Shown: positions 1-50,779 of the stretch, one piece after another
How the letters are laid out: every line of letters begins with the position of its first letter
Position numbering within the stretch: position 1 is the first letter of the stretch
DNA from: an uncultured Candidatus Saccharibacteria bacterium
GTDB lineage: Bacteria; Patescibacteriota; Kazan-3B-28; UBA10110
Direction: 5' to 3'
Length of the DNA stretch: 50,779 bases
Assembly: GCA_964424375.1 (NCBI GenBank)
Contig: CAYRIH010000001.1
Coordinates: 19,577-70,355 of the forward strand
The notes under the pieces: generated by a model
What the model was told of the DNA's origin: nothing
The model's input: the letters and a program-made list of their open reading frames with translations, nothing else
The model's database searches: none
Program-made: the position numbers and the translations under genes

Positions 1-2678
1 GTTTTAGATTTTCTAACTTTCTGACTAGGTTTTATTTGACGGCGACTAAAACTAGAAACTTTTGTTATTTTCTGAGTTTTTGCTTTGGCTGGCTTCTGGG
101 ATATAGAAGTCTTGTTTTTAACAATTTTTTGAGTTTTGCCAAGTTTGGCTTTGGCACCAAAATCTGTTTTGTTAATCTGTTTTTCTTTGTCATTTTCAAC
201 AACGTCAACAACCGCCTCATCTTTATTTCTAGCCACTAAAATAGTAAATGATGCAACCTTGTCATTACCCTTAAGACGCATTAAGGTTACTCCTTGAGTT
301 ACTCTACCCAATATTGGCACACTGGCAAGCTTTAACCGAATAACTTGACCGTTACGAGAAGTAATAATTAAATCTGCCCTTAAATCTTTTTCTATAACTT
401 CAGCACTAACCACTTTCCCAGTTCTACTAGTGATATTAATTGTCTTAATACCTAACCCCCCCCTCCTATGTAAAGTATACTGAGTTAAGTTGGTTCGTTT
501 ACCCAAACCCTGGCTGGAAATAATTAACACACAATATTTATGGTCACTTCTAGCTACATCAGCTGCTACTACTTCATCTCCAGCCCTTAAACGTATACCC
601 CGCACTCCTCTAGTGCTGCGACCCAAAAGACGTACATCTTTTTCACTGAAATGAATTGACTGACCTTCTTTGGTAATAATAATCACCGAATCATTAAGGC
701 GGGATTTTTTAACCCAAGCTAGTTCGTCACCGTCATCTAATTTAATAGCAATTAAACCAGATAAACGAATGTTGGCATATTTATGAGCAGCGGTTTTTTT
801 AATAACTCCTCGCTTGGTAATCATAATAAAATTATCATCTGGTTTATAAGCAGACATAATCAAAATGCCTGTCACTAATTCTTCTGGGGCTAATTGAATT
901 AGATTTACCATTGCTATACCTTTAGCAATCCTAGAAGCTTGAGGGACTTCATATACTCGTTGTTTAAATACCCGACCACGATTAGTGAAGAACAGGATAT
1001 CATCATGGTTTTGGGCAACTTGAATCTTTTCAATTTGGTCCTCTTCTTTAGTGGTCATCCCAATTATTCCCTTGCCACCACGTTTTTGGGCTTGATAAGT
1101 AGCAGTTGGCTGACGTTTAATATAGCCACCTTTAGTGATAGTAATAGCTACTTCTTCATTAGGCACAAGATCTTTCTCACTAAAATCTCCTAGGGTTTGT
1201 TTAACTACCTTAGTTCTCCTTTTGTCCCCGTATTTATCAGATAATTCTATGGATTCTTCTTTAATAATAGCCATAATTTTTTTAGGATCGGCTAAAATAG
1301 CTTTCAATTCTTTGATTGATTGTTGCTTTGCTTTATACTCATCCTCAACCTTTTGTTGCTCTAAGCCAGCCAAAGCCTGTAAACGCATCTCTAGTATGGC
1401 AGTAGTCTGAATTTCAGTTAGCTTAAACTTCTTCATTAAATTAGCATGGGCATCCTCTTTAGTTTTAGACTTTTTGATAGTAGCAATAACTGCATCAAGA
1501 TTATCTAAGGCAATTTTCAAACCTTCTAAGATATGAGCTCTGTCTTGAGTTTTATTTAGATCGTATTGAGTCCGGCGAGTTACAACCTTTTGACGATGGT
1601 CAATAAAATGCTGTAGAGCAGATTTAAGATTTAAAACACTAGGCTGAATTCCATCTACCAACGCCAGCAAATTCACATGAAAGACAGATTGCATCTGGGT
1701 TAGTTTAAACAATTGATTAAGCACTTTCTTGGGATAAGAATCCTTCTTTAAATCTATGGTTATCCTTATACCATCTTTATCGGATTCATCTCTCAAATCA
1801 GCTACGCCAACAATCTTTTTACTCTTAACTAAATCAGCTATCTTTTCTACTAAACTGGATTTATTAACTTGATAGGGAATTTCGGACACTACAATACGAA
1901 AACCACGATTGGTATCTTCTATTTCAGCTACTGCTCGCATAACAACCCTGCCTTTTCCAGTCAGATAAACTTGCTTAATCTCGCTAGGATTATAAATTAT
2001 GCCGCCAGTGGGAAAATCCGGACCTTTGACATGCTGTATTAAATCATCAATTGAAGCATCTGGATTATCTATCAATACAACTACTGCATTTATTAATTCT
2101 ATTAAGTTATGAGGCGGAATGCTGGTTGCCATACCTACAGCAATACCAACAGTTCCATTTAGTAATAGTTGAGGTGCCTTAGCAGGTAAAACTTTAGGTT
2201 CTCTTTTGGTGCCATCATAGTTATCCATAAAATCAACTGTATCTTTATCGATATCAGCCAGTAACTCCTCGGCGATGCGAGTCATTCTAGCTTCTGTATA
2301 ACGATAAGCAGCCGCACTATCACCGTCTACTGATCCAAAGTTACCCTGGCCGTCCACCAAAGGATATCTCATAGAAAAATCTTGTGCCATGCGTACTAAA
2401 GTTTCATATGTAGCTAAATCACCATGGGGATGATATTTACCTAAAACTTCACCAATCACTGTAGCACATTTGCGATATTTGACAGTAGAACGCAGACCCA
2501 TTTCTCCCATAGCATATAATACTCGCCGATGAACTGGCTTTAAGCCATCACGAACATCCGGCAGGGCCCGGCCAACAATTACACTCATTGCATAACTAAG
2601 ATAAGACTGTTGGATTTCCTCCTCTAAAATACGAGGCTGAATATTACCTAAAGTATCTTTATCTGGTTGGTCTTTCAT
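1..2678 (-). CDS. gyrA: DNA gyrase subunit A (C-terminal end runs off the left edge of the window)
   Basis: Absent from the ORF track because there is no stop in the window. Reverse translation from ATG at 2678-2676 reads [57 protein letters not shown]. It contains the [11 protein letters not shown] active-site Tyr motif. The frame stays open to position 3, and the last ~80 codons are a Lys-rich tail. Confidence 0.95.
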
Positions 2679-2849
2679 TTTATTATTAACTCTATTTAAT
2701 TTATATTACCTTACTAATAAACCAATGTTTGTCTATAAATACACATTAAAATCAATTTAAAGCAATTCCCCTACTGCTGGTACAGGCGGGCAAAATAGAA
2801 ACTAAACCCCATAACTGCTAGAAAATTACTAATTCAGAATTTTTAGGAA

Positions 2850-3929
2850 CTAAACAGTGCCCCAGGAATCAATTTGCCAATTGCTATCTCGCTCAAGCAG
2901 TATAAACAAACGATTCTGAGAAAAAGCATTGCCATCTGGTGTTTCTTTTTCTAGTTTAGCATCAATTTCTATCTTGGCATCCCCAGTTTTTCTAATACCC
3001 AATATCTTAAAATTGTTTATTTCTGACAAATCTTCTAATACCGTTGCTGGATTAAATTCGACTTCCGCCTCCGTAGTTAAATAAACTGCCATAGCATTAC
3101 CATCCCTATCCATATATGCTTGCATAAATTTAGTTACTATTCCAGAGGCTACAGATTTTTGAGCTTCCTCTTTAGAAACCAAAGTTTGCTTGTCATCTAA
3201 GTAAATTTGAACTAAATCTTCTATCTCTTTTGACATATCAAACAATTCCCTAGATAGACTAGCCTGAATAACATCATCTTTATCTGCTACTAGTAAATTA
3301 TCGTAAGCTTCATTCATTCGATTACTTAATTCTTCCAATTCTTCAACTTCTGATATATCCTCGATTAAACCACTTTCACCTCTATCAAGTAATCTTTGCA
3401 ATTGACGCAGATAAGCTATATATCCATCCAAAAAACTATTCAGCCGACTAACAAAAACATTACCCGAAAAAACATAACTTTTAGATCCTTGTAAATTATA
3501 GAATATATCTCTTAACTCTCGATTTACTCCACCCAAAGTATCCGAAAAACTCCCTTTATTTCCAGCTACTAGACTTTCAAAATCATCAACTTGAGCAAAT
3601 GCATCAGTCAACTCCATAGTAACCAATACTACTTCGTTCCAATTATCCCTCACGCTTTGCTGACTGGCACTGCCGCGGCTTTGATAAGTATAGTAATAAT
3701 ATGAAGCCAAACTGCCAATCATAATTACCAAAACTGCCACAAAAATAGCAATTAATATGCCAAAAGTTTTGGGCCGAGTTGCTTTTTGGATCTCTTCGAC
3801 CTCTTGTTCAATGATTTCCATATTGTCTTCAGATTGTTCATCTGAAGTGTCTAAATTTTTCTCTTTAGGCATACAAATCAGGTTTAAAACAGATTTATTA
3901 TACCTGTTTATACCTGCTTTTTCAATCAA
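2850..3929 (-). CDS. hypothetical membrane-anchored protein
   Basis: 359-aa ORF with an acidic N-terminus followed by one hydrophobic helix (FGILIAIFVAVLVIMIGSLASYYYY). No recognisable catalytic motif. It abuts murB. Confidence 0.6.
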   Translation of the reverse strand: MIEKAGINRYNKSVLNLICMPKEKNLDTSDEQSEDNMEIIEQEVEEIQKATRPKTFGILIAIFVAVLVIMIGSLASYYYYTYQSRGSASQQSVRDNWNEVVLVTMELTDAFAQVDDFESLVAGNKGSFSDTLGGVNRELRDIFYNLQGSKSYVFSGNVFVSRLNSFLDGYIAYLRQLQRLLDRGESGLIEDISEVEELEELSNRMNEAYDNLLVADKDDVIQASLSRELFDMSKEIEDLVQIYLDDKQTLVSKEEAQKSVASGIVTKFMQAYMDRDGNAMAVYLTTEAEVEFNPATVLEDLSEINNFKILGIRKTGDAKIEIDAKLEKETPDGNAFSQNRLFILLERDSNWQIDSWGTV

Positions 3930-3930
3930 A

Positions 3931-4857
3931 TTAAAGCTGTATCAACTTCCCTTTTGGGCTAATGCACCTTACTTCACATTCTAATTTAACATTCGTTACC
4001 TTTTTGACTTTTTTAACTACCCGATTAGCTAAATCAATAATATCTTTAGCCTTAGCCAACCGCCAATTAATAATATGCCCAGAATGTTTATTAGAGATTC
4101 TAGCTCCTTCCACGGTAAAACCCCGCATGCTCGATTTATCGATTAATCGCCAAGCCGCTGTTGATTTAGGATTCTTGAAAAAACTGCCAGCTGACGGTGC
4201 ATGAGGATGCTTTGATAAACGCAGTTCTTTTTCTTTTTGGATAGCTCGCAATATATTAACTTGTTTATCTTTTACTAACTTTAATTTAGTCCTCAAAACT
4301 ATTAAATGAGGCTGGGTTTTTAATCCAGAATGTCGATAGCTAAATTTTAAATCCACCGATTTCATTTTAATTAACCTGCCAGTTTTAACATTAAATACAT
4401 CTGTGCTAACTAAATAATCACCAATTTCATAACCATAACAACCCGCATTACCCACAACAGCACCCCCTATACTGCCAGGGATATTAGCCAAAAAATTTAA
4501 TCCCCCCAAATTATTTTTGGCTAATTCAACTACCAAATGATTAAGTTTACATCCCGCCGCTACTACCACTAGTTGCCTTTTTTTATTTATTTGAATGCTG
4601 TCGGCTATATAATGGAGCACTAACCCTCTAAAACCTTGGTCAGTAAAAAATACATTACTGCCACCACCCAAAATAAAATATGGAATATGCAGTTGGCTGG
4701 CTAGTTTAATTGCATCAACCAATAATTCTGGGCAATCAACATCCATAAATAAATCAGCCGGACCGCCAACTCTAAGAGTGCAGTAACGCGATAGTTTAAT
4801 GTCTTGCCTAACAAGGTTCTTAAATTTTCTGATAAAACTTTTATATTTGGATACCAT
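3931..4857 (-). CDS. murB: UDP-N-acetylenolpyruvoylglucosamine reductase
   Basis: RYCTLRVGGPADLF, ILGGGSNVFF FAD-binding motifs and SAGSFFKNP in the C-terminal MurB domain. Confidence 0.9.
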   Translation of the reverse strand: MVSKYKSFIRKFKNLVRQDIKLSRYCTLRVGGPADLFMDVDCPELLVDAIKLASQLHIPYFILGGGSNVFFTDQGFRGLVLHYIADSIQINKKRQLVVVAAGCKLNHLVVELAKNNLGGLNFLANIPGSIGGAVVGNAGCYGYEIGDYLVSTDVFNVKTGRLIKMKSVDLKFSYRHSGLKTQPHLIVLRTKLKLVKDKQVNILRAIQKEKELRLSKHPHAPSAGSFFKNPKSTAAWRLIDKSSMRGFTVEGARISNKHSGHIINWRLAKAKDIIDLANRVVKKVKKVTNVKLECEVRCISPKGKLIQL

Positions 4858-4868
4858 ATTTTAATACC

Positions 4869-6287
4869 CTACTGGTTACCAGCCTCAATCAGCCAATTAT
4901 GTAAATGCTGGGTGGCTATTACATCATCTTCGTTATAATCAATGATATCCTGCAAAACTTGCTTATCTTGTGTCTCTAACCATTTTTCGTACCAAAAAAT
5001 ACTTTGGGCCCCACCAGCTTTTTGATGCCGCCACTTATAATTAATAAATCTGGATTTAGCTAAATCTTTAACTGAATAAAAATATAATGGAAATATTACA
5101 CTATTTTTGACTATCTTAAAAAGATCAACTAATCTATCTTTAAATATCTCTAATTCTTTTGAGCCACCATATCTTTCTTCCAATTTTTTAATCACGGCTT
5201 TTTCATAATTAGCATAGTGATAGACTATATAATCATTAGGTAGTTCTTTAAGCCACACCAAAAAAGCTTTCCACATTTGCTTTTCATCTTCCGGCTTTTG
5301 CGCCAAAAAATATTTAAATTTTTGTTCATTGCCCAGCCAAAAACCAAACATATACTCAACTTCCAATAAAGGATCTCCTTCAATGTCAAAATATATTTTA
5401 TAGTCAGCTGATGGAATTTGTAGTTTACTCAACCATATTAACTTATCATCTTTAAGAGACTGGGCTTGCAGAACAATCCTTTTCCAGGTGGCAGTAGCAA
5501 TACCAAATTGCGGCGTTGTACAATCCAAATTAGCTACTTCATTAACCGTCTCAATACCAGCATCTCTTAACTTATATAAAGTAGTATCACGAATGTTATA
5601 AATTAAAGCAGCATCATTAACTTTTTTGCAATCACTAAGACATATATGCCCCCAGGGTGTCTGCTTACAAGCACTACGACAATGTAAATCTGGTTTCCGG
5701 CCTGCCAATACACTTAAAATTTGATTTACCCGATCGTACATTTTGGATAACAGTTCTTCTGTAATCTGTAAATCAAGCCTCTTTTTTTCCTTATTAATAA
5801 TTACTGCTTGATCTGGCAATTTATTTTGAATATCTTTTAAGACCCTAGCGTAAAAGGCCAACTGATACTCATGATCAAGTTTAATTTTTTTACTGCTTTT
5901 AATATCAACTGGCACATAAAACCAGTTGCCAAGTTTGGATTTGCCCGGCATTTTTTCTAATAAATCTGGTCGGCCGCGCCAGATATTTCCATCAATTTCA
6001 GTTTCAATTGCCCCTTGATAAATCCTATCTACACCTTGTTCCATCAATTGTCTGGTAATTTTAAAAGCTTTGCTAGGATCCTTTTCATCAACTTCTTTAA
6101 AATCTAAATCTTTTATATAATCTTTCTCATGTAAAACACCCTGCTCCATCAATTTAAGCGCTAATTCAGGCAATTCACCTTTAAGATTTGGGTCTGTATA
6201 AAGATTATGCCAAAGCCATGCTGGGCACATAGAATACTGCACAAACAAAAATGGAGAAACAACTAATTTACTTTTTGACCCAAGCAT
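4869..6287 (-). CDS. RecB-family nuclease, TM0106-like (Cas4-like PD-(D/E)xK N-terminal half plus RNase H-like C-terminal half)
   Basis: The N-terminal half has DIKSSKK and a Cys cluster (CRSACKQTPWGHICLSDC). The C-terminal half has YFDIEGDP, YHYANYE and YNEDDV exonuclease-like motifs. Confidence 0.7.
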   Translation of the reverse strand: MLGSKSKLVVSPFLFVQYSMCPAWLWHNLYTDPNLKGELPELALKLMEQGVLHEKDYIKDLDFKEVDEKDPSKAFKITRQLMEQGVDRIYQGAIETEIDGNIWRGRPDLLEKMPGKSKLGNWFYVPVDIKSSKKIKLDHEYQLAFYARVLKDIQNKLPDQAVIINKEKKRLDLQITEELLSKMYDRVNQILSVLAGRKPDLHCRSACKQTPWGHICLSDCKKVNDAALIYNIRDTTLYKLRDAGIETVNEVANLDCTTPQFGIATATWKRIVLQAQSLKDDKLIWLSKLQIPSADYKIYFDIEGDPLLEVEYMFGFWLGNEQKFKYFLAQKPEDEKQMWKAFLVWLKELPNDYIVYHYANYEKAVIKKLEERYGGSKELEIFKDRLVDLFKIVKNSVIFPLYFYSVKDLAKSRFINYKWRHQKAGGAQSIFWYEKWLETQDKQVLQDIIDYNEDDVIATQHLHNWLIEAGNQ

Positions 6288-6292
6288 ATTAC

Positions 6293-7282
6293 CTACAGTT
6301 TATGCCTATCCCCTGAAAATTCATAATTAAAAATTTTCTCTACTTCCCCAGCATTTTGACAGGCCATCAATTTTATTCTTAATTGTTTAGCCCCATCAAA
6401 ACCCGACACATAAGCCTTAAAATGCTTTTTCATATTATCAAACGGTTTTCTGCCACCTAATAATTTCTCATAAAGCTTAGTATGTTCAATTAGAACTTTC
6501 AATTTATCTAACAAAGTAATTTTACTGGGATTTTTTTTCTTATTAAAAAACCAAGGATTGCCAAATACTCCGCGACCAATCATTACTCCATCAACATCAT
6601 ATTTTTCAGCTTTTCTGTATGCCTCCGTTAAACTCTTAACATCACCATTCCCTATAATTAATGGCATTTTTTCTGGTGGAACTTCCTTTCTAATATTTTT
6701 TATAACTTGTCCTAGCATCTTCCAATCGGCTGGTACTTTGGACATTTCTTTCTTGGTGCGAGCATGAACAACAATAACAGCTGGCTGAGCTTCAATTAAA
6801 TGATTTAACCAATTAGCCAAATCTTGATTGTTGTAGCCTGTCCTAGTCTTAATTGATATCGGCAATTTTCCAGCCCCACGCTTAGTTTCACAAATAATTT
6901 CTTTGGCCAGTTCTGGATTTTTTATTAGAGCCGCTCCAGCTCCTTGTTTGCAAATAGCTTTGTCGGGGCAACCCATATTAATATCTATACCATTAAAACC
7001 AAGTTTTTTAATCAATTTGGCGCACTTATAAAAATGTTTTGGATTGGATCCAAAAATTTGGGCTACAATTGGCCGCTCTGCTTCTGTATATTTTAAGTTA
7101 ATCTCCAAATTTTTTCTGCCTTCTTTGGAACATAATCCATCACAAGCCACAAACTCAGTCCACATTACATCTGGTTTACCATATTTAGCAATAATCAAAC
7201 GATATGCGGCATCAGTAACATCTGCCATGGGTGCTAAAGCCATAATAGGCTTATTCAATTTATCCCAAAATCCCCTATTCAT
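6293..7282 (-). CDS. dus: tRNA-dihydrouridine synthase
   Basis: LAPMADVTDAAYR, NMGCP catalytic Cys loop and an FMN TIM-barrel pattern. The start is placed at the internal ATG (MNRGFWDKL); the track ORF extends to 7318. Confidence 0.88.
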   Translation of the reverse strand: MNRGFWDKLNKPIMALAPMADVTDAAYRLIIAKYGKPDVMWTEFVACDGLCSKEGRKNLEINLKYTEAERPIVAQIFGSNPKHFYKCAKLIKKLGFNGIDINMGCPDKAICKQGAGAALIKNPELAKEIICETKRGAGKLPISIKTRTGYNNQDLANWLNHLIEAQPAVIVVHARTKKEMSKVPADWKMLGQVIKNIRKEVPPEKMPLIIGNGDVKSLTEAYRKAEKYDVDGVMIGRGVFGNPWFFNKKKNPSKITLLDKLKVLIEHTKLYEKLLGGRKPFDNMKKHFKAYVSGFDGAKQLRIKLMACQNAGEVEKIFNYEFSGDRHKL

Positions 7283-7322
7283 ACATATCTTGTAACATAA
7301 AATACTCTGCCCGCACAACAGA

Positions 7323-7353
7323 GCAAAAGAAAACCACCATATTTCAGGTGGCT
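7323..7353 (-). terminator. rho-independent terminator after 7375..7809
   Basis: Minus strand reads AGCCACC-tgaaata-GGTGGTT followed by a T-run. Confidence 0.6.
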
Positions 7354-7374
7354 AGATGAGTGCGTAGAAAAAAT

Positions 7375-7809
7375 TTAAGATACAAGTGAAGACACCAATA
7401 AAATTTTTAAGCCTTCTACAAATTGATGAAAGACTTTTAGTCCATCAGGATCGTCCCCAAAAATTTCCTCCAATTCTTTGTTAATAAATTCTTCTGTGTC
7501 ATCATGAATTGTAATACGGACCTTAGTGGTTATCCCATCCTCACTATACGAATCAAAATGACCAGATTCATATAACATCCACATTACAGTAAACAAATCA
7601 CTGCTATAAGGATACGCTCCCATCACAGCAAAATGCATTTCTTGTAAAGGATGTAACTGTTCGCCTAATTCTTGTTGCAAGTTAAATATGGTTCGATGAA
7701 GTAATTCTTTGTCAGAAGAAATCCAGCAACCATACTTAAGCGCCAATTGTTTGAAAGCTAGACCAAGCAGCTCGCTGGCTGTTACTTGTTCTTTCACAGG
7801 TTTTTTCAC
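7375..7809 (-). CDS. hypothetical protein
   Basis: 144-aa ORF with an AAAGGAG Shine-Dalgarno upstream and its own terminator. No motif recognised. Confidence 0.55.
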   Translation of the reverse strand: MKKPVKEQVTASELLGLAFKQLALKYGCWISSDKELLHRTIFNLQQELGEQLHPLQEMHFAVMGAYPYSSDLFTVMWMLYESGHFDSYSEDGITTKVRITIHDDTEEFINKELEEIFGDDPDGLKVFHQFVEGLKILLVSSLVS

Positions 7810-7862
7810 TCCTTTTTTGATTTTTAAAGTCCAATGCTACTCTCAAGATATCACCCATAAAT

Positions 7863-7892
7863 ATAAAAAGCCACTACAAGTTTGAGTGGCTT
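7863..7892 (-). terminator. rho-independent terminator after 7897..8124
   Basis: AAGCCACT-loop-AGTGGCTT hairpin followed by TTTTTAT on the minus strand. Confidence 0.6.
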
Positions 7893-7896
7893 AATA

Positions 7897-8124
7897 TCAG
7901 ACAACCAACTGAATAAACACATTAACAAAATGTACACAAATTAAGATTATTCCTACAATGAACACTACCGAACAAAATATAATGACTGAAATTTGAACCT
8001 TGATCCATGTCATTATAGAACTGATATCAGTTATTATGTTGTTGATTAAATATGTTCCAAAACCAACAATAACACCTAACGCAATACTCCCAAGTGTAAA
8101 AATACACCCTAGAGTTAATGACAT
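7897..8124 (-). CDS. small two-helix membrane protein
   Basis: 75 aa, almost entirely hydrophobic. Preceded by AAGGAGATGA and by copy A of the shared promoter/5'UTR module. Confidence 0.5.
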   Translation of the reverse strand: MSLTLGCIFTLGSIALGVIVGFGTYLINNIITDISSIMTWIKVQISVIIFCSVVFIVGIILICVHFVNVFIQLVV

Positions 8125-8127
8125 GAT

Positions 8128-8205
8128 ATCATCTCCTTGTTTTTATTTTCAAGATTACAATGACACTTTAGAATAGAGCAAACCCATACATTTGTATAGG
8201 TTATG
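8128..8205 (-). promoter_or_regulatory. shared promoter/5'UTR module, copy A (contains imperfect palindrome CCTATACAAATGTATGGG)
   Basis: Aligns with 9824-9900 and 10673-10745. The plus-strand core is caaacccatacatttgtatagg at 8179-8200. Confidence 0.6.
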
Positions 8206-8242
8206 TCACCACACTGATATGAAACGCAGGGGAATTGGATAG

Positions 8243-8267
8243 GAAAACGCCCGTATAGAACGGGCGT
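8243..8267 (-). terminator. rho-independent terminator
   Basis: ACGCCCGT-tcta-tACGGGCGT hairpin followed by TTTTC on the minus strand. Confidence 0.6.
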
Positions 8268-8448
8268 AGGCACGATTGGCTATTGTAATGATTCCTTGTG
8301 AACCTTAATGTTCACACGCTGACCATTCGATTTCAGTAGGAGCCACCACACGTAGCTTCGCACAGATAGATGTTTCCACCAGACATAAGGACATACCTCC
8401 TTGTGTTATTGGTGAATAGTTTAAGTATAAACCAAATTTTTGGAATTA

Positions 8449-8470
8449 GAAAACCGCCTTGCGGCGGTTT
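8449..8470 (-). terminator. rho-independent terminator after the PyrE-PyrF fusion gene
   Basis: AAACCGCC-gcaa-GGCGGTTT followed by a T-run on the minus strand. A near-identical hairpin recurs at 9943-9962. Confidence 0.7.
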
Positions 8471-8509
8471 GTCTTTTGAGTCTCAAAAAGTTGTGATGTA
8501 CAAAAGTGC

Positions 8510-9823
8510 TTAGGAGAGTGAGCCCAGCTCTTCGCTCAGGAGACGCCGAACTTCAGCTACTGGGTTATCAGCCCCTAATATCTGCCGTCCCATAACCAGA
8601 TAATTAGAACCATCTTCTATCGCCTGTTCGGGAGTGCCGATTCTCTCCTGGTCACCTGCATCCTCTCCAACAGACCGAATGCCAGGTGTAACCAGCAACA
8701 TTCTTGGATACTTGTTTCTCAGGTCTCCCACCTCTTCAGCTGAACAGACAAGACCCTCTGCACCAGCTCTGTGAGCTATCTCAGCCAGCTTAACTACCTG
8801 ATCTGCCGGCATTCGGGTGTAAATTTCCTCACAGGTCTCCTTATCGATGCTTGTGAGTACTGTCACTACCAGCACCTTAGTGCCAACCGGCCTGAGGGTA
8901 TCCACTACAGTCTTAATCATCTTTTCGCCGCCTGATCCATGAACTGTGACCGCCCAGGGCGGGCAAGCTAACAGTCTGCTGGCGATATTGCCAACTGTGT
9001 TGGAAATGTCATGGATTTTTAGGTCTACCATGACTCGACCGTAGGTATGAAGCCGAGGGAGGAGATAATCAATACCTTGATCAAGGAGAAGATCATTGAC
9101 TTTAAGTATACATCCAGTAGTTCTCAAGGAATCGATGATAGGCAGAATTGTCTCCCAGTTTCTACCATCAAGCGCCACAATAATCGGGTTTTTCTCTTCC
9201 ATCTCTGGATCACACCGCTGCATGACTCCTAGGGTCTGAATGAGATGCCGACGCACATCATCCAGAGTCATACCGGCCCAAACTGGCAGTTGAATTCCCT
9301 GACTAGACAGCAGTTCTCGCCAGCCTTGCTGGCGATCAACTAAAACAACTAGCCCTTCAGTCCTGAGTCCCAACTCGAGACATTTCCGGTAGGGAACGAT
9401 CTTGGACTCACCATTAGTGATTACATCATCCATAATGATGACTCGATCGCCTCTTCTGGCTTTGCCGATAACTTTGGCATCAGCAACTCGTCCCTCCTTG
9501 GCCTGACCCCGAATCGTAAGATACGGAGTTTCCGTATTTACAGATAATGGGCCAGCAAAACAAGAAACCGAATCAGGCACCTCGACGAACCCGTCTACTC
9601 TTAGATACTTCAGAGGTAGAGCAAAAAGACCAGCAATAAAACTGATGGCTTCAGGGTGATTACGAGCATCCCTGAGATTGATGTAGACATCAGTCGTTCC
9701 CCCACTTTTCAGGGGCAGCTCCCGTCGGTTGTCAAACTTGAGTAAATCAAACCTTAAGAGCTGTTCGACAATTCCTGCCTGTTCATCTGGGAACAGCCAG
9801 GGTGATGAGGGTATAATCCTCAT
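8510..9823 (-). CDS. bifunctional orotate phosphoribosyltransferase / OMP decarboxylase fusion (UMP-synthase-like)
   Basis: The N-terminal half carries the PRTase signature VIIMDDVITNGES. The C-terminal half carries OMP-decarboxylase motifs IVALDG, KVNDLL, DLKIHDI, VTPGIR and MGRQI. The start is set at the ATG 8 nt after AAGGAGGT (MRIIPSS); the track ORF starts at 9850. The coding sequence is visibly GC-richer than its neighbours. Confidence 0.85.
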   Translation of the reverse strand: MRIIPSSPWLFPDEQAGIVEQLLRFDLLKFDNRRELPLKSGGTTDVYINLRDARNHPEAISFIAGLFALPLKYLRVDGFVEVPDSVSCFAGPLSVNTETPYLTIRGQAKEGRVADAKVIGKARRGDRVIIMDDVITNGESKIVPYRKCLELGLRTEGLVVLVDRQQGWRELLSSQGIQLPVWAGMTLDDVRRHLIQTLGVMQRCDPEMEEKNPIIVALDGRNWETILPIIDSLRTTGCILKVNDLLLDQGIDYLLPRLHTYGRVMVDLKIHDISNTVGNIASRLLACPPWAVTVHGSGGEKMIKTVVDTLRPVGTKVLVVTVLTSIDKETCEEIYTRMPADQVVKLAEIAHRAGAEGLVCSAEEVGDLRNKYPRMLLVTPGIRSVGEDAGDQERIGTPEQAIEDGSNYLVMGRQILGADNPVAEVRRLLSEELGSLS

Positions 9824-9900
9824 GATATGAAACCTCCTTATAGATTTCAAATAACAGTGATACTTAAGAATAAAACAAACCTAAACATTTGTATAGGTTG
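9824..9900 (-). promoter_or_regulatory. shared promoter/5'UTR module, copy B
   Basis: Plus strand reads ttcaaataacagtgatacttaagaataaaacaaacctaaacatttgtatagg. The minus strand gives TATACA-17-TATTCT, then the UTR, then AAGGAGGT. Confidence 0.6.
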
Positions 9901-9942
9901 TATTACCACACCAACATAAAGCGTGAGGAATTTGAATAGAAG

Positions 9943-9962
9943 AAAACCGCCTTTCGGCGGTT
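9943..9962 (-). terminator. rho-independent terminator after 9986..10672
   Basis: AACCGCCGAAAGGCGGTTTT on the minus strand. Confidence 0.7.
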
Positions 9963-9985
9963 ATAAATGTACAAAGCAGATTGGG

Positions 9986-10672
9986 TTAATTTGGGTTAAT
10001 AATTACAGGCTTCTTAGTTCGGTAGCATTCATCTAGGGCATTGCCACCATGCCCAAAATAAGGTCGGAAACCTTCATCTGTCCAATGACCAGCAAAGTGG
10101 GCTCCGGTATCACAACAATACCAGCGTAAACAACCTATTACTGTTTTTCTAGTTTCTTTGCCATCTGCTTCTTCTGCGATATAGCATGTCCATGGTTTAT
10201 GTCTCCCATTGATGTTATATCGAGAGATGGGATCACCTGGAAGTATCGGTAAGCCGCATGATGCACAGCGAATAGCATGTGAAACAAGATACTCTTTTGC
10301 ACAATCAGGACACTTATCATCTCTCTTGATTTCGAATCCAGTTCCCAGGAAATGAAGTTCGAAGGTTTCGGGACCTGAATGGCCACACTTCGCCTGCAGA
10401 ACTCCAGAAGGATTCCTGATTTCAAGCACATCTAGAGGGATATACATTCCTGTTTGATGTGATGGCCCATTTCTGAAATCAAACTTATCCCCTTTGTGGG
10501 GAATAAGATAAGGAGTAAAACCTTCTGATTCTTCTAAATCCCCTGAAGGATCTTTTTGTACTTTACGAGACTTGATGAACGAAGAGATAAAAATCATTAA
10601 ACCCAGAAATATAAGCAAGGGCACAAAAAAAGTTATTGCTTGAGATACAGAGCTTGGATTGTCAGAACCCAC
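9986..10672 (-). CDS. membrane-anchored Cys/His-rich protein of unknown function
   Basis: One TM helix (AITFFVPLLIFLGLMIFISSFI) followed by a soluble domain with many Cys pairs (CPDC, CASCG, CLRWYCC). The start is placed at the GTG 7 nt after AAGGAGGTG; the track ORF starts at 10723. Confidence 0.6.
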   Translation of the reverse strand: MGSDNPSSVSQAITFFVPLLIFLGLMIFISSFIKSRKVQKDPSGDLEESEGFTPYLIPHKGDKFDFRNGPSHQTGMYIPLDVLEIRNPSGVLQAKCGHSGPETFELHFLGTGFEIKRDDKCPDCAKEYLVSHAIRCASCGLPILPGDPISRYNINGRHKPWTCYIAEEADGKETRKTVIGCLRWYCCDTGAHFAGHWTDEGFRPYFGHGGNALDECYRTKKPVIINPN

Positions 10673-10745
10673 GACAATCACCTCCTTATTTTCAAAGTTC
10701 TGTGATACTTCAGAATAAAACAAACCTAAACATTTGTATAGTTCG
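10673..10745 (-). promoter_or_regulatory. shared promoter/5'UTR module, copy C
   Basis: Plus strand reads ttcaaagttctgtgatacttcagaataaaacaaacctaaacatttgtatag, nearly identical to copy B. Confidence 0.6.
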
Positions 10746-10891
10746 ATAATTATTCAGGTTGGCTGAGCGTCTCGAGTTCGAACTTTCTGAAAGACAAGCC
10801 CAGCAAGGTTTGTTTCAATGGTTTTTGTTTATTTCTTTGATGCTCTTCGTGCACTAGTGGTTTTATAAGAAACAACTAGATTCCTTAAAAA

Positions 10892-11923
10892 TTATTTCTT
10901 TACTGAATATCTGGCAATCAATTTCTCTACATCAATTCCATACGCAGTATAAATAGCCATAGCCTCGTGCGATGCAATTCCCCAACTGTTTCCCCAGGCA
11001 TCACTAAAATACTTTTCAGGGTTAGAAACAATCATTATATTCCGAGCCACACCACAATAATTGGTTTTTTTATCGAACTCTTCAATCTTTGAATTTAAAT
11101 CCTTAGGTATTATCTCGTTTAATTGTCTAAGAGTTTCTACGCCCATTATTTTTAACTCTTCAATAATCTTCTCCGCCATATCATCGTTTGGACCAAATTT
11201 AGGATCAACAAATTCACTAGAGCCAAAATGACTATCAAAATATCTTCTGATTGAAATTGAGTCAATAGACACATCTAAATCGCCTTTATCTGTTCGCTCT
11301 TCAACCTGATCACTGTAGTTAGAGATCTCCTTCGAAATTCTACCAAATTCATTGTCAGCTATTTCCAACAAACCAGACAAAAGGGTAAAATCCCTTTTAA
11401 TTTTATTAGGCAAAACTACATTGGGTTTATATATTTGATTGTGACCAATCTGAGCCCACGCATGCTGAAGAATAGTTCGAATTTGAAGTTCTGCCCCCAA
11501 TCCCTTGAATTTTTTATACTCTATCAATTTGAGCCTGTCGGCAGATAAATTGATTAAGTGATGATGCGACATGTATCCTACTCGGTCTGTTCCAAGTCGT
11601 TGAGCAACTTCCAAAATTTTAGATTTAAAACACCTTGATATTAATTCTTCAATTTTCAAAATGTCTTCATAAACATAGGTAATAATTCGAACTCCCACCA
11701 AATCCTGCACACCCTCTACTGTTCGTGGGTTAATAATCCCACTCTCAAGTTTTGCCCTAAGGCTCTCAGGTGATTTTGCGCGAACATCAACCGATAAATA
11801 TTCAAGTTCTTCACTGTTGAGGACATCTATAAATAAGGGCTTCAAACACTCAGCAAACTCAACGTAAATATGATGATTACGTTTATAATCTTTCAACAGC
11901 TTTTCTATTTTTTCTTTGTTCAT
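10892..11923 (-). CDS. RelA/SpoT-homologue synthetase-domain protein with ~150-aa C-terminal extension (small alarmone synthetase or toxSAS-like)
   Basis: All four synthetase motifs are present: RAKSPESLRAKL, DLVGVRIITY, GYMSHHH and ELQIRTILQHAWAQIGHNQIYK. There is no hydrolase (HD) domain. Confidence 0.85.
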   Translation of the reverse strand: MNKEKIEKLLKDYKRNHHIYVEFAECLKPLFIDVLNSEELEYLSVDVRAKSPESLRAKLESGIINPRTVEGVQDLVGVRIITYVYEDILKIEELISRCFKSKILEVAQRLGTDRVGYMSHHHLINLSADRLKLIEYKKFKGLGAELQIRTILQHAWAQIGHNQIYKPNVVLPNKIKRDFTLLSGLLEIADNEFGRISKEISNYSDQVEERTDKGDLDVSIDSISIRRYFDSHFGSSEFVDPKFGPNDDMAEKIIEELKIMGVETLRQLNEIIPKDLNSKIEEFDKKTNYCGVARNIMIVSNPEKYFSDAWGNSWGIASHEAMAIYTAYGIDVEKLIARYSVKK

Positions 11924-12003
11924 ATTTTTATACTAACGCAATCATAATCTTTGTATAACAAATTTTTCACAACGCTCTTCGAGCGAAATAACCTATCACG
12001 ATT

Positions 12004-12077
12004 TGGCTGGGGCGGCAGGACTCGAACCTACGGTCACGGGACCAAAACCCGTTGCCTTACCACTTGGCTACACCCCA
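12004..12077 (-). tRNA. tRNA-Gln (anticodon UUG), CCA encoded
   Basis: Minus strand reads TGGGGTG TA GCCA AGTGGTAA GGCA A CGGGT TTTTGGT CCCGT GACC GTAGG TTCGAGT CCTGC CGCCCCA G CCA. The cloverleaf folds by eye, including one G-U pair in the acceptor stem. Confidence 0.85.
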
Positions 12078-12316
12078 ATGTTTAATATTTCCTTTATCTT
12101 TTTTCTACCTGCTGCTGTTTTAAAATATTTCTCTCTTCTTATAGTACTATCAAAATCTCTACAATCTTCATAATATAACAATTCCCAAGGTTTATATTTA
12201 CGAGTATAAAAGTTTTTACCAGAATTATGTTCTTCCAGTCTGCGTTTTAAATTACTAGTAAATCCAACATAGGTTTTAGGATATCTAATACTTTTTAAAA
12301 TATATACTCTATACAT
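12068..12316 (-). CDS. GIY-YIG nuclease domain protein (stand-alone URI domain)
   Basis: MYRVYILKS...TYVGFTSNLKRRLEEHN is the classical GIY..YIG..R..E..N pattern. The last codons and the stop overlap the 5' end of tRNA-Gln by 10 nt. Confidence 0.85.
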   Translation of the reverse strand: MYRVYILKSIRYPKTYVGFTSNLKRRLEEHNSGKNFYTRKYKPWELLYYEDCRDFDSTIRREKYFKTAAGRKKIKEILNIGV

Positions 12317-12323
12317 GATTTTG

Positions 12324-12433
12324 TTGCCTTACCCGCCTCGACTCGCGTTGCTTCATCGACGCGAGGCGGGCCACTTGCCTGCCCGCGGTCGGATCAGCTG
12401 ACCTAGGCTGGACGGCCAGGGGCTACGCCCCAA
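12324..12433 (-). pseudogene. duplicated 5' fragment of tRNA-Gln (acceptor, D-arm and anticodon-stem 5' strand) interrupted by two GC-rich hairpin insertions
   Basis: Minus strand reads TGGGGCGTAGCC[43-nt insert]CAAGTGG[38-nt insert]GTAAGGCAAC. With the inserts removed it matches the first ~29 nt of the intact tRNA at 12004-12077. A TATAAT box (rc of 12448-12453) sits about 8-10 nt upstream. Confidence 0.65.
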
Positions 12434-12447
12434 TAACAACATTCAGA

Positions 12448-12498
12448 TTATACTCTATTTTAACATTTTTCAATGGCTCAACGGCGTTGAGCCATTGA
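12448..12498. repeat. degenerate copy of the island intergenic module (GAGTATAAT box plus CAATGGCTCA..TGAGCCATTG hairpin)
   Basis: 12-bp perfect stem caatggctcaac/gttgagccattg at 12472-12498. The same hairpin family occurs at 31438, 34735 and 36371. Confidence 0.6.
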
Positions 12499-12507
12499 GC
12501 TTTTACT

Positions 12508-12598
12508 GTCATCCTGAATTTGCCTGTGCTGAGCTTGTCGAATGTGATTCAGGGTCTATAGATTCTAGATTGGAATTCGGGATGACAAGAATTGACAA
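12508..12598. repeat. long imperfect palindromic element
   Basis: The outer arms tgtcatcctgaat and attcgggatgaca pair, and so do the inner arms atcctgaat and attcagggt. It lies in the divergent intergenic region. Confidence 0.5.
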
Positions 12599-12617
12599 CA
12601 ATTTATTTATCAACTAT

Positions 12618-12639
12618 TATTTAGATAGTTATCTAAATA
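12618..12639 (+). promoter_or_regulatory. perfect 9+9 inverted repeat, likely ArsR-family autoregulatory operator
   Basis: ATTTAGATA gt TATCTAAAT ends 8 nt before the ATG of the ArsR-like gene. Confidence 0.55.
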
Positions 12640-12646
12640 TCTAAAT

Positions 12647-12916
12647 ATGATTACCAAAAACATATCAACAGCTTTCAAGGCATTAAGTAATCCCATCCGC
12701 AGGGAAATTTTAATTAAATTAAAATCTAAAAATTTAACACCTGGAGAATTATCTCTTCACTTCCCTATCAGTAAACCTTCCCTTTCTCATCATTTAACAA
12801 TTTTGAGGAATGCAAATTTAATAGATAGCGAAAAAATGGGGCAAAAAATATATTATTCCCTGAACGCTTCCGTTTTTTATGACATCATCAATAAATTTTT
12901 AAATAATTTTGAATAA
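12647..12916 (+). CDS. ArsR/SmtB-family (SdpR-like) HTH transcriptional repressor
   Basis: ALSNPIRREILIKL ... LSHHLTILRNANLI winged-HTH signature. Confidence 0.85.
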   Translation: MITKNISTAFKALSNPIRREILIKLKSKNLTPGELSLHFPISKPSLSHHLTILRNANLIDSEKMGQKIYYSLNASVFYDIINKFLNNFE

Positions 12917-12929
12917 TAGAAAGATTCTT

Positions 12930-13598
12930 ATGAGTGAAAAAATAAAATTTACAATTAAAAGCGAATGGTTTTCGTGGCTGGCAATTATTGTAGTAATTGC
13001 TGTGGCAATTTGGGCATATCCTCATTTACCTGATATTGTTCCCTCCCATTGGAATGCAGCTGGGGAAATAGATGATTACAGCTCAAAACTAACTCATACA
13101 TTGCTTTTCCCTGGAATTACTTTGGGAATATATCTATTATTTTTAGCTATCCCTTATTTAGAACCCCGCCGAGGACATTTTATCAAATCATGGTCTTTCT
13201 ATCAGATTATCAGAAACTTTTTGATGGCTTTCCTTGCCGTAATGTTTATTACTACTACTTGGGCGGGAATATCCCAACAGCCAGTTCCTATAGGAACCAT
13301 TGTCCCCATAATAGTTGGTGTATTATTCATTTTAATAGGAAATTATTTATCTCAAGTAAAATCTAATTTCTTTATGGGCATCAGAACCCCCTGGACACTT
13401 TCTTCTGATGAAGTTTGGCGTAAAACCCACTTAGTTGGTGGTTATTCATTTGTCATAGGTGGATTATTGTTTTTAGCTTCGCCTATTATTTCTAACCCCT
13501 GGAATGCCTATATTCCTCTAATAGCCATAATAATAGCTGCACTAATCCCGGTAGTTTATTCTTATATAATCTACACTCAAGAAAGAAACCAAAATTAG
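12930..13598 (+). CDS. SdpI/YhfL-family membrane protein (DUF1648 plus SdpI-like)
   Basis: Six hydrophobic helices, PSHWNAAGEIDDY and GIRTPWTLSSDEVWRKTH motifs, and pairing with an ArsR-type gene as in sdpR-sdpI. The start is placed at ATG 12930; the track starts at 12909. Confidence 0.75.
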   Translation: MSEKIKFTIKSEWFSWLAIIVVIAVAIWAYPHLPDIVPSHWNAAGEIDDYSSKLTHTLLFPGITLGIYLLFLAIPYLEPRRGHFIKSWSFYQIIRNFLMAFLAVMFITTTWAGISQQPVPIGTIVPIIVGVLFILIGNYLSQVKSNFFMGIRTPWTLSSDEVWRKTHLVGGYSFVIGGLLFLASPIISNPWNAYIPLIAIIIAALIPVVYSYIIYTQERNQN

Positions 13599-14956
13599 AT
13601 TTTTTTGCGGAATCTTGGACCTTCTTTGGTATCTTCGACTAACCAACCCAATTTCTCTATTTGATCGCGCAATTTATCAGCTTTTTTAAAATTCTTTTTC
13701 AATTTAGCCTCTCCTCTTTCAACAGCTAAACTTACAACCTTCACAGGAACCATTACAACATGGCACAGATTTAAACCTAAAACCTTATCAAAATCTAATA
13801 AGGTAGCTTGTTTATCTGCTAATTTCACTTTGCTTGATTTAACCAAATCCCAAACAATTACCATGGCTTTTGGCATATTTAAATCACTATTGATTGCCTT
13901 AAGAAACTTGTCTCGATAAATCTTAAGAACTTTCCCATTTTTTGCTTTATCAAAAAATAATAATTGAAGCTTTACTAAAGATCTCCAAGCGTTATTCAAG
14001 GCTTCTTCAGAAAAATTTAACTTGCTCCGATAATGACTAGTTATTACTAAATATCTAAAAGCTAGCGGAACAACAAACCCTTTTTTCTCTAAATCGTCTA
14101 AAGTTATAAAATTGCCTTTACTTTTAGACATTTTGCCTTTGCCCATCAACATAAATGCTCCATGCAGCCAATAATTAGCTAGTGGCTTATCATAAGCCGC
14201 TTCACTTTGAGCAATTTCATTATTGTGGTGAATTGCCAAAAGATCCTCACCACCAGCATGGATATCAAAAGGCTGTCCCAATTCAGTTGTAGCGATAGCC
14301 GAACATTCTAAATGCCAGCCTGGATAACCCACTCCCCAAGGAGATTTCCATTCTTGCTGCCGTTTCTCGTCTGGAATAGAAAATTTCCACAAGGCAAAAT
14401 CTGATTCTCTATGTTTTTCTACACAATGAACAACCCTAGATTTACCAGTACTAACTTTCCCTAACTTGCCATAATCTTTAAACTTAGCTGTATCAAAATA
14501 TATACCATCAGTTGTTGCATAGGTATAACCTTTCTTCTCTAATTGCTGGATTAGCTTTATTTGCTGTTTGATATATTTAGTAGCCCAGGCAAATTTATCT
14601 GGTGGCTCAATATTCAAAGCCTTTAAATCTTTTTTAAATAAATCCGCATAGTATTTAGTAATTTCTTTGGCTGTTTTCCCTTGTTTTCTAGCCGCTTCCT
14701 CAATCTTATCAAAACCAGTATCAGCATCTGATGTCAGATGCCCGACATCCGTAACATTCATCACATGCTTAACTTTATAACCATTAAACTCTAAAACTCG
14801 CTTAAGAATATCCTCAAACAAATAAGTTCTTAAATTGCCAATATGAGCAGTTTGATAAACCGTAGGTCCGCAAGCATACAAAGATACCTGCGTTTTTTTA
14901 ATTGGCTTAAAAACTTCTAATTTTTTGGATAAAGAATTATATAGTTTAAGTGCCAC
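13595..14956 (-). CDS. cysS: cysteine--tRNA ligase
   Basis: Class I aaRS motifs HIGN and KMSKS, plus the CGPTVY start typical of CysRS. Confidence 0.93.
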   Translation of the reverse strand: MALKLYNSLSKKLEVFKPIKKTQVSLYACGPTVYQTAHIGNLRTYLFEDILKRVLEFNGYKVKHVMNVTDVGHLTSDADTGFDKIEEAARKQGKTAKEITKYYADLFKKDLKALNIEPPDKFAWATKYIKQQIKLIQQLEKKGYTYATTDGIYFDTAKFKDYGKLGKVSTGKSRVVHCVEKHRESDFALWKFSIPDEKRQQEWKSPWGVGYPGWHLECSAIATTELGQPFDIHAGGEDLLAIHHNNEIAQSEAAYDKPLANYWLHGAFMLMGKGKMSKSKGNFITLDDLEKKGFVVPLAFRYLVITSHYRSKLNFSEEALNNAWRSLVKLQLLFFDKAKNGKVLKIYRDKFLKAINSDLNMPKAMVIVWDLVKSSKVKLADKQATLLDFDKVLGLNLCHVVMVPVKVVSLAVERGEAKLKKNFKKADKLRDQIEKLGWLVEDTKEGPRFRKKI

Positions 14957-15857
14957 TATACCCCTCCTTGTAATTACCCCTCTTAAGAGATTGTTTTTCT
15001 ACCAAATAAGCTCCCAGCAAAACAACTGCGCCACCTAAGATATTATTCAGTGTTATATGTTCCTTTAAAATGATTACAGATAAAAGAGCTACTTGAATCA
15101 ACATAGTGTTCTGCAAAATAGCCGCCTCTATGGCTTGTAATTGATCTAGAACGGCACTCCATAACATTCCAGCGAAACCAAAAATAATACCTACTACTAC
15201 AATTACTAAAAGTACCTGCCATTGCAAAATTCCGACCACACCATCTCTAACAATTCCGATGGGTAACAGAATGGCCGCTCCAATCCCCGTGCTAAATAAA
15301 GAGGTTATCATAGTTTCATCACCAGGACCTCGCACCACCAATCTAGTCAACACAGTGCTTAATGAATAAAAAACTTCTGCTATAAATATAATCATTATGC
15401 CAAATAAAGAACCTCCCAAAAAACCTCCTGAGAGAAAAATATAAACTCCCAAAACAGCCAAGAATATACCCATAATCTGCACATTGCGAGGCTTTTCTCT
15501 TAAAATCAAGAAGCTAAATATTACTACCAAAACTGCACCTAAACCAGCAAACAAACCCGCGGTTGTCACAGTCACATATTTAATACCAATCACTGATAAT
15601 AAAGGAGCTGTCACAAACCCAACCAGCCCTATTAAAATAAGAGGGATGAATCTATTTTTCATAACACCCCACTCCAACTTTGGTCGCTTGATAAAATAAT
15701 AGGTCAACAGAACTACAAAAGCCACAGTCTGAATCGCAGCTATTAAAATATATGGAGAAACAAAGCCTAACCCTAACTTAATAATAATCTTGGAGGCTGA
15801 CCATAAAAAAGTTACAAACAGAGCTTGAAACAAAAATAATTTTTTAGAATCATTCAT
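14946..15857 (-). CDS. EamA/DMT-family transporter
   Basis: About ten hydrophobic helices arranged as two EamA-like halves. Confidence 0.75.
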   Translation of the reverse strand: MNDSKKLFLFQALFVTFLWSASKIIIKLGLGFVSPYILIAAIQTVAFVVLLTYYFIKRPKLEWGVMKNRFIPLILIGLVGFVTAPLLSVIGIKYVTVTTAGLFAGLGAVLVVIFSFLILREKPRNVQIMGIFLAVLGVYIFLSGGFLGGSLFGIMIIFIAEVFYSLSTVLTRLVVRGPGDETMITSLFSTGIGAAILLPIGIVRDGVVGILQWQVLLVIVVVGIIFGFAGMLWSAVLDQLQAIEAAILQNTMLIQVALLSVIILKEHITLNNILGGAVVLLGAYLVEKQSLKRGNYKEGYSGT

Positions 15858-16453
15858 GCGCTCCTCCTACCTTCCAGAGCCCGCGTCAAAGTAACTTCAT
15901 CGGCATACTCCAAGTCCCCACCTATTGGTAGCCCGCTAGCAATCCGAGTTATATTTACTTTCAATGACTGAAGCAGTTTTTTGATATACATAGCCGTTGC
16001 CTCTCCTTCAATATTGTGATTAGTGGCAATAATCACCTCTTTAACGCCGTCAGATTTAATCCGCGCATCTAAATCAGCCAAATTTAGTTGTTCAGCGATA
16101 ATTCCTTCTATAGGTGATAAACATCCTCCCAGCACATGATACCGACCATTAAAACTGCGGATTTTTTCCAAAGCCAATACATCTAAAGGTTCCTCAACTA
16201 TGCATAATAAATCTTGATCCCGACTAGTATCTGCACAAATTGAACATGGATTGCTATCAGCTATATTATGACAACGATCACAATATAAAAGATCTTGTTT
16301 CAAATCCAAAAATGCCTCGCCCAGCTCTTTAATTTCAGTATTTGGGTTCTTGATTAAATAAAAAACCAGCCTAGAAGCAGTTTTTGGGCCAATACCAGGC
16401 AATTTACTTAATTGCTGGATTAATACAGAAATTGATCGAGGTAAAGAATACAT
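15854..16453 (-). CDS. recR: recombination protein RecR
   Basis: LPGIGPKTASRL helix-hairpin-helix, C4 zinc finger CDRCHN..CSIC, and a Toprim domain. Confidence 0.93.
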   Translation of the reverse strand: MYSLPRSISVLIQQLSKLPGIGPKTASRLVFYLIKNPNTEIKELGEAFLDLKQDLLYCDRCHNIADSNPCSICADTSRDQDLLCIVEEPLDVLALEKIRSFNGRYHVLGGCLSPIEGIIAEQLNLADLDARIKSDGVKEVIIATNHNIEGEATAMYIKKLLQSLKVNITRIASGLPIGGDLEYADEVTLTRALEGRRSA

Positions 16454-16460
16454 AATTAAT

Positions 16461-16760
16461 TTATAACCCTGGTATACCCAAGCCTCCTACCAACTCTTTA
16501 GTTCTATTCGCGGCTGCTTGTTGAGATTTCTTAACAGCTGAACTAAAGGCTTGGCTTAAAAATTTTACCAAACTATCTTTTTCTGCCATATTTACCAAAC
16601 CATCATCTATCTCAATAGAAAGTACTTTTTGCTCCCCATTAAGTGTAACCCTAACTTTTCCTCCTAATTCTTCACCAACAAACTGCATTTCCCTCAGTTC
16701 TCTTTGGAGCTGTTTGGCTTTACTTTGCAGCTCCCACATTTTTTTAGCTTTATCAAACAT
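16461..16760 (-). CDS. ybaB: YbaB/EbfC nucleoid-associated protein
   Basis: 99 aa, sits in the conserved dnaX-ybaB-recR arrangement, and ends with a typical GLGIPGL C-terminus. Confidence 0.88.
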   Translation of the reverse strand: MFDKAKKMWELQSKAKQLQRELREMQFVGEELGGKVRVTLNGEQKVLSIEIDDGLVNMAEKDSLVKFLSQAFSSAVKKSQQAAANRTKELVGGLGIPGL

Positions 16761-16771
16761 ATATCTAAAAA

Positions 16772-17512
16772 TTAATTACTACTTAATATAACATCCTCTA
16801 TTATCACATCTTCAACCAGTTTATCACCTGGTATTATAGTTTTAGATTGACCAATTTTATCTACTATATCCATACCGCTTACTACTACCCCAAAAGGTGT
16901 ATGTTGACCATCTAAGCTAGAAAGTTCTTCTCTGGTAATGATAAAAAATTGACTGCCATTGGTATCGGGACCAGAATTGGCCATAGCTATTACTCCTCTG
17001 ACTAGCTTAGGGGTATTTTTGTTGAATTCATCTGCAAATTGATATCCCGGATCACCTGTTCCGTCATTATCAGGATTATCATCACGAGATAGTGGATCTC
17101 CTGATTGAATCATAAAATCATCTATGACGCGATGAAAGCTAACGCCATCATAAAAATCTTTTTGGGCCAGCAGAATAAAATTAGCCACTGTATTGGGTGC
17201 TGAATCAGGCATAAATTCTAACTTAATATCACCATAGGTAGTCTTTAAAAGAGCAAATCGATTATCCACTAGCTCCTGACGATTAAGCGATCCAAACTCA
17301 CCAGATATAACATTTCGCTGAGACATCCAAATAATACCTTTAGGAACAGACCATATTACTAAACCAACTACCACTAAACTGCCTATCAATAAAAATAATT
17401 GCTTCCAGGGAAAAGATACCCGATACAAACGTTTCTGAGCCTGCCAGCGGCGCAACTGTTCCTCTTTAACGGCTACCTTCCTAGCTTTTCTAAGTCTTTG
17501 ACGTTTTGACAT
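16772..17512 (-). CDS. cyclophilin-type peptidyl-prolyl cis-trans isomerase with N-terminal membrane anchor
   Basis: FHRVIDDFMIQSGDP, GSQFFI and MANSGPDTNGSQ motifs, plus a TM helix LFLLIGSLVVVGLVIW. Confidence 0.88.
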   Translation of the reverse strand: MSKRQRLRKARKVAVKEEQLRRWQAQKRLYRVSFPWKQLFLLIGSLVVVGLVIWSVPKGIIWMSQRNVISGEFGSLNRQELVDNRFALLKTTYGDIKLEFMPDSAPNTVANFILLAQKDFYDGVSFHRVIDDFMIQSGDPLSRDDNPDNDGTGDPGYQFADEFNKNTPKLVRGVIAMANSGPDTNGSQFFIITREELSSLDGQHTPFGVVVSGMDIVDKIGQSKTIIPGDKLVEDVIIEDVILSSN

Positions 17513-17633
17513 ATAACTTTTTAGTTTATGAATTTATTTTATCACACTAATTACCCTTAAAATTCCCCTATTAAACAACTTTAACAACCCCAAAAGAGGA
17601 TTACCTACTTTGGTTGTTTTAATTATTATTGGA

Positions 17634-17819
17634 TTAAAAACCCGGCAGCATCGGTTGGGCTACTAAGTTTGTCCCCCACAATACAACATAAGGTCCAACT
17701 ACCTGAATAATTACTATGGCAATCAATATAACTGCCAACTGGCGCCAAAAAGAATTGGTAAAATCTCTTTGACGATAAGCTTCTTGCTTAAAATCTCTAA
17801 TAAATTGTCTAGACAACAT
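17634..17819 (-). CDS. small membrane protein
   Basis: 61 aa with one hydrophobic helix. Its start overlaps the stop of the upstream gene. Confidence 0.4.
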   Translation of the reverse strand: MLSRQFIRDFKQEAYRQRDFTNSFWRQLAVILIAIVIIQVVGPYVVLWGTNLVAQPMLPGF

Positions 17820-19096
17820 TATTTTACTGGGTTAGAAAATACACTTAATAATTTCTCAAAAAAACCTTGGGGAGGAGGTGGAGCTACCATATCTTCACCC
17901 GGAGGCGCCCCATCTATAACTGATTCAATCATACCAGTCCTTGTTAGATATAGTAAAGTGGCTCCGAAAGTAGTTTGCGGCACAGGAAATTCCATTAATA
18001 CCGGCAAAGCATTAATTTGAGCAATGTCTGCTATGGCATCCAGTTCTAGTGGAGTAGCTAATTGCTTATCTTGTACTTTACGGACAAATTCATCTATTAG
18101 TTTCTGAATTTCTTTAGCTTCACTCATAGTGTAAGGCTGGTTATGTATATCATCAATTTGAGACATTCCCGAATCAGAAAAATCATCTACTCCACTCATC
18201 GGAGTATGCTGAGTATCTGTAACTATTAAAACAATTTTACTATTAACACTATGGGCATCAGGATCAGTGCCTTTGGCATTTATTACCAAATTATAACGAG
18301 TTGCTGCCATAGAATCAGATGTCGAAATTACCAAATCAGCCACAAATGGCGGCTGGGCTGAAACTGGGATAAACTGGGTTGTCATACCCTCTGTTAAACC
18401 AGTTAAAGACAAATTTATAACATTAGCATAACCATTTAGTGGTGTAACCGAAATTTTATAAACAACCGTACCGCCACTTTTGATAGTATGTTCTTCTGGT
18501 TTAACTCCTATATCAAAAATTGGACTATCAGCTGGCGTAGTAATTGGAGTCAAGGTTATAGAATTAACCCCCCACAAATTGGCTCCACTGCGCTCAAAAC
18601 TTAGTATTAGTTCATTATTCTCAACTGTAGTATTAAAAGTAAATGTCTCCCACTCCCCAATTTGAGAGCTGATAATATAACTGTAGCCAGCTACTGACAA
18701 TCTAGTAGAAAAATTATCACTCAAGTCACCGCTCATTAAATTAACTGCATAGTTACCATTAGCAATATCACTGATTTTAAACTCAGCTCCGCCTACTCCC
18801 GTATTTGAATCTCGCAAGCGCAAATCTGATACTGCTGCCCCGCTGCTTTTTGCTATCACACCCCCCAGCCAGCCAAATTTTATATCATCACTACTCTGGG
18901 GATAAGTTGAAGCATTGCCATTAACAGCTATATAACCAGAGGCTATCCCCTGACCATCGCCAAAATCGAACTTGTATAATACATCGCCTTCAGTTGCCAA
19001 GCTAAATCCTACAAATATCAAAAGTAGTACTCCCATTGCCATCAGAGTCCGCAATTCACTTTTAGCTATCTTAAGTACAAAATTAGACGCTACCAT
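17819..19096 (-). CDS. secreted or surface hypothetical protein
   Basis: N-terminal signal anchor (LMAMGVLLLIFVGFSLA) followed by beta-rich, Ig-like low-complexity regions. No catalytic motif. Confidence 0.6.
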   Translation of the reverse strand: MVASNFVLKIAKSELRTLMAMGVLLLIFVGFSLATEGDVLYKFDFGDGQGIASGYIAVNGNASTYPQSSDDIKFGWLGGVIAKSSGAAVSDLRLRDSNTGVGGAEFKISDIANGNYAVNLMSGDLSDNFSTRLSVAGYSYIISSQIGEWETFTFNTTVENNELILSFERSGANLWGVNSITLTPITTPADSPIFDIGVKPEEHTIKSGGTVVYKISVTPLNGYANVINLSLTGLTEGMTTQFIPVSAQPPFVADLVISTSDSMAATRYNLVINAKGTDPDAHSVNSKIVLIVTDTQHTPMSGVDDFSDSGMSQIDDIHNQPYTMSEAKEIQKLIDEFVRKVQDKQLATPLELDAIADIAQINALPVLMEFPVPQTTFGATLLYLTRTGMIESVIDGAPPGEDMVAPPPPQGFFEKLLSVFSNPVK

Positions 19097-19141
19097 AGCA
19101 CAACGATAAAATATAAAACCTACTTTATATTATACCAATTT

Positions 19142-20527
19142 CTAGCCAGACTCTTCTATTGTAGCTGCTATTTCTGGAGCTATCTCTCTAGTAGTTTCTA
19201 ATGCCCTGAAAACCATTATTTCCGGCTGGAAGTATAGTTCAAACTGACCAATAGGACCATTACGATGCTTGGCTATAATAATATCAGCAATGTTAGTTCT
19301 ATCAGAATCTTTATCATAATAATCTTCTCGATAAATAAACACTACTACATCGGCATCTTGTTCAATCGAGCCACTTTCACGCAAGTCTGAAAGCTGAGGA
19401 GTGTGTTTAGGCCTTTTTTCTACCTCACGGGAAAGCTGAGAAACAGCAATGATTGGGATATTCAATTCTCTAGCTAAACCTTTAAGGCCTCTGGAAATCT
19501 CTGATATTTCCTGCACTCGACTTTCGGACGATCTTCTGCCTTCCATTAACTGCAGATAGTCAATAATTAACAAATCTAACCCTTTTTCTGATTGTAATCG
19601 CCTGGCTTTGGTGCGCATTTCCATTATATTAGTTCCCGGAGAATCATCGATATAAATCGCTGTTTCTGAAAGTGTGCTAATAGCATCACCAATTTTAGTA
19701 AAATCTTCCTCTTTTAAATTGCCTGTTCTAAGTCTCCAAGAATCTACCCCTGAAGAAGCACTAATTAATCTATCCGCTACCTGCTCCTTGGACATCTCTA
19801 AATGAAACATACCCACAGAGAAGCCCGCTGATGCCGCATTAAGAGCAAAGTTTAATACTAAACTAGTTTTACCCATGCTGGGACGAGCTGCCACTACAAT
19901 AAGATCAGATTTTTGCAAACCTGCCAAAGTATTATCCAAAGTTTTAAAGCCAGTAGGAATACCCCTCAACTCGCCTTTATGTTCATGTAGTTTATCAATG
20001 CGCTCAAAAGCTACTTCTAAAACTTCTTTAACAGGAACAAAGCTAGTTTTGAGATATTTTTGGGATACTGCAAATAATGTCCGCTCGGCCTTATCTAAAA
20101 GTTCATCAACTTCACTGGCTTGGTCTCGACCGAAGACTTCTATCTCGTTAGCGGCGGCAATTAAACGGCGTAAAGTAGCCTTGCTGGCTATAATTTCAGC
20201 ATATCGCGCCACATTGGCACTGCTGGGTAAACTGCCGGCCAACTCGGCTAAATAACTAGCTCCGCCAATAATTTCTAATTTCTTTTTATTCTTCAGCAAA
20301 TCCGTTACTATCACTACATCCAAGGGCCTTTGTTTGTCATACAAAGCAACCATGACATCAAAAACAATCCGATGGCGCTCTTCATAGAAATCCTCAGGTT
20401 TTAAAATATCTGCCACTTTAATCATGGCATCTTTATCCAATAACAAAGATCCCAGAAGAGATTTCTCGGCATCTATATTCTGGGGAGGCATAATTCCACC
20501 TGGAAATGTTTTGTTAGTCATAGTCAT
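19142..20527 (-). CDS. dnaB: replicative DNA helicase DnaB
   Basis: PPQNIDAEKSLLGSLL N-terminal motif, Walker A ARPSMGKTS, and IIDYLQLM. Confidence 0.93.
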   Translation of the reverse strand: MTMTNKTFPGGIMPPQNIDAEKSLLGSLLLDKDAMIKVADILKPEDFYEERHRIVFDVMVALYDKQRPLDVVIVTDLLKNKKKLEIIGGASYLAELAGSLPSSANVARYAEIIASKATLRRLIAAANEIEVFGRDQASEVDELLDKAERTLFAVSQKYLKTSFVPVKEVLEVAFERIDKLHEHKGELRGIPTGFKTLDNTLAGLQKSDLIVVAARPSMGKTSLVLNFALNAASAGFSVGMFHLEMSKEQVADRLISASSGVDSWRLRTGNLKEEDFTKIGDAISTLSETAIYIDDSPGTNIMEMRTKARRLQSEKGLDLLIIDYLQLMEGRRSSESRVQEISEISRGLKGLARELNIPIIAVSQLSREVEKRPKHTPQLSDLRESGSIEQDADVVVFIYREDYYDKDSDRTNIADIIIAKHRNGPIGQFELYFQPEIMVFRALETTREIAPEIAATIEESG

Positions 20528-20542
20528 TAGTAAAATTGGACT

Positions 20543-22006
20543 CTATATTATATCAAAAACTTTAGCTACCTGATTTTTTTCTTTATTCACCGTCTGAGAC
20601 ACCACACATTCCACTATTGCATTTTTTATACCTAATTCATTGGCGGTAGAAGAAATCAATAATAAATTATTAGCTTTACTGATAACATCTTTTAAAAATT
20701 CGCTGGGAGCAGTGATTATTAATTTATCGCCCTGCAAATCAACTTGACTATTCTTCATTAAAGCGCTCAAAGCAGGATTAGTAATAGATACTTTTTGGCA
20801 CAATTCCGGCCAGAAATTAGAATTTGGTTTAGATTTAATGGATTCAGGCTCTTGGATTTTGGGTTTTGTTTGCGGTGCTGGCTCTGGTTTTGGATTGGCA
20901 GTTTTGCTCGCCAATTTTTTAGTATCATCAGTCGCCCGTACCATTACCATCTCCAAAGCCAACTGTGGGATGCTCGCTATCCGGTAATTATTATTAGCTT
21001 CTATGAGACGCTGTAATAAATTAATCAGCTCATTGGGGCTTAATTGTTGAGACTGGCTTCCCATAATTTTCTTTTCATCTGCAGACCTGCTGACTAATTC
21101 CTCGTTTCCTAATCTAATCATCAACAATTCGCGCAGATAACCTATCCAATTTTTAGTTAGTTGATTAATATCATAACCTTTGAAATAGACATTATTGATA
21201 ATATCAATACCGACTAAAGTATCTTTGTTTAAAATTGCTTGAGTTAATTCCTGCACTACAGTGTTGTCAGTAATGCCTAAGATTTTTTCTAAGGTTTGTT
21301 TATCAATTTCACTTACACCTAAGCTGACCACCTGATCTAGGATACTTAAAGAATCTCGCAAACTGCCTTCAGAGTTTTGGGCAATTAAAGATACAGCATC
21401 ATCTGTAATTGAAATCTTTTCTGATGAGACTACTTTTTTAAGCTGATTGATTATTTCATCCCAAGACAAATGGTGAAAATCAAAATACTGACACCGAGAA
21501 ACAACTGTGGGAAGCAATTTATGCACTTCTGTAGTGGCTAGGATAAAAATCACATGTCCGGGAGGTTCTTCTAATGTTTTCAACAAAGCATTAAAAGCAT
21601 TTTTGGACAGCATGTGAACTTCATCTACAATATAGACCTTATATTTTCCTACTGATGGGGCTAAATTAACTTTCTCGATTAAATCTCTGACATCATCAAC
21701 GCCAGTATGAGAAGCGGCATCAATTTCAATTAAATCTATCATGATGCCAGACAAAGCCGCTTGGCAGTTCTTGCATTCTCCGCAAGGCTCCCCGTCAGAT
21801 TTAATATCCGAACAATTAACCGCTTTAGCTAATAATCTGGCCATAGAAGTTTTGCCTGTTCCTCTGGGACCGGCAAAAAGATAAGCATGACTAACTTTAT
21901 TAGCTTTAATTGAATTAACAATTGTTTGCTTAACATGATCTTGGCCTACAAAATCCGCAAATTTTTGCGGCCGCCATTTTCTATATAAAACCTGCTCTTT
22001 TGCCAT
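20543..22006 (-). CDS. dnaX: DNA polymerase III subunit gamma/tau
   Basis: GPRGTGKTS Walker A, zinc module CGECKNC, DEVHML, and the SRC motif VSRCQ. Confidence 0.93.
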   Translation of the reverse strand: MAKEQVLYRKWRPQKFADFVGQDHVKQTIVNSIKANKVSHAYLFAGPRGTGKTSMARLLAKAVNCSDIKSDGEPCGECKNCQAALSGIMIDLIEIDAASHTGVDDVRDLIEKVNLAPSVGKYKVYIVDEVHMLSKNAFNALLKTLEEPPGHVIFILATTEVHKLLPTVVSRCQYFDFHHLSWDEIINQLKKVVSSEKISITDDAVSLIAQNSEGSLRDSLSILDQVVSLGVSEIDKQTLEKILGITDNTVVQELTQAILNKDTLVGIDIINNVYFKGYDINQLTKNWIGYLRELLMIRLGNEELVSRSADEKKIMGSQSQQLSPNELINLLQRLIEANNNYRIASIPQLALEMVMVRATDDTKKLASKTANPKPEPAPQTKPKIQEPESIKSKPNSNFWPELCQKVSITNPALSALMKNSQVDLQGDKLIITAPSEFLKDVISKANNLLLISSTANELGIKNAIVECVVSQTVNKEKNQVAKVFDII

Positions 22007-22214
22007 ATAATAATCTACCTCCCCAATAAACTACTTTTTATCATACCACGACGTCGCGGTGAATGCCGCTAAATCGTTTTTGCAAATTGAGAGAATCAAC
22101 AAGTTGATTCAAGAGCATATAATCTTCTCCCAGACTACAAAACCCTTGACTACAAAACTATTTTTTAGTATTAATTAGATATCTTTGACATCCCAGAAAA
22201 GGAGGAGACAGAAA

Positions 22215-22715
22215 ATGTACATTTATACCGCCATAGTAATACCTTTTGTACTTATGGTTCTATCGCTTGCGGCAACATTGTATTTAGCTGCTGACATCAC
22301 CAGAACTGTACATAACTCCGGAGACATTTTATACACTGATGATCATTACAGTTTTGAAAAAACAGCATTCCTAATAAGAACTGTAATTTTTTGTGTATCC
22401 ATGGTCACTTTGGCATTTCACTTCGGCTGGTTGGTCTGGGGAAACCTTCACTTCGGCTGGTTAATTGCATCTATAATTATATGCAACACTGCTTACGCCA
22501 TATTTGACATAATCTATGACGAACTCAGTGACCACTGGATGTACAAAAAATCTGCCTTCGCTTTAGTTGTTCTGTTCAATAAGACAACAACCCCACTGTG
22601 GTTATTGACTATTGCCCTGGCTCCGCTTGGCTGGCTTTTTTCAATGATATCTTATAGAGACAGTCGCGAAAACTTGTATGATCATAAAATATATAGATCA
22701 TACTCCGAACAATAA
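22215..22715 (+). CDS. multi-pass membrane protein, unknown function
   Basis: ATG lies 8 nt after AAAAGGAGGAG. A TTGACT-17-TATTAA promoter is at 22146-22174. Contains an internal repeat HFGWLVWGNLHFGWLI. Confidence 0.6.
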   Translation: MYIYTAIVIPFVLMVLSLAATLYLAADITRTVHNSGDILYTDDHYSFEKTAFLIRTVIFCVSMVTLAFHFGWLVWGNLHFGWLIASIIICNTAYAIFDIIYDELSDHWMYKKSAFALVVLFNKTTTPLWLLTIALAPLGWLFSMISYRDSRENLYDHKIYRSYSEQ

Positions 22716-22735
22716 TGTGCGAAAAACAAACCAAT

Positions 22736-22761
22736 CACGCTCAGACAATCATGTCTGAGCG
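22736..22761. terminator. bidirectional terminator between convergent genes
   Basis: 11-bp stem ACGCTCAGACA/TGTCTGAGCGT flanked by A and T runs. Confidence 0.6.
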
Positions 22762-22780
22762 TATTTATTTTAACCATATT

Positions 22781-23170
22781 TTAATGGCGAATGGTTCTCC
22801 GGCATTTGGCAAACCAAAACAAATCGCTGATTACAGCTACTACAAATGCAATTATAAATGCATAAAATATAAAGTCTGGAGAAAGCTCAACGCCAAAAAA
22901 TTTATTTGTATAATGATATACGAAACCGCTGGCATAAGTATTTACAGAATCATAGCGATTGCGAAGCCAAATCTCCCAATTAGTCAAAAAACATGAACTA
23001 GTAAAAAGATAAGAAAGTACTGTTAAAACTGCCACTATATAATATCCGATTCTGAACCATCTTAATTTTCTGGCTAAACCAAAAATAAAAACCAAAGGGC
23101 CGAGTAACAAAATAACAACCATTGAACCGTGAGCTATAACAATAATGTCAGCGAGAAATTTACCGTACAT
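22781..23170 (-). CDS. DUF2784-like membrane protein
   Basis: 129 aa with four helices. The N-terminal LADIIVIAHGSMVVILLLGPL pattern resembles the DUF2784 family; this is memory-based. Confidence 0.55.
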   Translation of the reverse strand: MYGKFLADIIVIAHGSMVVILLLGPLVFIFGLARKLRWFRIGYYIVAVLTVLSYLFTSSCFLTNWEIWLRNRYDSVNTYASGFVYHYTNKFFGVELSPDFIFYAFIIAFVVAVISDLFWFAKCRRTIRH

Positions 23171-23190
23171 AATATTTTATCCTTATTTTT

Positions 23191-23220
23191 TAACGGTTCT
23201 GCTGTACAGCAGAACCGTTA
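23191..23220. repeat. 30-bp perfect palindrome TAACGGTTCTGCTGTACAGCAGAACCGTTA
   Basis: Read directly. It overlaps the stop codon of 23218..23499. Sister copies are at 23519-23548 and 40340-40357. Confidence 0.9.
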
Positions 23221-23499
23221 AGATTTGAGACGATATTTTACATATTTACCGGTATCGCCAATCTGTTCTACTATCCCCTGTTTTTCTAATTCGTCTAAAT
23301 CGCGGGTGGCCTGAGCATCAGAAACTTTAGTTAATTCCTGATATTCATCATTAGTAATTTCTCTGTTCTTCTTTAAATAGTCCATCACCAATCGCTGCCG
23401 CTTAGCGATTGGATCTTCTATCACTGCTTTAGGCTTCAAAACAAGCCGCGCGATAACAAACCCTACAACAACCCCAATAAATAATTCTAAATAATCCAT
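23218..23499 (-). CDS. membrane-anchored winged-helix DNA-binding protein
   Basis: N-terminal TM helix followed by ITNDEYQELTKVSDAQATRDLDELEKQGIVEQIG, a wHTH pattern. Confidence 0.6.
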   Translation of the reverse strand: MDYLELFIGVVVGFVIARLVLKPKAVIEDPIAKRQRLVMDYLKKNREITNDEYQELTKVSDAQATRDLDELEKQGIVEQIGDTGKYVKYRLKS

Positions 23500-23518
23500 A
23501 TTTTAATCATACATCATC

Positions 23519-23548
23519 CAACAGTTCTGCTGTACAGCAGAACTGTTG
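23519..23548. repeat. 30-bp perfect palindrome CAACAGTTCTGCTGTACAGCAGAACTGTTG
   Basis: Read directly. It shares the same 20-nt core as 23191-23220. Confidence 0.9.
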
Positions 23549-23675
23549 AAATTTTAACCAATTTTCAGGTCAAAAGAGAACTGTCTCTTTGAGGCTTAAG
23601 ATGCTAAGACTAACTATTGACTTTTTATTATGATTTACTACACTAAGGGCGATCGAAAGATCGTTAATTTTAGAG

Positions 23676-24449
23676 CTAAAGGGCCTCGGCAACGGGGTCC
23701 TTTGTGCGTTCATTTAACTCTTTTTTCCAGCAAATAAAGTCCTTCAAATGAAAAATATCAAATATCCGAAGTCCTGCTTCTTTGAGTGCATTTAACTCCC
23801 TTGAAATTCTCCCTGCGGTGCCAAACAAGACAACTTTCTTGCCTGCCTTTAGTAATCTCTCTAAAGGATCAGCAAAATCACTATCGCCACTCCACAACAC
23901 AAAGGTTTCCGTCCCGTTTTTTTCATAATCCAAAAGCATATCAACACCAATCTCGACATCAAAATTGCACTTTCTATCCTCAATGTAATACTCTCCCTTC
24001 TTATTCATGTTTCTAAAACAATCATTCAAATATTCAATCGTTCCAACCTCATATTTTCGCAAAAGCGCACGGCGGATAAATTGATTAAGCAAAGCTGTAG
24101 AGTCCGCTGGAACACTTGAAGCAACAATCGGAAATCGTAAGATTTTTACAGGTTTTGTACGGACAACATATTTTTGATTTTCTATTTCTTTTATCTCTTT
24201 CTTCGATTGCTCGCTACCATCAAGATATCCATTATAGAAATTGACTGCTTCAATGGTATCAAAAGAGTCCAAAAGTTGTTTTAATCTTTTTAAATCAATG
24301 TGCCATCCGAGTTTATTACTCCACGGACGGACGTTAGCATAATCAATATAAATCCGCGTTGAAGCTCCAAAAACATCTTCTAGTTGTCTCACAACCACCT
24401 GTTTACTCTCTGCGGTCTGTTTAATTTTTTCTGTCTTTGGTATAAACAT
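23676..24449 (-). CDS. NYN-domain (LabA/DUF88-like PIN-fold) putative ribonuclease
   Basis: RIYIDYANV, CNFDVEIGVDM and LWSGDSDF acidic motifs. The start lies 4 nt after the KTSC gene stop. Confidence 0.8.
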   Translation of the reverse strand: MFIPKTEKIKQTAESKQVVVRQLEDVFGASTRIYIDYANVRPWSNKLGWHIDLKRLKQLLDSFDTIEAVNFYNGYLDGSEQSKKEIKEIENQKYVVRTKPVKILRFPIVASSVPADSTALLNQFIRRALLRKYEVGTIEYLNDCFRNMNKKGEYYIEDRKCNFDVEIGVDMLLDYEKNGTETFVLWSGDSDFADPLERLLKAGKKVVLFGTAGRISRELNALKEAGLRIFDIFHLKDFICWKKELNERTKDPVAEAL

Positions 24450-24453
24450 AAAA

Positions 24454-24666
24454 CTAGCCGACTTTTTGATATCGATAACTGTACTTAATATAATTGTTCA
24501 AAAATTGCCCTTTTGATATAGCACTCATTAGCCCTTGATATAAGTGCTCCGGCACATTGAAATACTGATATATATCATTGGAAGTAAACTCTATTTCTAA
24601 AGTAGCCGACTGTGAATTATAGCCGATTGAACGAATATTTGTTGATGTAACTGGCGTTCTGTGCAT
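24454..24666 (-). CDS. KTSC-domain protein
   Basis: 70 aa reading SSNIRSIGYNSQSATLEIEF...YQYFNVPEHLYQGLMSAISKGQFLNNYIK, the typical KTSC pattern. Confidence 0.75.
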   Translation of the reverse strand: MHRTPVTSTNIRSIGYNSQSATLEIEFTSNDIYQYFNVPEHLYQGLMSAISKGQFLNNYIKYSYRYQKVG

Positions 24667-24686
24667 AATAATATTCTATCCTTTAA

Positions 24687-27600
24687 TTAATCTCTTTCAA
24701 CAATTTTAATTTCTTCTGGAGTAAGATCGTAAAGTTTATAAACTAATTGGTTGATTTGTTTTTCGTATTCTTTGACTTCTTCCTTTTTTGCAGGATTTTT
24801 TAAATAATCGATGGATTTGGTAATTGCCAAGATCTTATCAACAAGGTGCTCTATTTGTTCCACGATGTCTTTGTTGGATGGTGTGATTGGAGGAATTAAA
24901 AGAGGTTCAAGAGCCTGAACACTGACGATTACATCACCCGTGCCAGTTTTAGGAGCTTTATCATAAAGCATTTGATTTCCCAATTTAGAATTCATAAACG
25001 CGCACAAATATTTCAACTCGCTGCCTGTCATAATACAAGTGCTATCCTGACAATACATACTTTCATTATCTAAACCAAAACGAAGCACGGAACCAATTCG
25101 TTTCCACACAACCTTCTCCTTCTTAAATTCATTTAGGTATTCATCTTTGGGATTGTTATCTAATTCAAGCCAGTGATGCTGACCTTCCCCAGTACTGTTT
25201 CTCGAATAACGACATTGTCCACGATTTTTTAGCTTTTCTTCATATTGCGTTAGGTGCTTTAATATCGCTGGAAACTTATTCAGTTCTCTGTGAAATCCAT
25301 ATTTTATCAATATCACCCACAATCCAGCCCATTCATAATCAAAGCGTTTAATATCCCTTCCGCGTAAAATCGGTTTTAAGATTTCTGCACTTCTGGGATC
25401 ATCCGCAACAAGACGATCACGGACTGCTGTATCGATGATAAACGCTTCATTCAGACCTGTTATGACACCACGATAAATATTTACATCCCACTCTTTCAAC
25501 GGTTTACCGATTCGTTCTATTTTTTCTTTTAAGTTCTGCTCAGCCTGATTACCGATAAACCAGGCATCTTCATTCATTTTCGGTAATATGTTTTTATTTT
25601 TATCTATAAAATCAGACAATACCGAATCTTTTACTTCAGTATTAAGTGTTACGCCTGACAACTGACCATAATTATTCCCTTTCTCAATGATAAGAATATT
25701 GGTATCAACTGTGGCAGTTTCGAAAATTCCCGGACCTAAATCAACTAATAAAAGAGGATTGTACGAATTGAAAAGTTTCCTGAGGCTTTTTCCATATCCG
25801 GCTCTCATCCATTTATTACTGGTGATAAAGCAAAGATGTCCGCCGGTTTTCAAAGTATTAATTCCGTTTTCATAAAAAAGAGAATAAATATCGCCAGTGC
25901 GTTCAAAGGATTTATACCCGCAGTTTTTATACATATCAGCCAATTTCCCACCATCTTTTTGAAGTTGAACATAAGGAGGATTACCAATAACCACATCAAA
26001 TCCTTTTTTATCTTCAAAAACATCAATAAATTCCAATTTCCATAGAAAAAATGGTTTTTCTTTTTTGGGATTGTGTAGATTATCTAAAACTTCTTTAATC
26101 TTTGCTTCTGCAAGGAATTTGTCACCCCAAGAAGCCAAATATTTTTCGCGGCTCTTTTGATTCAACATATTGGCTTTAGCTTCCTCATTTTTTCTTTGCG
26201 CCTCCAAATCCTGCTTCCGCTTTTCTAAGGCCAAACGAATCAACCAATCTTTTATATCATTTATTTCTTTTCGCTTTGCTTGTTTTTCTTTATCATCGTG
26301 AATATCAAAATACTCTTTGACGTTCTTTTTAAGTTCAATGATTTTCCTTTGTTTCTTCCTATCAACTAACAAAGCTGTTTGTTGCCCAGTATCTTCACCA
26401 TTATAAAATTTTACACCCTCAAATTCTTCCAAAAGCGAATTGCCACACATTAGCCGATAATCCAAGTTTGGAAGCGGCTCAATATCTTTTAATTCATAAT
26501 CAACTACTAACTGAAGCCAGAGCCGCAATTTGGCGATTTCAATCGCGCCCGGGTCAATGTCTACTCCATAGATACAATTTTGAATAGTTTCCTTTTTTAA
26601 TTCGTATTCTGTTTTTTTCGCAAGTTTTTTAGGATGAAGCATTCGCAAAAGCAGGCGCAGACGGACTATTTCATTAAGCATGCCAACCAAAAAAGCGCCA
26701 GAGCCACAAGCTGGATCACAAACCTTGATATTTTTCAAAAGCTCGTCCAATTCAATCACTTCACCTTCAAAGGCGGCAATAGATTTATTTTCACCTTCAC
26801 GTAAAAATTTAACATATTTTTCCGCCTTCTTTCGTCCAATTTTTGAAGCGGAATCAAGATAATTTATCAAACTTTCTTGGCACATATAATACACAATCTC
26901 TCGCGGGGTGTAATAAGTGCCTTTACCTTTACGTAAATTTTCTGACAGTAAATTTTCAAAGACCTTACCAAGCATTTCCGGATCAATCGCAATTTCTTTA
27001 TCATCCGGGCTTTCTTCTTCAACTGTAAAATTATAACGATCAAAGACTTCAAAAATCGCTTGGAAAATTTTGTCGTCAAGATAAATTGAGCTATCTCTCC
27101 AGTTGTATTCAGCTTCAAAAAGTCCGCCATTTAAAAATGGGATTCGACAATTAAAATCCTTAGAAAAACTGGGATCGACCGAATCACGACGAGGATTATT
27201 TAGGGCATTATAAAATAATTTTTCTAGATAATCATTAAAAAAATTATTTTTGCTATTTTTTGCTTCTCTAAAAAGATTGCTCAAAAAATTCTTATTACCC
27301 TCACCCCATTTGCCACCTTCTGGTACACCTAACCAACCCTTCTTTTGGACGAAATAGAGAAATACAATTTGGCCAAGCAGTTTTTTAGCAAAATTTTCCG
27401 TATTTAATTGGTTTTTTGAAGCTTCATTAAGAAAAGTGTGGTTTTTTGAAAGTTCGTCGAGCAAACTTTCAAAAAGCTTGTGATATTCTAAATAAAATTC
27501 TTTGGTGATTTTTTCAACCGAAAACGCATCTTGTATTTTTTCCAAACTAGAAAAATCACTATCATTGATCCTTTGTAAGAAAGTTTTGTTAGTGAATTCA

Positions 27601-28022
27601 CGACTTACAAAATAAGTAAATCGACGAAAGTTGCTCCACTGGCGGCGAGTGCCAATTGATTTTGGATATATTAACGAGAAACGAAAATTACCACTTGAAT
27701 CATGGAAAATAAAAATGGCGGCCGAATATTGTTGGTTCTCGGCAGATTTTAAGATGTTTTTAGCTTTTTCGTATTGGGCTTTTTTGCCAGCACGTTCAGA
27801 AAGCTCTTGTTTAACTTCAAAAGCACAGATAATAAGACTGTCACCATCAGAAAAATTTATTTCTCCAAGCTTTATACCATTTTTAAAATCATCATCACTA
27901 TAACGAGAATAGTTTTCTTCTTGCGCTATAAATTGTCGGTTTTTCTCACGGAAAAAGCGACCAAATTTAGCAACAGAAAAATCACTTATTACTTTTTCTA
28001 GAACTTGTTTAGCTTCGCTCAT
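24687..28022 (-). CDS. Eco57I/MmeI-like N6-adenine DNA methyltransferase with possible N-terminal PD-ExK nuclease and C-terminal specificity domain (type IIG/IIL-like)
   Basis: Motif I is VCDPACGSGAFL and motif IV is VIGNPPYVQL. Also present are FLNGGLFE, DPEMLGKVFENLL and TYYTPREIV. N-terminal D61-x7-E69-V-K71 resembles the MmeI-type nuclease motif. The start overlaps the helicase stop (ATGA). Confidence 0.85.
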   Translation of the reverse strand: MSEAKQVLEKVISDFSVAKFGRFFREKNRQFIAQEENYSRYSDDDFKNGIKLGEINFSDGDSLIICAFEVKQELSERAGKKAQYEKAKNILKSAENQQYSAAIFIFHDSSGNFRFSLIYPKSIGTRRQWSNFRRFTYFVSREFTNKTFLQRINDSDFSSLEKIQDAFSVEKITKEFYLEYHKLFESLLDELSKNHTFLNEASKNQLNTENFAKKLLGQIVFLYFVQKKGWLGVPEGGKWGEGNKNFLSNLFREAKNSKNNFFNDYLEKLFYNALNNPRRDSVDPSFSKDFNCRIPFLNGGLFEAEYNWRDSSIYLDDKIFQAIFEVFDRYNFTVEEESPDDKEIAIDPEMLGKVFENLLSENLRKGKGTYYTPREIVYYMCQESLINYLDSASKIGRKKAEKYVKFLREGENKSIAAFEGEVIELDELLKNIKVCDPACGSGAFLVGMLNEIVRLRLLLRMLHPKKLAKKTEYELKKETIQNCIYGVDIDPGAIEIAKLRLWLQLVVDYELKDIEPLPNLDYRLMCGNSLLEEFEGVKFYNGEDTGQQTALLVDRKKQRKIIELKKNVKEYFDIHDDKEKQAKRKEINDIKDWLIRLALEKRKQDLEAQRKNEEAKANMLNQKSREKYLASWGDKFLAEAKIKEVLDNLHNPKKEKPFFLWKLEFIDVFEDKKGFDVVIGNPPYVQLQKDGGKLADMYKNCGYKSFERTGDIYSLFYENGINTLKTGGHLCFITSNKWMRAGYGKSLRKLFNSYNPLLLVDLGPGIFETATVDTNILIIEKGNNYGQLSGVTLNTEVKDSVLSDFIDKNKNILPKMNEDAWFIGNQAEQNLKEKIERIGKPLKEWDVNIYRGVITGLNEAFIIDTAVRDRLVADDPRSAEILKPILRGRDIKRFDYEWAGLWVILIKYGFHRELNKFPAILKHLTQYEEKLKNRGQCRYSRNSTGEGQHHWLELDNNPKDEYLNEFKKEKVVWKRIGSVLRFGLDNESMYCQDSTCIMTGSELKYLCAFMNSKLGNQMLYDKAPKTGTGDVIVSVQALEPLLIPPITPSNKDIVEQIEHLVDKILAITKSIDYLKNPAKKEEVKEYEKQINQLVYKLYDLTPEEIKIVERD

Positions 28023-31000
28023 AGTTTTTTATTCTCTATAGCTATAATGATTTCCTTTTTATGATCTTTCTGCCGATTCTTTTCTTTAATTAAATAATCT
28101 TCGCCCAACTCATTTCTTAATTCCAAAATGTCTTTAATTAAATTCTCTTTAAAGTTACCAATCCGGCGCAAAGTATAATCTGCCAAAGTACCATAACTTA
28201 AAATATCTTCTTTTAGAGTGCGGAGGAAGCCTTTGCTTGGCATTAACTCTTCTTTAGTATTTTTAATTAGAAAGTCAAGGTTATTTAATGCTTTCATTTC
28301 CAGGCTCTGCTCGCTATTTGGACCCAAGCGATAATCTTTAAATTCTTGTATTGCATGGTAGGCTTCCCAGAACTGCCCCGTATTCCAATTAAGTGATTTT
28401 TCATCGGATGAACAAACAATTTTATCAAACACATCCTCAAATGTAGTCTGATATGGCTCGATCTTTTCTGCATCTGTCTTAACCCCACTTATATACAAAC
28501 GCCCTTTTTTGAAAAATACCAGAAGTTCGTTATTACGATATTTTTTAGCAACTTTAATGCGAGGTGGATAATTTTCAAGGCTTTCGATTAATTCGGGGTT
28601 CCTTTTTTTAATCTTCAAAAATTCTTTAAGGGCCTTAGTATAAAAACTTTCTTTTTCTTTTTCGTCTGGATTTTGCTGCACACGATTAAATAAACCAGCT
28701 GGAGTTGGCTCTTCGTCTATGTCAAAAATCTTTGAATCTTCACCAAGCGCGGTATGGATAAGAAACATTTTATTGGCAGCAATTTCGCGAGATTGCACCA
28801 GTTGAGCACCTTGTTCGGTTGGGAAAAAATTCACTATATAAAGCTTGTTAAAAACTTTTTTACTAATACGGTTGATGCGCCCAAGTCGCTGAATAACACG
28901 CACTGGATTCCAAGGAATGTCATAGTTGATAACCATGCCAGCTCTATTTAGATTAAAGCCTTCAGAAATCTTGTCTGAAGAAAGGAGGAGCATAAAATCA
29001 TTATTTTGATCTTTGTAAGAAGCATCAAAATTTTTGTTTATTTGATCAATTTTTGAACCTGATAAATTACCAGCAACAACCAACATTTTATCGCCATAAT
29101 GTTTTTCTAGTGCCTTTTCCAAATAGTGTACAGTATCAACATATTCGGTAAAGATAATAATTTTACGCTTGGGTTCACCATTGTTTGGCTTTTTAGCATA
29201 TTCTTTTTTGAGATGCTCAATCAGACAAATGGTCTTGGGATCATTTTTTACTAGATCTAATTTTGAAAGCTTAGCCAAAATTTCATCAAATAATTCAAGA
29301 TCGGATTGAATATCGGCAATAAACTGGTCTTTGAGTGTAAATGAATCTAATTTGTAACGTTTATGGTTTTTGGGATATTCTCCTTTATTTATCTTTTCTT
29401 CATATTCAAGCAGATATTTTTCAATTTCGTCAGCATCTAGTTCGTAAATTTTTTCCAAAAGAGCACGATCTAATATATACTCGCCGGTTTTATTGATAAA
29501 CTTCTGGCTATTTTCAGTTATTTTTTTGAAATTCTTAATACTTTGCTCAAATGATCCAAAGGAGCTTTCAAAACGCTTAACTAACAAGCGACGCATAAAA
29601 TCAAATAAGTTGCGCTGTTGTACAAATTGAAAATTCTCTTTTTCGGTTAATTTTTCTTCGCTGATTTTTTTTGCACCAACTTCGTACTCAAACGGACGAT
29701 AAATTGCACCTTGAAAACGGCTACCCTCGTCAGGATCACCAAAATAGTTTTCAAGTATTTCTGTATAGAAATCGGATTGCTCTTTGCTTAATTCAAAAAA
29801 CCATTCTTGAGGATTAGCTACTTCTGAGAGTTCTTTCACTTCATTCTTATAATCAGGATTATTTTGCAGATCTAAGCGATTACGTCGGATGGTCACTGGT
29901 TCAATTACATTTCTGATTTGTTTAGCAAGATAACGCGCTCTTTGCGCTACTTTTTTAAGATCAATTTTGTCTTCTTCAAATAACGCTTTGTAGTAATTTT
30001 GAGCTTTATTTTTTTTCATACCATCAGGTGAATTCCTATATTTCTTAATATAGCCAAGCCGATCAAAAACACCTTTAAACCCTTTGAATTGATCGACAAG
30101 ATTGCTTTCTAAGGTAATGGAAGATTTTTTGGGGGTAATAAACAACTTAAGAAGCGAAAGAATGTCGCCGGGACGATTATTAAACGGGGTAGCTGTTAGC
30201 AAAACAACTTGTTTATCTCGACAGATGTTTTTTAGAAGTTCGTAGTCCTTTGTGTCTTGATTTCTAAACCAATGAACCTCATCAATTATTACTATTTCAA
30301 TATCCTGAGTTTTTGCAATGAAATCATTCAGTTTGTCTAAATCACCACGTGACCACACCTCCCAATCATAAAGACCGAACTGTTCTTTGTACTTGTTCCA
30401 ACCAGAGTCTTTTTTCCTTGGGTCCCCCTTTATTCCAGGTGGGCAAATGATTACACCGCGTTTTTTAAGTTGTTTTGCTACAGCGCAAGCGATAATAGTT
30501 TTCCCCAAACCTACAACATCAGCAATTATAACTCCTTTATCTTTTTCCATTATGGTGAGTGCTTGCCCTACGGCATCGAGTTGATACCGGTACGGCGTAT
30601 AACCGTTTTCTTCTAAAGTTTTTATCAAAGAATCACTAATTTCCCCTTGCTTAAATGAATCTAGGTAAGTTTTTAATACCAAACAAAAAGCTTCAAATGG
30701 CGAGATATCTTTAATAAGTGTTTCTTTTTCAATTACTTCGACAAGTTTCTTTTTAGTGTCATCATATTCGGTGATTTTTACGGCTTCGTCCCAAAGATCA
30801 TCAAAATATTTTTCTGCATCATCAAATCCATAATCTCCAATCTCCACGTTAAATTCGTTCTGAGTGCAAAGACCAGCTTTTGTCAGATTGCTACTACCAG
30901 TTATGAATAAATTTTTTCTACCTACTTGGCTTTGCTCTAACTTAAAAAGGTATAGTTTGGCGTGATTAGGTTCATAGGTTTTGCGAATGATTAGTTTATC

Positions 31001-31354
31001 TTTTTGAATCAACTTAATGAAAAATTTCACTTGCTCATAAAACTCTTTAGTATCAAAATTTTCTGTATTTAGAGATTTCTTTACAGATTCAATAAATTTA
31101 TAAGTTTTTTCCTCGTCTGATAGTTGTTCGTTCTCGGAAAATTCAATCAACCCAAAATTAGAACGATCAATATTTAACCCCACCAAAACTTTAGTGATAA
31201 TTTTTGGGTTTGATTTTAATCCTTTATAAAGCTCTTTGATTCCAGAAAAATAAAAAAATCCGACAAGAAATTTTAATTCTTCGCTTTTTTTAATAAGTTC
31301 AAGCAAGCGCTCTTTTAAATCACCTGTCTCGTTGTTTGTTATAAAATTAGGCAT
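28019..31354 (-). CDS. SNF2/SF2 helicase with N-terminal phospholipase-D (HKD) nuclease domain
   Basis: The HKD-like motif is NHAKLYLF...ITGSSNLTKAGL. Helicase motif I is VVGLGKTI, motif II is IIDEVHWFRN, and motif III is LLTATPFNN. Motifs V and VI are SEGFNLNRAGMVINYD and QRLGRINR. Confidence 0.85.
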   Translation of the reverse strand: MPNFITNNETGDLKERLLELIKKSEELKFLVGFFYFSGIKELYKGLKSNPKIITKVLVGLNIDRSNFGLIEFSENEQLSDEEKTYKFIESVKKSLNTENFDTKEFYEQVKFFIKLIQKDKLIIRKTYEPNHAKLYLFKLEQSQVGRKNLFITGSSNLTKAGLCTQNEFNVEIGDYGFDDAEKYFDDLWDEAVKITEYDDTKKKLVEVIEKETLIKDISPFEAFCLVLKTYLDSFKQGEISDSLIKTLEENGYTPYRYQLDAVGQALTIMEKDKGVIIADVVGLGKTIIACAVAKQLKKRGVIICPPGIKGDPRKKDSGWNKYKEQFGLYDWEVWSRGDLDKLNDFIAKTQDIEIVIIDEVHWFRNQDTKDYELLKNICRDKQVVLLTATPFNNRPGDILSLLKLFITPKKSSITLESNLVDQFKGFKGVFDRLGYIKKYRNSPDGMKKNKAQNYYKALFEEDKIDLKKVAQRARYLAKQIRNVIEPVTIRRNRLDLQNNPDYKNEVKELSEVANPQEWFFELSKEQSDFYTEILENYFGDPDEGSRFQGAIYRPFEYEVGAKKISEEKLTEKENFQFVQQRNLFDFMRRLLVKRFESSFGSFEQSIKNFKKITENSQKFINKTGEYILDRALLEKIYELDADEIEKYLLEYEEKINKGEYPKNHKRYKLDSFTLKDQFIADIQSDLELFDEILAKLSKLDLVKNDPKTICLIEHLKKEYAKKPNNGEPKRKIIIFTEYVDTVHYLEKALEKHYGDKMLVVAGNLSGSKIDQINKNFDASYKDQNNDFMLLLSSDKISEGFNLNRAGMVINYDIPWNPVRVIQRLGRINRISKKVFNKLYIVNFFPTEQGAQLVQSREIAANKMFLIHTALGEDSKIFDIDEEPTPAGLFNRVQQNPDEKEKESFYTKALKEFLKIKKRNPELIESLENYPPRIKVAKKYRNNELLVFFKKGRLYISGVKTDAEKIEPYQTTFEDVFDKIVCSSDEKSLNWNTGQFWEAYHAIQEFKDYRLGPNSEQSLEMKALNNLDFLIKNTKEELMPSKGFLRTLKEDILSYGTLADYTLRRIGNFKENLIKDILELRNELGEDYLIKEKNRQKDHKKEIIIAIENKKL

Positions 31355-31386
31355 ATTTTAGTTATTAAATAACTAATAATACCCTG

Positions 31387-31457
31387 ATTATACCCTATTC
31401 GGATATTCAGGGCTCTGAAAAAGCATTATTTCTAAACGGCTCACCCATGAGCCGTTT
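31387..31457. repeat. degenerate copy of the island intergenic module (GGGTATAAT box plus AAACGGCTCA..TGAGCCGTTT hairpin)
   Basis: Reads attataccc ... ttcagggctctgaaaaagcattatttctaaacggctcacccatgagccgttt. Confidence 0.5.
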
Positions 31458-31639
31458 AAATTTTTGTCCTAACAAGCTTTCTTGTGAAAAGAAGCTGTTG
31501 AACAAAACCAAACAACGACCACACATCGCTGTCTGACATTTCTTCTATATGTTTCTGTATATCCGAGCTAAGATTCATGGCCGCATTATAGCAGCCCGAT
31601 AGTTATTCAAACAAAAAAGACACTCCGACATCTAGGGCG

Positions 31640-33535
31640 TTACACTAAAGACACATATCTTTTCAGCTCATTTATGTTGTTTGGTTTAGATTGCGCAGTA
31701 TAATCTAACTTTTTACAAACATCCATAATCTTTACAATAAATCTATCAAACTCCACCGTAGTCATCGAGATGTTCCCATCTGCATCTTTAATGCTTGTTT
31801 GCCATACAGAGCCGATATCAAGTGGCGGCTGAGGTCTGTGGCCACTAACATTAAAGATTTTATGATCTTGTTTTGTAATCCAACCAGCTCCAACTTCTGC
31901 TACAGCCCCCCATGAAGTAGCCATCTCATTACTGGTGATATAAAGTACTAATATTTTTTTATCAGAATAACTATCGACAAAAAAATCTCTTAAATAATCA
32001 AAAACACCCGTGACGGCTTCAGGAATTCGTGCTCCCTCATTATCACAATTAGTATAAATAATGTCTTCGTCTAAAAAACCATTAAACGAAAGCATCTTAT
32101 AAACAATGTCTGCCAACGGTTTATCCGCTAAAGTGTGACTGATAAGTATTTGTTTTTTCTGTGCGTCCACTTTTGTCTTCAAGCCAAGAAGAGGAAGTGC
32201 GGCATTCATTTCACTTTTGACAATTTTCTCAATATTTTCAATTTTTTTCTGTCCAATCAATTTTACAATTTTTCCAGCTGCAATTTGAGAAGCGACATTT
32301 CTATATTTATCCACTCTCTTTCTCAATTCCTCTTCATCATGTTTTTGACGTTCTTGTTTTCCCTCATCCCGAATCTTCTTAAGGTGATCAGCATAAATCT
32401 CTCGCATAGCCACAATACGTGGGAGTAAACTATTCCTAACGTGTCCAACAACAAATTGATACCTTGGATCTTCAGTCTTATAACCCTGCCGGTTACTTAA
32501 AGCCATATCAGGTAGTTCTGTTTCTTCAAAAAGATCAACATGGAGCTGACCCACTATATAAACCTCTGGAAGTCTATTTTTACCCACAAGAGGGATAATA
32601 TTATATTCACCAAGCTTGCCATTAGAAAGCAATGAAATAAAGTTATCCGGGAAATCGCCAGGATTTTTCTTTCTATCCCGAGTTGTTCTGTAAGCGCCTA
32701 TCCAACCTTTAATCTCCAAATTATATGGTTTTTCTTCTCCCTGTTTGTTTTTAAGAATTAATGAGGTAGTAATGGGCATCTCTGTCTTCAAAAGTTTCTC
32801 CTCGATATTTCCTTTTTTTGGTAATAGAGAATCAAAATGAACAGCAAGATGTTTATAATCCTCCCCTAAAGTTATTAAAGCACCTAGTCCTTGAACCATT
32901 TCTTTGTCAAATGAATCCACCGTGATCTCCGCGGCATCGGTGATGATATGAATTTTAAACTTTTCGTTTACGAGAGGAAAAATTTTTAAAAGATTTTTCT
33001 TAATTGCAGCAACAGTCTTATGCATTCCATATTGGGGATTTGTCATTACTATTGAGGTGCCTTTAGCAGAAACTCGTTCAAATTTTATAGCTTCGTCACT
33101 TAAAGGTTTTAATTGATGGTCTTTCCCAACATGACGAGATAAAACAAATCCAGATTTTTCTCCATTCTTTACAGTTATCACCAAAACATTCTCTGAAACT
33201 GCAAGAGCGGCTAGTTTGCCTATTCCCTTTCTACCAATTTTTCTACGACGCCCGTCTTCGGTGTAAGAGTCTTTTTCTGTAATACGAGTTTCAACCGCAA
33301 CATTTAAATATTTTTTTATATCCCCTGTTTGATATGACATTCCAGATCCATCATCTTCAACAATTATTTTATTCTTTTTCTGAATTATATAAACATTGGA
33401 CGCATTGGCATCATATGAGTTAGCTATAAGTTCTGCCAAAACAAAATAAATGTTTGTATACAAACTTGGTCCTAATAATTCTAAAATTCTTGGATTAATG
33501 TTGATTTTGTATTCGCGATCACTCGGTTTATTCAT
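31640..33535 (-). CDS. GHKL (HATPase_c_3/MORC-like) ATPase fused to a C-terminal TIR-like domain
   Basis: The N box is ELIANSYDA, the G1 box is EDDGSGMS and the G2 box is GRKGIGKLA. The last ~170 aa read ILISHTLADKPLADIVYKMLSFNGF...ILVLYITSNEMATSWGAVAEVGAGW, a TIR/DUF1863-like pattern. The start is set at the ATG that overlaps the dcm stop (ATGA at 33532-33535); the track ORF starts at 33619. Confidence 0.7.
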   Translation of the reverse strand: MNKPSDREYKININPRILELLGPSLYTNIYFVLAELIANSYDANASNVYIIQKKNKIIVEDDGSGMSYQTGDIKKYLNVAVETRITEKDSYTEDGRRRKIGRKGIGKLAALAVSENVLVITVKNGEKSGFVLSRHVGKDHQLKPLSDEAIKFERVSAKGTSIVMTNPQYGMHKTVAAIKKNLLKIFPLVNEKFKIHIITDAAEITVDSFDKEMVQGLGALITLGEDYKHLAVHFDSLLPKKGNIEEKLLKTEMPITTSLILKNKQGEEKPYNLEIKGWIGAYRTTRDRKKNPGDFPDNFISLLSNGKLGEYNIIPLVGKNRLPEVYIVGQLHVDLFEETELPDMALSNRQGYKTEDPRYQFVVGHVRNSLLPRIVAMREIYADHLKKIRDEGKQERQKHDEEELRKRVDKYRNVASQIAAGKIVKLIGQKKIENIEKIVKSEMNAALPLLGLKTKVDAQKKQILISHTLADKPLADIVYKMLSFNGFLDEDIIYTNCDNEGARIPEAVTGVFDYLRDFFVDSYSDKKILVLYITSNEMATSWGAVAEVGAGWITKQDHKIFNVSGHRPQPPLDIGSVWQTSIKDADGNISMTTVEFDRFIVKIMDVCKKLDYTAQSKPNNINELKRYVSLV

Positions 33536-34572
33536 AGGACGTTCATTACATGTTCTATAATAGTTTTCCCAATAACTTGACCTAATACAGGTGGCACCGC
33601 ATTCCCTATATGCCGACAAAGTTGTGTCATTGGCAAATCTCCAAATTCGTATGAAATCGGGAATGTCTGTAATAATGCGCCCTCTCTCAACGAGATTGCA
33701 CGATCTTGCTCGGGATGTCCAAATCGTCCAGAACCATAACTAGCAAACTGTGTCGTAATTGTAGGTGATACATTATCCCAACTCATACGCCCATATACAG
33801 AAGTATATGTTTGTCCACTATCTTTTTGATAACATGCAGGCAATATTTTTTTGGCCCAATCTTTCCATGATCCACCTGGTTTTGATTGCTTAATACGTTT
33901 TAAATTGATTGGAATCAAACTTTTTGCTTGATGCATTTTGTCTTCTTCATGCCTCTGCCCAGCTTTTAGACTTGGAAGTAGTTTTATGGTATCGCCTACC
34001 GTTACATAATTCTCTTTTGAGTGTGTTGTTTCTGGGACTTTAATATTCCCAAGTTTTGAAGCAAGTAAGATGAGTCTACTTCTGTTCTGTGGCACTCCAT
34101 AATCTGGAGCATAAACAACATCAAAATCAACTTTATATTTCATCTTTTTCAGTTGTGTCACAAAGTTCTTAAAAACATTAGTTTTAATTACTCCTCGAAC
34201 ATTCTCCATTGAAACCACTTCTGGTTTGATAATCTGAATTGCACGCACAAAATGATCTAGGAGGTTCCATCTCTCATCTTTTTCGTTATTGTGCAGTTTA
34301 TGTGTATGTGCCGAAAATGGTTGACACGGAGCACAACCGACAAGAACTTTAACGCCTGATTTCGAATATATATTTTTTAACTCCCTAAAATCATATGTTG
34401 AAACATCTGTCAGTATAAACTTGGCATTATTGTTTTTTTCATATGTGACAGCACATGATTTATCATTATCAAGACCAGCTAGAACATGAATACCCGCTTT
34501 TCTAAGCCCATAAGTCAGCCCACCAATTCCACTAAATAAGTCAATTGCCTCAATTTTTAATTTTTTTTTCAT
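33532..34572 (-). CDS. dcm: DNA (cytosine-5)-methyltransferase
   Basis: Motif I is DLFSGIGG, motif IV is GCAPCQPFS, motif VI is ENVRG, motif VIII is QNRSRL and motif X is GNAVPP. Confidence 0.93.
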   Translation of the reverse strand: MKKKLKIEAIDLFSGIGGLTYGLRKAGIHVLAGLDNDKSCAVTYEKNNNAKFILTDVSTYDFRELKNIYSKSGVKVLVGCAPCQPFSAHTHKLHNNEKDERWNLLDHFVRAIQIIKPEVVSMENVRGVIKTNVFKNFVTQLKKMKYKVDFDVVYAPDYGVPQNRSRLILLASKLGNIKVPETTHSKENYVTVGDTIKLLPSLKAGQRHEEDKMHQAKSLIPINLKRIKQSKPGGSWKDWAKKILPACYQKDSGQTYTSVYGRMSWDNVSPTITTQFASYGSGRFGHPEQDRAISLREGALLQTFPISYEFGDLPMTQLCRHIGNAVPPVLGQVIGKTIIEHVMNVL

Positions 34573-34681
34573 AAATCTATTTTACACAAACATCTCCTGC
34601 ATTATACCTTTTTTCCATTGCTTGGCTTGGGTGATTTGTTGTTGTTTTGATTTTATTAAATCATCGGGCAATAATACCTCA

Positions 34682-34758
34682 ATTATACCCTAAATTAAAA
34701 ACTAACTTTCAGAGCTATTTTTATCCTGTTTATTCAACGGCTCATCCATGAGCCGTTG
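34682..34758. repeat. island intergenic module, copy E1
   Basis: Reads attataccctaaattaaaaactaactttcagagctatttttatcctgtttattcaacggctcatccatgagccgttg. Confidence 0.85.
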
Positions 34759-34868
34759 AAACTTTTATCTTAATTTATACAAAAATCAAAAGTAAGCTGT
34801 AAAAACGCGGTCGTGTTTTTATAACTCATCCTAGAACTGTCTTTATCTTATTTATTGTTATCTATCTA

Positions 34869-35324
34869 CTATTTACACTGAAAATTATTGGTTATATAAA
34901 CAGCTACATATTGCTTCAATTCATCGAAAGAAGCACTCTTGTTCCTTGTTTTGTCGCTGACATAATATGCAATATCTTTTAACTTGAAACCCTCACTGGG
35001 AACCACATACTCATAACCATTTAGCTCCATAAAATATGCTAAAACCATAAAAGCCAGCCTTTTGTTGCCATTACTAAAAAGATGTCTTTCAATAATTGTC
35101 GTGAATAAATAAGCAGCTTTATCGAAAATAGTTGGATAATATTCATCATTTTTAATGAAATCTAAAAATGGGGTCATATTACCCTTATCCTCCTTGCGAT
35201 AATCAGGAAGAGGTTCATTATCAGAATCTACATCCAAGGTGACCTCTACCAATCTAAAAATAATGAAATGAACATCCTTCTCGGAAATATATTTAATTTC
35301 TTGAGAGTTCAGAAAGCTCGTCAT
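34869..35324 (-). CDS. doc: Doc (death-on-curing) family Fic-fold toxin
   Basis: Doc signature HLFSNGNKRLAF (HxFx[DN]GNKR). Confidence 0.85.
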   Translation of the reverse strand: MTSFLNSQEIKYISEKDVHFIIFRLVEVTLDVDSDNEPLPDYRKEDKGNMTPFLDFIKNDEYYPTIFDKAAYLFTTIIERHLFSNGNKRLAFMVLAYFMELNGYEYVVPSEGFKLKDIAYYVSDKTRNKSASFDELKQYVAVYITNNFQCK

Positions 35325-35490
35325 TATACCGACTATATGTTTTATCTACAAATTTACTAACAGCTCTGCTCTTTTGAGGATTATTTTTTACGGATTTCAC
35401 AACATCTCTAGATACATAATGATACGCATCAGTTTTTTTTCTGCGTGAATTAAAATTAAACAAGTTTCCTATAATCTTTCGAATGCTCAT
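35293..35490 (-). CDS. small basic protein, putative cognate antitoxin of Doc
   Basis: 65 aa, immediately upstream of doc and overlapping it by 32 nt. No recognisable Phd/YefM motif. Confidence 0.4.
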   Translation of the reverse strand: MSIRKIIGNLFNFNSRRKKTDAYHYVSRDVVKSVKNNPQKSRAVSKFVDKTYSRYNDELSELSRN

Positions 35491-35614
35491 ATCTAAATAA
35501 TATCATATTTACATTAAAAAACAATATAAACCCACACAACATTACCTATTCCCAGAGCCACTTTATCTATAAATAAGCTGTAAAACTTTATATTAAAACT
35601 TTTTTCATATTTAA

Positions 35615-35698
35615 ATTATACCCTAAATCCCTGGCCACAAACGTCCTACGGGCAGGCAAAAACTAACTTTCAGAGCTATTTTTATCCTATTTCTTCAA
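35615..35698. repeat. island intergenic module, copy E2 (carries a 29-nt GC-rich insertion; core overlaps the stop of the peptidase gene)
   Basis: Reads attataccctaaat[ccctggccacaaacgtcctacgggcaggc]aaaaactaactttcagagctatttttatcctatttcttcaa. Confidence 0.85.
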
Positions 35699-36311
35699 CA
35701 TCCAGAAACTTTATACAATCATTTTCTATCCAAACTGCTTGAGTGTCTTTTATGAAGAAAAGTGGCTCTAAATCTTTAGGCATATGTTCGACAACTTTTT
35801 TATTTTCCTCTACAAAATCAGCATTATCACAATGTGGCATAATACCAAAATTAATAATTCCCAACCCAGCATGATTAGATATCTTTTCTATATGGTCAGC
35901 TTCCTCTTCATCATATGAAAATGGTTTTATGCTTTTAGAAACAATAATCGACCCAGCGCTTGTACCTGTGTAGATAATAGATTCTGCCTGTATTGCTTCT
36001 TTGATAACTTCATCAAAACCACCTGTTTTAAGCAACGACATTAGATAATAAACACTACCACCACACACATGTAAAATATCATTCTCTGAAATTAGTTTTT
36101 TGAGTTCATTAGAATCAATCTTGCGTAAATCAATTTCAGTGAGCTGATATCCTTGTTTCCTAAAAGCATTTCTATCCCAATCTACAAAATGCTTATCATC
36201 ATGCGAATCTGCCGCATTAGTTATAAATAGAACTCTTTTACCTACATTTGGCAAAAGAGCCTTAAGCAAAGGAAGTGTATTATTTATAGCTGATGCAAGA
36301 AAAAGTTTCAT
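35682..36311 (-). CDS. peptidase E-like (S51 family) protein
   Basis: GTSAGSII nucleophile elbow, LHVCGGSVYYLM and GIMPHCD motifs. TATAAT ends 6 nt before the ATG, so the mRNA is probably leaderless. Confidence 0.7.
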   Translation of the reverse strand: MKLFLASAINNTLPLLKALLPNVGKRVLFITNAADSHDDKHFVDWDRNAFRKQGYQLTEIDLRKIDSNELKKLISENDILHVCGGSVYYLMSLLKTGGFDEVIKEAIQAESIIYTGTSAGSIIVSKSIKPFSYDEEEADHIEKISNHAGLGIINFGIMPHCDNADFVEENKKVVEHMPKDLEPLFFIKDTQAVWIENDCIKFLDVEEIG

Positions 36312-36317
36312 AAATCA

Positions 36318-36392
36318 ATTATACCCTAAATTAAAAACTAACTTTCAGAGCTATTTTTATCCTATTTATTCAATGGCTCACATGAGCTGTTG
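36318..36392. repeat. island intergenic module, copy E3
   Basis: Reads attataccctaaattaaaaactaactttcagagctatttttatcctatttattcaatggctcacatgagctgttg. Confidence 0.85.
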
Positions 36393-36414
36393 AAGAATAA
36401 GGTATAATTTAGGT

Positions 36415-37269
36415 ATGGAGATAAAAGTAAAGGCAGTAGCAGATAAACGCATATTCTGTTTATATGCCGCTTTAAATGCTACAGTTTATGATAAAGAAAA
36501 TGCCGAGGCAATGCATTCGCTTCGCTTAAAAGTACGAGATTATTTAAATAGTAGAGATTTATTATTAGGAGAGTTAAAACAACTTTTTGCCAAGTACCCA
36601 GAAGAATTTTATTATCGTTTTCGTCATTGGATATTAAGTCATGGCAATCCGCCGGAGTTTAAAGAAATTAATAATTTTTGGAAATGTAATAGTTTAAGAG
36701 ATTTAGATAGATTTAAAGAATTGTTGCGAGACTTCTGGAATCAAAGCCAAATCGAGAAATTATGGCAGGAATTTAGTATTGAATATAAATCTGCAATTAA
36801 AGAAGCACAAAAAAATGGGGAGATTGCGGTTAAACAAGTAACAGATTATTTAAATATAGAAAATTTGAATATAGAGAAGTTGATAATTATTCCGAATTTG
36901 TTAGATAGTTACAACATTGGGTTAGGACCTACAGTTAATAAAACTGCCTATGCTATTTTGGGTCCTTCACAAAATGGGTTTTCTGTGCCTCGCATCGAAC
37001 ATGAATTATTGCATTCGATTATTAATCCATTAACAGAAGATTTTAATAAACAAAAAAGGTCAAAACTGCGAGAATATATTATTAGAGCAATAGTGTTGAG
37101 GCTAAATAAAGATAATCAAAGATACTACAAAGAATCAAAACAAAAATTAATTGATAAAGAATACATTTATATTGACGATTTTTTAAATAATTTAGAGATA
37201 TTTGAAAAGAGTAAACAACCATTTAACAAGTATTTTAAACACTGGTTATTGAATATCCAGCTTGATTAA
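36415..37269 (+). CDS. HExxH-motif protein (putative zinc metallopeptidase) heading the RiPP operon
   Basis: 284 aa with IEHELLHSI as the only HExxH motif. Same strand as the radical-SAM gene and 70 nt upstream of it. Confidence 0.55.
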   Translation: MEIKVKAVADKRIFCLYAALNATVYDKENAEAMHSLRLKVRDYLNSRDLLLGELKQLFAKYPEEFYYRFRHWILSHGNPPEFKEINNFWKCNSLRDLDRFKELLRDFWNQSQIEKLWQEFSIEYKSAIKEAQKNGEIAVKQVTDYLNIENLNIEKLIIIPNLLDSYNIGLGPTVNKTAYAILGPSQNGFSVPRIEHELLHSIINPLTEDFNKQKRSKLREYIIRAIVLRLNKDNQRYYKESKQKLIDKEYIYIDDFLNNLEIFEKSKQPFNKYFKHWLLNIQLD

Positions 37270-37344
37270 TTAGCTCTGGTAGCGTATAATATTGTTAGTA
37301 CCTTAAAATCATTTAATCTCTATAGAAGGAGGTGACCTTTGAAC

Positions 37345-38631
37345 ATGGAGATAAAAACTGAGTTGATACGGGACACTATTGTCGTTCATGGTCCTGATGC
37401 TGTTTATTTGTATGCACAGTCTACACAACAGGTAGCCCGAGTGCGTGAATTGACCATGACTATTAAAAATAATCTAACTAATAAGGGTTTTTTTAATATG
37501 GTTCCCAGGTCAATGCGGTATCGCCCTCCAAGGAAGTGGAAAAGTTTAATGTTGCTTTTGGCTAAAGATTGTCCACTTAAATGCAGATATTGTTATGCCC
37601 ATGGAGGTAGCAACAATGAGATGATGAGTCCAGAGGTCGCCAATAGAGCAGTTGCTGTTTATCTTGCTACTCAACCAAAGAACCCTAGGGTAATTTTGTT
37701 TGGTGGTGGTGAACCAGCAATGAACATTCCAGCCATTAAGCATATTGTTAATAAGTATGGTACGAGTATCAAGTGGCACATGACAACTTCTGGGGTGATG
37801 TCTCAATCGTTTTTGCGATGGTTGATAGAACATGAAGTGGGAATGACTATTTCTATTGATGGACCACCAGACATTCAAAATGATTTGCGTCCCCTGCGTG
37901 GAGGTGGTGCTTCAGCACCGATTGTTGAGCAGACCATTAGAACACTGGCAATGGAGTCCAATAGGAGAGTTAGTCTAAGGGCAACCATTACTCGTAGTAC
38001 ACTCTGGGAGATGAGTCGGATTTTAGACTATTTCAGTGAGTTGGGAGCAAAAACAGTTCATATTGAGAGGGTTTATTCTCTTGGACGAGCGTTAAAGGAT
38101 AATTCAGATAACTTAAGCCCATTAAATTTATCTGAGATGGTAGAGATGGCAACGCTTGGATTGGACTGGGCAAAGACAACTGGAAAACGTCTCAAAATAG
38201 GTGGTTTGACATATTTATTAAACCCTCGCATTTCCCATTATTGTGGGGCAATGTCAGGACAAAGTATGGTTGTTAACCATTTAGGACAACTTACGAGTTG
38301 TAGTGAAGTTGTTGATGATCAGACAAAAGAGTGGTCACTTTTCCAATTAGGCTATATTGACAAGCATAGCCAAGTACATTTGGATGAACAAAAACTTGTT
38401 CATTCTCAGCATCGCGTGGTTACTAACATGGAAGCATGTAAATCATGCTTTGCTAGATACTTATGTAGAGGAGGTTGTGCTCATAAGGCATGGGCAGTGA
38501 CAGGTGATATTTTTACACCAGATCCTCAGCACTGTCAATTCATTCGTGCAATTATTCCTATTTTGATTCAGCGCATGGTCGATCAGCATTATCCTCAGTT
38601 GAGGAAATCTAAAGAAAGGATGGTGCAATAA
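37345..38631 (+). CDS. radical SAM enzyme with C-terminal SPASM domain (peptide-modifying maturase type)
   Basis: CPLKCRYCYA CxxxCxxC cluster motif, GGGEP, and SPASM cysteines CGAMSG...C...CKSCFARYLCRGGCAHKAW. The GGAGGTG Shine-Dalgarno lies 10 nt before ATG 37345; the track uses TTG 37339. Confidence 0.85.
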   Translation: MEIKTELIRDTIVVHGPDAVYLYAQSTQQVARVRELTMTIKNNLTNKGFFNMVPRSMRYRPPRKWKSLMLLLAKDCPLKCRYCYAHGGSNNEMMSPEVANRAVAVYLATQPKNPRVILFGGGEPAMNIPAIKHIVNKYGTSIKWHMTTSGVMSQSFLRWLIEHEVGMTISIDGPPDIQNDLRPLRGGGASAPIVEQTIRTLAMESNRRVSLRATITRSTLWEMSRILDYFSELGAKTVHIERVYSLGRALKDNSDNLSPLNLSEMVEMATLGLDWAKTTGKRLKIGGLTYLLNPRISHYCGAMSGQSMVVNHLGQLTSCSEVVDDQTKEWSLFQLGYIDKHSQVHLDEQKLVHSQHRVVTNMEACKSCFARYLCRGGCAHKAWAVTGDIFTPDPQHCQFIRAIIPILIQRMVDQHYPQLRKSKERMVQ

Positions 38632-38632
38632 C

Positions 38633-38752
38633 ATGCCAAATAGTGATATCTTTGTAAGTAATGCTGAGTTGTCTGAATTGTTCGCCTTAGACAACACCTG
38701 TCCTACGCACTATGAATGTGGCGACGACTGCACCTGCGATGATGATCCATAA
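38633..38752 (+). CDS. 39-aa Cys/Asp-rich putative RiPP precursor peptide (MPNSDIFVSNAELSELFALDNTCPTHYECGDDCTCDDDP)
   Basis: Not in the ORF track because it is too short. The ATG lies 1 nt after the radical-SAM stop, and a strong terminator follows at 38788-38817. The layout is a leader-like N-terminal half plus a core with 4 Cys and 6 Asp/Glu. Confidence 0.6.
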   Translation: MPNSDIFVSNAELSELFALDNTCPTHYECGDDCTCDDDP

Positions 38753-38787
38753 ACAAGGAGTTTAAAGTGACATCATTGCAATGATGT

Positions 38788-38817
38788 GCCCCAACTGAAA
38801 TATGTTGGGGCTTTTTG
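38788..38817 (+). terminator. rho-independent terminator of the RiPP operon
   Basis: GCCCCAAC-tgaaatat-GTTGGGGC followed by TTTTTG. Confidence 0.75.
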
Positions 38818-38867
38818 TATCATAATTATTATTTGAATATATCTGAAATGCTTTATAAATTCGCGAC

Positions 38868-38927
38868 CGTATAATTTCAGAGCTGTTTTCACCCCACTTA
38901 TTCAAAAAAGCTCCTGACGGAGCTTTA
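38868..38927. repeat. degenerate island intergenic module (E6) merged with the terminator of the 38964..39524 gene
   Basis: Reads cgtataatttcagagctgttttcaccccacttattcaaaaaagctcctgacggagcttt. On the minus strand AAAGCTCCGTCAGGAGCTTTTTT is a terminator. Confidence 0.45.
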
Positions 38928-38963
38928 ATATAGAATTTCACTGTGAATAAAAACAAAGATGTT

Positions 38964-39524
38964 TTAGTGCGATGCTATGAGCGAGATTGTTGCCTGACCT
39001 TCATCAGTAAAACGTAGGTTATCCGTAATAATGCTGTTGCCAGAAACTTTAGCAACTCGACGGATAAAATTTTCGAGTACCCCCAGCCGAGCCACTACCA
39101 AGAGCATCACTGCTTCGTCCTCCATCTCCGAGAGACCGGAAAAGGAAAAAACAAACCTATACCCAGATATTCCACAACCAACAGCTCCGCCCCATCTCTG
39201 TTTTTCAGGGTTTCGAGATTCCCAGCTTAACAAAAGATCACTTGGATGTGCTCGATCTGTGTCCATATCCATAAGCATAGAGGTACGTTTTGCCTTCTCT
39301 ACACAAAATTCAGAGTATTTACCCCCCTTACCATTCATGATTTCCCCAACTAAAGTGGGAGGAATCAAGAAAGTATTGGTTGCATGATCGAGAAGACAAA
39401 AATATCCTCCCAACTTTTTCGGCACAGTGAGGGCGAGCACCTCCTCGATCAATTCTACGACTATCGCCAAAACTGCAGAAACCAACCTTGGGAATTGTCC
39501 CGCAACAGAAAAGTCTAAACTCAT
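38964..39524 (-). CDS. hypothetical protein, possibly GlcG/HbpS-like (DUF336)
   Basis: 186 aa and GC-richer than the surroundings. GGAVGCGISG...FSGLSEMEDEAVMLLV loosely resembles the DUF336 G-rich loop plus DE motif. A TTGACA-17-TATACT promoter is at 39565-39600 on the minus strand. Confidence 0.4.
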   Translation of the reverse strand: MSLDFSVAGQFPRLVSAVLAIVVELIEEVLALTVPKKLGGYFCLLDHATNTFLIPPTLVGEIMNGKGGKYSEFCVEKAKRTSMLMDMDTDRAHPSDLLLSWESRNPEKQRWGGAVGCGISGYRFVFSFSGLSEMEDEAVMLLVVARLGVLENFIRRVAKVSGNSIITDNLRFTDEGQATISLIASH

Positions 39525-39601
39525 TCTTATTCACCTCCAAATCAAGGAGCATCAGAGCCCCTGTTGATACTTAAAGTATATTCTAACTACACTTTAGTGT
39601 C

Positions 39602-39685
39602 AAAAAACTACCTTTCAGAGCTATTTTTATCTTATTTATTCAACAAAGAATTTTTGTATAAACTACTGGATTATGAGAAAATAAT
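39602..39685. repeat. island intergenic module, long form, copy E4
   Basis: Reads aaaaaactacctttcagagctatttttatcttatttattcaacaaagaatttttgtataaactactggattatgagaaaat. It matches 42161-42242 at most positions. Confidence 0.8.
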
Positions 39686-39806
39686 TATAGCCAATCCGAT
39701 GAAGGTCGCCCACCAGGGCGACAAGGCTACATGGGTAACTGTCACCTGCCAGGGTGACACTAACCACTTGGGCATGGTACCGGTACTCACCATGCCCCTT
39801 TTTTTA
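39668..39806 (+). ncRNA. candidate small RNA R1 (promoter TGTATAAA inside E4; two similar 18-nt hairpins; strong terminator)
   Basis: Contains GTCGCCCaccaGGGCGAC and GTCACCtgccagGGTGAC, then GGGCATGGTaccggtactcACCATGCCC followed by a T7 run. No conserved ORF (ATG AGA AAA TAA only). Confidence 0.4.
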
Positions 39807-39845
39807 TGTCTACCTGCCCAAGCAGGCAACGCCGTTGAGAATATA

Positions 39846-39883
39846 AAATAAAACCATGCGGTTAAAGTTTAGGCATGGTTTTG
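39846..39883 (-). terminator. rho-independent terminator after 39895..40269
   Basis: AAAACCATGC-loop-GCATGGTTTT followed by ATTTT on the minus strand. Confidence 0.6.
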
Positions 39884-39894
39884 TTCGGTGAGGT

Positions 39895-40269
39895 TCAAAT
39901 TTCGAATTCGGTGAAACCGGCAGGCATGAGTCTTGTCCAAACATATGCTTTCCGGTTAGATCCATTGAAGACCAATTCGTTGGTTTTGCACATGATCTGC
40001 ATGGCCTTAGCAATGTTGTCGTTCCTTTCCTGAAGATTCACTCGCCGGGACGGATAATCATTAGCGTCGATTTGGATGATTGCCGCATAGCCCCTAGTTT
40101 CATCCATTTCCCCGAATGGGCGGAATTCCACCTCGACATCCTCAGGAACAAGGGGTCCATTTTCATCTGTACAACTTAAAGCGTCAGCCACGATTTTGGC
40201 AATAGGCGTTACGAGAGGCTTATTGAACCGCACATGGCGAGCATCGTATTTGAATATAACCTGTGGCAT
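39895..40269 (-). CDS. hypothetical protein
   Basis: 124 aa and GC-richer than the surroundings. Preceded by the duplicated TTGACT-17-TATATT promoter/5'UTR module and a GGAG Shine-Dalgarno. Confidence 0.55.
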   Translation of the reverse strand: MPQVIFKYDARHVRFNKPLVTPIAKIVADALSCTDENGPLVPEDVEVEFRPFGEMDETRGYAAIIQIDANDYPSRRVNLQERNDNIAKAMQIMCKTNELVFNGSNRKAYVWTRLMPAGFTEFEI

Positions 40270-40279
40270 CAATGTTCAT

Positions 40280-40335
40280 CTCCTTTTCAAGGTTTTTGGT
40301 ATTTGAATATACCAATTCTAATCTGATTAGTCAAC
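40280..40335 (-). promoter_or_regulatory. duplicated promoter plus 5'UTR module, copy 1
   Basis: Minus strand reads GTTGACTAATCAGATTAGAATTGGTATATTCAAATACCAAAAACCTTGAAAAGGAG. 54 of 56 nt are identical to 42080-42135. Confidence 0.7.
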
Positions 40336-40339
40336 GGCT

Positions 40340-40357
40340 TTCTGCTGTATAGCAGAA
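40340..40357. repeat. third, shorter copy of the TTCTGCTGTA(C/T)AGCAGAA palindrome
   Basis: Reads ttctgctgtatagcagaa. Confidence 0.7.
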
Positions 40358-40387
40358 CAGGCATATTCGCCGTTTATTTATAGTATT

Positions 40388-40420
40388 AAAAAAGCCCGTA
40401 TTAAAATTGATTAACGGGCT
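40388..40420 (-). terminator. rho-independent terminator after the lipoprotein gene
   Basis: AGCCCGTTAA-loop-TACGGGCT followed by TTTTTT on the minus strand. Confidence 0.6.
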
Positions 40421-40442
40421 AAGTGGCTCTTGGTAATAGTTG

Positions 40443-40799
40443 TCATTCTTGTTGGACGCGGTACCAAACTTCCGCAGAAATCAGATATCCCGAGTCATAT
40501 ATTGTTCTTACGGTAATAATGTCATATTCCCCACTGTTTACAATTCTTTCCAATTCCGCTCTAATTTCTGGCTCTCTTAAGTCATAGCCTCCGCCCAATA
40601 GACCCCGATTACCTGTGATAAAAATAACTCTAACTTCAGTGCCAGATCCTTCTTCCGCGAGAATTGGGTCAGAAGTTTCTTCTGCATTTGCATCAAATGC
40701 TGTAGTTTCTACTCGAGTTTGAGACTCACATCCTGCAAAAGACAACATGCCCAAAATTGCGATAAGAATAACTGCTATTACTACGACAAGGTTTCGCAT
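40443..40799 (-). CDS. putative lipoprotein
   Basis: MRNLVVVIAVILIAILGMLSFAGC is a signal peptide with a lipobox. The ATG lies 8 nt after AAAGGAGG; the track ORF starts at 40835. Confidence 0.6.
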   Translation of the reverse strand: MRNLVVVIAVILIAILGMLSFAGCESQTRVETTAFDANAEETSDPILAEEGSGTEVRVIFITGNRGLLGGGYDLREPEIRAELERIVNSGEYDIITVRTIYDSGYLISAEVWYRVQQE

Positions 40800-40847
40800 G
40801 TCTACAGCCTCCTTTTCTGGGATTTGTAATGTCAAAGATACTTATTT

Positions 40848-40882
40848 AATATCAAAAAATACGCTTCTAGTCAAGCTTTTTA
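40848..40882 (-). promoter_or_regulatory. duplicated promoter module (TTGACT-17-TATTAA), copy 1
   Basis: Plus strand reads aatatcaaaaaatacgcttctagtcaagcttttta. It differs at 1 position from 41548-41582. Confidence 0.6.
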
Positions 40883-40984
40883 TTACTTATTAACTTATTA
40901 ATATTTTATTTAGATAAAAAGAAAAGGCGAGAGTAAACTCATCGCCAATTTTTTAGAGAATAATACTACACAAGGAAATAAAAT

Positions 40985-41479
40985 CTAACCTCTTCTAATT
41001 CCCTTTAAATACTCATTCAATGCAGCAAAGAATTCTGCATTTGTGGTTACAGTCATTTTACTCGGCTGTTCTTTTAATTCGACTATTTGTAATGGTTTTA
41101 CAGCTAATTCAGTATCACTTTTCCCATCCCAATTTTTGGTTACAGGAAAACCAGCCTTTTCCAATCCCGGATCCCAAGTAGAATCTACAATGACCCACTT
41201 GCCATCTATCTGAATTTTTATGGCGAGATGCTGTCCTAAGTGGTCCTCTTTTTTGTCTATAATCACCCTCGGTATTGGCAAACTTCTCCAATCAAAATTT
41301 ATCAATAAGTACTTCACCTGAATACCGAGTTTTTTATATTCCCTCCCTAGAAAGCCGTTCTTTTCCAAACAGCAGCCTTTATTCATCTTCAATAACTTAT
41401 CCGGATCCCTTTCCCTCAAACAATAGTAAGGAATCCGCTGGGCTTTTTCAAAAAGGCTAATAATTTCTCTTATATTCAT
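40985..41479 (-). CDS. transglutaminase-like cysteine-protease-fold protein
   Basis: Candidate Cys-His-Asp triad in context: KGCCLEKNGFL ... HLAIKIQIDGKWVIVDSTWD. Confidence 0.65.
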   Translation of the reverse strand: MNIREIISLFEKAQRIPYYCLRERDPDKLLKMNKGCCLEKNGFLGREYKKLGIQVKYLLINFDWRSLPIPRVIIDKKEDHLGQHLAIKIQIDGKWVIVDSTWDPGLEKAGFPVTKNWDGKSDTELAVKPLQIVELKEQPSKMTVTTNAEFFAALNEYLKGIRRG

Positions 41480-41547
41480 TTTTATCTCCTTTCAATGTGC
41501 CAAGCGGTTTGGATTTAGCTAAAAAGGCATTCACTTTTATAACAATA

Positions 41548-41582
41548 AAATATCAAAAAATACGCTTCTGGTCAAGCTTTTT
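41548..41582 (-). promoter_or_regulatory. duplicated promoter module, copy 2
   Basis: Plus strand reads aatatcaaaaaatacgcttctggtcaagcttttta. Confidence 0.6.
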
Positions 41583-41589
41583 ACATAAT

Positions 41590-41611
41590 AAAAAACCCGC
41601 AAAAAGCGGGT
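41590..41611 (-). terminator. rho-independent terminator after 41645..42070
   Basis: AACCCGCtttttGCGGGTT flanked by A and T runs. Confidence 0.65.
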
Positions 41612-41644
41612 TAATTGGTCGAGGGGTCGGAGTCAGAAATGGTA

Positions 41645-42070
41645 TTATTCTTCTGAATCCGGGGGGACAAGCACCCATTCAATACTTAAACGATCGGCAT
41701 CCCAGTCAGCCAAAACCACGTTCTTTATGGATTGGTCTTCTGTGCGAGATACTTCATTCAAATAAGGTACAACAAGATATAAACAACCTTTATGTACCCC
41801 CTCATTCTTGGGTCTCGGCTGATTATCAATCCTCTTCACCAGTCGTTCGCTGGACACTTGAGGAAGATCTAACCGGTTCTGAAGTATGTGAATTGTCAAT
41901 ATTCCAGATGCCTCGTCAGCCATATCCAGTATGATGAATGGATATGCGTTGCACTGCTTGATAACTTCTCTACAGAAGCGAACTTTCTCCTCTTGGGTAG
42001 AGGAGGCTTTGATAATATCCACCGGAAAATCTGAAAGATCAGCCGGTGGTCTGCCTGTCATTATCAACAT
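41645..42070 (-). CDS. hypothetical protein
   Basis: 141 aa. The start is chosen at the ATG (MLIMTGRPP) following the shared 5'UTR and AAAAGGAGAG; the track ORF starts at 42115. Confidence 0.5.
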   Translation of the reverse strand: MLIMTGRPPADLSDFPVDIIKASSTQEEKVRFCREVIKQCNAYPFIILDMADEASGILTIHILQNRLDLPQVSSERLVKRIDNQPRPKNEGVHKGCLYLVVPYLNEVSRTEDQSIKNVVLADWDADRLSIEWVLVPPDSEE

Positions 42071-42079
42071 GGGTACGCT

Positions 42080-42135
42080 CTCCTTTTCAAGGTTTTTGAT
42101 ATCTGAATATACCAATTCTAATCTGATTAGTCAAC
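42080..42135 (-). promoter_or_regulatory. duplicated promoter plus 5'UTR module, copy 2
   Basis: See 40280-40335. Confidence 0.7.
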
Positions 42136-42160
42136 AACTCCCTAACTCCTGACCAGGTAA

Positions 42161-42242
42161 ACAAAACTGACTTTCAGGGTTATTTTTATCCTATTTCTTA
42201 AACAAAGAATTTTTGTATAAACTGTTGGATTATGAGAAAATT
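42161..42242. repeat. island intergenic module, long form, copy E5
   Basis: Reads acaaaactgactttcagggttatttttatcctatttcttaaacaaagaatttttgtataaactgttggattatgagaaaatt. Confidence 0.8.
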
Positions 42243-42338
42243 GGCATGCCAGCAGGTAAAGGTGAGATGTTTGGGTCAAAGGGTGCTCTGGCACCCCCCT
42301 CCCTGTGGGCATGGGTTCTAACCATGCCCACTTTTCTT
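42228..42338 (+). ncRNA. candidate small RNA R2 (promoter inside E5, terminator GTGGGCATGG..CCATGCCCAC)
   Basis: Has the same promoter context as R1, a different body, and a terminator hairpin of the same family followed by a T-run. Confidence 0.35.
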
Positions 42339-42469
42339 GTGTAATTCTCATAATCATGAGAGAATTATTATGCTTATCAGGGAAAGGGGCTCTAATTTGC
42401 TCCAAAGAGGGGTTACAAATAGTAACCCTCCCGACTTGTGGGCATGGTCCCCGACCATGCCCTTTTTTT
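42339..42469 (+). ncRNA. candidate small RNA R3 or read-through extension of R2
   Basis: Contains the GGGTTACaaatagGTAACCC hairpin, then GGGCATGGTccccgACCATGCCC followed by a T7 run. The following tatgtata matches the sequence after the R1 terminator. Confidence 0.3.
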
Positions 42470-42480
42470 ATGTATAGATT

Positions 42481-42578
42481 CCCTGGCCGGGCAGGCTGGA
42501 GTCGCTTCGCTTCCCTGCCTACCGGCAGGCAGGCCAGAATGACCCTCCGTCGCCTTTCAGGCTATGGAGGGCTGTCGC
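42481..42578. repeat. GC-rich palindromic mini-element cluster (CCCTGGCC..GGGCAGGC type)
   Basis: Reads ccctggccgggcaggc ... ccctgcctaccggcaggcagg .... The same terminal motifs occur at 35629-35657 and, on the other strand, at 12379-12421. Confidence 0.6.
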
Positions 42579-42626
42579 AATAGGATGGATTCCAAATACT
42601 AAATTCTATATTCCAGATACTAAATA

Positions 42627-43496
42627 CTAGCGGTAGTACACGCGATCCTCTATCCTCAAATCGACATACTGTGTAGGCAACTCTTTCATAGACCTTAAAA
42701 CCTTAACTAAATTATTAATTTGAGTATCGATACTTCTGGTGGTATCAAAAATAATTGTCCAGCCTTCGGAAGTTACCACCTCAATCTCAAAAGTTGTTTC
42801 GGGCACTAGAACTCTTCTGGCTGATACATTGGTTCGGCGAGGCAGATTGGACACGGCTGAGGTAACAAATTCTATAAAATCGGTTGTCACAATCTTTTGA
42901 TTCAAATTAATAGGCACATTCTTTAAATCTTCTATTACTGTCAAAGGGCTATCTTCTGGCGCCACATCATAAACCACTCCAGCTCGGTTAACCATAAAAC
43001 GCTCATTGTTAGTCTGCCAGATTATGGTTGTTTCATGTTCACTAATCGTAACTACCAGTTTTTTCTTAAAAATCAGTTTTTTAAATCTAGCCTCTTTAAT
43101 CTGTAATATAGACAATATTTGCTGGCTGGCCTGATTTTCATTGAACAAAAAAGCATTAACTGGCTCAAATCCATCTTGAAACATAGTCTGTTCTATATCA
43201 GTATCTGGCACTAAATGATTCCCCTGTATTTCCAGAGTAGTCAAAACAAAGGCTTGGGATCCCAATAGCAAATAAACTAATAAAGCCAAGACAACTCCCA
43301 GACCAACTTTAATCATATAATCTGATATTTCTGGCAAAGGTCTAGTTTTAAGTTTGGGCCGCCATACTAATCTTCTAAGATGTCTCTTGGGTTGGACAAC
43401 ATCTGGTTTGGTTGTATAAAACAATACCTTGGGCCCAGAAGTTCGCGGCTTTTTTTGCTTCAACAAAAATGAAAAAGAGAAACCCCTTTTAACCAT
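42627..43496 (-). CDS. ftsQ: cell division protein FtsQ-like (POTRA domain)
   Basis: TM anchor followed by the POTRA-like LTTLEIQGNHLV. It lies directly downstream of murC, as in dcw clusters. Confidence 0.7.
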   Translation of the reverse strand: MVKRGFSFSFLLKQKKPRTSGPKVLFYTTKPDVVQPKRHLRRLVWRPKLKTRPLPEISDYMIKVGLGVVLALLVYLLLGSQAFVLTTLEIQGNHLVPDTDIEQTMFQDGFEPVNAFLFNENQASQQILSILQIKEARFKKLIFKKKLVVTISEHETTIIWQTNNERFMVNRAGVVYDVAPEDSPLTVIEDLKNVPINLNQKIVTTDFIEFVTSAVSNLPRRTNVSARRVLVPETTFEIEVVTSEGWTIIFDTTRSIDTQINNLVKVLRSMKELPTQYVDLRIEDRVYYR

Positions 43497-43500
43497 CTAA

Positions 43501-44898
43501 TCATCCCCCAGTTTGATTCTTAAAAACCCCTAAGAAGGCATGGATCCACTCACTGTTTTGACCAGCCCCTAAAGATAAAACTACTTCATCTGATTTTAAA
43601 ACCTTATTAAGATAATCAGTCACGGCATCAAAACTTGGCATATTTTTGGCATTACCGCTGATTTGATTAATTTCATCAACCAATTTCTGAGAATTAATTA
43701 ATTTTTGTTCCTCTGGAGTATCTCTAACCGGTAAAATCGGAGCTATTAAAACTTCATCTGCATCTTTAAAACTATTAGCAAACTCATCTAATAAAAATCT
43801 GGTTCGACTAAACTGATGAGGCTGAAAAACTACTCTAATCTTTCTATTGCCAAAATAATCTCGGGTAGATTTAAGCATTGCCTTAATTTCAGTCGGGTGA
43901 TGAGCATAATCATCTACAAAAGCCACTCCTTTATAATCCCCTAGCATTTCAAATCTGCGCTTAGCCCCTTTAAATTGAACCAAAGCTTGATGAATATCTG
44001 CATCTTTGATTTTCAAATGTCTAGCCACGGCAATGGCGGACAAAGCATCCAAAACTAAATGTCGGCCAGGAAAATTAATATATGTTTCAAAGTTGCCTAC
44101 CTTAAAACTCATTTTTGGGTTAGATATTTTTAGTTCAGTAGCTCTAACATCATTATGCGGACCAAATCCAAAAGTAATAACTTTAGCTTTAGCCCGCGGC
44201 AAAATATCTTTGATATTTTCATCATCTCCATTAGCTATGATTAATCCATCAACTGGGACTAATTCCAAAAACTGGGCAAAGGCTTCTTTAATTTCTTGAA
44301 TGTCTTCATAATAATCCAAATGATCCGCTTCTATATTAGTCAGCACAGCAATTTTTGGTTTCATGTCTAAAAATGACCTATCATATTCACAAGCTTCTAC
44401 CACCATATATGGGCCTTTGCCCAAAAATCCACCGCCCTGCAGGCTTTTTACTTCTGCGCCTATCAGCGCAGTAGGATCCAGCCCCCCAATCTGAAGCATT
44501 AGAGTAATTAAAGTAGTAGTTGTAGTTTTGCCATGAGTTCCAGATACCGCAATACCAATCTTATCCTGCATCAACTTGCCTATAAACTCTGATCTTTTAT
44601 TTATCTCTACACCCAACTGACGCGCTCTGACCACTTCCGGATGATCATCATTGGGATAATATCGCTTAATGGCAGAAGTATAAATTAGTTCATCAATATC
44701 TTCCGGAACATTTTCCGGCTTATGCTGACCTATAGTAACCACGATGCCTTTGGCTTCTAATCGGCCTCTTTCGGGAAAATCGATTAGATTAGACCCAGTA
44801 ATCTTATGTTCCATACCCAAAAGTACATCAGCTAAAGCTTGCATGCCAATACCACCAATACCTACCATAAAATAGTGCTTCGAAGAAACTTTTTTCAC
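43501..44898 (-). CDS. murC: UDP-N-acetylmuramate--L-alanine ligase
   Basis: GIGGIGMQALA, SGTHGKTTTT and DDYAHHP motifs. Confidence 0.93.
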   Translation of the reverse strand: MKKVSSKHYFMVGIGGIGMQALADVLLGMEHKITGSNLIDFPERGRLEAKGIVVTIGQHKPENVPEDIDELIYTSAIKRYYPNDDHPEVVRARQLGVEINKRSEFIGKLMQDKIGIAVSGTHGKTTTTTLITLMLQIGGLDPTALIGAEVKSLQGGGFLGKGPYMVVEACEYDRSFLDMKPKIAVLTNIEADHLDYYEDIQEIKEAFAQFLELVPVDGLIIANGDDENIKDILPRAKAKVITFGFGPHNDVRATELKISNPKMSFKVGNFETYINFPGRHLVLDALSAIAVARHLKIKDADIHQALVQFKGAKRRFEMLGDYKGVAFVDDYAHHPTEIKAMLKSTRDYFGNRKIRVVFQPHQFSRTRFLLDEFANSFKDADEVLIAPILPVRDTPEEQKLINSQKLVDEINQISGNAKNMPSFDAVTDYLNKVLKSDEVVLSLGAGQNSEWIHAFLGVFKNQTGG

Positions 44899-44917
44899 TT
44901 TTACACTTTACCTTAAA

Positions 44918-45583
44918 TTAAGCGCCAACAAAATTAATCTCATGAATTATGAACTGCTTCCCTCCATAATCCGGCACATCCTCTATCATTTTTCCTCTGA
45001 TTTCAATTATTTGATCATTATCTGTATATTCTGAAATTCTGGCTTTTATTCCCGGATCAGCAATTTGGACAATCATTAAAGGTTCTATGCCAAATTCTTC
45101 TCCGCCTTCTGCGACTTTAAAGAAGTCATTCCACTGAGCTCCCTCGGAAGTAGAATGAATAGTGCCATAATATGTCAGTAAACCATCATCCCCAGGATTA
45201 CCGTTAATAGTAACTAAGAATTGACTCTCTATATCCTGCTCATCCCAAGACCTGGCATACTTTAATATAATATGAGATCTTTGAACATTCGTAACTTTGA
45301 AAGTTAAAATTTCTTCTCCGCCAGCCCCTACTACAGTCTCGTCATATTCATCAGACAAATGATAATCGCTGGTCAAATACTCTAAAGCCCCATCAGTAAT
45401 ATCATCTACCAACCACTGATAACCAGTAGTGTGATTGGCAGCCAGAACTATCTGAAACTCCTGATCTAATTCAAAGTTAAAATTTCTATTTTTATCATCA
45501 ATGGTTATCTGAGGCAGTGACTCAGACCATAAGCAACCACTAAGAATCAGAGGAAAAATTAATATATATAAAAATTTCTTCAT
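44918..45583 (-). CDS. lipoprotein with chagasin-like (I42) peptidase-inhibitor domain
   Basis: Lipobox LILSGC and NHTTGYQW, the chagasin-family signature loop. Confidence 0.65.
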   Translation of the reverse strand: MKKFLYILIFPLILSGCLWSESLPQITIDDKNRNFNFELDQEFQIVLAANHTTGYQWLVDDITDGALEYLTSDYHLSDEYDETVVGAGGEEILTFKVTNVQRSHIILKYARSWDEQDIESQFLVTINGNPGDDGLLTYYGTIHSTSEGAQWNDFFKVAEGGEEFGIEPLMIVQIADPGIKARISEYTDNDQIIEIRGKMIEDVPDYGGKQFIIHEINFVGA

Positions 45584-46359
45584 AATAACACTCCTTTTTT
45601 ATACTGTTCTAATACTTGGTTAATACCATAACGATATTTGCAAAAATCACAATCAGGATCTGGCTCTGGCAGTCGATCCGACATTAGACAAGCTTTAATA
45701 TCTGTTAATGTCTTTTCAATCCAGGCATCATTACCTTTATATGAAATAAGTTTAATATCAAACTCCAGCTTACCATCAAAAGTTTCGGCATCTCGTCGGC
45801 CATTACAATAAACAAAATAACCTATATTTGACACCTCAAAACCATTCTGTCGAAACAACCACTGATATATTTCGATTTGCCGCTTATAAACTATCTGCCA
45901 AGGAGCATCTATCCCTACTTCACCATTCTTGCTGGTAGCTTTATAATCTACAATAATTAATTCTCCCTGAGGATTTATCCAAATATCATCTATGCCGCCA
46001 GAAATCAATAAATTAGTAGGTTTATGCAAATACTCTATTCCGCCTCGTAAGGCATCACGCCATTTGTCCATATCAGGATGAGGAAAAGGAATAGCTTCAA
46101 CTTTATAAGCCTGCATTAAAGGATGGCTAGACTGCCGATTACGATGGATATCAAATTCTTTTTTTAATAATTCATCAACTGCCGAGTTTAAATTGAAAGG
46201 AAAACCCGGAGGCTGATTTACTCCTAATCGCCTATCTAAGTAAAAACAGCGGGGGCAACTGAGAAATGCATCTATCTTGCTTCGACTCAATTTAAAAGGA
46301 GTCTTTGATTTAGGATCAAAAATGTTACTATTCCTCTTGCCTTGATAATACTTAGACAT
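45580..46359 (-). CDS. Cas4/AddB-like PD-(D/E)xK nuclease with 4-Cys cluster
   Basis: CPRCFY near the N-terminus, GGIDDIW...IVDYKAT nuclease core, and CDFCKY near the C-terminus. Confidence 0.75.
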   Translation of the reverse strand: MSKYYQGKRNSNIFDPKSKTPFKLSRSKIDAFLSCPRCFYLDRRLGVNQPPGFPFNLNSAVDELLKKEFDIHRNRQSSHPLMQAYKVEAIPFPHPDMDKWRDALRGGIEYLHKPTNLLISGGIDDIWINPQGELIIVDYKATSKNGEVGIDAPWQIVYKRQIEIYQWLFRQNGFEVSNIGYFVYCNGRRDAETFDGKLEFDIKLISYKGNDAWIEKTLTDIKACLMSDRLPEPDPDCDFCKYRYGINQVLEQYKKGVLL

Positions 46360-46360
46360 A

Positions 46361-47062
46361 TTAGGTTCTTTTTTTGGTTATTTCGCTCTCCTTTATTTTA
46401 ACATTCTCTAAATCATTTAATGAATGAATTAAATTCAAATCAACAGCATTTTTTAATTTATAATCACCTATGTGAGTTCTAGTTAATTCCAATAAATAGG
46501 CTCCGACTGCTAGTTTTTGACCAATATCATGAGCCAGTGAACGAATATATGTCCCTGATGATACTACTGTATCCAAATTTAAATATGGATAGCTGTAATC
46601 TAATAATTCAATTTCATGTATAACAATTTCTTTGGGTTGTAACTCGACTTTTTTGCCAGATCGGGCTAGATTATAGGCTTTCTGCCCCTTAATTTTCTTG
46701 GCCGAAAAAATAGGCGGCATTTGACTATACTTGCCTTTAAAATCTTTTAGTACACTTTCTATTTTCTTTAAGCTAGGCTTCAAGTTAGAAACTGATGTCA
46801 TATCGCCTTCAGCATCGTAGGTGGTGCTAATTTCTCCTAACTTAATTTTGGCTTTATATTTTTTGTCCAGCCCTCGAAATTCATCTAATTGTTTAGTAAA
46901 TTCTCTTCCAATTGCTATAATCAGCAATCCCGATGCTAAAGGATCTAAAGTGCCAGCATGGCCAATTTTTTGTTCTTTAGTAATTTTGCGCAGATAACTA
47001 ACTGCGTCATGCGAAGTTATACCAACTGGCTTGCTTATTAAAAATATTCCTTTGACAGACAT
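46361..47062 (-). CDS. truB: tRNA pseudouridine(55) synthase
   Basis: KPVGITSHD and GHAGTLDPLASGLL catalytic Asp motif. Confidence 0.92.
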   Translation of the reverse strand: MSVKGIFLISKPVGITSHDAVSYLRKITKEQKIGHAGTLDPLASGLLIIAIGREFTKQLDEFRGLDKKYKAKIKLGEISTTYDAEGDMTSVSNLKPSLKKIESVLKDFKGKYSQMPPIFSAKKIKGQKAYNLARSGKKVELQPKEIVIHEIELLDYSYPYLNLDTVVSSGTYIRSLAHDIGQKLAVGAYLLELTRTHIGDYKLKNAVDLNLIHSLNDLENVKIKESEITKKRT

Positions 47063-47074
47063 TGGGAAGCTAAA

Positions 47075-48235
47075 TTAATGTCTGCCGGATTTTATGGCCG
47101 CATAACTATTTTTCCAAATTCCACCTAAAGCCAATGTCATAAAGATAAATTTGATTAGCCAGCCTACAAAAGGCACTAAGCCTAATAATACATAAACAGC
47201 AGTTCCAACTGCCAGTCTCGCAAACTGTTGTTTATTGCTAAACTTTTTTAATTTAACAAAATAACTGCCAATTACTAACGAAGCAACTATACCAGATATC
47301 ATAATAGTCAGAATATATGCCAGCATTAAAATTATACTGAAAGGTATTCCTATTAATATCGTAATTCCTATGAAGGCTAAAATTGGCACTACTACCAAAA
47401 AAACTATACCCTGCCAAAAGGAACTCCAATAATTTTTTTTAACCAAATCAACAACTCGAGGCATATATTTAGGCAAAAACCAGATTAATATGCCACCCAA
47501 TAACATCATTCCCAAATATTTCCACGCCAGTACCCCAAAAGCTATAGGGGGAACCAAAAAAGCAAAGGCGCCTAAAACGGGAATATAACTTATTCCTTGC
47601 CCATCAGACCATTTATTGTATTCAACGGACCCAGCCACAGCCTCAAAACTAGCATCTGGGGCAGAAGCCCAATAAACTAATTTACCCGTAATGACAGCAT
47701 TATCGCCAAAACTCAGCACCCCTCCATATTTTAAATTGGCATCACCCTTTATAATTCCGTTGATTGCGCCTTTATCAAACCCAGCTTTTATACTGCCTAA
47801 AACCATACCATCAAGAAAGAAATCACTACTGCCAACTATTAAATCACCTTTAACCAGGGCTGTTTCTGAAATTGTTACAATACCGCCGCCAACAATAACA
47901 TCATCACCTATCTCGCCTGTTATTAATACTTCTCCCCCGCCAACTCTTAAATCGTCCCCTATATTTCCTGTTATCAATACTGTTCCAGCCGCCACAAATA
48001 AATCACCTGCAATATCGCCATTAATATCTACCTCTCCCCCTATAACAATTAAATCTCCATCGATATCTCTATCGACTATCACTTGACTGCCAGTAATATA
48101 GGTATCATCTCCTACAGGGCTAGTAATATTAATAACTCCTGTATCAGAAGATAAAAAATTAGGCGCTGCTAAAACCGGCACCGCAAATAATGCAATTATG
48201 GCAATCATTGAAACAATAGATATTTTCTTTAACAT
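47075..48235 (-). CDS. bactofilin-like repeat protein fused to a multi-pass membrane domain
   Basis: Tandem G(D/E)(I/V)xGDLxVxGG beta-helix repeats followed by about 5 TM helices. A TGTATAAT promoter is at 48268-48275 (minus strand). Confidence 0.7.
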   Translation of the reverse strand: MLKKISIVSMIAIIALFAVPVLAAPNFLSSDTGVINITSPVGDDTYITGSQVIVDRDIDGDLIVIGGEVDINGDIAGDLFVAAGTVLITGNIGDDLRVGGGEVLITGEIGDDVIVGGGIVTISETALVKGDLIVGSSDFFLDGMVLGSIKAGFDKGAINGIIKGDANLKYGGVLSFGDNAVITGKLVYWASAPDASFEAVAGSVEYNKWSDGQGISYIPVLGAFAFLVPPIAFGVLAWKYLGMMLLGGILIWFLPKYMPRVVDLVKKNYWSSFWQGIVFLVVVPILAFIGITILIGIPFSIILMLAYILTIMISGIVASLVIGSYFVKLKKFSNKQQFARLAVGTAVYVLLGLVPFVGWLIKFIFMTLALGGIWKNSYAAIKSGRH

Positions 48236-48283
48236 AAATTTAACTACTAGTTTATATTACTATCTAGATTATACATCTCTAAA

Positions 48284-48316
48284 TAAAAAAGAGGCCCATT
48301 CTCAAAGGAATGGGCC
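48284..48316 (-). terminator. strong rho-independent terminator ending the pcm-downstream untranslated region
   Basis: GGCCCATTCCtttgaGAATGGGCC followed by TCTTTTTT on the minus strand. Confidence 0.75.
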
Positions 48317-48724
48317 AATATCGATCTGGGAGGTTAATTCGTCAGAACTCTCAGGAAGAGAACTAAAGCATGAAGTAGATCAAAGGGCCGAGCCCGCAGC
48401 AACTCGCATGGAACTGCGAGCTCGGGTAAAAAAGTAAGACGCGTGTTTGCTAATTAAACTAACCGAAGTAAAAGTCGAATTAGGTCAAAAAGAACAAGCT
48501 CGCAGTAAGCCGATTGAACTGCGAGCTCATCTTACTTAAAAAAGGAGGGGGTCTAAGGAAAAATTAAATCTTAAAAGAGCTAGAGTAGGAGTTCTCAAAC
48601 TCACCATAAGTTTGTAACAAGAAGTAGTTAACAACGAAGGTTGCACACTACGCTCGTAACCCCTACCCTAGCGGAGAAAGACTTATCTGAGAAATAAACC
48701 CAACTTATCAATGATCATATCAAC
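48317..48724 (-). ncRNA. candidate ~400-nt structured RNA of unknown family (or a long structured pcm 3'UTR)
   Basis: No credible ORF on either strand. TATAAT is at the rc of 48731-48736. Twin 9- and 6-bp hairpins share GAACTGCGAGCTC (48411 and 48518), and the long-range pair AAGTAAGA (48432) / TCTTACTT (48530) closes a domain. The region ends at a strong terminator. Confidence 0.35.
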
Positions 48725-48791
48725 ACAGATATTATATACTCTAATACCAAGTAAAACACTATCTAATCATATTCAAAACAACAAAAAGAAT

Positions 48792-49457
48792 TTAGTCCCC
48801 ATTTACTAGAGGCACAAATATAAAACCAGGACATTCATGCTCCTCAAATTTATCCTTGCTCTTTTTTATAACAAAGATAATACTATTGCCTACCGGCGCC
48901 ACAATACGTCCGCCAATTTTGAGCTGATCTTTCCAAGCCTGAGGAATCTTCTCCCCTGAAGCCCCAGCAATAATCCCATCAAAAGGAGCTAATTGAGGCA
49001 AGCCACCCCTTGCATTTTGATTAAAGAACTTAATATTTTTGAAGTTATATTTACTTAAATTATTCTGTGCCTATTGGAGTAATTGAGGAATAACTTCAAT
49101 CGCATCAATTTTACCTTTATCTCCTACTATTTTAGCTAATAACCCTGTCTGCCATCCAGAACCAACACCTACGTCCATTATTTTATCTCCCTCTCTCGGC
49201 CGAAGGGCTTCTAACATAAAAGCTACCACTAATGGCTGGGAAATGGTTTGTCCTTCTCCAATCGAAAGAGGACGATCTACATAGGCCATCTTCTTTGCCC
49301 TCTCCGGTACAAAATCTGCTCGATCTACTGCCAAAAAAGCATCTCTAACACTTTCATTTTTCAATAATCCATGACGCTCTAAATGTTTAACCAAGTCTTC
49401 CATTTTTTCGTTATTAAAACCATAATAATCTTCTATTTTTCTAATTGCTTCTCTCAT
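48792..49457 (-). pseudogene. pcm: protein-L-isoaspartate O-methyltransferase interrupted by a single in-frame TAG
   Basis: Track ORFs 49071..49457 and 48792..49001 are in the same frame (666 nt in total). The translation reads ...IEVIPQLLQ-TAG-AQNNLSKYNFKNIKFFNQNARGGLPQLAPFDGIIAGA..., with SAM motif DVGVGSGW upstream of the stop. Confidence 0.8.
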
Positions 49458-49732
49458 TTTTTAATCTCACTTTCATATTCAGGAAAATATCTATTAATTT
49501 CACGAAGATTAAACTTTTTGAGAATTGATTCCTTTGATTCTCTTTTTAATAAAAATTTAAAGGACTTGATTGTAAGTTCTTTGGGCGTATACCTACCATC
49601 AGTTAATTTTTCCCAATATTCCTTATCCAATACTACCAGATATTCAATCTTATCTCCTTCAGAATCTACCGCTACTAAAAACCTCCATCCTCCATTAATC
49701 TGTTCCTCTTTTTTAATTTCAATATCTTCCAT
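49454..49732 (-). CDS. hypothetical protein
   Basis: 92 aa. Its stop overlaps the pcm start (ATGA), and TGTATAAT at 49743-50 lies about 10 nt upstream of the ATG. Confidence 0.5.
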   Translation of the reverse strand: MEDIEIKKEEQINGGWRFLVAVDSEGDKIEYLVVLDKEYWEKLTDGRYTPKELTIKSFKFLLKRESKESILKKFNLREINRYFPEYESEIKK

Positions 49733-49757
49733 ATCATTTTAGATTATACACTTTTAT

Positions 49758-50080
49758 ATAAAAACTACCCCCCAAATTTATTGGGGGGTGTATGTAAATA
49801 CTTCGGTAGCCCGAAATGAACACTTTATAAAGAACAAGAGCTGGGAAGGGGGGTTACATATGTTCACATTCAGACAACTTAGGAGGAAGACAGGTAATGA
49901 AAAAACGCTGAACGCCAAGTATACAATTGCTGTGCCGAAGAAATGCCACAGTCAAGCCCAAACCAAAGCTTGATGCGACCGTTAATTGTACGAATGGATT
50001 CTAGTGCAATGCTAATGTTCATTGCCAAACCCCTTCCCAATATGAACATCCAGCACTTTGCCATTATCAATGATCAGGTC
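49758..50080 (-). ncRNA. candidate ~320-nt non-coding RNA of unknown family
   Basis: TGTATAAT is at the rc of 50088-50095. The terminator is CCCCCCAATAAATTTGGGGGG followed by TAGTTTTTAT at 49758-49788. Long-range complementary blocks include GGGAAGGGG/CCCCTTCCC and ATGTTCA/TGAACAT. Only low-quality ORFs are present. Confidence 0.35.
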
Positions 50081-50125
50081 TATTACTATTATACAATCTA
50101 ATAGTATAAAAGTTATAATTAAACT

Positions 50126-50779
50126 ATGTCTATTAGCTTACAATTTTTGGGAGCCGCTGGCGGAGTAACTGGATCTAGTTATTTAATTAAAACTAATAAA
50201 ACTTCTTTTTTAATCGATTGTGGTTTATTTCAAGGCCAATATTCTAATGAACAGAAAAATTGGCAACCATTTGCCTTTGATCCCAAAAAGTTAGATTTTG
50301 TCATACTAACTCATGCCCATTTAGATCATTGCGGTCTGATTCCCAAATTATATAAAAAAGGATTTAGAGGTAAAATATATTCTACCCCAGCTACTTTTGA
50401 TATAGCTATAGCCATCCTCACCAATGCCGCGCATATTCAAGAACACGGAGCTACTACCAGACAAATAGAATCTTTATTTGTATCTAAAGATGCTCTAGGT
50501 TCATTTAAATTATTTAAAACTTATCTATACAATCAAATATTCGAAGTTGATACTAATATTAAAATTCGATTTCAGGATGCCGGACATATTTTGGGAGCCG
50601 CTATAGTCGAAATTTGGATAACAGGCAAAAAATTAGTTTTTTCAGGAGATTTGGGTAACAGCCCAGTACCTATTATGAAAGATCCCGCCATTATCAAGGA
50701 AGCAGATTATATAATTTGCGAATCAACTTATGGCAATCGTAATCACGAACCCATTGATAACCGCAAGAATAAACTATTG
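50126..50779 (+). CDS. MBL-fold metallo-hydrolase, beta-CASP/RNase J-like (3' end beyond the window)
   Basis: MSISLQFLGAAGGVTGSSYLIKT..., HAHLDHCG metal motif, and SGDLGN. The frame is open to the window end. Confidence 0.85.
   Translation, partial: MSISLQFLGAAGGVTGSSYLIKTNKTSFLIDCGLFQGQYSNEQKNWQPFAFDPKKLDFVILTHAHLDHCGLIPKLYKKGFRGKIYSTPATFDIAIAILTNAAHIQEHGATTRQIESLFVSKDALGSFKLFKTYLYNQIFEVDTNIKIRFQDAGHILGAAIVEIWITGKKLVFSGDLGNSPVPIMKDPAIIKEADYIICESTYGNRNHEPIDNRKNKLL

What the first reader, a model, noticed from the sequence alone, without database searches (positions are those of the whole stretch)
23676..31354. Four-gene operon: PLD-SNF2 helicase, MmeI/Eco57I-like methyltransferase, KTSC protein and NYN RNase as a candidate composite defence system
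Seen in the sequence: two 1111-aa proteins overlap by ATGA at 28019-28022. The first fuses an HKD (phospholipase-D) nuclease motif to a complete SNF2-type helicase. The second has the DPACGSGAF and NPPY adenine-methyltransferase motifs, an N-terminal D-x7-E-x-K nuclease-like motif, and a long C-terminal specificity-like region. A 70-aa KTSC protein follows after 20 nt, and an NYN PIN-fold nuclease follows that after 4 nt. All four sit between one promoter region (31.36-31.40 kb) and the next terminator-like region.

Established knowledge: SNF2 helicase plus Eco57I-like methylase pairs occur in class 1 DISARM (drmD and drmMI), and PLD nucleases appear as DrmC. Here DrmA, DrmB (DUF1998) and all BREX markers are absent, and the PLD domain is fused to the helicase.

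Inference: this is a helicase-driven, methylation-discriminating restriction module. It carries an appended KTSC-NYN pair that could act as a second, RNA-directed effector or sensor. I do not recognise that combination as a described system.
Basis: partly seen in the sequence, partly recalled or inferred. Interest (0 to 1): 0.75.

Follow-up and report, generated by a model that had tools for sequence, protein, structure and literature searches.

The report
Helicase–methylase restriction pair with hitchhiking RNase cassette
The four genes are real, but they are two separate units: a widespread, uncharacterised two-gene restriction-modification-like pair, and a small mobile two-gene RNase cassette that usually sits inside other restriction operons.

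Summary
All four ORFs, their spacings and their domain calls are confirmed. They are not a conserved four-gene system.

**Helicase–methylase pair.** The PLD(HKD)-SNF2 helicase (HEL) and the Eco57I-type methyltransferase (MT) form a tightly linked pair. HEL is followed by an MT homologue in 21 of 23 informative loci from many phyla. Unrelated defence genes often sit between or after the two. HEL averages 74% identity. The first 165 residues of MT average 64%, the MTase core 38%, and the target-recognition end 30% or less. A confident model of that region matches no solved nuclease. The PLD domain on HEL is therefore the likely sole DNase.

**KTSC–NYN cassette.** It occurs in none of the other HEL/MT loci. 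It is an autonomous cassette of about 1.05 kb with no promoter of its own, and it is 70-76% identical in DNA across loci. Of 47 distinct loci, 23 are Type III operons (Mod…KTSC-NYN-Res), 4 are Type I, and 5 are other nuclease or helicase loci. Its 3' tail carries a conserved hairpin and a convergent antisense promoter.

**Best reading.** This is a Type III/ISP-like ATP-dependent restriction system hosting an "embedded" RNase module. The module may be a PrrC-like fail-safe or a toxin-antitoxin pair. The locus is a new variant of known kinds and of moderate interest.

The parts
28019..31354 (-). HEL: 1111-aa PLD(HKD)/NgoFVII-like nuclease fused to an SNF2-type ATPase. Predicted motor and nuclease subunit.
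   Evidence: Pfam and PADLOC hits. About 6400 homologues, the best 120 at 70-89% identity across phyla. Motifs are conserved.
30785..31306 (-). PLD/HKD nuclease domain of HEL (about residues 17-190). It has a single HxK (H131, K133) plus GSSN (153-156).
   Evidence: PLDc_2 hit at 114-188. RE_NgoFVII is annotated in homologues. The motif is conserved in homologues of 32-39% identity.
28850..30598 (-). SNF2-type ATPase core of HEL (about residues 253-835).
   Evidence: ResIII, SNF2-rel_dom and Helicase_C hits. Matches to solved SNF2/Rad54 structures. Walker A, DEVH and motif VI are present.
24687..28022 (-). MT: 1111-aa Eco57I/MmeI-type N6-adenine methyltransferase with a C-terminal TaqI_C-like target-recognition region. 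Its start overlaps the HEL stop (ATGA).
   Evidence: PADLOC REase_MTase_IIG model PDLC03596, 1e-222.
27528..28022 (-). Conserved N-terminal domain of MT (residues 1-165). It is not a recognisable nuclease and is proposed as the docking domain for HEL.
   Evidence: It averages 64% identity against 38-39% for the rest of MT. It has no invariant acidic residues. The AF2 model has pLDDT 84 and no PDB neighbour.
24690..25622 (-). Hypervariable C-terminal specificity region of MT (residues 801-1111).
   Evidence: TaqI_C hit at 883-1022. Most homologues stop aligning at about residue 780. Identity is 30% or less where alignment is possible.
24454..24666 (-). KTSC-domain protein (70 aa), the first gene of the mobile cassette.
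   Evidence: PF13619, 2.6e-23. Solved relatives are 8wiv (C-terminal arm of HerA in SIR2-HerA), 4rgi and 7x8c. It sits 2-9 nt upstream of NYN in 53 loci.
23676..24449 (-). NYN/LabA-like PIN-fold nuclease (257 aa), the second gene of the cassette.
   Evidence: PF01936 hit. D36, D164, E166, D170, D174, D189 and D191 are invariant. The best structural match of the AF2 model is 2qip, a LabA-like protein, E 4.6e-8.
23650..23663 (-). Conserved 5-bp hairpin or palindrome (CGATC-TTTC-GATCG), 12 nt after the NYN stop codon.
   Evidence: 89.7% of cells are paired. All 5 pairs show a double change, and 0 of 500 shuffles reach this.
23617..23644 (+). Convergent (antisense) sigma-70-like promoter in the cassette tail: TTGACT-16-TACACT, pointing into the 3' end of NYN.
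   Evidence: The same position scores 10/12 or better in 24 of 42 cassette tails, against 4.9% of shuffles.
31387..31392 (-). TATAAT -10 box upstream of HEL. Candidate promoter of the HEL-MT-KTSC-NYN unit.
   Evidence: Read from the sequence. No good -35 box is present.
31433..31458 (.). 11-bp hairpin between the Dcm/HATPase_c_3 unit and HEL. It likely separates the two transcription units.

Best explanation
The locus holds two independent modules that are read as one transcript.

**Module 1 (HEL + MT)** is a two-subunit, ATP-dependent restriction-modification-like enzyme.
- MT recognises a DNA site through its variable C-terminal region and methylates adenine on host DNA.
- MT's conserved 165-aa N-terminal domain recruits HEL.
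- On unmethylated DNA, HEL translocates with its SNF2 motor and cuts with its N-terminal PLD domain. That domain has one HKD half-site per chain, so it must pair with a second HEL.
- Functionally this is a Type III/Type ISP-like arrangement, with a PLD nuclease in place of a PD-(D/E)xK nuclease.

**Module 2 (KTSC + NYN)** is a mobile cassette of about 1.05 kb without its own promoter. It depends on read-through from whichever restriction operon hosts it. It carries its own 3' hairpin and a convergent antisense promoter. It most likely encodes an RNase effector (NYN) kept in check by KTSC and/or the antisense RNA. In that reading it acts as a second-line, abortive-infection-type defence when the host restriction enzyme is challenged, like PrrC.

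**Shown:** the gene linkage patterns, motif integrity, the conservation gradients and the cassette boundaries.
**Inferred:** the HEL-MT contact, the cleavage mode, the RNase targets and any coupling of the cassette to restriction.
For: **Pairing of HEL and MT**
- An MT homologue follows HEL in 21 of 23 loci with enough downstream sequence. These span Patescibacteria, Smithella, Omnitrophota, Nitrospirota, Methylomirabilis, Armatimonadota, Gammaproteobacteria and a Parabacteroides plasmid.
- The two genes overlap by ATGA.
- Mean identity to the window is 74% for HEL, 64% for MT 1-165, 39% for MT 166-420, 38% for MT 421-800, and 30% or not alignable for the specificity region.
- HEL's catalytic motifs are intact and conserved. 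MT has no conserved nuclease motif or nuclease fold.
- HEL/MT loci host varied embedded genes: a DUF1016 PDDEXK nuclease, a SLFN/AlbA_2 ATPase, AbiEii, OLD, KAP NTPase plus trypsin, and TIR.

**The cassette**
- DNA homology to about 45 loci starts at the KTSC start codon and ends 25-65 nt after the NYN stop. Nothing upstream is conserved.
- KTSC lies 2-9 nt upstream of NYN in 53 loci.
- Context of 47 distinct loci: 23 Type III, 4 Type I, 5 other defence, 3 beside recombinases, 7 other, 5 uninformative.
- NYN identity (62-83%) does not track the identity of the flanking Res (25-89%, rho 0.23) or Mod (rho -0.02).
- The NYN acidic residues are invariant and the fold matches a LabA-like structure.
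- The tail hairpin and antisense promoter are conserved.

**Precedents in the literature**
- PrrC embedded in a Type Ic restriction system, and HEPN RNases embedded in restriction operons (PMC3710099).
Against: - No experiment exists for any of the four proteins.
- PADLOC's best model for MT is a single-polypeptide Type IIG enzyme, so MT might cut DNA on its own through a non-canonical site.
- The only tested embedded NYN protein, HEC-09, gave no phage defence.
- Several KTSC-NYN copies sit in non-defence contexts, next to FtsZ, a subtilase or surface proteins. The KTSC-less sister clade is often next to housekeeping genes.
- The window's antisense promoter scores only 9/12.
- The hairpin is short and could equally be a protein-binding palindrome.
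Confidence: 0.7

Rival explanations
1. One reading: all four genes form one dedicated composite defence system, in which KTSC-NYN is an obligatory sensor or effector of the helicase/methylase module.
For: - All four genes are on the same strand with spacers of 20 nt or less, and no terminator lies between them.
- The same four-gene block recurs on three contigs from related samples.
Against: - Those three contigs are the same organism at 99.8-100% identity.
- None of about 23 other HEL/MT loci has KTSC or NYN.
- None of the 80 NYN loci has HEL or MT.
- The cassette's DNA homology ends exactly at its own borders.
Confidence: 0.05
2. KTSC-NYN is a generic toxin-antitoxin or addiction pair, with a PIN-like toxin after a small antitoxin as in VapBC. 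It stabilises genomic islands and has no functional link to restriction. Its enrichment in restriction operons only reflects that these operons tolerate insertions.
For: - The small gene comes first, the spacer is 2-9 nt, and the second gene is a PIN-fold nuclease.
- The cassette also occurs next to recombinases and in non-defence settings.
- An antisense promoter suggests RNA-level control of a toxic gene.
- Restriction and helicase-methylase operons host many unrelated inserts.
Against: - 27 of 42 informative loci are Type I or Type III operons. In Type III loci the cassette almost always sits directly upstream of Res.
- No operator or promoter upstream of KTSC is conserved, which is unusual for an autoregulated type II toxin-antitoxin pair.
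- No copy was found in the plasmid or viral collections.
Confidence: 0.3
3. MT is a self-sufficient Type IIG restriction-modification enzyme. HEL is a separate, SauUSI-like PLD-helicase restriction enzyme that merely lies next to it.
For: - MT matches the PADLOC Type IIG model at 1e-222 over its full length.
- Stand-alone PLD-helicase anti-phage proteins exist as families (NF042964, PDLC02193).
Against: - HEL is linked to MT in 21 of 23 loci with a fixed order, and the two genes overlap by ATGA.
- The MT N-terminal domain is conserved together with HEL.
- MT has no conserved catalytic acidic residues and no nuclease fold.
- HEL scores far below the cut-offs of the stand-alone families: 91 against 1100 bits.
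Confidence: 0.1
4. KTSC-NYN is an RNA-processing controller of its host operon. For example, it could cleave the polycistronic mRNA between mod and res to set the restriction-to-methylation ratio during establishment, by analogy with C-proteins of Type II systems.
For: - In Type III loci the cassette is nearly always the last gene before Res, with a conserved hairpin and convergent promoter between NYN and Res.
Against: - In the window, in the Type I loci and in L045 and L060, the cassette lies after all restriction genes, so nothing lies downstream for it to control.
- There is no direct evidence for this role.
Confidence: 0.1

Closest known systems
Type III restriction-modification (EcoP15I-type Mod + Res) and Type ISP enzymes (LlaGI/LlaBIII). 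This comparison rests on my own knowledge.
   Same: A methyltransferase with a built-in specificity region is combined with an SF2 ATPase-nuclease. There is no separate S subunit. ATP-driven movement on DNA is predicted, with cleavage needing two enzymes to meet.
   Different: - The nuclease is a PLD/HKD domain at the N-terminus of the motor, not a PD-(D/E)xK or Mrr domain.
- The motor is SNF2-like.
- The methyltransferase is gamma-class Eco57I/MmeI-type, not N6_N4_Mtase.
- The gene order is motor first.
- The proteins are split, unlike Type ISP.
Type IIG enzymes (MmeI, Eco57I, Cj0031-like)
   Same: MT has Eco57I, MmeI_Mtase and TaqI_C domains and matches the PADLOC Type IIG model strongly. 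A 2023 survey listed Cj0031-like genes with an adjacent PLD+SNF helicase gene (PMC9881135).
   Different: No conserved N-terminal nuclease motif or fold. An obligate helicase-nuclease partner is present.
Class 1 DISARM (DrmA, DrmB, DrmC, DrmD, DrmMI) and ARMADA
   Same: An SNF2 helicase (best PADLOC and NCBIfam hits are DrmD), an Eco57I-like adenine methylase (DrmMI hits) and a PLD nuclease.
   Different: No DrmA/YprA helicase and no DUF1998 protein. The PLD domain is fused to the helicase. Scores are far below the family cut-offs: DrmD 150 against 610 bits.
BREX-related 'Type-2 BR' systems (HKD-Swi2/Snf2 helicase + DUF499 ATPase + DUF1156 methylase + DUF3780; PMC12839542)
   Same: The helicase has the same architecture, with an N-terminal HKD nuclease on a Swi2/Snf2 core, and is proposed there as the primary effector of a restriction-like system.
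   Different: No DUF499 ATPase or DUF3780. The methylase belongs to a different family.
NgoAVII/CglI (PLD nuclease plus ATPase motor) and SauUSI (PLD-helicase Type IV enzyme). This comparison rests on my own knowledge.
   Same: A PLD-family nuclease whose DNA cleavage depends on an NTP-hydrolysing helicase-like motor.
   Different: Those systems use a cytosine methylase with a separate B3-domain nuclease (NgoAVII/CglI), or target modified DNA with no methylase (SauUSI).
PrrC embedded in the EcoprrI Type Ic system, and HEPN RNases embedded in restriction operons (PMC3710099)
   Same: An RNase gene nested in and co-transcribed with an ATP-dependent restriction operon. This gives a model for a latent second-line effector.
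   Different: NYN is a PIN-fold, metal-dependent nuclease, not an ABC-ATPase-HEPN protein. It comes with a KTSC partner and an antisense promoter. No activation mechanism is known.
Embedded defence candidates in Hma, BREX, DISARM and Type I systems, including HEC-09, an NYN protein (bioRxiv 10.1101/2024.01.29.577857)
   Same: The same phenomenon: cassettes in the same orientation nested in helicase/methylase systems, including an NYN RNase.
   Different: HEC-09 is a single gene with an IF2B/5-like N-terminal domain. It matches the window's NYN only weakly, over the core (8e-6). KTSC pairing and Type III hosts are not described in the passages I read. HEC-09 showed no defence.

Membership tests
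Type IIG restriction-modification enzyme | Gamma-class N6-adenine methyltransferase motifs plus a target-recognition domain in one chain | tested here: met
   DPACGSGAF at 436-444 and NPPY at 681-684. Eco57I, N6_Mtase and TaqI_C hits. PADLOC PDLC03596, 1e-222.
Type IIG restriction-modification enzyme | Catalytic endonuclease domain (PD-(D/E)xK) in the same chain | tested here: not met
   D61, E69 and K71 are not conserved. No invariant acidic residue in residues 1-200. The AF2 model (pLDDT 84) has no PDB match at E <= 1e-3.
Type IIG restriction-modification enzyme | Acts as a single polypeptide without a motor partner | tested here: not met
   Paired with HEL in 21 of 23 loci, with an ATGA overlap. 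Actual activity was not testable here.
Class 1 DISARM | DrmA helicase and DrmB (DUF1998) present | tested here: not met
   No such domains in neighbours from 17.8 to 35.3 kb. No other ORF over 500 aa in the window.
Class 1 DISARM | DrmD and DrmMI equivalogs | tested here: not met
   NCBIfam DrmD scores 150.3 bits against a 610 cut-off. MT hits DrmMI models only in part.
BREX | PglZ and BrxC present, and a PglX-type methylase | tested here: not met
   No PglZ or BrxC. PglX model scores 96.8 bits against a 500 cut-off.
Hma (helicase-methylase-ATPase) | HmaA helicase, HmaB methylase and HmaC ATPase | tested here: not met
   HEL matches HmaA only over its C-lobe (8.8e-27, residues 579-839). No ATPase gene is in the unit.
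Type III restriction-modification | Mod of the N6_N4_Mtase family plus Res with a C-terminal PD-(D/E)xK nuclease | tested here: not met
   MT is Eco57I-type. The HEL nuclease is an N-terminal PLD domain. Only the functional layout is shared.
Type ISP | Nuclease, helicase, methylase and specificity region in one polypeptide | tested here: not met
   There are two genes. The nuclease is PLD, not Mrr-like.
PLD/HKD nuclease superfamily (HEL N-terminus) | HxK plus GSxN motif, conserved across homologues | tested here: met
   NHAKLY at 130-135 and GSSNLT at 153-158, conserved in homologues of 32-39% identity. The Pfam score of 26.0 is just under the 27 cut-off. The canonical Asp position holds K138, as read from the sequence.
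NYN/LabA-like PIN-fold nucleases | NYN fold with a conserved acidic active-site cluster | tested here: met
   PF01936 scores 54.6 bits against a 24.2 cut-off. D36, D164, E166, D170, D174, D189 and D191 are invariant in 24 sequences. Foldseek top hit is 2qip, E 4.6e-8, TM 0.73. RNase activity was not testable here.
PrrC/RloC anticodon nucleases | ABC-ATPase fused to a HEPN RNase | tested here: not met
   No ATPase or HEPN domain in KTSC or NYN. The resemblance is only in genomic logic.
Type II toxin-antitoxin (VapBC-like) | Toxin neutralised by direct binding of the upstream small protein, with autoregulated promoter | not testable with these tools
   The gene order and spacing fit. No conserved upstream operator.

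The most novel reading that the evidence does not exclude
KTSC-NYN is a previously undescribed, horizontally exchanged 'plug-in' RNase module. It inserts into the operons of translocating restriction enzymes: Type III, Type I and the PLD-SNF2/Eco57I-type pair seen here. It is expressed only by read-through from its host and is restrained by its own antisense RNA and/or KTSC. It fires as a PrrC-like fail-safe when the host restriction complex is inhibited or stalled. Separately, the HEL/MT pair would be a distinct class of two-subunit ATP-dependent restriction enzyme whose only nuclease is a PLD domain on an SNF2 motor.
Probability: 0.3. Interest if true: 0.7.

Novelty: new variant of a known kind. 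Interest (0 to 1): 0.5.

Why it matters
**The HEL/MT pair**
- Current tools would label this locus as a single-gene Type IIG enzyme and overlook its conserved helicase-nuclease partner.
- The HEL family has thousands of members across phyla.
- If the pair works as proposed, it is a common but uncharacterised architecture of ATP-dependent restriction. Its motor is highly conserved and its specificity region swaps freely, which could make it useful as a programmable methylase/nuclease pair.

**The KTSC-NYN cassette**
- It would be a compact, testable example of layered immunity beyond PrrC.
- The same 1-kb RNase module recurs inside three different kinds of translocating restriction system.
- It has an apparent RNA-level brake.
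- It is especially common in the small genomes of uncultivated Patescibacteria-type organisms.

Tried and rejected
- **Exact-sequence look-up of HEL:** not on record. A variant 99.8% identical (P0002) was used instead.
- **DISARM, BREX, Hma and Dpd membership:** rejected on scores below cut-off and missing partner genes.
- **MT N-terminal nuclease:** rejected on motif conservation and fold search.
- **Sequence search of NYN against solved structures:** no match. Only the fold search found the LabA-like 2qip.
- **Rfam:** nothing in the locus except a chance CrcZ hit (E 0.54). The only confident RNA in the window is tRNA-Gln.
- **NYN in other collections:** no match in plasmids or in viral contigs.
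- **Literature:** no paper holds both 'KTSC' and 'NYN'. The COG1002/COG0553 search was uninformative. The PADLOC web-server paper does not mention Hma.
- **An own sense promoter for the cassette:** the TTGAAA-16-TAGAAT match at 24700-24673 is not conserved in other loci.
- **Integron attC-like ends:** considered for the GTTATCC motif and dropped, because it does not fit GTTRRRY.
- **Organism name:** could not be obtained, because the clusters carry no names.
- **PADLOC model 'C3a139 HKD+Snf2':** its origin could not be traced.

Full report
**1. Observation**

- HEL is 28019-31354 (1111 aa).
- MT is 24687-28022 (1111 aa).
- KTSC is 24454-24666 (70 aa).
- NYN is 23676-24449 (257 aa).

The HEL stop and MT start overlap as ATGA. 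The MT-KTSC and KTSC-NYN spacers are 20 nt and 4 nt.

Pfam finds PLDc_2, SNF2-rel_dom, ResIII and Helicase_C in HEL. It finds Eco57I, N6_Mtase, MmeI_Mtase and TaqI_C in MT. It finds KTSC and NYN in the two small proteins.

The catalytic strings are present.
- HEL: H131-x-K133, GSSN 153-156, GLGKT 282-286, DEVH 358-361 and QRLGRINR 822-829.
- MT: DPACGSGAF 436-444 and NPPY 681-684.

A TATAAT box at about 31387-31392 follows an 11-bp hairpin at 31433-31458. That hairpin closes the upstream Dcm/HATPase_c_3 unit. The four genes are therefore plausibly one transcription unit. The scan found no canonical terminator after NYN.

**2. The helicase-methylase pair is a real, conserved unit**

HEL belongs to a very large and unusually conserved family. 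About 6400 proteins score E <= 1e-10. The best 120 are 70-89% identical although they come from very different phyla.

I examined gene neighbourhoods from exact-sequence look-ups. I also fetched 28 genome loci. Local tblastn and ORF maps covered all of them.
- An MT homologue follows HEL on the same strand in 21 of 23 loci that have enough downstream sequence.
- The exceptions are a Lentisphaerae locus, where only a 49-residue MT fragment survives, and one short contig.
- A more distant pair (32% identity) sits on a Parabacteroides distasonis plasmid.
- In about 40% of loci, one to three unrelated genes lie between HEL and MT, and other genes follow MT.
- These extra genes include a DUF1016/YhcG PDDEXK nuclease, a SLFN/AlbA_2-type ATPase, DUF3800, an ORF6N protein, AbiEii, OLD-family ATPase-TOPRIM proteins, KAP NTPase plus trypsin, and a TIR protein.

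Conservation falls steadily along the pair.

| Region | Mean identity to the window |
|---|---|
| HEL | 74% |
| MT 1-165 | 64% |
| MT 166-420 | 39% |
| MT 421-800 | 38% |
| MT 801-1111 | 30% or not alignable |

A constant motor-nuclease combined with a diversifying specificity region is the signature of a restriction-modification enzyme.

**3. MT has no supported nuclease**

A 60-sequence alignment of the N-terminal 414 residues has no invariant acidic residue in the first 200 positions. The invariant positions there are G53, R114, S116, R134, T147, F167 and F176.

An AlphaFold2 model of this region is confident (pLDDT 84). It has no Foldseek neighbour in the PDB at E <= 1e-3.

By contrast, the HxK and GSSN motifs of HEL are conserved even at 32-39% identity. 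I infer that the PLD domain of HEL is the DNase of the pair. I also infer that MT's highly conserved first 165 residues are the docking surface for HEL. Neither point was tested directly.

**4. KTSC-NYN is a separate mobile cassette**

No KTSC or NYN homologue is present in any other HEL/MT locus.

The NYN protein has about 1900 homologues, and the best 120 are 70-85% identical. Three look-ups placed it in other kinds of operon.
- A Type I operon: HsdR-HsdM-SduA_C-x-HsdS-KTSC-NYN.
- Two Type III operons, with the cassette between Mod and Res.

A metagenome scan returned 80 more loci. None contains HEL or MT. KTSC lies 2-9 nt upstream of NYN in 53 loci. That is essentially every member of the clade with 60% or more identity that has enough upstream sequence.

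I classified neighbours by clustering plus Pfam. The 47 distinct KTSC-NYN loci divide as follows.

| Context | Loci |
|---|---|
| Type III (Mod and/or Res adjacent, usually Mod…KTSC-NYN-Res) | 23 |
| Type I | 4 |
| Other nuclease or helicase genes (GmrSD-HNH with EcoRI methylase, UvrD-PDDEXK, SLFN helicase, DUF6602) | 5 |
| Next to recombinases | 3 |
| Other or unknown | 7 |
| Uninformative | 5 |

DNA homology between the window and about 45 loci is 69-77% (mostly 70-76%). It begins within about 14 nt of the KTSC start codon and ends 25-65 nt after the NYN stop. Nothing upstream of KTSC is conserved. The cassette therefore has no promoter of its own and relies on its host operon.

NYN identity between Type III loci (62-83%) is not correlated with the identity of the flanking Res (25-89%, Spearman 0.23) or Mod (rho -0.02). 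This fits cassette exchange between divergent hosts.

NYN keeps an invariant acidic cluster: D36, D164, E166, D170, D174, D189 and D191. Its model matches the LabA-like NYN structure 2qip (E 4.6e-8).

KTSC matches solved KTSC proteins and the C-terminal arm of HerA in the SIR2-HerA defence complex.

A sister NYN clade at 60% identity or less lacks KTSC. It is often next to housekeeping genes such as GroEL or a P-type ATPase, or inside Type I operons.

**5. A conserved non-coding tail**

Just after the NYN stop, the cassettes share three features.
- A 5-bp hairpin or palindrome (window 23650-23663). 89.7% of cells are paired and all five pairs show a compensatory change. No shuffle out of 500 reaches this.
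- On the opposite strand, a near-consensus TTGACT-N16-18-TATAAT promoter that points back into NYN. It scores 10/12 or better in 24 of 42 tails, against 4.9% of shuffles. The window copy is TTGACT-16-TACACT at 23617-23644.
- In many copies, the exact DnaA-box string TTATCCACA just outside the -35 box. The window copy is degenerate.

I read the first two features as evidence for an antisense RNA that restrains NYN. No transcript data exist to confirm this.

**6. How this window was assembled**

The Dcm methylase and the HATPase_c_3 protein just upstream of HEL have clear homologues in contig L074 (E 2.6e-152 and 1.3e-261). There they are followed directly by KTSC-NYN and then a Res-type helicase.

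The small winged-helix gene after NYN in the window has homologues that follow Res in L078.

The window therefore looks like a defence island in the order Fic, Dcm, GHKL ATPase, HEL, MT, KTSC, NYN, wHTH. In it, the HEL-MT pair lies between a GHKL/Dcm unit and the cassette. The island sits next to dnaX and dnaB.

**7. Mechanism proposed**

- Shown: linkage, order, overlap, motif integrity, conservation gradient, cassette borders and contexts.
- Inferred for the pair:
  - MT reads a site through its variable C-terminal region and methylates adenine.
  - On unmethylated DNA it recruits HEL through its N-terminal domain.
  - HEL moves along the DNA using ATP.
  - Two single-HKD PLD domains must then come together to cut.
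- Inferred for the cassette:
  - NYN is an RNase co-expressed with the host restriction genes.
  - It is held back by KTSC and/or the antisense RNA.
  - It acts either as a PrrC-like second line of defence or as a toxin-antitoxin-type module.

**8. Comparison with known systems**

- A 2023 survey listed Cj0031-like Type II restriction-modification genes with an adjacent PLD+SNF helicase gene, without functional study (PMC9881135).
- HKD-Swi2/Snf2 helicases have been proposed as effectors in DUF499/DUF1156 'Type-2 BR' systems (PMC12839542).
- DISARM, ARMADA, BREX and Hma all fail their membership tests here.
- RNases nested in restriction operons are an established idea (PrrC and HEPN families; PMC3710099).
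- Defence genes nested in helicase/methylase systems are also an established idea. The examples include an NYN protein, HEC-09, that showed no defence (bioRxiv 10.1101/2024.01.29.577857).
- I found no paper that mentions KTSC together with NYN.

**9. Verdict**

The four-gene 'composite system' is not a conserved entity. What is present is an uncharacterised but widespread two-subunit restriction-like enzyme that hosts an undescribed mobile RNase cassette. Both are new variants of known kinds. Interest is moderate (0.5). The main value lies in the cassette's recurrent embedding in three classes of translocating restriction systems, and in recognising that this 'Type IIG' family works with a PLD-SNF2 partner.

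Noticed in passing
window 23611-23675; loci L039-L094 downstream of NYN: The cassette's 3' tail is conserved as DNA even where the reading frame ends early. It carries the string GGGGCCCC..AGCTCTAGA, a 5-bp hairpin, and a convergent TTGACT-N16-18-TATAAT promoter on the opposite strand. This suggests an antisense RNA against NYN.
   Followed up: partly
loci L052, L056, L061, L066, L070, L071, L073, L075, L081, L085, L088, L091, L094, about 60-70 nt after the NYN stop; window 23600-23612 (degenerate copy): An exact DnaA-box consensus (TTATCCACA) lies just outside the -35 box of the antisense promoter in many cassettes. In Type III loci it lies about 15-30 nt before the Res start codon. Its role is unexplained.
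   Followed up: no
window 31640-35324 (minus strand); L074 1-2793: A C5-cytosine methylase, a 631-659-aa HATPase_c_3 (MORC-like GHKL) protein and a Fic protein lie upstream of HEL. In L074 the homologous Dcm-GHKL pair is followed directly by KTSC-NYN and a Res-type helicase. The window's cassette may therefore have been associated first with that unit.
   Followed up: partly
window 23520-23547: A perfect 28-nt palindrome (AACAGTTCTGCTGTACAGCAGAACTGTT) lies just upstream of the 93-aa winged-helix gene at 23218-23499. Homologues of that gene follow Res in L078. An AT-rich hairpin (AAAGAGA-CAGT-TCTCTTT) lies at about 23574-23593.
   Followed up: no
L004/L005 (Lentisphaerae) 11333-19321: Here HEL is followed by a SLFN/AlbA_2-type ATPase, a 49-residue remnant of the MT N-terminus, an AAA_15-DUF3226 pair, a DUF6577-AbiEii pair and a protein of over 1900 aa. 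This looks like a decayed or remodelled HEL/MT locus turned into an insertion hotspot.
   Followed up: partly
proteins P0291, P0346, P0270, P0331: The MT N-terminal region (Pfam DUF7814 in some homologues) also occurs as stand-alone proteins of 420-470 aa on long contigs, for example the Dehalococcoides 'putative type IIS restriction' protein. The docking domain and the methylase may sometimes be separate genes.
   Followed up: no
L095-L124: A sister clade of the NYN protein (54-60% identity) has no KTSC partner. It lies next to housekeeping genes (GroEL, P-type ATPase), or directly after HsdM inside Type I operons (L107, L110, L124).
   Followed up: partly
L060 8836-10627: A truncated second NYN copy (205 aa) lies immediately upstream of an intact KTSC-NYN cassette, after Res. 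This looks like a tandem insertion or a remnant of cassette replacement.
   Followed up: no
window 8001-10000 and 39001-43000: G+C content rises to 0.43-0.45 against about 0.35 elsewhere. Rfam finds no rRNA there. I did not examine these regions.
   Followed up: no

Follow-up and report, generated by a model that had tools for sequence, protein, structure and literature searches.

A lineage-specific intergenic module that may join self-expressed gene cassettes at two hypervariable loci of an ultra-small Patescibacteria genome

A short intergenic module recurs in a single orientation in the window, the whole 50,779-nt stretch of DNA analysed here. Our preferred reading, to which we give about even odds (roughly 0.5), is that the module is a junction of separable blocks joining self-expressed gene cassettes at two hypervariable loci. 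The organism is of the CPR/Patescibacteria type and comes from sediment, with a tiny genome of 654 kb (94% complete). Ultra-small CPR genomes of about 0.65 Mb leave little room for accessory genes, the gain and loss of which are poorly known. In this lineage, the defence and accessory genes are concentrated at two spots as self-expressed units between copies of one conserved linker, and strains that are about 3% apart in their core genes have completely different sets of units. This arrangement offers a concrete model, open to testing, of how the pangenome of an uncultured lineage changes.

Distribution and architecture of the module

The 41-nt core AAAAACTAACTTTCAGAGCTATTTTTATCCTATTTATTCAA was found at positions 34697, 35658, 36333 and 39603 with 0-2 mismatches (0 expected from 100 shuffles of the sequence), and a fifth copy with 6 mismatches is located at 42162. 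All five are on the plus strand. The initial annotation had described this recurrence and shared orientation correctly, with two copies placed one base off (39602 and 42161). It had also listed three degenerate copies, of which the one at 38875 is present but weak. The one at 31406 is a separate variant in which both flanks are kept around a different centre, conserved at about 95% in two other strains, and at 12448 a hairpin and a TATAAT were found with the core missing. A scan of the whole genome (654 kb) revealed strong core copies (n = 7) only at two variable loci, the second of which lies on contig C2 behind the ribonucleotide reductase (RNR) gene; the uniform, REP-like distribution that would have refuted the annotation was thus not met. 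The core was absent from 40 relatives and from 26 genomes of the order, and the module is lineage-specific.

Thirteen of the 16 aligned core copies share the 20-mer GATAAAAATAGCTCTGAAAG exactly, while the 13 nt adjacent to it on the left vary in nearly every copy. Paralogous copies are nearly 100% identical across 29-60 nt. The core is non-palindromic and, taken alone, displayed no significant fold relative to shuffles (z = +1.9; +0.4 for the hairpin-less copy). A REP or BIME identity was ruled out for the core, given its 7 copies, 2 loci and lack of a palindrome. A CRISPR array was likewise rejected, as the spacings of 675-3945 nt between copies hold real genes and Cas1 was not found.

Read on the coding strand, the junction is a linker of about 60 nt made up of four parts: the close of the preceding unit, whether by the end of a gene, by an ordinary terminator or by the REP-like hairpin that occurs genome-wide; TTGAATAAATAG, in which the stops TGA, TAA and TAG cover three frames; the near-invariant 29-mer GATAAAAATAGCTCTGAAAGTTAGTTTTT; and, in most copies, AATTTAGGGTATAAT-N5-TAT(G), that is AATTTAGGGTATAAT-N6-ATG. 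The features of the island are as follows.

23189..42618, no strand: strain-variable island with the array; flanks conserved with the sister strain, interior unrelated
31387..31458, minus strand: end-of-array junction variant; REP-like hairpin 31433-31458, diverged centre ..TTTTTCAGAGCCCTGAATATCC.., GGGTATAAT 31387-31395
34681..34760, minus strand: junction B, full; hairpin 34733-34760, core 34697-34737, promoter box AATTTAGGGTATAAT 34681-34696
35604..35698, minus strand: junction C; core 35658-35698, GC-rich 29-nt mini-insert 35629-35657, promoter box 35604-35628
36312..36394, minus strand: junction D; hairpin 36369-36394, core 36333-36373, promoter box with TATAAT at 36318-36323
38875..38910, minus strand: degenerate copy of the core behind the 186-aa gene, immediately following a terminator hairpin (nhmmer E = 0.01)
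39575..39682, minus strand: junction E; long extension 39644-39682, core 39603-39643, TTGACA-17-TATACT 39603-39575
42106..42241, minus strand: junction F; long extension 42203-42241, core 42162-42202 with 6 mismatches, TTGACT-17-TATATT 42134-42106

The flanks first described for the copies, a minus-strand promoter box on one side and a hairpin or long extension on the other, were recovered copy by copy. ATTATACCC (on the minus strand GGGTATAAT) adjoins copies 34697 and 36333 and the 31387 variant, and reaches copy 35658 only after the 29-nt GC-rich insert. The hairpin is carried by 34697, 36333 and 31387, and a 79-nt long form is common to 39603 and 42162 (89% identity). With its perfect 13-bp stem over about 28 nt and a T-run on the plus strand, the CGGCTCA..TGAGCCG hairpin is a block separate from the core: it is missing in 10 of the 16 aligned copies and occurs about 18 times in the genome, and on its own it meets the REP/BIME feature of a palindromic unit dispersed genome-wide. 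Three unrelated ORFs reach their stop within the core. One is the S51 peptidase ORF (35682-36311, minus strand), which ends within the core as ..V E E I G stop, in agreement with the proposal that the core supplies its last five codons and stop. The right edge of homology is ragged, falling after TTAGTTTT, after GGGTAT or after TATAAT-N5-TAT. At the module ends, neither terminal inverted repeats nor target-site duplications were detected.

The module had been interpreted as a terminator-spacer-promoter unit. The promoter part of this interpretation fits the sequence. The terminator, by contrast, lies outside the conserved unit: different copies follow different terminators, and the CGGCTCA hairpin is a palindrome that occurs independently across the genome. 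Both the S51 gene and the DUF5680 gene have GGGTATAAT 6 nt ahead of their ATG. Of all TATAAT sites in the genome with an ATG 5-7 nt further on, 34% lead into an ORF of 80 aa or more; scrambled hexamers used as controls, at equal or greater spacing, give 9-20%. Every unit has a promoter-like site to itself, in the form of the GGGTATAAT box or of TTGACx-17-TATAxT, although these were assigned from sequence without RNA data. The right part of the module may be a promoter with only a -10 element, from which a leaderless mRNA begins at the ATG, and the left part would halt translation running in from the upstream unit. A linker this compact, combining a stop in all frames with a -10-only promoter and a leaderless start, could serve practically as an expression junction.

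The end-of-array variant lies 32 nt upstream of the start of a SNF2/PLD helicase (31354), and its orthologues (about 95%) precede different restriction-type genes, HsdR-like at L008 1515-1605 and MmeI-like at L026 11614-11657. Junction B separates the Doc toxin cassette from the Dcm and GHKL cassette, and junction C separates the S51 peptidase from the antitoxin-Doc cassette. The promoter-box segment of C (35604-35628) holds a relic leaderless ORF of 6 codons, and the 97-nt variant of this junction recurs in the sister strain (L026 10524-10620, 94.8%) between two other cassettes. In junction D the TATAAT is placed exactly 6 nt ahead of the S51 ATG (36311), for which reason this start is read as leaderless. 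The promoter box recurs in inverted form (36398-36417, plus strand) at the ATG of the RiPP operon (36415), which it is predicted to drive; the inverted arms 36309-36328 and 36398-36417 are 80% complementary. The GGGTATAAT box is missing from junction E, where a canonical promoter-like site, the best of the region (11/12), precedes the 186-aa gene. Junction F is the first after ftsQ, with its promoter-like site about 30 nt beyond the core, and is most similar (90.7%) to the junction that opens the sister array, L026 6515-6567. That each interval holds one functional unit was correct for four intervals. It fails for 36333-39603, with the RiPP operon on the opposite strand and the 186-aa gene, and for 39603-42162, with four self-contained genes.

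Cassettes between conserved junctions in three strains

The array was compared with that of a sister strain (about 97% identity in core genes) and of a minor strain co-occurring in the same sample (depth about 2-3x versus about 20x for the main strain). The three strains have the same junctions with different cassettes between them. On both sides of the island the sister strain is conserved (window 42619-47296, 96.9% identity; window 22811-23188, 95%), and at this ftsQ locus it carries a wholly different island with five cores, each flanked by units of one or two genes, together with the same end variant. At the RNR locus, two cores were found among other cassettes; these two copies have derived changes in common, which points to local conversion or co-import. 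The accessory genes observed are methylases, the Doc toxin, a peptidase and a RiPP cluster in the main strain, and pyrimidine genes, a glycosylase and SIR2 in the sister strain.

The minor strain is a cassette mosaic drawn from the other two, in the order S51, core, 150-aa and 100-aa genes, junction, DUF5680, end variant, HsdR-like gene. Chimeric assembly across the repeat is possible in principle for its two short contigs, although two assemblies agreed on a diagnostic junction variant, TTAGTCTTG. The neighbours of the DUF5680 and S51 cassettes differ from strain to strain, and the inter-strain homology of DUF5680 starts in the core and stops 6 nt past the stop codon. Cassette boundaries coincide with the module in related strains. 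With neither a genome-wide core nor boundaries unrelated to it, either of which would have refuted the initial annotation, its reading of the module as a cassette boundary is supported.

The same comparison bears on a MITE- or Correia-type reading, in which the module would be a small mobile element inserting between genes together with a promoter, and the "cassettes" merely whatever genes lie between insertions. The module is indeed short, multicopy, lineage-specific and promoter-carrying, and the GC-rich mini-element inserts into it site-specifically. However, the strains differ in the genes between modules and not in the presence or absence of a module between identical genes. Together with the lack of terminal inverted repeats and target-site duplication, the restriction to two loci and the failure to find a transposase, this makes a mobile module very improbable.

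A purely regulatory role, with a common promoter and operator placing the accessory genes under one regulator and the border position as a by-product, is less easily dismissed, though still improbable. By direct reading, a TA(G/A)CT-N5-AG(T/C)TA dyad is centred near the -35 position of the GGGTATAAT promoter, and the A/T tracts that precede the -10 recur with a phase of about 10.5 nt, as in an UP element or bent DNA. HTH genes occur in both strains at the island's far edge. Against such a role, the core sequence is kept where the promoter box is missing, and the distance to the next promoter varies, from direct contact in E to about 30 nt in F and M1. An operator would also not need the near-100% identity that paralogous copies show across 29-60 nt, and inter-strain homology that starts and stops at the module indicates that recombination has occurred there.

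Possible routes of cassette exchange

For cassettes joined by the module, exchange through homologous recombination is most likely, albeit unproven, with no recombination intermediates or read-pair evidence. The junction copies would act as identity patches for RecA-dependent recombination and gene conversion, letting cassettes be replaced, deleted or reshuffled after uptake of sister-strain DNA, and the same recombination would keep the copies homogeneous without any need for a dedicated recombinase. RecA, RuvB, RecR and ComEC are present in the genome, and crossovers at variable points would leave a ragged right edge of homology of the kind observed. Homologous recombination does not, however, explain the first attachment of genes, sometimes exactly at the ATG, as opposed to the exchange of existing cassettes. 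The identity patches are short (40-90 nt), and the 20-mer is constant next to 13 variable nt on its left, where conversion alone should homogenise both; a sequence-specific protein may therefore be involved.

A dedicated site-specific system is possible though rather unlikely. In it the 29-mer would be the recombination site, and cassettes would be excised as circles and reinserted at other copies, as happens with integrons or IMEX/pdif modules; the enzyme would be the lone XerA/XerC-like recombinase, one supplied in trans or one whose gene falls in the missing 6% of the genome. The 29-mer is almost without substitutions between variable flanks, and an imperfect dyad, AAAAATAGCT-CTGAA-AGTTAGTTTTT, can be read in it directly, but this dyad is weak, requiring a 1-nt indel, and the core has no significant fold. 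The copies are co-oriented even beside opposite-strand genes, and the copy at C2 42380-42420, with left arm and centre kept and the right arm foreign, resembles a hybrid site; the ragged right edges of homology speak against a defined site.

A search of the 94%-complete genome for a linked recombinase identified a single Xer-like gene, beside neither array. No integrase, serine recombinase, Y1 transposase, IS110, Cas1 or TnpB was detected, and no recombinase gene was found in the window or in or beside either array; given the incomplete genome, one could have been missed. The only tyrosine recombinase, at C2:2313-2828 some 40 kb from the RNR locus, reached 234.6 bits against the XerA model NF040815 (cut-off 220), but only 123.6 bits against the integron-integrase model (cut-off 265). 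Compared with a dif-type site (28 bp, 11-6-11), neither locus displays a GC-skew switch and the dyad is weak. GC skew is monotonic on both contigs, so the arrays are not at the terminus where dif would lie; the dif site of this organism is unknown.

A true gene-capture system unrelated to integrons, in which a specific enzyme, maybe the lone XerA-like one, cuts and rejoins a non-palindromic site of about 29 bp, seems slightly more doubtful still. An enzyme specific to the 29-mer would define a new cassette-capture system, in which captured genes arrive expression-ready by virtue of the all-frame stop, promoter and leaderless start of the linker. Alongside the tRNA-Gln-linked cassette stacks of other Patescibacteria, cassette capture would then be a general mode of accessory-gene storage.

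Comparison with known systems

The array had been called integron-like without attC or integrase, which is apt as a description of the pattern, while the recombination mechanism it suggests is not shown. Sedentary chromosomal integrons and CALINs, such as those of the Vibrio VCR type, likewise have a co-oriented repeat between mostly single, unrelated accessory genes, a toxin-antitoxin pair included, with cassette content varying among close strains and the same cassette found at different positions. They differ in that no intI gene was found beside the array here, although CALINs also lack intI, and in that attC sites are imperfect palindromes of 55-141 nt with R''-L''/L'-R' boxes and extrahelical bases, unlike the unfolded core. 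The units here also appear, on sequence evidence alone, to be self-expressed from a repeat with promoter and start codon rather than from a single Pc, and each locus holds just 5-7 copies.

In the Borrelia "upstream homology box" (erp/ospEF/elp) and the Mycoplasma vsp/vpma 5' cassettes, a near-identical, promoter-bearing 5' block precedes divergent genes, is homogenised by recombination and itself serves as a substrate for it, much as proposed here. Those blocks precede members of related lipoprotein families, and the Mycoplasma systems use Xer-type inversions, in contrast to the unrelated genes and direct repeats of the present arrays. Acinetobacter plasmid pdif modules and IMEX are gene modules, toxin-antitoxin pairs included, that are bounded by short sites and exploit host Xer recombinases. 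The discrete modules between short sites are shared, as is the host Xer-type enzyme, the only recombinase available here; the present arrays show no clear 11-6-11 dif-like site, consist of direct, non-alternating repeats and are not at the terminus.

From the neisserial intergenic mosaic and Correia elements, the "minimal mobile elements" and the enterobacterial BIMEs, the module differs in having a core without inverted repeats that is confined to two hypervariable loci of one species cluster and is not genome-wide. The likeness lies in the mosaic of blocks (hairpin, core, promoter box and GC-rich insert) combined variously and in both orientations, in the promoters and terminators carried, and in the swapping of strain-specific genes between conserved flanks, here inferred to proceed likewise by transformation and homologous recombination.

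Copies and construction of the junction

The 41-nt core, a repeat located at the junctions between accessory cassettes, was found in the window at four positions with 0-2 mismatches and at a fifth with 6 mismatches, always on the plus strand, whereas shuffled sequences are expected to yield none. The recurrence in a single orientation described in the initial annotation was thereby borne out. A repeat finder returned the same families (D1, D2 and D14), with both kinds of extension visible.

Copies of the core in the window and on C2, a second contig of the same genome bearing the ribonucleotide reductase (RNR) locus
34697, plus strand, core, 0-2 mismatches
35658, plus strand, core (copy C), 0-2 mismatches
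36333, plus strand, core (copy D), 0-2 mismatches
39603, plus strand, core (copy E), 0-2 mismatches
42162, plus strand, core (copy F), 6 mismatches
31387-31458, end variant, a copy with flanks and a diverged centre
38875, weak core copy
C2 41995-42035, core
C2 42380-42420, core

The assembly comprises 654 kb in 31 contigs (94% complete, 36% G+C). Searched throughout with a profile, it yielded seven strong copies (E <= 7e-11), five in the window and two on C2, and a second model made from 16 copies gave the identical set. Apart from the weak copy at 38875, the remaining matches in the assembly were noise. Three degenerate copies had also been proposed: the one at 38875 is present but weak, the one at 31406 has kept its flanks but not its centre, and at 12448 there is only a hairpin and a TATAAT. 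The genome-wide scan thus confined the core to two loci, and with only seven copies its reading as a REP element spread through the genome is ruled out. The core was not found in 40 relatives, 26 genomes of the order or a species-level genome collection. Contigs of close strains do carry it, and Logan contigs contain at least two more contexts outside all loci examined. A phage origin was rejected, the 11 IMG/VR and two genome-contig matches covering the seed only and being due to chance. A joint in Logan contigs that 'goes back 1037' was considered as a circular excised Doc cassette; it is the C2 locus aligned on two module copies, with no circle.

The module, that is the core with its flanking blocks, is read on the minus strand because most cassette genes lie there. 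A complete junction then consists of the end of the upstream unit, (G/A)TTGAA(T/G)AAATAG, GATAAAAATAGCTCTGAAAGTTAGTTTTT, and AATTTAGGGTATAAT followed by T, four variable bases and TAT(G). The second of these elements contains TGA, TAA and TAG, each in its own frame. In three cases the upstream end is a coding end using the same TAA: the S51 peptidase and a 99-aa ORF on C2 both terminate in ..FLDVEEIG and a stop, and a hydrolase of the sister strain (~97% identical in core genes) in ..KIG and a stop. Through the junction, the last nine codons, (K/E)FLDVEEIG, are common to unrelated ORFs at C2 42097-42396 and window 35682-35705. Since the S51 Pfam domain is complete by residue 201 of 209, the C-terminal tail of the peptidase is junction-derived and not native. 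Several other copies have an ordinary G+C-rich terminator at this end, and others a CGGCTCA-N-TGAGCCG hairpin, with its T-run on the plus strand in module copies. The hairpin is an element separate from the core, occurring in 13 exact-arm copies (18 by a looser pattern) on ten contigs, and for this block alone the genome-wide REP reading holds.

Among 16 copies from three strains, the 20-mer GATAAAAATAGCTCTGAAAG was identical in 13 and the following 9 nt were nearly invariant, while the 13 nt to its left differed in almost every copy. The right edge of the homology is ragged: the last shared point is TTAGTTTT in copies E, F and M1, lies before TTAGTTTT in C2 42380 and after GGGTAT in M3, and falls after TATAAT-N5-TAT in all others. 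The core alone showed no significant secondary structure by folding, and no Rfam family matched up to E = 1; a structured RNA was rejected accordingly.

Cassette content in three strains

Comparison between strains is the decisive part of the case. A sister-strain contig, L026 (part of a 284-kb contig, of which a 607-kb version exists), is 96.9% identical to window 42619-47296 (truB to ftsQ) and 95% identical to 22811-23188, and its 13-kb interior has no gene in common with the 19.4-kb island of the window. Divided by five cores plus the end variant, which share one orientation, this interior reads hydrolase, PyrF and PRTase, HhH-GPD glycosylase, 155-aa, DUF5680 and 274-aa, followed by the end variant and an MmeI-like enzyme. 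The cassette at L026 6663-8162, between two junctions, encodes OMP decarboxylase and a phosphoribosyltransferase of pyrimidine synthesis, for which the window's genome offers no more than a paralogue at 33% identity; cassettes are therefore not solely defence genes. The RNR locus of the sister strain is also rearranged: two cores of a diverged subtype bound a small membrane ORF together with a His_Phos_1 gene. In the window's strain this place is taken by the 99-aa ORF, along with an envelope operon of five genes.

Contigs of a minor strain, recovered from two assemblies, display the order RiPP - S51, core, 150-aa and 100-aa, junction, DUF5680, end variant and HsdR-like helicase. Its S51 is 97% identical to that of the window and its DUF5680 97% identical to that of the sister strain, so that DUF5680 is found in three neighbourhoods and S51 in two. 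The minor-strain variant occurs in the window's own sample at ~2-3x depth against ~20x for the main strain, showing that the two coexist. The restriction-type gene that comes after the end variant is a different one in every one of the three strains. The homology of DUF5680 between strains starts in the core, ending 6 nt past the stop codon; DUF5680 loci further removed (77% and 70% identical) carried no module.

In all four runs, which come from the one source sample, the Doc-cassette unitig (34698-35687) was ~1.3x as deep as the sequence flanking it; for the 40306-42133 unitig the value was ~0.75-0.95x. These differences may be population heterogeneity in cassette content or noise.

Promoters and smaller repeats

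At the right end of the junction, a TATAAT precedes the S51 ATG (36311) by 6 nt, as it does the DUF5680 ATG in two strains, and an inverted copy of this box on the other strand lies 6 nt upstream of the RiPP operon ATG. Across the genome, 34% of the ATGs placed 5-7 nt behind a TATAAT begin an ORF of 80 aa or longer; with scrambled control hexamers, at these spacings or longer ones, the share is 9-20%. Leaderless starts are, on this count, plausibly used. The box is missing from copies E and F, after which come TTGACA-17-TATACT and TTGACT-17-TATATT, the best sigma-70-like matches in the region. Promoter and terminator activity of the junctions remains inferred, as the locus appeared in no RNA run. 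A purely regulatory role of the module fits less well than the readings by recombination and seems quite improbable; that the module is a mobile promoter element also fits less well and is very hard to credit.

Within the four-gene block, two further promoter-plus-leader blocks (TTGACT-17-TATATT and TTGACT-17-TATTAA) recur at unrelated genes with 96-97% identity, and sister- and minor-strain cassettes likewise have the second type upstream. On the plus strand, the long module form carries TTTTTGTATAAAC (extended -10) directed into G+C-rich, hairpin-rich stretches of ~110-140 nt, which terminate in strong terminators (GGGCATGG..CCATGCCC and a T-run). The sister strain has similar units behind ftsQ, at L026 4671-5755. 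These stretches are candidate small RNAs, without an Rfam match.

Shared blocks and hairpin-rich stretches in the window
40279-40335 and 42079-42135, promoter-plus-leader block
40848-40882 and 41549-41583, promoter-plus-leader block
39683-39810, plus strand, region of the hairpin-rich stretches
42242-42470, plus strand, region of the hairpin-rich stretches

A GC-rich mini-insert, GCCTGCCCG...GGCCAGGG, is found in three versions of 29-52 nt, at the identical position in four junctions, between TTAGTTTTT and ATTTAGGG. The conserved ends of the family are imperfect terminal inverted repeats around a variable middle of 0-40 nt, and a member also interrupts a 5' relic of tRNA-Gln. The family has the look of a tiny insertion element with site specificity.

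Members of the mini-insert family
Window 35629-35657; 12379-12421; 42481-42578
Sister strain, L026 8258-8303; 10565-10593
Minor strain, L009 440-495

The tRNA-Gln gene has a relic of its 3' end (GTTCGAACTCGAGACGCTCAGCCA) 1.2 kb downstream, behind a cassette-like gene, with a RelA/SpoT-like gene between; on the opposite side are a GIY-YIG gene and the 5' relic of the same tRNA. The gene and its relics form the signature of repeated integration at tRNA-Gln. The core itself bears no resemblance to tRNA-Gln, and a tRNA derivation was rejected. Three consecutive genes behind tRNA-Gln are each preceded by a member of a second repeat family, 52-107 nt long, 72-90% identical and including CTATACAAATGTTTAGG, which may be another cassette-junction series.

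The tRNA-Gln region and the second repeat family in the window
10760-10784, minus strand, tRNA-Gln 3' relic
12004-12077, minus strand, tRNA-Gln region
12080-12320, minus strand, tRNA-Gln region
12325-12440, tRNA-Gln region
8141-8247, 9838-9944 and 10690-10741, second repeat family

Recombination and known cassette systems

The sole tyrosine recombinase in the genome is of XerA/XerC type, well below the integron-integrase threshold and far from both arrays. The reported lack of an integrase holds to this extent, and the genome-wide search gave no recombinase linked to the arrays. No serine recombinase was found in the genome, the lone weak 'resolvase' match being RuvB, nor any Y1/HUH transposase, IS110, TnpB or Cas1; explanations by bridge RNA/IS110, TnpB, Y1/RAYT or a serine recombinase were rejected accordingly. 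GC skew is monotonic along both contigs. By this measure neither array sits at the terminus, the expected place of a dif site, which makes IMEX or dif at the terminus unlikely. RecA, RuvB, RecR and ComEC are present.

We favour, with a probability of about one half, homologous recombination and conversion among junction copies, which would follow the uptake of DNA from related strains. The ragged right edge fits this, as do the locus-specific core subtype at the sister RNR locus and the C2 junction of the window's strain, which resembles a short-homology deletion product of the sister's RNR arrangement. Homologous recombination does not explain the near-invariance of the 29-mer in the core beside a variable left part, nor how new genes first joined the junction at the ATG. 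These two gaps keep alive a dedicated site-specific system acting on the junctions, to which the imperfect dyad AAAAATAGCT-CTGAA-AGTTAGTTTTT and the 'hybrid' core copy at C2 42380 also point; such a system is possible, if unlikely.

Support for the integron-like reading of the cassette boundaries extends only to the pattern it describes, the recombination mechanism itself not being shown. The array has the same pattern as a sedentary integron or CALIN, but is without intI and attC structure and its cassettes are not promoterless. The GTTGAAT/TTCAAC motifs at the hairpin base recall R'/R'' boxes; attC was rejected since the hairpin is a short, perfect one that junctions may lack and that occurs throughout the genome. 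Likewise CTTTCAGAGCTA recalls type II CRISPR repeats, which the irregular spacing, the real genes between copies and the absence of Cas1 rule out. A literature search returned nothing describing such cassette arrays in Patescibacteria. The junction is built like the mosaic intergenic elements known from Neisseria and enterobacteria; in role, as a promoter block kept homogeneous ahead of unrelated genes, it resembles the upstream homology box of Borrelia. With its mechanism not established, the junction array is a variation on the cassette-array theme.

Follow-up and report, generated by a model that had tools for sequence, protein, structure and literature searches.

A cytosine methylase gene overlapping a GHKL-S5-TIR gene suggests a restriction-modification-like defence module with a TIR effector

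The gene pair and its borders

The window, the whole 50,779-nt stretch of an uncultured Candidatus Saccharibacteria contig (CAYRIH010000001.1, assembly GCA_964424375.1) that we analysed, carries two overlapping genes on its minus strand: one for a 346-aa DNA cytosine-5 methyltransferase (Dcm; 33532..34572) and one for a 631-aa protein in which a GHKL domain, an S5-type domain, a helical linker and a TIR domain follow one another (31640..33535, stop codon included; hereafter the ATPase-TIR protein). The strand had been left unstated in a preliminary description of this DNA made from the letters alone. The TGA stop of Dcm (33534-33532) shares bases with the ATG of the ATPase-TIR gene (33535-33533), and the resulting minus-strand ATGA at 33532..33535, which we read from the sequence exactly as that description had reported it, suggests translational coupling of the two proteins. 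The mechanically called open reading frame of the ATPase-TIR protein reaches back to a TTG at 33619 (659 aa); because the homologues of other species start at the position of the ATG, 631 aa is the correct length.

A terminator-like hairpin with a T-run, found as a pattern match only in a consensus scan, lies about 100 nt past the ATPase-TIR stop (31507..31537, minus strand). The downstream border of the cassette is formed by a palindromic hairpin, AACGGCTCAYCCATGAGCCGTT, at 31433..31458 (RNA fold z-score −3.5), a second copy of which lies upstream of Dcm at 34733..34760 (z-score −4.1) and belongs to an ~80-nt intergenic repeat present in six copies in the island.

Dcm matched the Pfam DNA_methylase profile (PF00145) with an E-value of 1.6e-62 over positions 2-323 of 324 and TIGR00675 dcm with 150.7 bits (cut-off 100.65), and among the PADLOC models MTase_II (4.9e-92) and DrmMII (7e-90). 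Motifs I (DLFSGIGG), IV (GCAPCQPFS), VI (ENV), VIII (QNRSR) and X (GNAVPP) were all legible in the translation, in agreement with its earlier reading as a canonical Dcm, and the enzyme is presumably the self-marking component of the pair.

The N-terminal part of the ATPase-TIR protein (residues ~1-170; 33026..33535, minus strand) is a GHKL, or Bergerat-fold, ATPase domain by both Pfam and Foldseek, with a HATPase_c_3 match of 1.1e-19 at residues 30-148. The N, G1 and G2 boxes already noticed there (ELIANSYDA, DDGSGM and GRKGIGKLA) are real, and residues E35, N39 and D42 of the N box, D61, G63 and G65 of G1 and G101, G104, G106 and K107 of G2 are invariant in 81 sequences. The following region (residues ~171-356; 32468..33025, minus strand) was assigned as an S5-type transducer or middle domain from Foldseek and an invariant loop, S347-N-R-Q-G-Y-K353, of which R349, Q350 and K353 did not vary among the 81 sequences; this loop is a candidate ATP-sensing lysine loop. 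An S5-fold transducer with a conserved basic residue after the GHKL domain is the arrangement expected of GHKL/MORC-type ATPases, and the full-length model aligned over ~400 columns with Hsp90, the MutL N-terminal 40 kDa fragment, the MORC2/3 ATPase modules and the GyrB 43 kDa fragment. A helical linker of roughly 95 residues (357-450; 32186..32467, minus strand) with predicted helices at 357-427 and 432-450 in the AlphaFold2 (AF2) secondary structure probably forms a coiled coil or dimerisation stalk.

The TIR domain and the HgiDII/BbrUII chassis

The last ~170 residues had been described as TIR-like, and residues 460-631 (31643..32158, minus strand) were confirmed as a TIR domain by sequence and predicted fold, with SpbK as the nearest relative on both counts. 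This region matched the PADLOC SpbK model (2e-15) and, by phmmer, SpbK itself in PDB 9phb (5.5e-4). Its AF2 model (pLDDT 84.9) has a flavodoxin-like TIR fold, for which the best Foldseek match was the SpbK TIR filament (E-value 7.5e-8, TM-score 0.74 on the target), followed by SPARTA, TRR-2, MyD88, a B. cereus TIR and RPP1. The pattern by which the domain had first been recognised fared less well. The Pfam TIR, TIR_2 and DUF1863 models gave no match to the ATPase-TIR protein even at E=10, so that the likeness to DUF1863 was not borne out, although a distant relative, P0213, bridges to Pfam TIR_2 above the gathering score (29.5 bits). Of the proposed 'ISH' start and 'S.W...E' signature, the glutamate is real and invariant, whereas the histidine (H467) is replaced by glutamine in 57 of 81 sequences; D471 and K472 beside it are invariant.

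This glutamate, Glu547 (codon 31895..31897, minus strand), aligns with SpbK E192 in the modelled NAD+ site and thus supplies the catalytic residue that the preliminary description had sought, and G549 and W552 align with the dimer-interface residues G194 and W197 of SpbK. E547, G549, A550 and W552 were identical in all 81 sequences. The NADase activity of SpbK, which depends on self-association, yields ADPR and N1-cADPR, E192 lies inside the NAD+-binding site of the SpbK AlphaFold 3 model, and the substitutions N191R, G194R and W197A each abolish both NADase activity and defence (PMC12847820). Other NAD+-contact positions of SpbK are partly lost in the ATPase-TIR protein, where S121/S122 correspond to T/L and Y188 to G.

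The remainder of the protein is related to a family of restriction enzymes. Residues 9-437 matched the NCBIfam model NF050001 (BbrUII/HgiDII) with an E-value of 1.2e-60 over profile positions 1-408 of 659, and the score of 205.8 bits, under the 550-bit cut-off, places the protein outside full-length membership, while the true members P0217, P0219, P0221 and P0225 scored 620-734 bits. Identity to P0217 was 29% over residues 9-368, and the S5-type region is common to both families. The likeness extends to the gene order, Dcm followed with an overlap by the ATPase protein, and to the methylase itself: for P0217, the one member whose upstream gene we inspected, the gene directly upstream is a Dcm orthologous to the window's, with 49% identity.

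The difference lies in the C-terminus. In the HgiDII family it is a candidate nuclease domain of ~270 aa with an invariant D...ELK motif, apparently a PD-(D/E)xK domain, which is absent from the ATPase-TIR protein; an hhalign comparison of the TIR-family alignment with that of the HgiDII C-termini detected no similarity (probability 0.6%), and searches with Pfam, NCBIfam, PADLOC and the predicted fold revealed no endonuclease domain in the ATPase-TIR protein. Since the partner Dcm of P0217 is 49% identical to that of the window, the effector appears to have been swapped, from nuclease to TIR, on a shared Dcm/GHKL-S5 chassis. All domain assignments of the preliminary description held, and its proposal that a TIR effector occupies the place of the restriction nuclease was supported by the homology to NF050001, the unrelated C-termini and the orthologous methylase partner.

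The same position in the operon raises an alternative that we consider unlikely, in which the pair would be a true restriction system. Nucleic acid would then be the substrate of the TIR-like domain, which might be a nuclease, a 2',3'-cNMP-forming phosphodiesterase or an enzyme cleaving bases or glycosidic bonds, and foreign DNA would be damaged directly. The ATPase-TIR protein holds the place of R.HgiDII-type enzymes, which cleave DNA (PMC2441816), within the tight M-R gene organisation of classic restriction-modification (RM), some of the SpbK NAD+-contact residues are lost, and the TIR domain of paraMORC4 proteins was itself suggested to be a nuclease or nucleic-acid-binding domain (Iyer, Abhiman and Aravind 2008). 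Against this, NADase TIRs (SpbK and SPARTA) provide both the closest characterised homologue and the top structural matches, the glutamate does not vary, nor do the helix-interface residues on which NADase assembly depends, and residues 460-631 show no evident metal-binding nuclease motif.

Spread, linkage and DISARM-embedded copies

The family is large and occurs in bacteria and archaea. At 90% identity, homologues of the ATPase-TIR protein fell into more than 2,500 clusters, and the best 120 homologues listed were full-length and 54-76% identical. Their spread is patchy, as is typical of mobile defence genes, with identities of 50-76% across Patescibacteria, archaea, Bacillota, Bacteroidota and Pseudomonadota, and includes the tractable organism Listeria monocytogenes FDAARGOS_57. 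In 80 loci, one per species, an orthologous Dcm (42-59% identity) was linked in at least 65, confirming that the pairing is conserved: it lay directly upstream on the same strand in 51, overlapping the ATPase-TIR gene in 36 of these by estimated start codons, and at another place in the flank in a further 14. An adjacent methyltransferase gene, here with the ATGA overlap and conserved linkage, is as expected of type II RM. Because the pair recurs across dozens of phyla, the arrangement is not a chance one, and two more divergent GHKL-TIR families also pair with the same Dcm orthogroup.

Besides Dcm, the only gene found to recur at two-gene loci was Vsr, present in 37 of the 80 loci. As E. coli Vsr is stimulated by MutL (discussed in PMC2292703), a MutL-like repair factor that works with Vsr and Dcm in very-short-patch repair and has no part in defence could be imagined. 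We regard it as very improbable: the window has no Vsr, nor do more than half of the loci, and such a role would leave unexplained the TIR domain, the restriction-enzyme homology and the patchy, horizontally transferred distribution.

It is also improbable, to our reading, that the TIR domain is a signal generator whose product, a cADPR isomer or related nucleotide, switches on an effector from another locus, in the manner of ThsB in Thoeris. The N1-cADPR made by SpbK besides ADPR, the match of P0213 to Thoeris ThsB models (6.8e-12) and the DrmA, DrmB and DrmC genes co-encoded at some loci are consistent with such a role. On the other hand, the window holds no Thoeris ThsA-type effector (SIR2/SLOG or Macro) by the TIR gene, no receptor gene of the ThsA, SLOG, SAVED or Macro type turned up repeatedly in the 80 neighbourhoods, viewed without a systematic domain-library scan, where Dcm, Vsr and, in 17 loci, DISARM genes were the only recurrent neighbours found, and several contigs carry little beyond two or three genes.

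The neighbours of the ATPase-TIR gene in the window are Dcm, Doc, a PLD-SNF2 helicase and an Eco57I-type N6-methylase; the last two, which come after the gene, are distantly related to DrmD and to a DrmMI-like gene. A class 1 DISARM operon encloses the ATPase-TIR gene in 17 of the 80 species; there the gene stands, with overlaps of 4 nt, between the DrmMI-like gene and DrmA, DrmD, DrmB and DrmC are present as well, and Dcm and Vsr are found upstream of these loci where the flank extends that far. With these 17 species in view, the gene may in some cases not form a self-sufficient two-gene system with Dcm. It might even be an accessory subunit of larger helicase/methylase systems, namely class 1 DISARM and, in the window, the PLD-SNF2 and Eco57I-type methylase genes, with a TIR domain serving mainly in assembly or regulation, but this too we hold to be a minor possibility. 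In the other 63 loci no homologues of the helicase and methylase genes were found within up to 8 kb, the DISARM-embedded copies nest in the two-gene clade, and the invariant catalytic-type glutamate counts against a purely structural TIR. In the window itself the ATPase-TIR operon is parted from the SNF2/methylase operon by a hairpin, the terminator-like site and a 285-nt gap, and tblastn with the DrmA and DrmB of locus L042 found neither gene.

A class 1 DISARM system with DrmMII is known from Serratia sp. SCBI, and the match of the window's Dcm to the DrmMII model is a point of likeness. The Serratia system is described as having six genes, in a published text with 0 occurrences of an ATPase (bioRxiv 10.1101/2021.12.28.474362, PMC9142583), and the window lacks DrmA and DrmB. 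The PLD nuclease of DISARM is dispensable (PMC9142583). The embedding in 17 of 80 species would make the ATPase-TIR protein a candidate for DISARM's missing effector.

Proposed mechanism and comparison with known systems

We propose, with a probability of about one half, that Dcm and the ATPase-TIR protein form a two-gene RM-like defence module on the HgiDII/BbrUII chassis, in which a methylation-guarded NADase aborts infection. The m5C methyltransferase would mark host DNA at a site that is probably TCGA-centred, for example GTCGAC, the R.HgiDII site. The window contains 0 copies of GTCGAC where 2.5-5.4 were expected, a weak test of site avoidance, and CTCGAG was the most depleted palindromic hexamer over the 80 loci (observed/expected 0.44), again a weak test as it was run without a control set. 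The 631-aa protein would stand in for the restriction subunit, its GHKL-S5 module working as a MutL/MORC-type, ATP-driven dimerising clamp, and would carry at its C-terminus an SpbK-type TIR instead of the HgiDII-family nuclease. On engagement of unmethylated foreign DNA, ATP-dependent closure or clustering of the clamp may gather the TIR domains through the helix interface around G549 and W552, and the gathered domains would build composite NADase sites around E547. Hydrolysis of NAD+ would then leave the infected cell unable to support phage or plasmid replication.

Two points bear on the DNA and methylation trigger that we infer. In ordinary type II enzymes the site is usually read by the nuclease domain, which is absent here, and no DNA-recognition element was identified in the ATPase-TIR protein. 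Moreover, a lethal NADase that fires at any unmethylated site would put its host at risk, which speaks against the NADase model.

If the proposal is true, the family joins methylation-based self/non-self discrimination, the logic of RM, with the TIR-mediated NAD+ depletion of abortive infection, two defence logics usually treated apart. A tentative wider view, to which we give slightly less than even odds, is of a widespread RM class that restricts by NAD+ depletion, so that recognition of unmethylated DNA would lead to abortive infection; its Dcm/GHKL-clamp chassis, on which the classical endonuclease R.HgiDII is also built, would have exchanged the nuclease for an SpbK-type TIR and would also have been recruited as an added effector in class 1 DISARM operons.

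PADLOC called no system for the pair, and no experimental study of a GHKL-S5-TIR/Dcm pair was found in the literature searched. The preliminary description had not recognised the two-gene architecture as a named system, which stands in that neither PADLOC nor the searchable literature holds a named, tested one, but its claim of novelty was too strong, as the GHKL-S5-TIR architecture was described in 2008 by comparative genomics, in the very paper that the description cites. This is paraMORC4, a family with GHKL, S5 and a C-terminal TIR that is found near cytosine methylases and Vsr in neighbourhoods of the RM type (Iyer, Abhiman and Aravind 2008, Biol Direct 3:8; PMC2292703) and has a patchy, laterally mobile distribution. 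Compared by the published description, our protein shares its architecture and RM-type neighbourhood (Dcm and Vsr), but has its Hx[ST]xD motif, which belongs to the loop behind the first TIR strand, only in part (S466-H-T-L-A-D471-K, with S/T at +1 and not +2). The roles proposed for the paraMORC4 TIR were those of a nuclease, nucleic-acid-binding or ligand-binding domain (PMC2292703), in a paper that is older than TIR NADase biology.

Among tested systems, SpbK of B. subtilis ICEBs1 has the closest TIR by sequence and fold, including the correspondence of E192, G194 and W197 to E547, G549 and W552, but it is a 266-aa single-gene system whose small N-terminal domain binds YonE, the portal protein of a phage, with neither a GHKL ATPase nor a methylase partner. 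The GHKL-nuclease Shedu protein VcSduA (paraMORC3) likewise fuses a GHKL ATPase to a C-terminal effector, and is a single-polypeptide anti-phage protein whose model is an entwined dimer that has a clamp-like middle domain (PMC12137116). Its effector, however, is a DUF4263 PD-(D/E)xK nuclease, a domain that Pfam and PADLOC did not find in the ATPase-TIR protein, whose C-terminus is a TIR, and VcSduA works as a lone gene with no methylase and acts on phage by direct restriction, not by abortive infection. SPARTA (short pAgo/TIR-APAZ), the second-best structural match, also couples a nucleic-acid sensor to a TIR NADase switched on by oligomerisation, but its sensor is a guide-RNA-loaded Argonaute rather than a GHKL clamp and it has no methylation-based self-marking. 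The nuclease-bearing HgiDII/BbrUII relatives, which share the methylase orthogroup, offer a natural comparison on a common chassis, on which it can be tested how a GHKL clamp reads the state of DNA or its methylation and relays it to different effectors.

Gene pair and chromosomal surroundings

The gene pair comprises a canonical C5-cytosine methyltransferase (Dcm; 346 aa, 33532–34572, minus strand) and a GHKL ATPase with a C-terminal TIR domain (ATPase-TIR; 631 aa, 31640–33535, minus strand). The Dcm matched Pfam PF00145 at 1.6e-62 with the entire profile covered and TIGR00675 over its cut-off, and all of the motifs named in the preliminary description were readable in its translation. Its TGA stop codon overlaps the ATG of the ATPase-TIR gene as ATGA at 33532–33535, and the two-gene observation held as originally written, except that the strand, minus for both genes, had been left unstated. 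A 659-aa TTG-initiated version of the ATPase-TIR ORF from a mechanical listing was rejected because the homologues begin at the ATG position, which leaves the TTG start unsupported.

The window is chromosomal, with dnaX, dnaB, cysS and a gene for a cyclophilin to one side, ftsQ and murC to the other, and its AT-rich composition (36.5% GC) has no break at the Dcm/ATPase-TIR cassette. In the accessory stretch of ~23.6–42.2 kb, an intergenic repeat of ~80 nt (AATTATACCCTAAATTAAAAACTAACTTTCAGAGCTATTTTTATCCT...AACGGCTCAYCCATGAGCCGTT) was found in six copies of one orientation (31360–31458, 34680–34760, 35640–35690, 36315–36400, 39585–39640 and 42145–42200) that separate the accessory gene cassettes. 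Two of the copies, with a perfect 11–12-bp hairpin, bracket the Dcm/ATPase-TIR cassette. With regard to the idea of an integron cassette array, no integrase was present among the annotated ORFs of the window, and the repeats look like terminator- or promoter-type elements.

Directly upstream of the cassette, a Doc/Fic-family toxin (151 aa, TIGR01550 at 2.4e-14) and an overlapping 65-aa upstream ORF with no family match (34869–35490, minus strand) form a probable toxin–antitoxin pair. Further along, a DUF4932-like protein and, after it, a radical-SAM/4Fe-4S protein of 430 aa are encoded (36415–38631, plus strand, opposite to most genes of the island), and the two may constitute a small peptide-maturation cluster.

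Domain anatomy and proposed mechanism

Residues 30–148 of ATPase-TIR matched Pfam HATPase_c_3 (1.1e-19). In an AlphaFold2 model of the full-length protein (pLDDT 79.9), ~400 columns were aligned with the GHKL and transducer modules of MutL, MORC2/3, GyrB and Hsp90, and residues ~1–356 were therefore assigned to a GHKL ATPase and, behind it, an S5-type domain; residues 357–450 then form two long helices. Residues 460–631 were modeled separately (pLDDT 84.9) and used for a structure search, the check named in the preliminary description, and the TIR fold proposed there was recovered. The top PDB match was the TIR filament of SpbK, the Bacillus subtilis ICEBs1 TIR NADase (E 7.5e-8, target-normalised TM 0.74), and further matches included SPARTA TIR-APAZ, Hydra TRR-2 and MyD88 TIRs. 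The PADLOC SpbK model hit residues 430–563 at 2e-15, and SpbK (PDB 9phb) was also found by phmmer against the PDB at 5.5e-4. At E=10, Pfam searches confined to the C-terminal and middle regions gave no match, TIR models included, and the TIR call therefore rests on the PADLOC, PDB and fold evidence. More distant relatives of the same architecture provide a bridge: one of them, P0213, scored over the TIR_2 gathering threshold and also matched the Thoeris ThsB models.

We then aligned ATPase-TIR with SpbK, the numbering of which was recovered from the residues given in PMC12847820. E547 aligned with SpbK E192, which lies within the modelled NAD+ site, while G549 and W552 aligned with SpbK G194 and W197 of the symmetric helix interface, where mutants lose filament formation, NADase activity and defence (PMC12847820). 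Across 81 sequences, each from a different species, E547, G549, A550, W552, D471 and K472 of the TIR domain showed no variation, and the same was true of E35, N39, D42, D61, G63, G65, G101, G104, G106 and K107 of the GHKL domain and R349, Q350 and K353 of the S5 loop, indicating that both enzymatic modules are under purifying selection. E547 thus supplies the catalytic Glu sought earlier, aligned and invariant, while the His of the 'ISH' motif stressed in the preliminary description is replaced by Gln in 57 of the 81 sequences.

We give roughly even odds (about 0.5) to a mechanism in which a methylation-guarded GHKL-S5 clamp controls a TIR NADase and thereby aborts infection. Self DNA would be marked by Dcm, and the GHKL-S5 module would dimerise and clamp DNA in an ATP-dependent manner, like MutL and MORC. 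Productive engagement of unmethylated DNA would join the TIR domains via the conserved helix interface into composite NADase sites as in SpbK, the activity of which depends on self-association (PMC12847820), whereupon NAD+ would drop and the infection abort. Among the weak points of the proposal, no element for reading DNA was identified in ATPase-TIR, and several of the SpbK NAD+-contact residues differ in it. The main rival, that the TIR domain acts on nucleic acid and thus makes this a true restriction enzyme, was judged rather unlikely; a nucleic-acid-acting TIR was already suggested by Iyer et al. 2008 (PMC2292703).

Spread of the pair and its occurrence in DISARM operons

From species-representative genomes, 80 loci were fetched that cover Patescibacteria, Woesearchaeota, Altiarchaeales, Bacillota, Bacteroidota, Pseudomonadota, Spirochaetota, Verrucomicrobiota and others, with the closest relatives coming from Patescibacteria. 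The pairing with Dcm, on the conservation of which the preliminary description had made its reading depend, is kept elsewhere: an orthologous Dcm was found inside the flank in 65 of the 80 loci, immediately upstream on the same strand in 51, and overlapping the ATPase-TIR gene in 36 of these by estimated start codons. A MutL-like repair role together with Vsr, which lies beside the pair in 37 of the 80 loci and is absent from the window, is a lesser alternative to the NADase mechanism. Another minor alternative is a TIR that signals to an effector encoded elsewhere; among the 80, no additional effector gene was seen to recur beside the two-gene loci.

Plasmid and phage collections contained practically no member of the ATPase-TIR family; the one full-length match came from Listeria monocytogenes FDAARGOS_57 (NZ_CP030101.1), an entry filed as a plasmid that is actually a 2.9-Mb chromosome. 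In this species, which is cultured and genetically tractable, the same module of two genes is found (locus L091, 5928–8923, corresponding to 1893257–1896252 of the entry), with a Dcm of 351 aa and an ATPase-TIR of 644 aa at 47.9% identity. The inserted pair has thiamine-biosynthesis genes on one side and a glycoside hydrolase (6-phospho-beta-glucosidase-like) gene on the other, the neighbours being named from their translations only.

In 17 of the 80 species, the ATPase-TIR gene was found inside a class 1 DISARM operon, between the DrmMI-like methylase and DrmA (L028, L031, L041–L047, L060, L061, L063, L067–L070 and L078; at ~8001–9880 in most of these loci). The gene order is DrmD, DrmMI-like methylase (1,340–1,510 aa), ATPase-TIR, DrmA, DrmB and DrmC with 4-nt overlaps, where the NCBIfam scores of DrmD (1430), DrmA (1508) and DrmB (770) were all far over their cut-offs and DrmC was recognised by its HKD motif. 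Of these loci, 15 show no Dcm in the flank, and in the other two, L060 and L067, an orthologous Dcm lies at the far left edge of the flank, followed in L060 by Vsr and then DrmD. Vsr alone was visible at the left flank edge in six others, and the Dcm of the remaining DISARM-type loci therefore probably lies just beyond the fetched flank. The DISARM-embedded proteins nest inside the two-gene clade, with between-group identity of up to 92%. An accessory role of ATPase-TIR in DISARM-type machines, which this embedding would accommodate, is also regarded as a lesser alternative. The gene is not DrmE, since there was no PADLOC DrmE match, nor a replacement of DrmC, which these loci already contain. 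One further locus, L064 (5664–10175), carries Dcm, Vsr, a 255-aa fragment matching the DrmD N-terminus, the ATPase-TIR gene and a 92-aa fragment that has the HKD motif of DrmC, and gives the impression of a DISARM-type locus in decay.

The characterised class 1 DISARM of Serratia, presented as six genes in a text that contains no mention of an ATPase, likewise has an extra m5C methylase, DrmMII, with the motif MTCGAK (YMTCGAKR in a second paper) (bioRxiv 10.1101/2021.12.28.474362, PMC9142583). The PADLOC DrmMII model matched the window's Dcm at 7e-90. Palindrome avoidance gave weak pointers to the recognition site of the pair, predicted to have a TCGA core as in GTCGAC: GTCGAC occurs 0 times in the window, where only 2.5–5.4 are expected, and across the 80 loci, with no control set for comparison, CTCGAG showed the strongest depletion of any palindromic hexamer (0.44). 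ACGT was also strongly under-represented in the window (32 observed versus 166 expected from base composition), as was GTAC (65 versus 166), and CGTACG was absent. The depletion of ACGT and GTAC and the absence of GTCGAC and CGTACG suggest pressure from other restriction systems in the host.

DrmA and DrmB are absent from the window. Downstream of its ATPase-TIR gene, a 285-nt gap with a hairpin and a terminator-like site is followed by genes for a PLD(HKD)+SNF2 helicase (1111 aa, 28019–31354, minus strand; PADLOC 'HKD+Snf2' model, C3a139) and, with a 4-nt overlap, an Eco57I/MmeI-type N6-adenine methylase (1111 aa, 24687–28022, minus strand), and then by KTSC and NYN genes. The helicase is weakly similar to DISARM DrmD and the methylase to the DrmMI-like methylase. 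This helicase/methylase pair was not found beside the other 63 two-gene loci and was therefore treated as a neighbouring system in its own right that may have some functional affinity to Dcm/ATPase-TIR.

Relation to BbrUII/HgiDII enzymes and to described systems

NCBIfam NF050001 (BbrUII/HgiDII family restriction enzyme) matched residues 9–437 of ATPase-TIR at 1.2e-60, but only over profile positions 1–408 of 659, and the score of 205.8 bits compares with a cut-off of 550. When the ATPase-TIR family profile was searched against 1.84 billion representative proteins, the matches fell into three tiers. The first contained ~30 full-length representatives of the family, and the second TIR-bearing proteins of 680–720 aa, some with an extra C-terminal Cys-rich tail (P0172, P0175, P0197 and P0213). 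The third comprised true HgiDII-family members (P0217, P0219, P0221 and P0225; 620–734 bits with NF050001), which were matched over residues 4–394 only. Their C-terminal region of ~270 aa carries an invariant R-x-D...E-L-K signature and gave no match in Pfam or by PDB profile search, and by eye this motif makes it a candidate PD-(D/E)xK nuclease. It was rejected as a divergent TIR, since the profile match stops at residues 4–394 and the hhalign probability against the TIR family was 0.6%. R.HgiDII has been recorded as a GHKL domain with an unassigned C-terminal domain (Orlowski and Bujnicki, PMC2441816).

The Dcm directly upstream of P0217 has 49% identity to the window's Dcm, and the Dcm partners within the ATPase-TIR family, at 42–59% mutual identity, are no closer; in contrast, the ATPase modules of P0217 and the window's ATPase-TIR share only 29%. 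For the second-tier P0172 and P0197, the Dcm partners fall into the orthogroup of the window's Dcm (49–55%). In the simplest reading, a single methylase/GHKL chassis accepts interchangeable C-terminal effectors, either nuclease or TIR. Loci L086 (823–4497) and L089 (1940–5075) encode more divergent GHKL-S5-TIR proteins of 680–720 aa with a Cys-rich C-terminal tail (CxxC...CxxC) that pair with the same Dcm orthogroup, in L086 also with Vsr.

The preliminary description did not recognise the two-gene architecture as a named system. PADLOC does not call the pair as a system, but the architecture was already present in comparative genomics as paraMORC4 (Iyer, Abhiman and Aravind 2008, PMC2292703), which combines GHKL, S5 and a C-terminal TIR and occurs in RM-type neighbourhoods where cytosine methylases and Vsr are frequent. 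The paraMORC4 motif Hx[ST]xD is only partly matched by the ATPase-TIR family, which is likened to paraMORC4 by description. We found no experimental study of GHKL-TIR proteins and no published description of a DISARM variant with an embedded ATPase-TIR gene in the literature searched, while the related GHKL-nuclease proteins (paraMORC3/Shedu type I-D, e.g. VcSduA) were shown to defend against phage (PMC12137116). As far as could be found, three points appear to be new: that TIR and nuclease versions share one Dcm orthogroup, that the SpbK-type residues of the active site and interface do not vary, and that the gene is repeatedly found inserted in class 1 DISARM operons. The Dcm/ATPase-TIR pair itself belongs to a kind already described computationally, and its proposed mechanism is readily testable.

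Follow-up and report, generated by a model that had tools for sequence, protein, structure and literature searches.

A conserved three-gene module, mainly of Patescibacteria, predicted to make a small thioether-crosslinked acidic peptide

A conserved module of three genes encodes a 39-residue peptide, a radical-SAM/SPASM enzyme, and a zinc-peptidase-like protein, and is found mainly in ultra-small Patescibacteria. The product of the module is most likely a small thioether-crosslinked acidic peptide of no described family. The three genes probably form a RiPP module that makes a ranthipeptide-type crosslinked acidic peptide, and from the sequences we infer a new ranthipeptide-like RiPP family with predicted thioether chemistry. 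Direct support comes from gene conservation, coding selection on the peptide, motifs, fold similarity, and association with a peptidase. The bond type, acceptor atoms, number of links, cleavage site, and biological role are predictions. A wider claim is held more tentatively, as possible and somewhat short of probable. The module may represent an undescribed RiPP class or sub-class, the "CxxD-repeat" thioether peptides, with its own SPASM maturase clade and a new small gluzincin leader-peptidase family. Many Patescibacteria (CPR) lineages would share this conserved, mobile module, and outliers occur in Myxococcota.

The window is the whole stretch of DNA analyzed here, 50,779 nucleotides in length. 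The module and its surroundings contain the following features.

36310..36380 (+): island intergenic repeat copy with its core, CTTTCAGAGCTATTTTTATC, at 36342; just upstream of the cluster, at the left cassette boundary
36415..37269 (+): gene for a 284-aa cytoplasmic HExxH protein; HELLH is encoded at 37000-37014
37262..37290 (+): promoter-like site TTGATT-17-TATAAT in the 75-nt gap 5' of the radical-SAM gene, by consensus match alone
37328-37332 (+): GGAGG Shine-Dalgarno sequence ahead of the radical-SAM gene
37345..38631 (+): gene for the putative radical-SAM/SPASM peptide maturase; 428 aa from the ATG at 37345, 430 aa if from the TTG at 37339
37570-37593 (+): radical-SAM CxxxCxxC motif, C78-x3-C82-x2-C85
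38242-38535 (+): seven-Cys SPASM motif, CX13GX4C...CX2CX5CX3C...C
38633..38752 (+): gene for the 39-aa precursor peptide, MPNSDIFVSNAELSELFALDNTCPTHYECGDDCTCDDDP; starts 1 nt after the TAA stop of the radical-SAM gene
38788..38821 (+): intrinsic terminator, GCCCCAAC-loop-GTTGGGGC then TTTTTGTATC; stem-loop at 38788-38811
38964-39524 (-): unrelated 186-aa ORF, not conserved at other loci
39580..39682 (+): next island repeat copy, bounding a segment that holds the cluster and the unrelated 186-aa ORF

The three plus-strand ORFs and the terminator described in an earlier note on this DNA are present (36415-37269, 37339/37345-38631, 38633-38752, and 38788-38811). Public pipelines call the radical-SAM gene from the ATG at 37345, giving 428 aa. 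The terminator has a stem of 8 bp, six of them G-C pairs, with TTTTTGT 3' of the stem-loop. The count of promoter-like sites in the window is not above shuffled expectation.

The precursor has a leader of approximately residues 1-22, MPNSDIFVSNAELSELFALDNT, and a core, CPTHYECGDDCTCDDDP. As the earlier note had it, the short ORF begins 1 nt past the radical-SAM stop, and its core contains four Cys and six acidic residues (Asp/Glu). No in-frame start codon precedes this one, and the computed monoisotopic mass of the unmodified precursor is 4295.690 Da. Wherever downstream sequence is available, radical-SAM homologues of at least ~43% identity all have the conserved small ORF directly 3' of them. 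The ORF is kept beside homologous enzymes in more than 25 loci, and the peptide HMM scores 66.8 bits. The conserved leader is DIRIVDAELEELS-like, and the conserved core is CPxD(V)SCGDDC[T/S]CxxD. Across 120 locus pairs, codon differences in the CGDDC block comprise 306 synonymous and 0 nonsynonymous changes. Conservation of the ORF is far beyond chance, and the peptide gene is under strong coding selection. The earlier reading was open to refutation by loss of the small ORF beside orthologous radical-SAM genes, and that refutation failed. The leader is common to clades A and B and the count of core units is variable, as is usual for RiPPs. A short precursor, a conserved leader, a variable core, and a genetically linked modifying enzyme, the general marks of a RiPP cluster, are all found here.

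A collection of 15 billion proteins does not contain the exact 39-aa sequence, which was therefore never called as a gene there. An exhaustive phmmer scan of 1.84 billion representatives returned a single called homologue (P0126, 76% identity). From these two results it follows that precursor genes this small are systematically missed. A word-indexed search with the 49-aa stop-to-stop frame found no homologue. The core had been thought unlike any known RiPP family, and this stands: no NCBIfam or Pfam model matches the peptide, and no paper found in a literature search on ranthipeptides and on radical-SAM RiPPs of Patescibacteria (CPR) describes the family.

Cores of the family consist of Cys-X2-Asp units, with three to six units in 17-30 aa and a fixed CGDDC[T/S]C element. 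Asp or Glu occupies position +3 of Cys in 60% of cases in clade A and 65% in clade B, versus 25% and 20% in shuffled cores. None of 2000 shuffles reaches the observed enrichment, a test that overstates independence because the sequences are interrelated. Only 19-27% of Cys have Asp or Glu at +4. Thr or Ser is present in the C[T/S]C element of 15 of the 17 clade A cores. The same Cys/Asp pattern is observed in distant Myxococcota relatives, and no recognizable precursor was found for the DPANN archaeal relatives (L007-L009). The first unit is C-P-x-His, not Asp, in the window peptide and at loci L084, L003, and L097, so some Cys are without an obvious carboxylate partner.

The enzyme family possesses exactly 10 invariant Cys, three in the radical-SAM motif and seven in the SPASM region. 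C78, C82, and C85 are invariant in 41 sequences. The SPASM cysteines are C302, C321, C367, C370, C376, C380, and C399, and the pattern C302-x13-G316-x4-C321, C367-x2-C370-x5-C376-x3-C380, C399 is invariant throughout. It agrees with the C-terminal SPASM signature CX9-15GX4C...CX2CX5CX3C...C, which serves two auxiliary 4Fe-4S clusters. The enzyme is a CxxxCxxC radical-SAM protein with a full SPASM Cys array, as first described. Profile searches proposed at that time gave a divided result. The general models match (PF04055, 43.6 bits vs. a gathering threshold of 29.5; TIGR04085 SPASM, 48.2 bits vs. a cutoff of 27), and the PapB, QhpD, and SCIFF models fall far under their cutoffs. The top curated model is QhpD (TIGR03906, 130.8 bits vs. 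453), followed by PapB (NF047865, 128.8 bits vs. 340); the Nif11 model gives 119 bits and the SCIFF maturase model 104.8 bits (TIGR03974, cutoff 425). PapB is the best match of the sister clade enzyme, at 150 bits. These top-scoring families are all thioether-forming or Cys-peptide maturases. Since the enzyme lies far below all curated cutoffs, function is not transferable by homology, and failure of the PapB, QhpD, and SCIFF cutoffs means that it may be said to work like these enzymes, not to be a member of their families.

The best PDB match by profile is CteB (5WGG, 2.9e-32). The predicted enzyme model has a pLDDT of 91.8 and matches the fold of CteB with a TM of 0.71-0.74 over ~455 columns, a length which implies that the N-terminal domain is included. 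This domain of ~65 aa is beta-rich and is modeled as four strands and one helix. A search of it for an RRE/PqqD domain gave no PF05402 match at E <= 0.1.

Three characterized maturase systems are most similar. CteB/CteA (SCIFF/thermocellin; 5WGG/5WHY) provides the closest solved structure by both profile and fold. The seven SPASM Cys are shared, and the lack of an eighth invariant Cys here would allow an open site on an auxiliary cluster for a substrate Cys. Identity is only ~20%, however, and the SCIFF precursor model does not match the peptide. SCIFF maturases link Cys to Thr C-gamma, and SCIFF clusters have no dedicated peptidase. QhpD forms thioethers from Cys to Asp/Glu within a small polypeptide rich in Cys and Asp. 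The peptide here is only about a third as large as QhpC and lacks a Trp for a CTQ cofactor. The original proposal of a small ranthipeptide or QhpC-like system survives in its ranthipeptide-like half; the QhpC half is unsupported, with no qhp genes and no QhpC match. PapB/PapA (freyrasin) likewise pairs a SPASM maturase with a short precursor that has serial Cys-Xn-Asp units. The thioethers formed by PapB run from Cys-S to Asp-C-beta, and the enzyme accepts spacings of n = 0-6, which supports the chemical plausibility of the present case (PMC9413430). The units are CX3D in PapA, the substrate spacing of the NF047865 family, whereas they are mainly CX2D here. The present system also differs in its unrelated leader, in its dedicated HExxH peptidase, and in its hosts, which are Patescibacteria instead of Paenibacillus.

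The 284-aa protein is a probable gluzincin-type zinc peptidase, judged from its motif. H196, E197, H200, and E220 do not vary among 22 sequences. Glu220 follows the second His by exactly 20 residues, the gluzincin (MA clan) spacing of the third zinc ligand, also present in thermolysin (M4). In the AF2 model (pLDDT 92.8), the zinc-motif residues are located on helices 191-206 and 212-230. Unlike known gluzincins, the protein is small and mostly helical, with an N-terminal half that has no recognizable relative. No Foldseek match was obtained at E <= 1e-3 and no PDB sequence match was found; the best Foldseek matches, which are weak, are to M61 and M4 gluzincins over ~115 residues with an rmsd of 3.1-3.6. 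NCBI names one homologue a "DUF4932 domain-containing protein", and the window protein (23.7 bits) and the L001 protein (20.4 bits) score below the DUF4932 gathering threshold of 28.7. At least 14 loci have the gene next to the radical-SAM and peptide genes. In sister clade B, an unrelated HExxH peptidase takes its place, and other loci have S41 or M16 peptidases. Homology of the two HExxH families was considered and rejected, as it is not detectable (hhalign probability 0.3%). We propose the 284-aa protein as the leader peptidase. This suggestion, present in the earlier note as a possibility, is strengthened by the co-occurrence, the invariant residues, and the replacement by non-homologous peptidases.

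In the proposed pathway, the 39-aa precursor would be translated in probable coupling to the upstream radical-SAM gene. The leader, ~22 aa with a beta-prone segment followed by AELxEL, would dock on the N-terminal domain of the enzyme. Reductive cleavage of SAM would generate a 5'-deoxyadenosyl radical that takes a hydrogen from an acceptor side chain of the core. A Cys thiolate bound to an auxiliary [4Fe-4S] cluster would trap the resulting carbon radical, forming an intramolecular thioether. Considering the Cys-X2-Asp cores together with PapB, QhpD, and CteB as the closest enzymes, the most likely links are non-alpha-carbon (ranthipeptide-type) bridges from Cys-S to Asp-C-beta. A further acceptor may be the Thr/Ser conserved in C[T/S]C. 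With as many as four links, the crosslinked core would be a compact polycyclic peptide, 17-18 residues long and highly acidic. Leader removal would follow, carried out by the neighboring cytoplasmic zinc peptidase with its HExxH...E motif.

The nearest alternative keeps the same kind of RiPP with sactipeptide-type links, from Cys sulfur to an alpha-carbon, and is considered unlikely. Sactisynthases are also SPASM radical-SAM enzymes, and they are so divergent in sequence that similarity predicts chemistry poorly (PMC10288494). The present enzyme is under every curated cutoff. However, the sactisynthase models StsB and GggB score 55 and 47 bits, versus 105-131 for the ranthipeptide and QhpD models, and the best structural match, CteB, is a non-alpha thioether synthase. 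The regular Cys-X2-Asp pattern also points to a carboxylate-bearing side chain as acceptor, as in PapB and QhpD. A different radical-SAM reaction is a little less likely again. Links from Cys to Thr C-gamma only (as in SCIFF/thermocellin), ether or C-C crosslinks, or epimerization would agree with the frequent Thr/Ser of the C[T/S]C element, with the many reactions of SPASM enzymes, and with the Cys-to-Thr links of CteB. Such reactions leave the four invariant Cys and the regular Asp spacing unexplained, the peptides have no conserved aromatic residue for C-C cyclophane or streptide chemistry, and the cyclophane, DynA, and DarE models reach at most 58 bits.

Slightly lower still is the probability that the crosslinked peptide stays inside the cell, as a QhpC-like enzyme subunit, a peptide that binds metals, or a peptide precursor from which a cofactor is made. 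No gene for transport or immunity was found linked to the module at the loci examined, the hosts are reduced-genome Patescibacteria, and metals could be chelated by the four Cys and the many Asp. Although nominally the best NCBIfam match, QhpD at 130.8 bits is remote from its 453-bit cutoff. The peptide has no QhpC Pfam match, qhpA/B/E/F/G genes are absent from the window and every related locus, and the dedicated peptidase and leader/core architecture fit a released peptide. An anaerobic sulfatase-maturase-type Cys oxidase (formylglycine synthase), with an incidental small ORF, is highly improbable. Although anSME is the second-best PDB match, it aligns over ~380 columns versus ~455 for CteB, and it lacks the N-terminal domain that aligns with CteB. 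The anSME model (TIGR03942) gives 70.8 bits against a cutoff of 349 and against 129-131 bits for PapB and QhpD, so the grouping with sulfatase maturases that had been named as a refutation is not seen. No sulfatase gene is nearby, no C-x-P-x-R motif is present, and the small ORF shows strong coding selection and strict linkage to the enzyme.

A ranthipeptide-type product would be of interest for both the hosts and the enzymology. Patescibacteria have tiny genomes and are usually reported with few or no biosynthetic gene clusters. One survey found zero biosynthetic gene clusters in its Patescibacteria MAGs (PMC11613949). Conservation of so compact a module across several CPR lineages argues that the crosslinked peptide matters to the CPR lifestyle. 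If the reading is correct, reduced-genome episymbionts would gain in this module one of their first dedicated natural-product pathways to be described, and the peptide may be used in interaction with a host or competitor. For RiPP enzymology, the module offers a minimal natural substrate whose 17-aa core combines Cys-X2-Asp units with an invariant CGDDC[T/S]C knot. It also offers a maturase clade outside all curated families and a candidate leader protease, the small and uncharacterized zinc peptidase.

The island repeats reported to flank the cluster are real. The copy at 36310-36380 is 94% identical to one at 34674-34744 and, with the copy at 39580-39682, brackets the cluster; the repeat core has five copies in the window, all within 34.7-42.2 kb. 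Acquisition as a cassette had been proposed on the grounds that the cluster is visibly GC-richer than its host DNA. GC is 0.365 for the window, with an ORF mean of 0.369 (sd 0.037). The radical-SAM gene (0.408, +1 SD) and the peptide gene (0.433) are GC-richer, but the HExxH gene is at 0.291 (-2 SD). Horizontal transfer argued from GC was rejected, as the signal is too weak and uneven between genes. The module is instead supported as a mobile cassette because its flanks differ in every genome compared and the orientation of the peptidase gene varies between loci.

Several other associations were considered and rejected. The neighboring S51 peptidase, Doc, 186-aa ORF, and 125-aa ORF are not parts of the module, since they are not conserved at other loci. 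A known phage gene was dismissed because the PHROGs match is to a generic radical-SAM family only. PADLOC gives one 30-bit match of the generic radical-SAM core to pVip and nothing else, so no known defense system is indicated. Defense-island association was rejected as a general trait, as the flanks in other genomes encode ProRS, RNase J, nucleotidyltransferase, and Lnt. In this window, the module sits inside a defense/variable island.

On balance, the cluster is predicted to be a RiPP module that forms thioethers, most likely of the ranthipeptide type, and has its own leader peptidase. The coordinates and motifs of its three plus-strand ORFs were exactly reproduced, as follows.

36415-37269, plus strand: gene of the 284-aa HExxH protein, with HELLH (37000-37014) as the sole metal motif
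37328-37332: GGAGG Shine-Dalgarno sequence ahead of the radical-SAM gene
37339-38631, plus strand: radical-SAM gene; in public pipelines its start is placed at ATG 37345 (428 aa)
38633-38752, plus strand: precursor peptide ORF, product MPNSDIFVSNAELSELFALDNTCPTHYECGDDCTCDDDP
38788-38821: G+C-rich hairpin and then a T-run, 3' of the peptide ORF

The peptide ORF starts 1 nt past the radical-SAM stop codon, and no in-frame start precedes it. The exact 39-aa peptide is missing from a collection of ~15 billion predicted proteins, and among 1.84 billion representatives, scanned exhaustively with HMMER, just one called homologue came up, P0126 (76% identity). The description of the peptide as unannotated therefore holds.

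The small ORF proves to be a genuine gene, conserved in linkage with that of the enzyme. Related loci, 160 in all, were retrieved, and a 37-50-aa ORF lies 1-70 nt behind the enzyme gene in essentially every locus that has an enzyme at least 43% identical and downstream sequence. The window peptide matches related loci with tblastn E-values down to 2.6e-9; the precursor HMM scores 50-74 bits on their downstream ORFs and has a single hit in the window. The consensus is composed of a leader, (M)DDIRIVDAELEELSxAS, and a core, CPxD(V)SCGDDC[T/S]CxxD. Over 120 locus pairs, all 306 codon differences in CGDDC are synonymous, which shows that the peptide is under protein-level purifying selection.

The sister clade, clade B, has enzymes 32-34% identical to that of the window; its leader, IxVxxAxxPEELxLG, is homologous, and its core, CPGDDCNxDTGGCLPADSSCGQDCSCPSD, is longer. 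Two related loci, L093 (7296-7604) and L094 (4910-5218), each encode two tandem precursors with the same leader and the cores TTCTNDVEDDPCPGDFCNNDN and CPCGDNAEVGCGDDCTCNDQD, so the enzyme may be substrate-promiscuous. A leader that stays constant while the core varies is a hallmark of RiPPs.

The radical-SAM/SPASM enzyme defines a tight family, ~41 clusters sharing 40-80% identity, beyond which there is a drop to 27%. It passes the Radical_SAM threshold (43.6 bits) and the SPASM TIGR04085 cutoff (48.2 bits against 27). Across 41 sequences, ten Cys and no more are invariant: C78/C82/C85 of the radical-SAM cluster and seven of the SPASM domain (C302-x13-G-x4-C321, C367-x2-C370-x5-C376-x3-C380, and C399), which bears out the full Cys array described earlier. 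Since these sequences contain no eighth invariant SPASM Cys, the set would be compatible, by analogy with the SCIFF/thermocellin maturase CteB, with a first auxiliary cluster that has an iron site free for a substrate thiolate.

The best curated NCBIfam match of the enzyme is the model of QhpD, a thioether-forming maturase (130.8 bits, cutoff 453), followed by PapB (128.8, cutoff 340), the Nif11-peptide maturase (119.2, cutoff 519), and the SCIFF maturase (104.8, cutoff 425). All four scores stay far under the cutoffs. The proposed QhpC-likeness of the peptide system is without support. The model of the anaerobic sulfatase maturases (anSME) gives 70.8 bits, sactisynthase models at most 55, and in the PDB the family profile reaches CteB first (5WGG, 2.9e-32), with anSME behind at 1e-22. 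The AlphaFold2 model (pLDDT 91.8) aligns with CteB over ~455 columns (TM 0.71-0.74) but with anSME, which is without the N-terminal peptide-binding domain, over just ~380. The enzyme is therefore taken to work like a thioether-forming peptide maturase and to belong to no described equivalog family. With the small ORF conserved and anSME disfavoured, the RiPP-type reading of the earlier note is supported, its chemistry being predicted.

The cores of clade A, the window enzyme and its close relatives, and of clade B differ in architecture, yet both are built with a CX2D unit. Asp or Glu stands at Cys +3 for 60% of Cys in clade A and 65% in clade B, against 25% and 20% in shuffled cores; no shuffle of 2000 reached the observed value, a figure that overstates independence because the sequences are related. 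PapB joins the sulfur of Cys to the beta-carbon of Asp in CX3D and tolerates CXnD spacings of n = 0-6 (PMC9413430), which makes a CX2D bridge plausible here. The first unit of the window peptide reads C-P-T-His, without Asp, and His also takes this position in three related loci (L084, L003, L097), which leaves uncertain what the first Cys pairs with. A gamma-carbon acceptor of the CteB type could be provided by the Thr/Ser conserved in C[T/S]C.

Close relatives among GTDB species representatives are found in candidate division Kazan, Brennerbacteria, Wolfebacteria, Paceibacterota, and other Patescibacteria, and more distant ones in Myxococcota and DPANN archaea. The window itself is probably of Patescibacteria origin, judged by its closest homologues. 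The Myxococcota enzymes (28-33% identity) are followed by Cys/Asp-rich ORFs that carry CxxD repeats and up to 8 Cys, one in a Polyangium MAG (L016, 4973-5251; CSPD..CLND..CSYD..CGVD) and one in a Myxococcota MAG (L005, 1661-1840), so the association reaches beyond Patescibacteria. No precursor is visible in the DPANN loci. A second radical-SAM/SPASM gene occurs in several related clusters (L083, 3568-4671; L111, 5718-7103; L116, 2349-3785; L092, 384-1817), so some peptides may receive additional modifications. That of L083 is anSME/DynA-like (286 bits, under cutoff).

Homologues of the 284-aa HExxH protein adjoin the enzyme/peptide pair in at least 14 loci. The gene precedes the pair in the same orientation in the window, L001 (candidate division Kazan), and L162; in most other loci it is convergent and lies just downstream. 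H196, E197, H200, and E220 are invariant in 22 sequences, and E220 lies exactly 20 residues past the second His, the thermolysin/gluzincin spacing. The model is confident (pLDDT 92.8). Foldseek returned nothing at E <= 1e-3; its highest-probability matches, all outside that limit, are the gluzincins M61 7XYO, aureolysin, gentlyase, and thermolysin (~115 columns, rmsd 3.1-3.6 Å). A PDB sequence search gave no match, and the Pfam DUF4932 match is sub-threshold (23.7 against 28.7). Two homologues are named in NCBI as a Patescibacteria protein and a Portnoybacteria protein.

In clade B the same convergent position is taken by a HExxH protein of 232 aa that has a weak Peptidase_MA_2 match and no detectable homology to the 284-aa family; L003 has both types, and other related loci add S41 or M16 peptidases. 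A peptidase is thus nearly always adjacent while its family is interchangeable, which is good guilt-by-association evidence for the HExxH protein as a putative leader peptidase. A peptidase S51 (PepE/cyanophycinase-like) gene at 35682-36311 (minus strand), divergent from the HExxH gene and similarly low in GC, is probably not part of the module because its presence is not conserved between loci.

Systems of this kind, with a SPASM radical-SAM maturase that works on a Cys/Asp-rich peptide, are known. What appears not to have been described before is this maturase clade, its leader, the CX2D/CGDDC core, and the family of gluzincin-like peptidases. None of the Pfam or NCBIfam (June 2026) models matches any precursor variant, in agreement with the view that the core fits no RiPP family, and the searched literature does not mention the motif or the maturase clade. 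One survey reported zero BGCs in its Patescibacteria MAGs (PMC11613949).

The housekeeping genes dnaX, murC, ftsQ, and tRNA-Gln flank a variable island in the window. Between dnaX and the RiPP cluster is a dense defence island (23676-35490) made up of the following.

NYN nuclease
type IIG restriction-modification enzyme (PADLOC, 740 bits)
DrmD-like SNF2/PLD helicase
GHKL-ATPase, type II restriction-enzyme-like, overlapping a Dcm methyltransferase gene
Doc toxin with a 65-aa upstream ORF, which may be its antitoxin

The module itself matches no known defence system or phage family, and no transporter or immunity gene is linked to it. It is bounded by repeat modules, as the earlier note had it. 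The direct repeat (45-79 nt, core CTTTCAGAGCTATTTTTATC) has five copies, restricted to 34.7-42.2 kb, in intergenic gaps between small gene cassettes, and could be a promoter/UTR module or an island-assembling recombination site.

34674-34776, plus strand
35635-35737, plus strand
36310-36380, plus strand, bracketing the cluster
39580-39682, plus strand, bracketing the cluster
42163-42241, plus strand

Acquisition as a cassette had been proposed from a GC content above that of the host and from the bounding repeat modules. The radical-SAM gene (0.408) and the peptide (0.433) do exceed the ORF mean (0.369 ± 0.037), but the HExxH gene (0.291) falls below it, and GC is weak evidence for acquisition. 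Better evidence for probable mobility comes from the flanks, which are unrelated in every genome (ProRS, RNase J, nucleotidyltransferase, Lnt, AbiEii), and from the peptidase gene, whose orientation varies between loci.

Downstream of the cluster, two near-identical direct repeat pairs (40279-40335 and 42079-42135, 57 nt, 96%; 40848-40882 and 41549-41583, 35 nt, 97%) suggest that a ~0.7-1.8 kb unit was duplicated there recently. Two minus-strand ORFs, 38964-39524 (186 aa) and 39895-40272 (125 aa), have the highest GC of the region (0.447 and 0.466), and searches of Pfam, NCBIfam, PADLOC, and PHROGs gave no match for them; in a Logan contig (L161) both are called as genes, but neither is conserved beside the module elsewhere. 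The strongest compositional outlier of the window is the ORF at 8510-9850 (minus strand), with a GC of 0.486, ~3 SD over the ORF mean.
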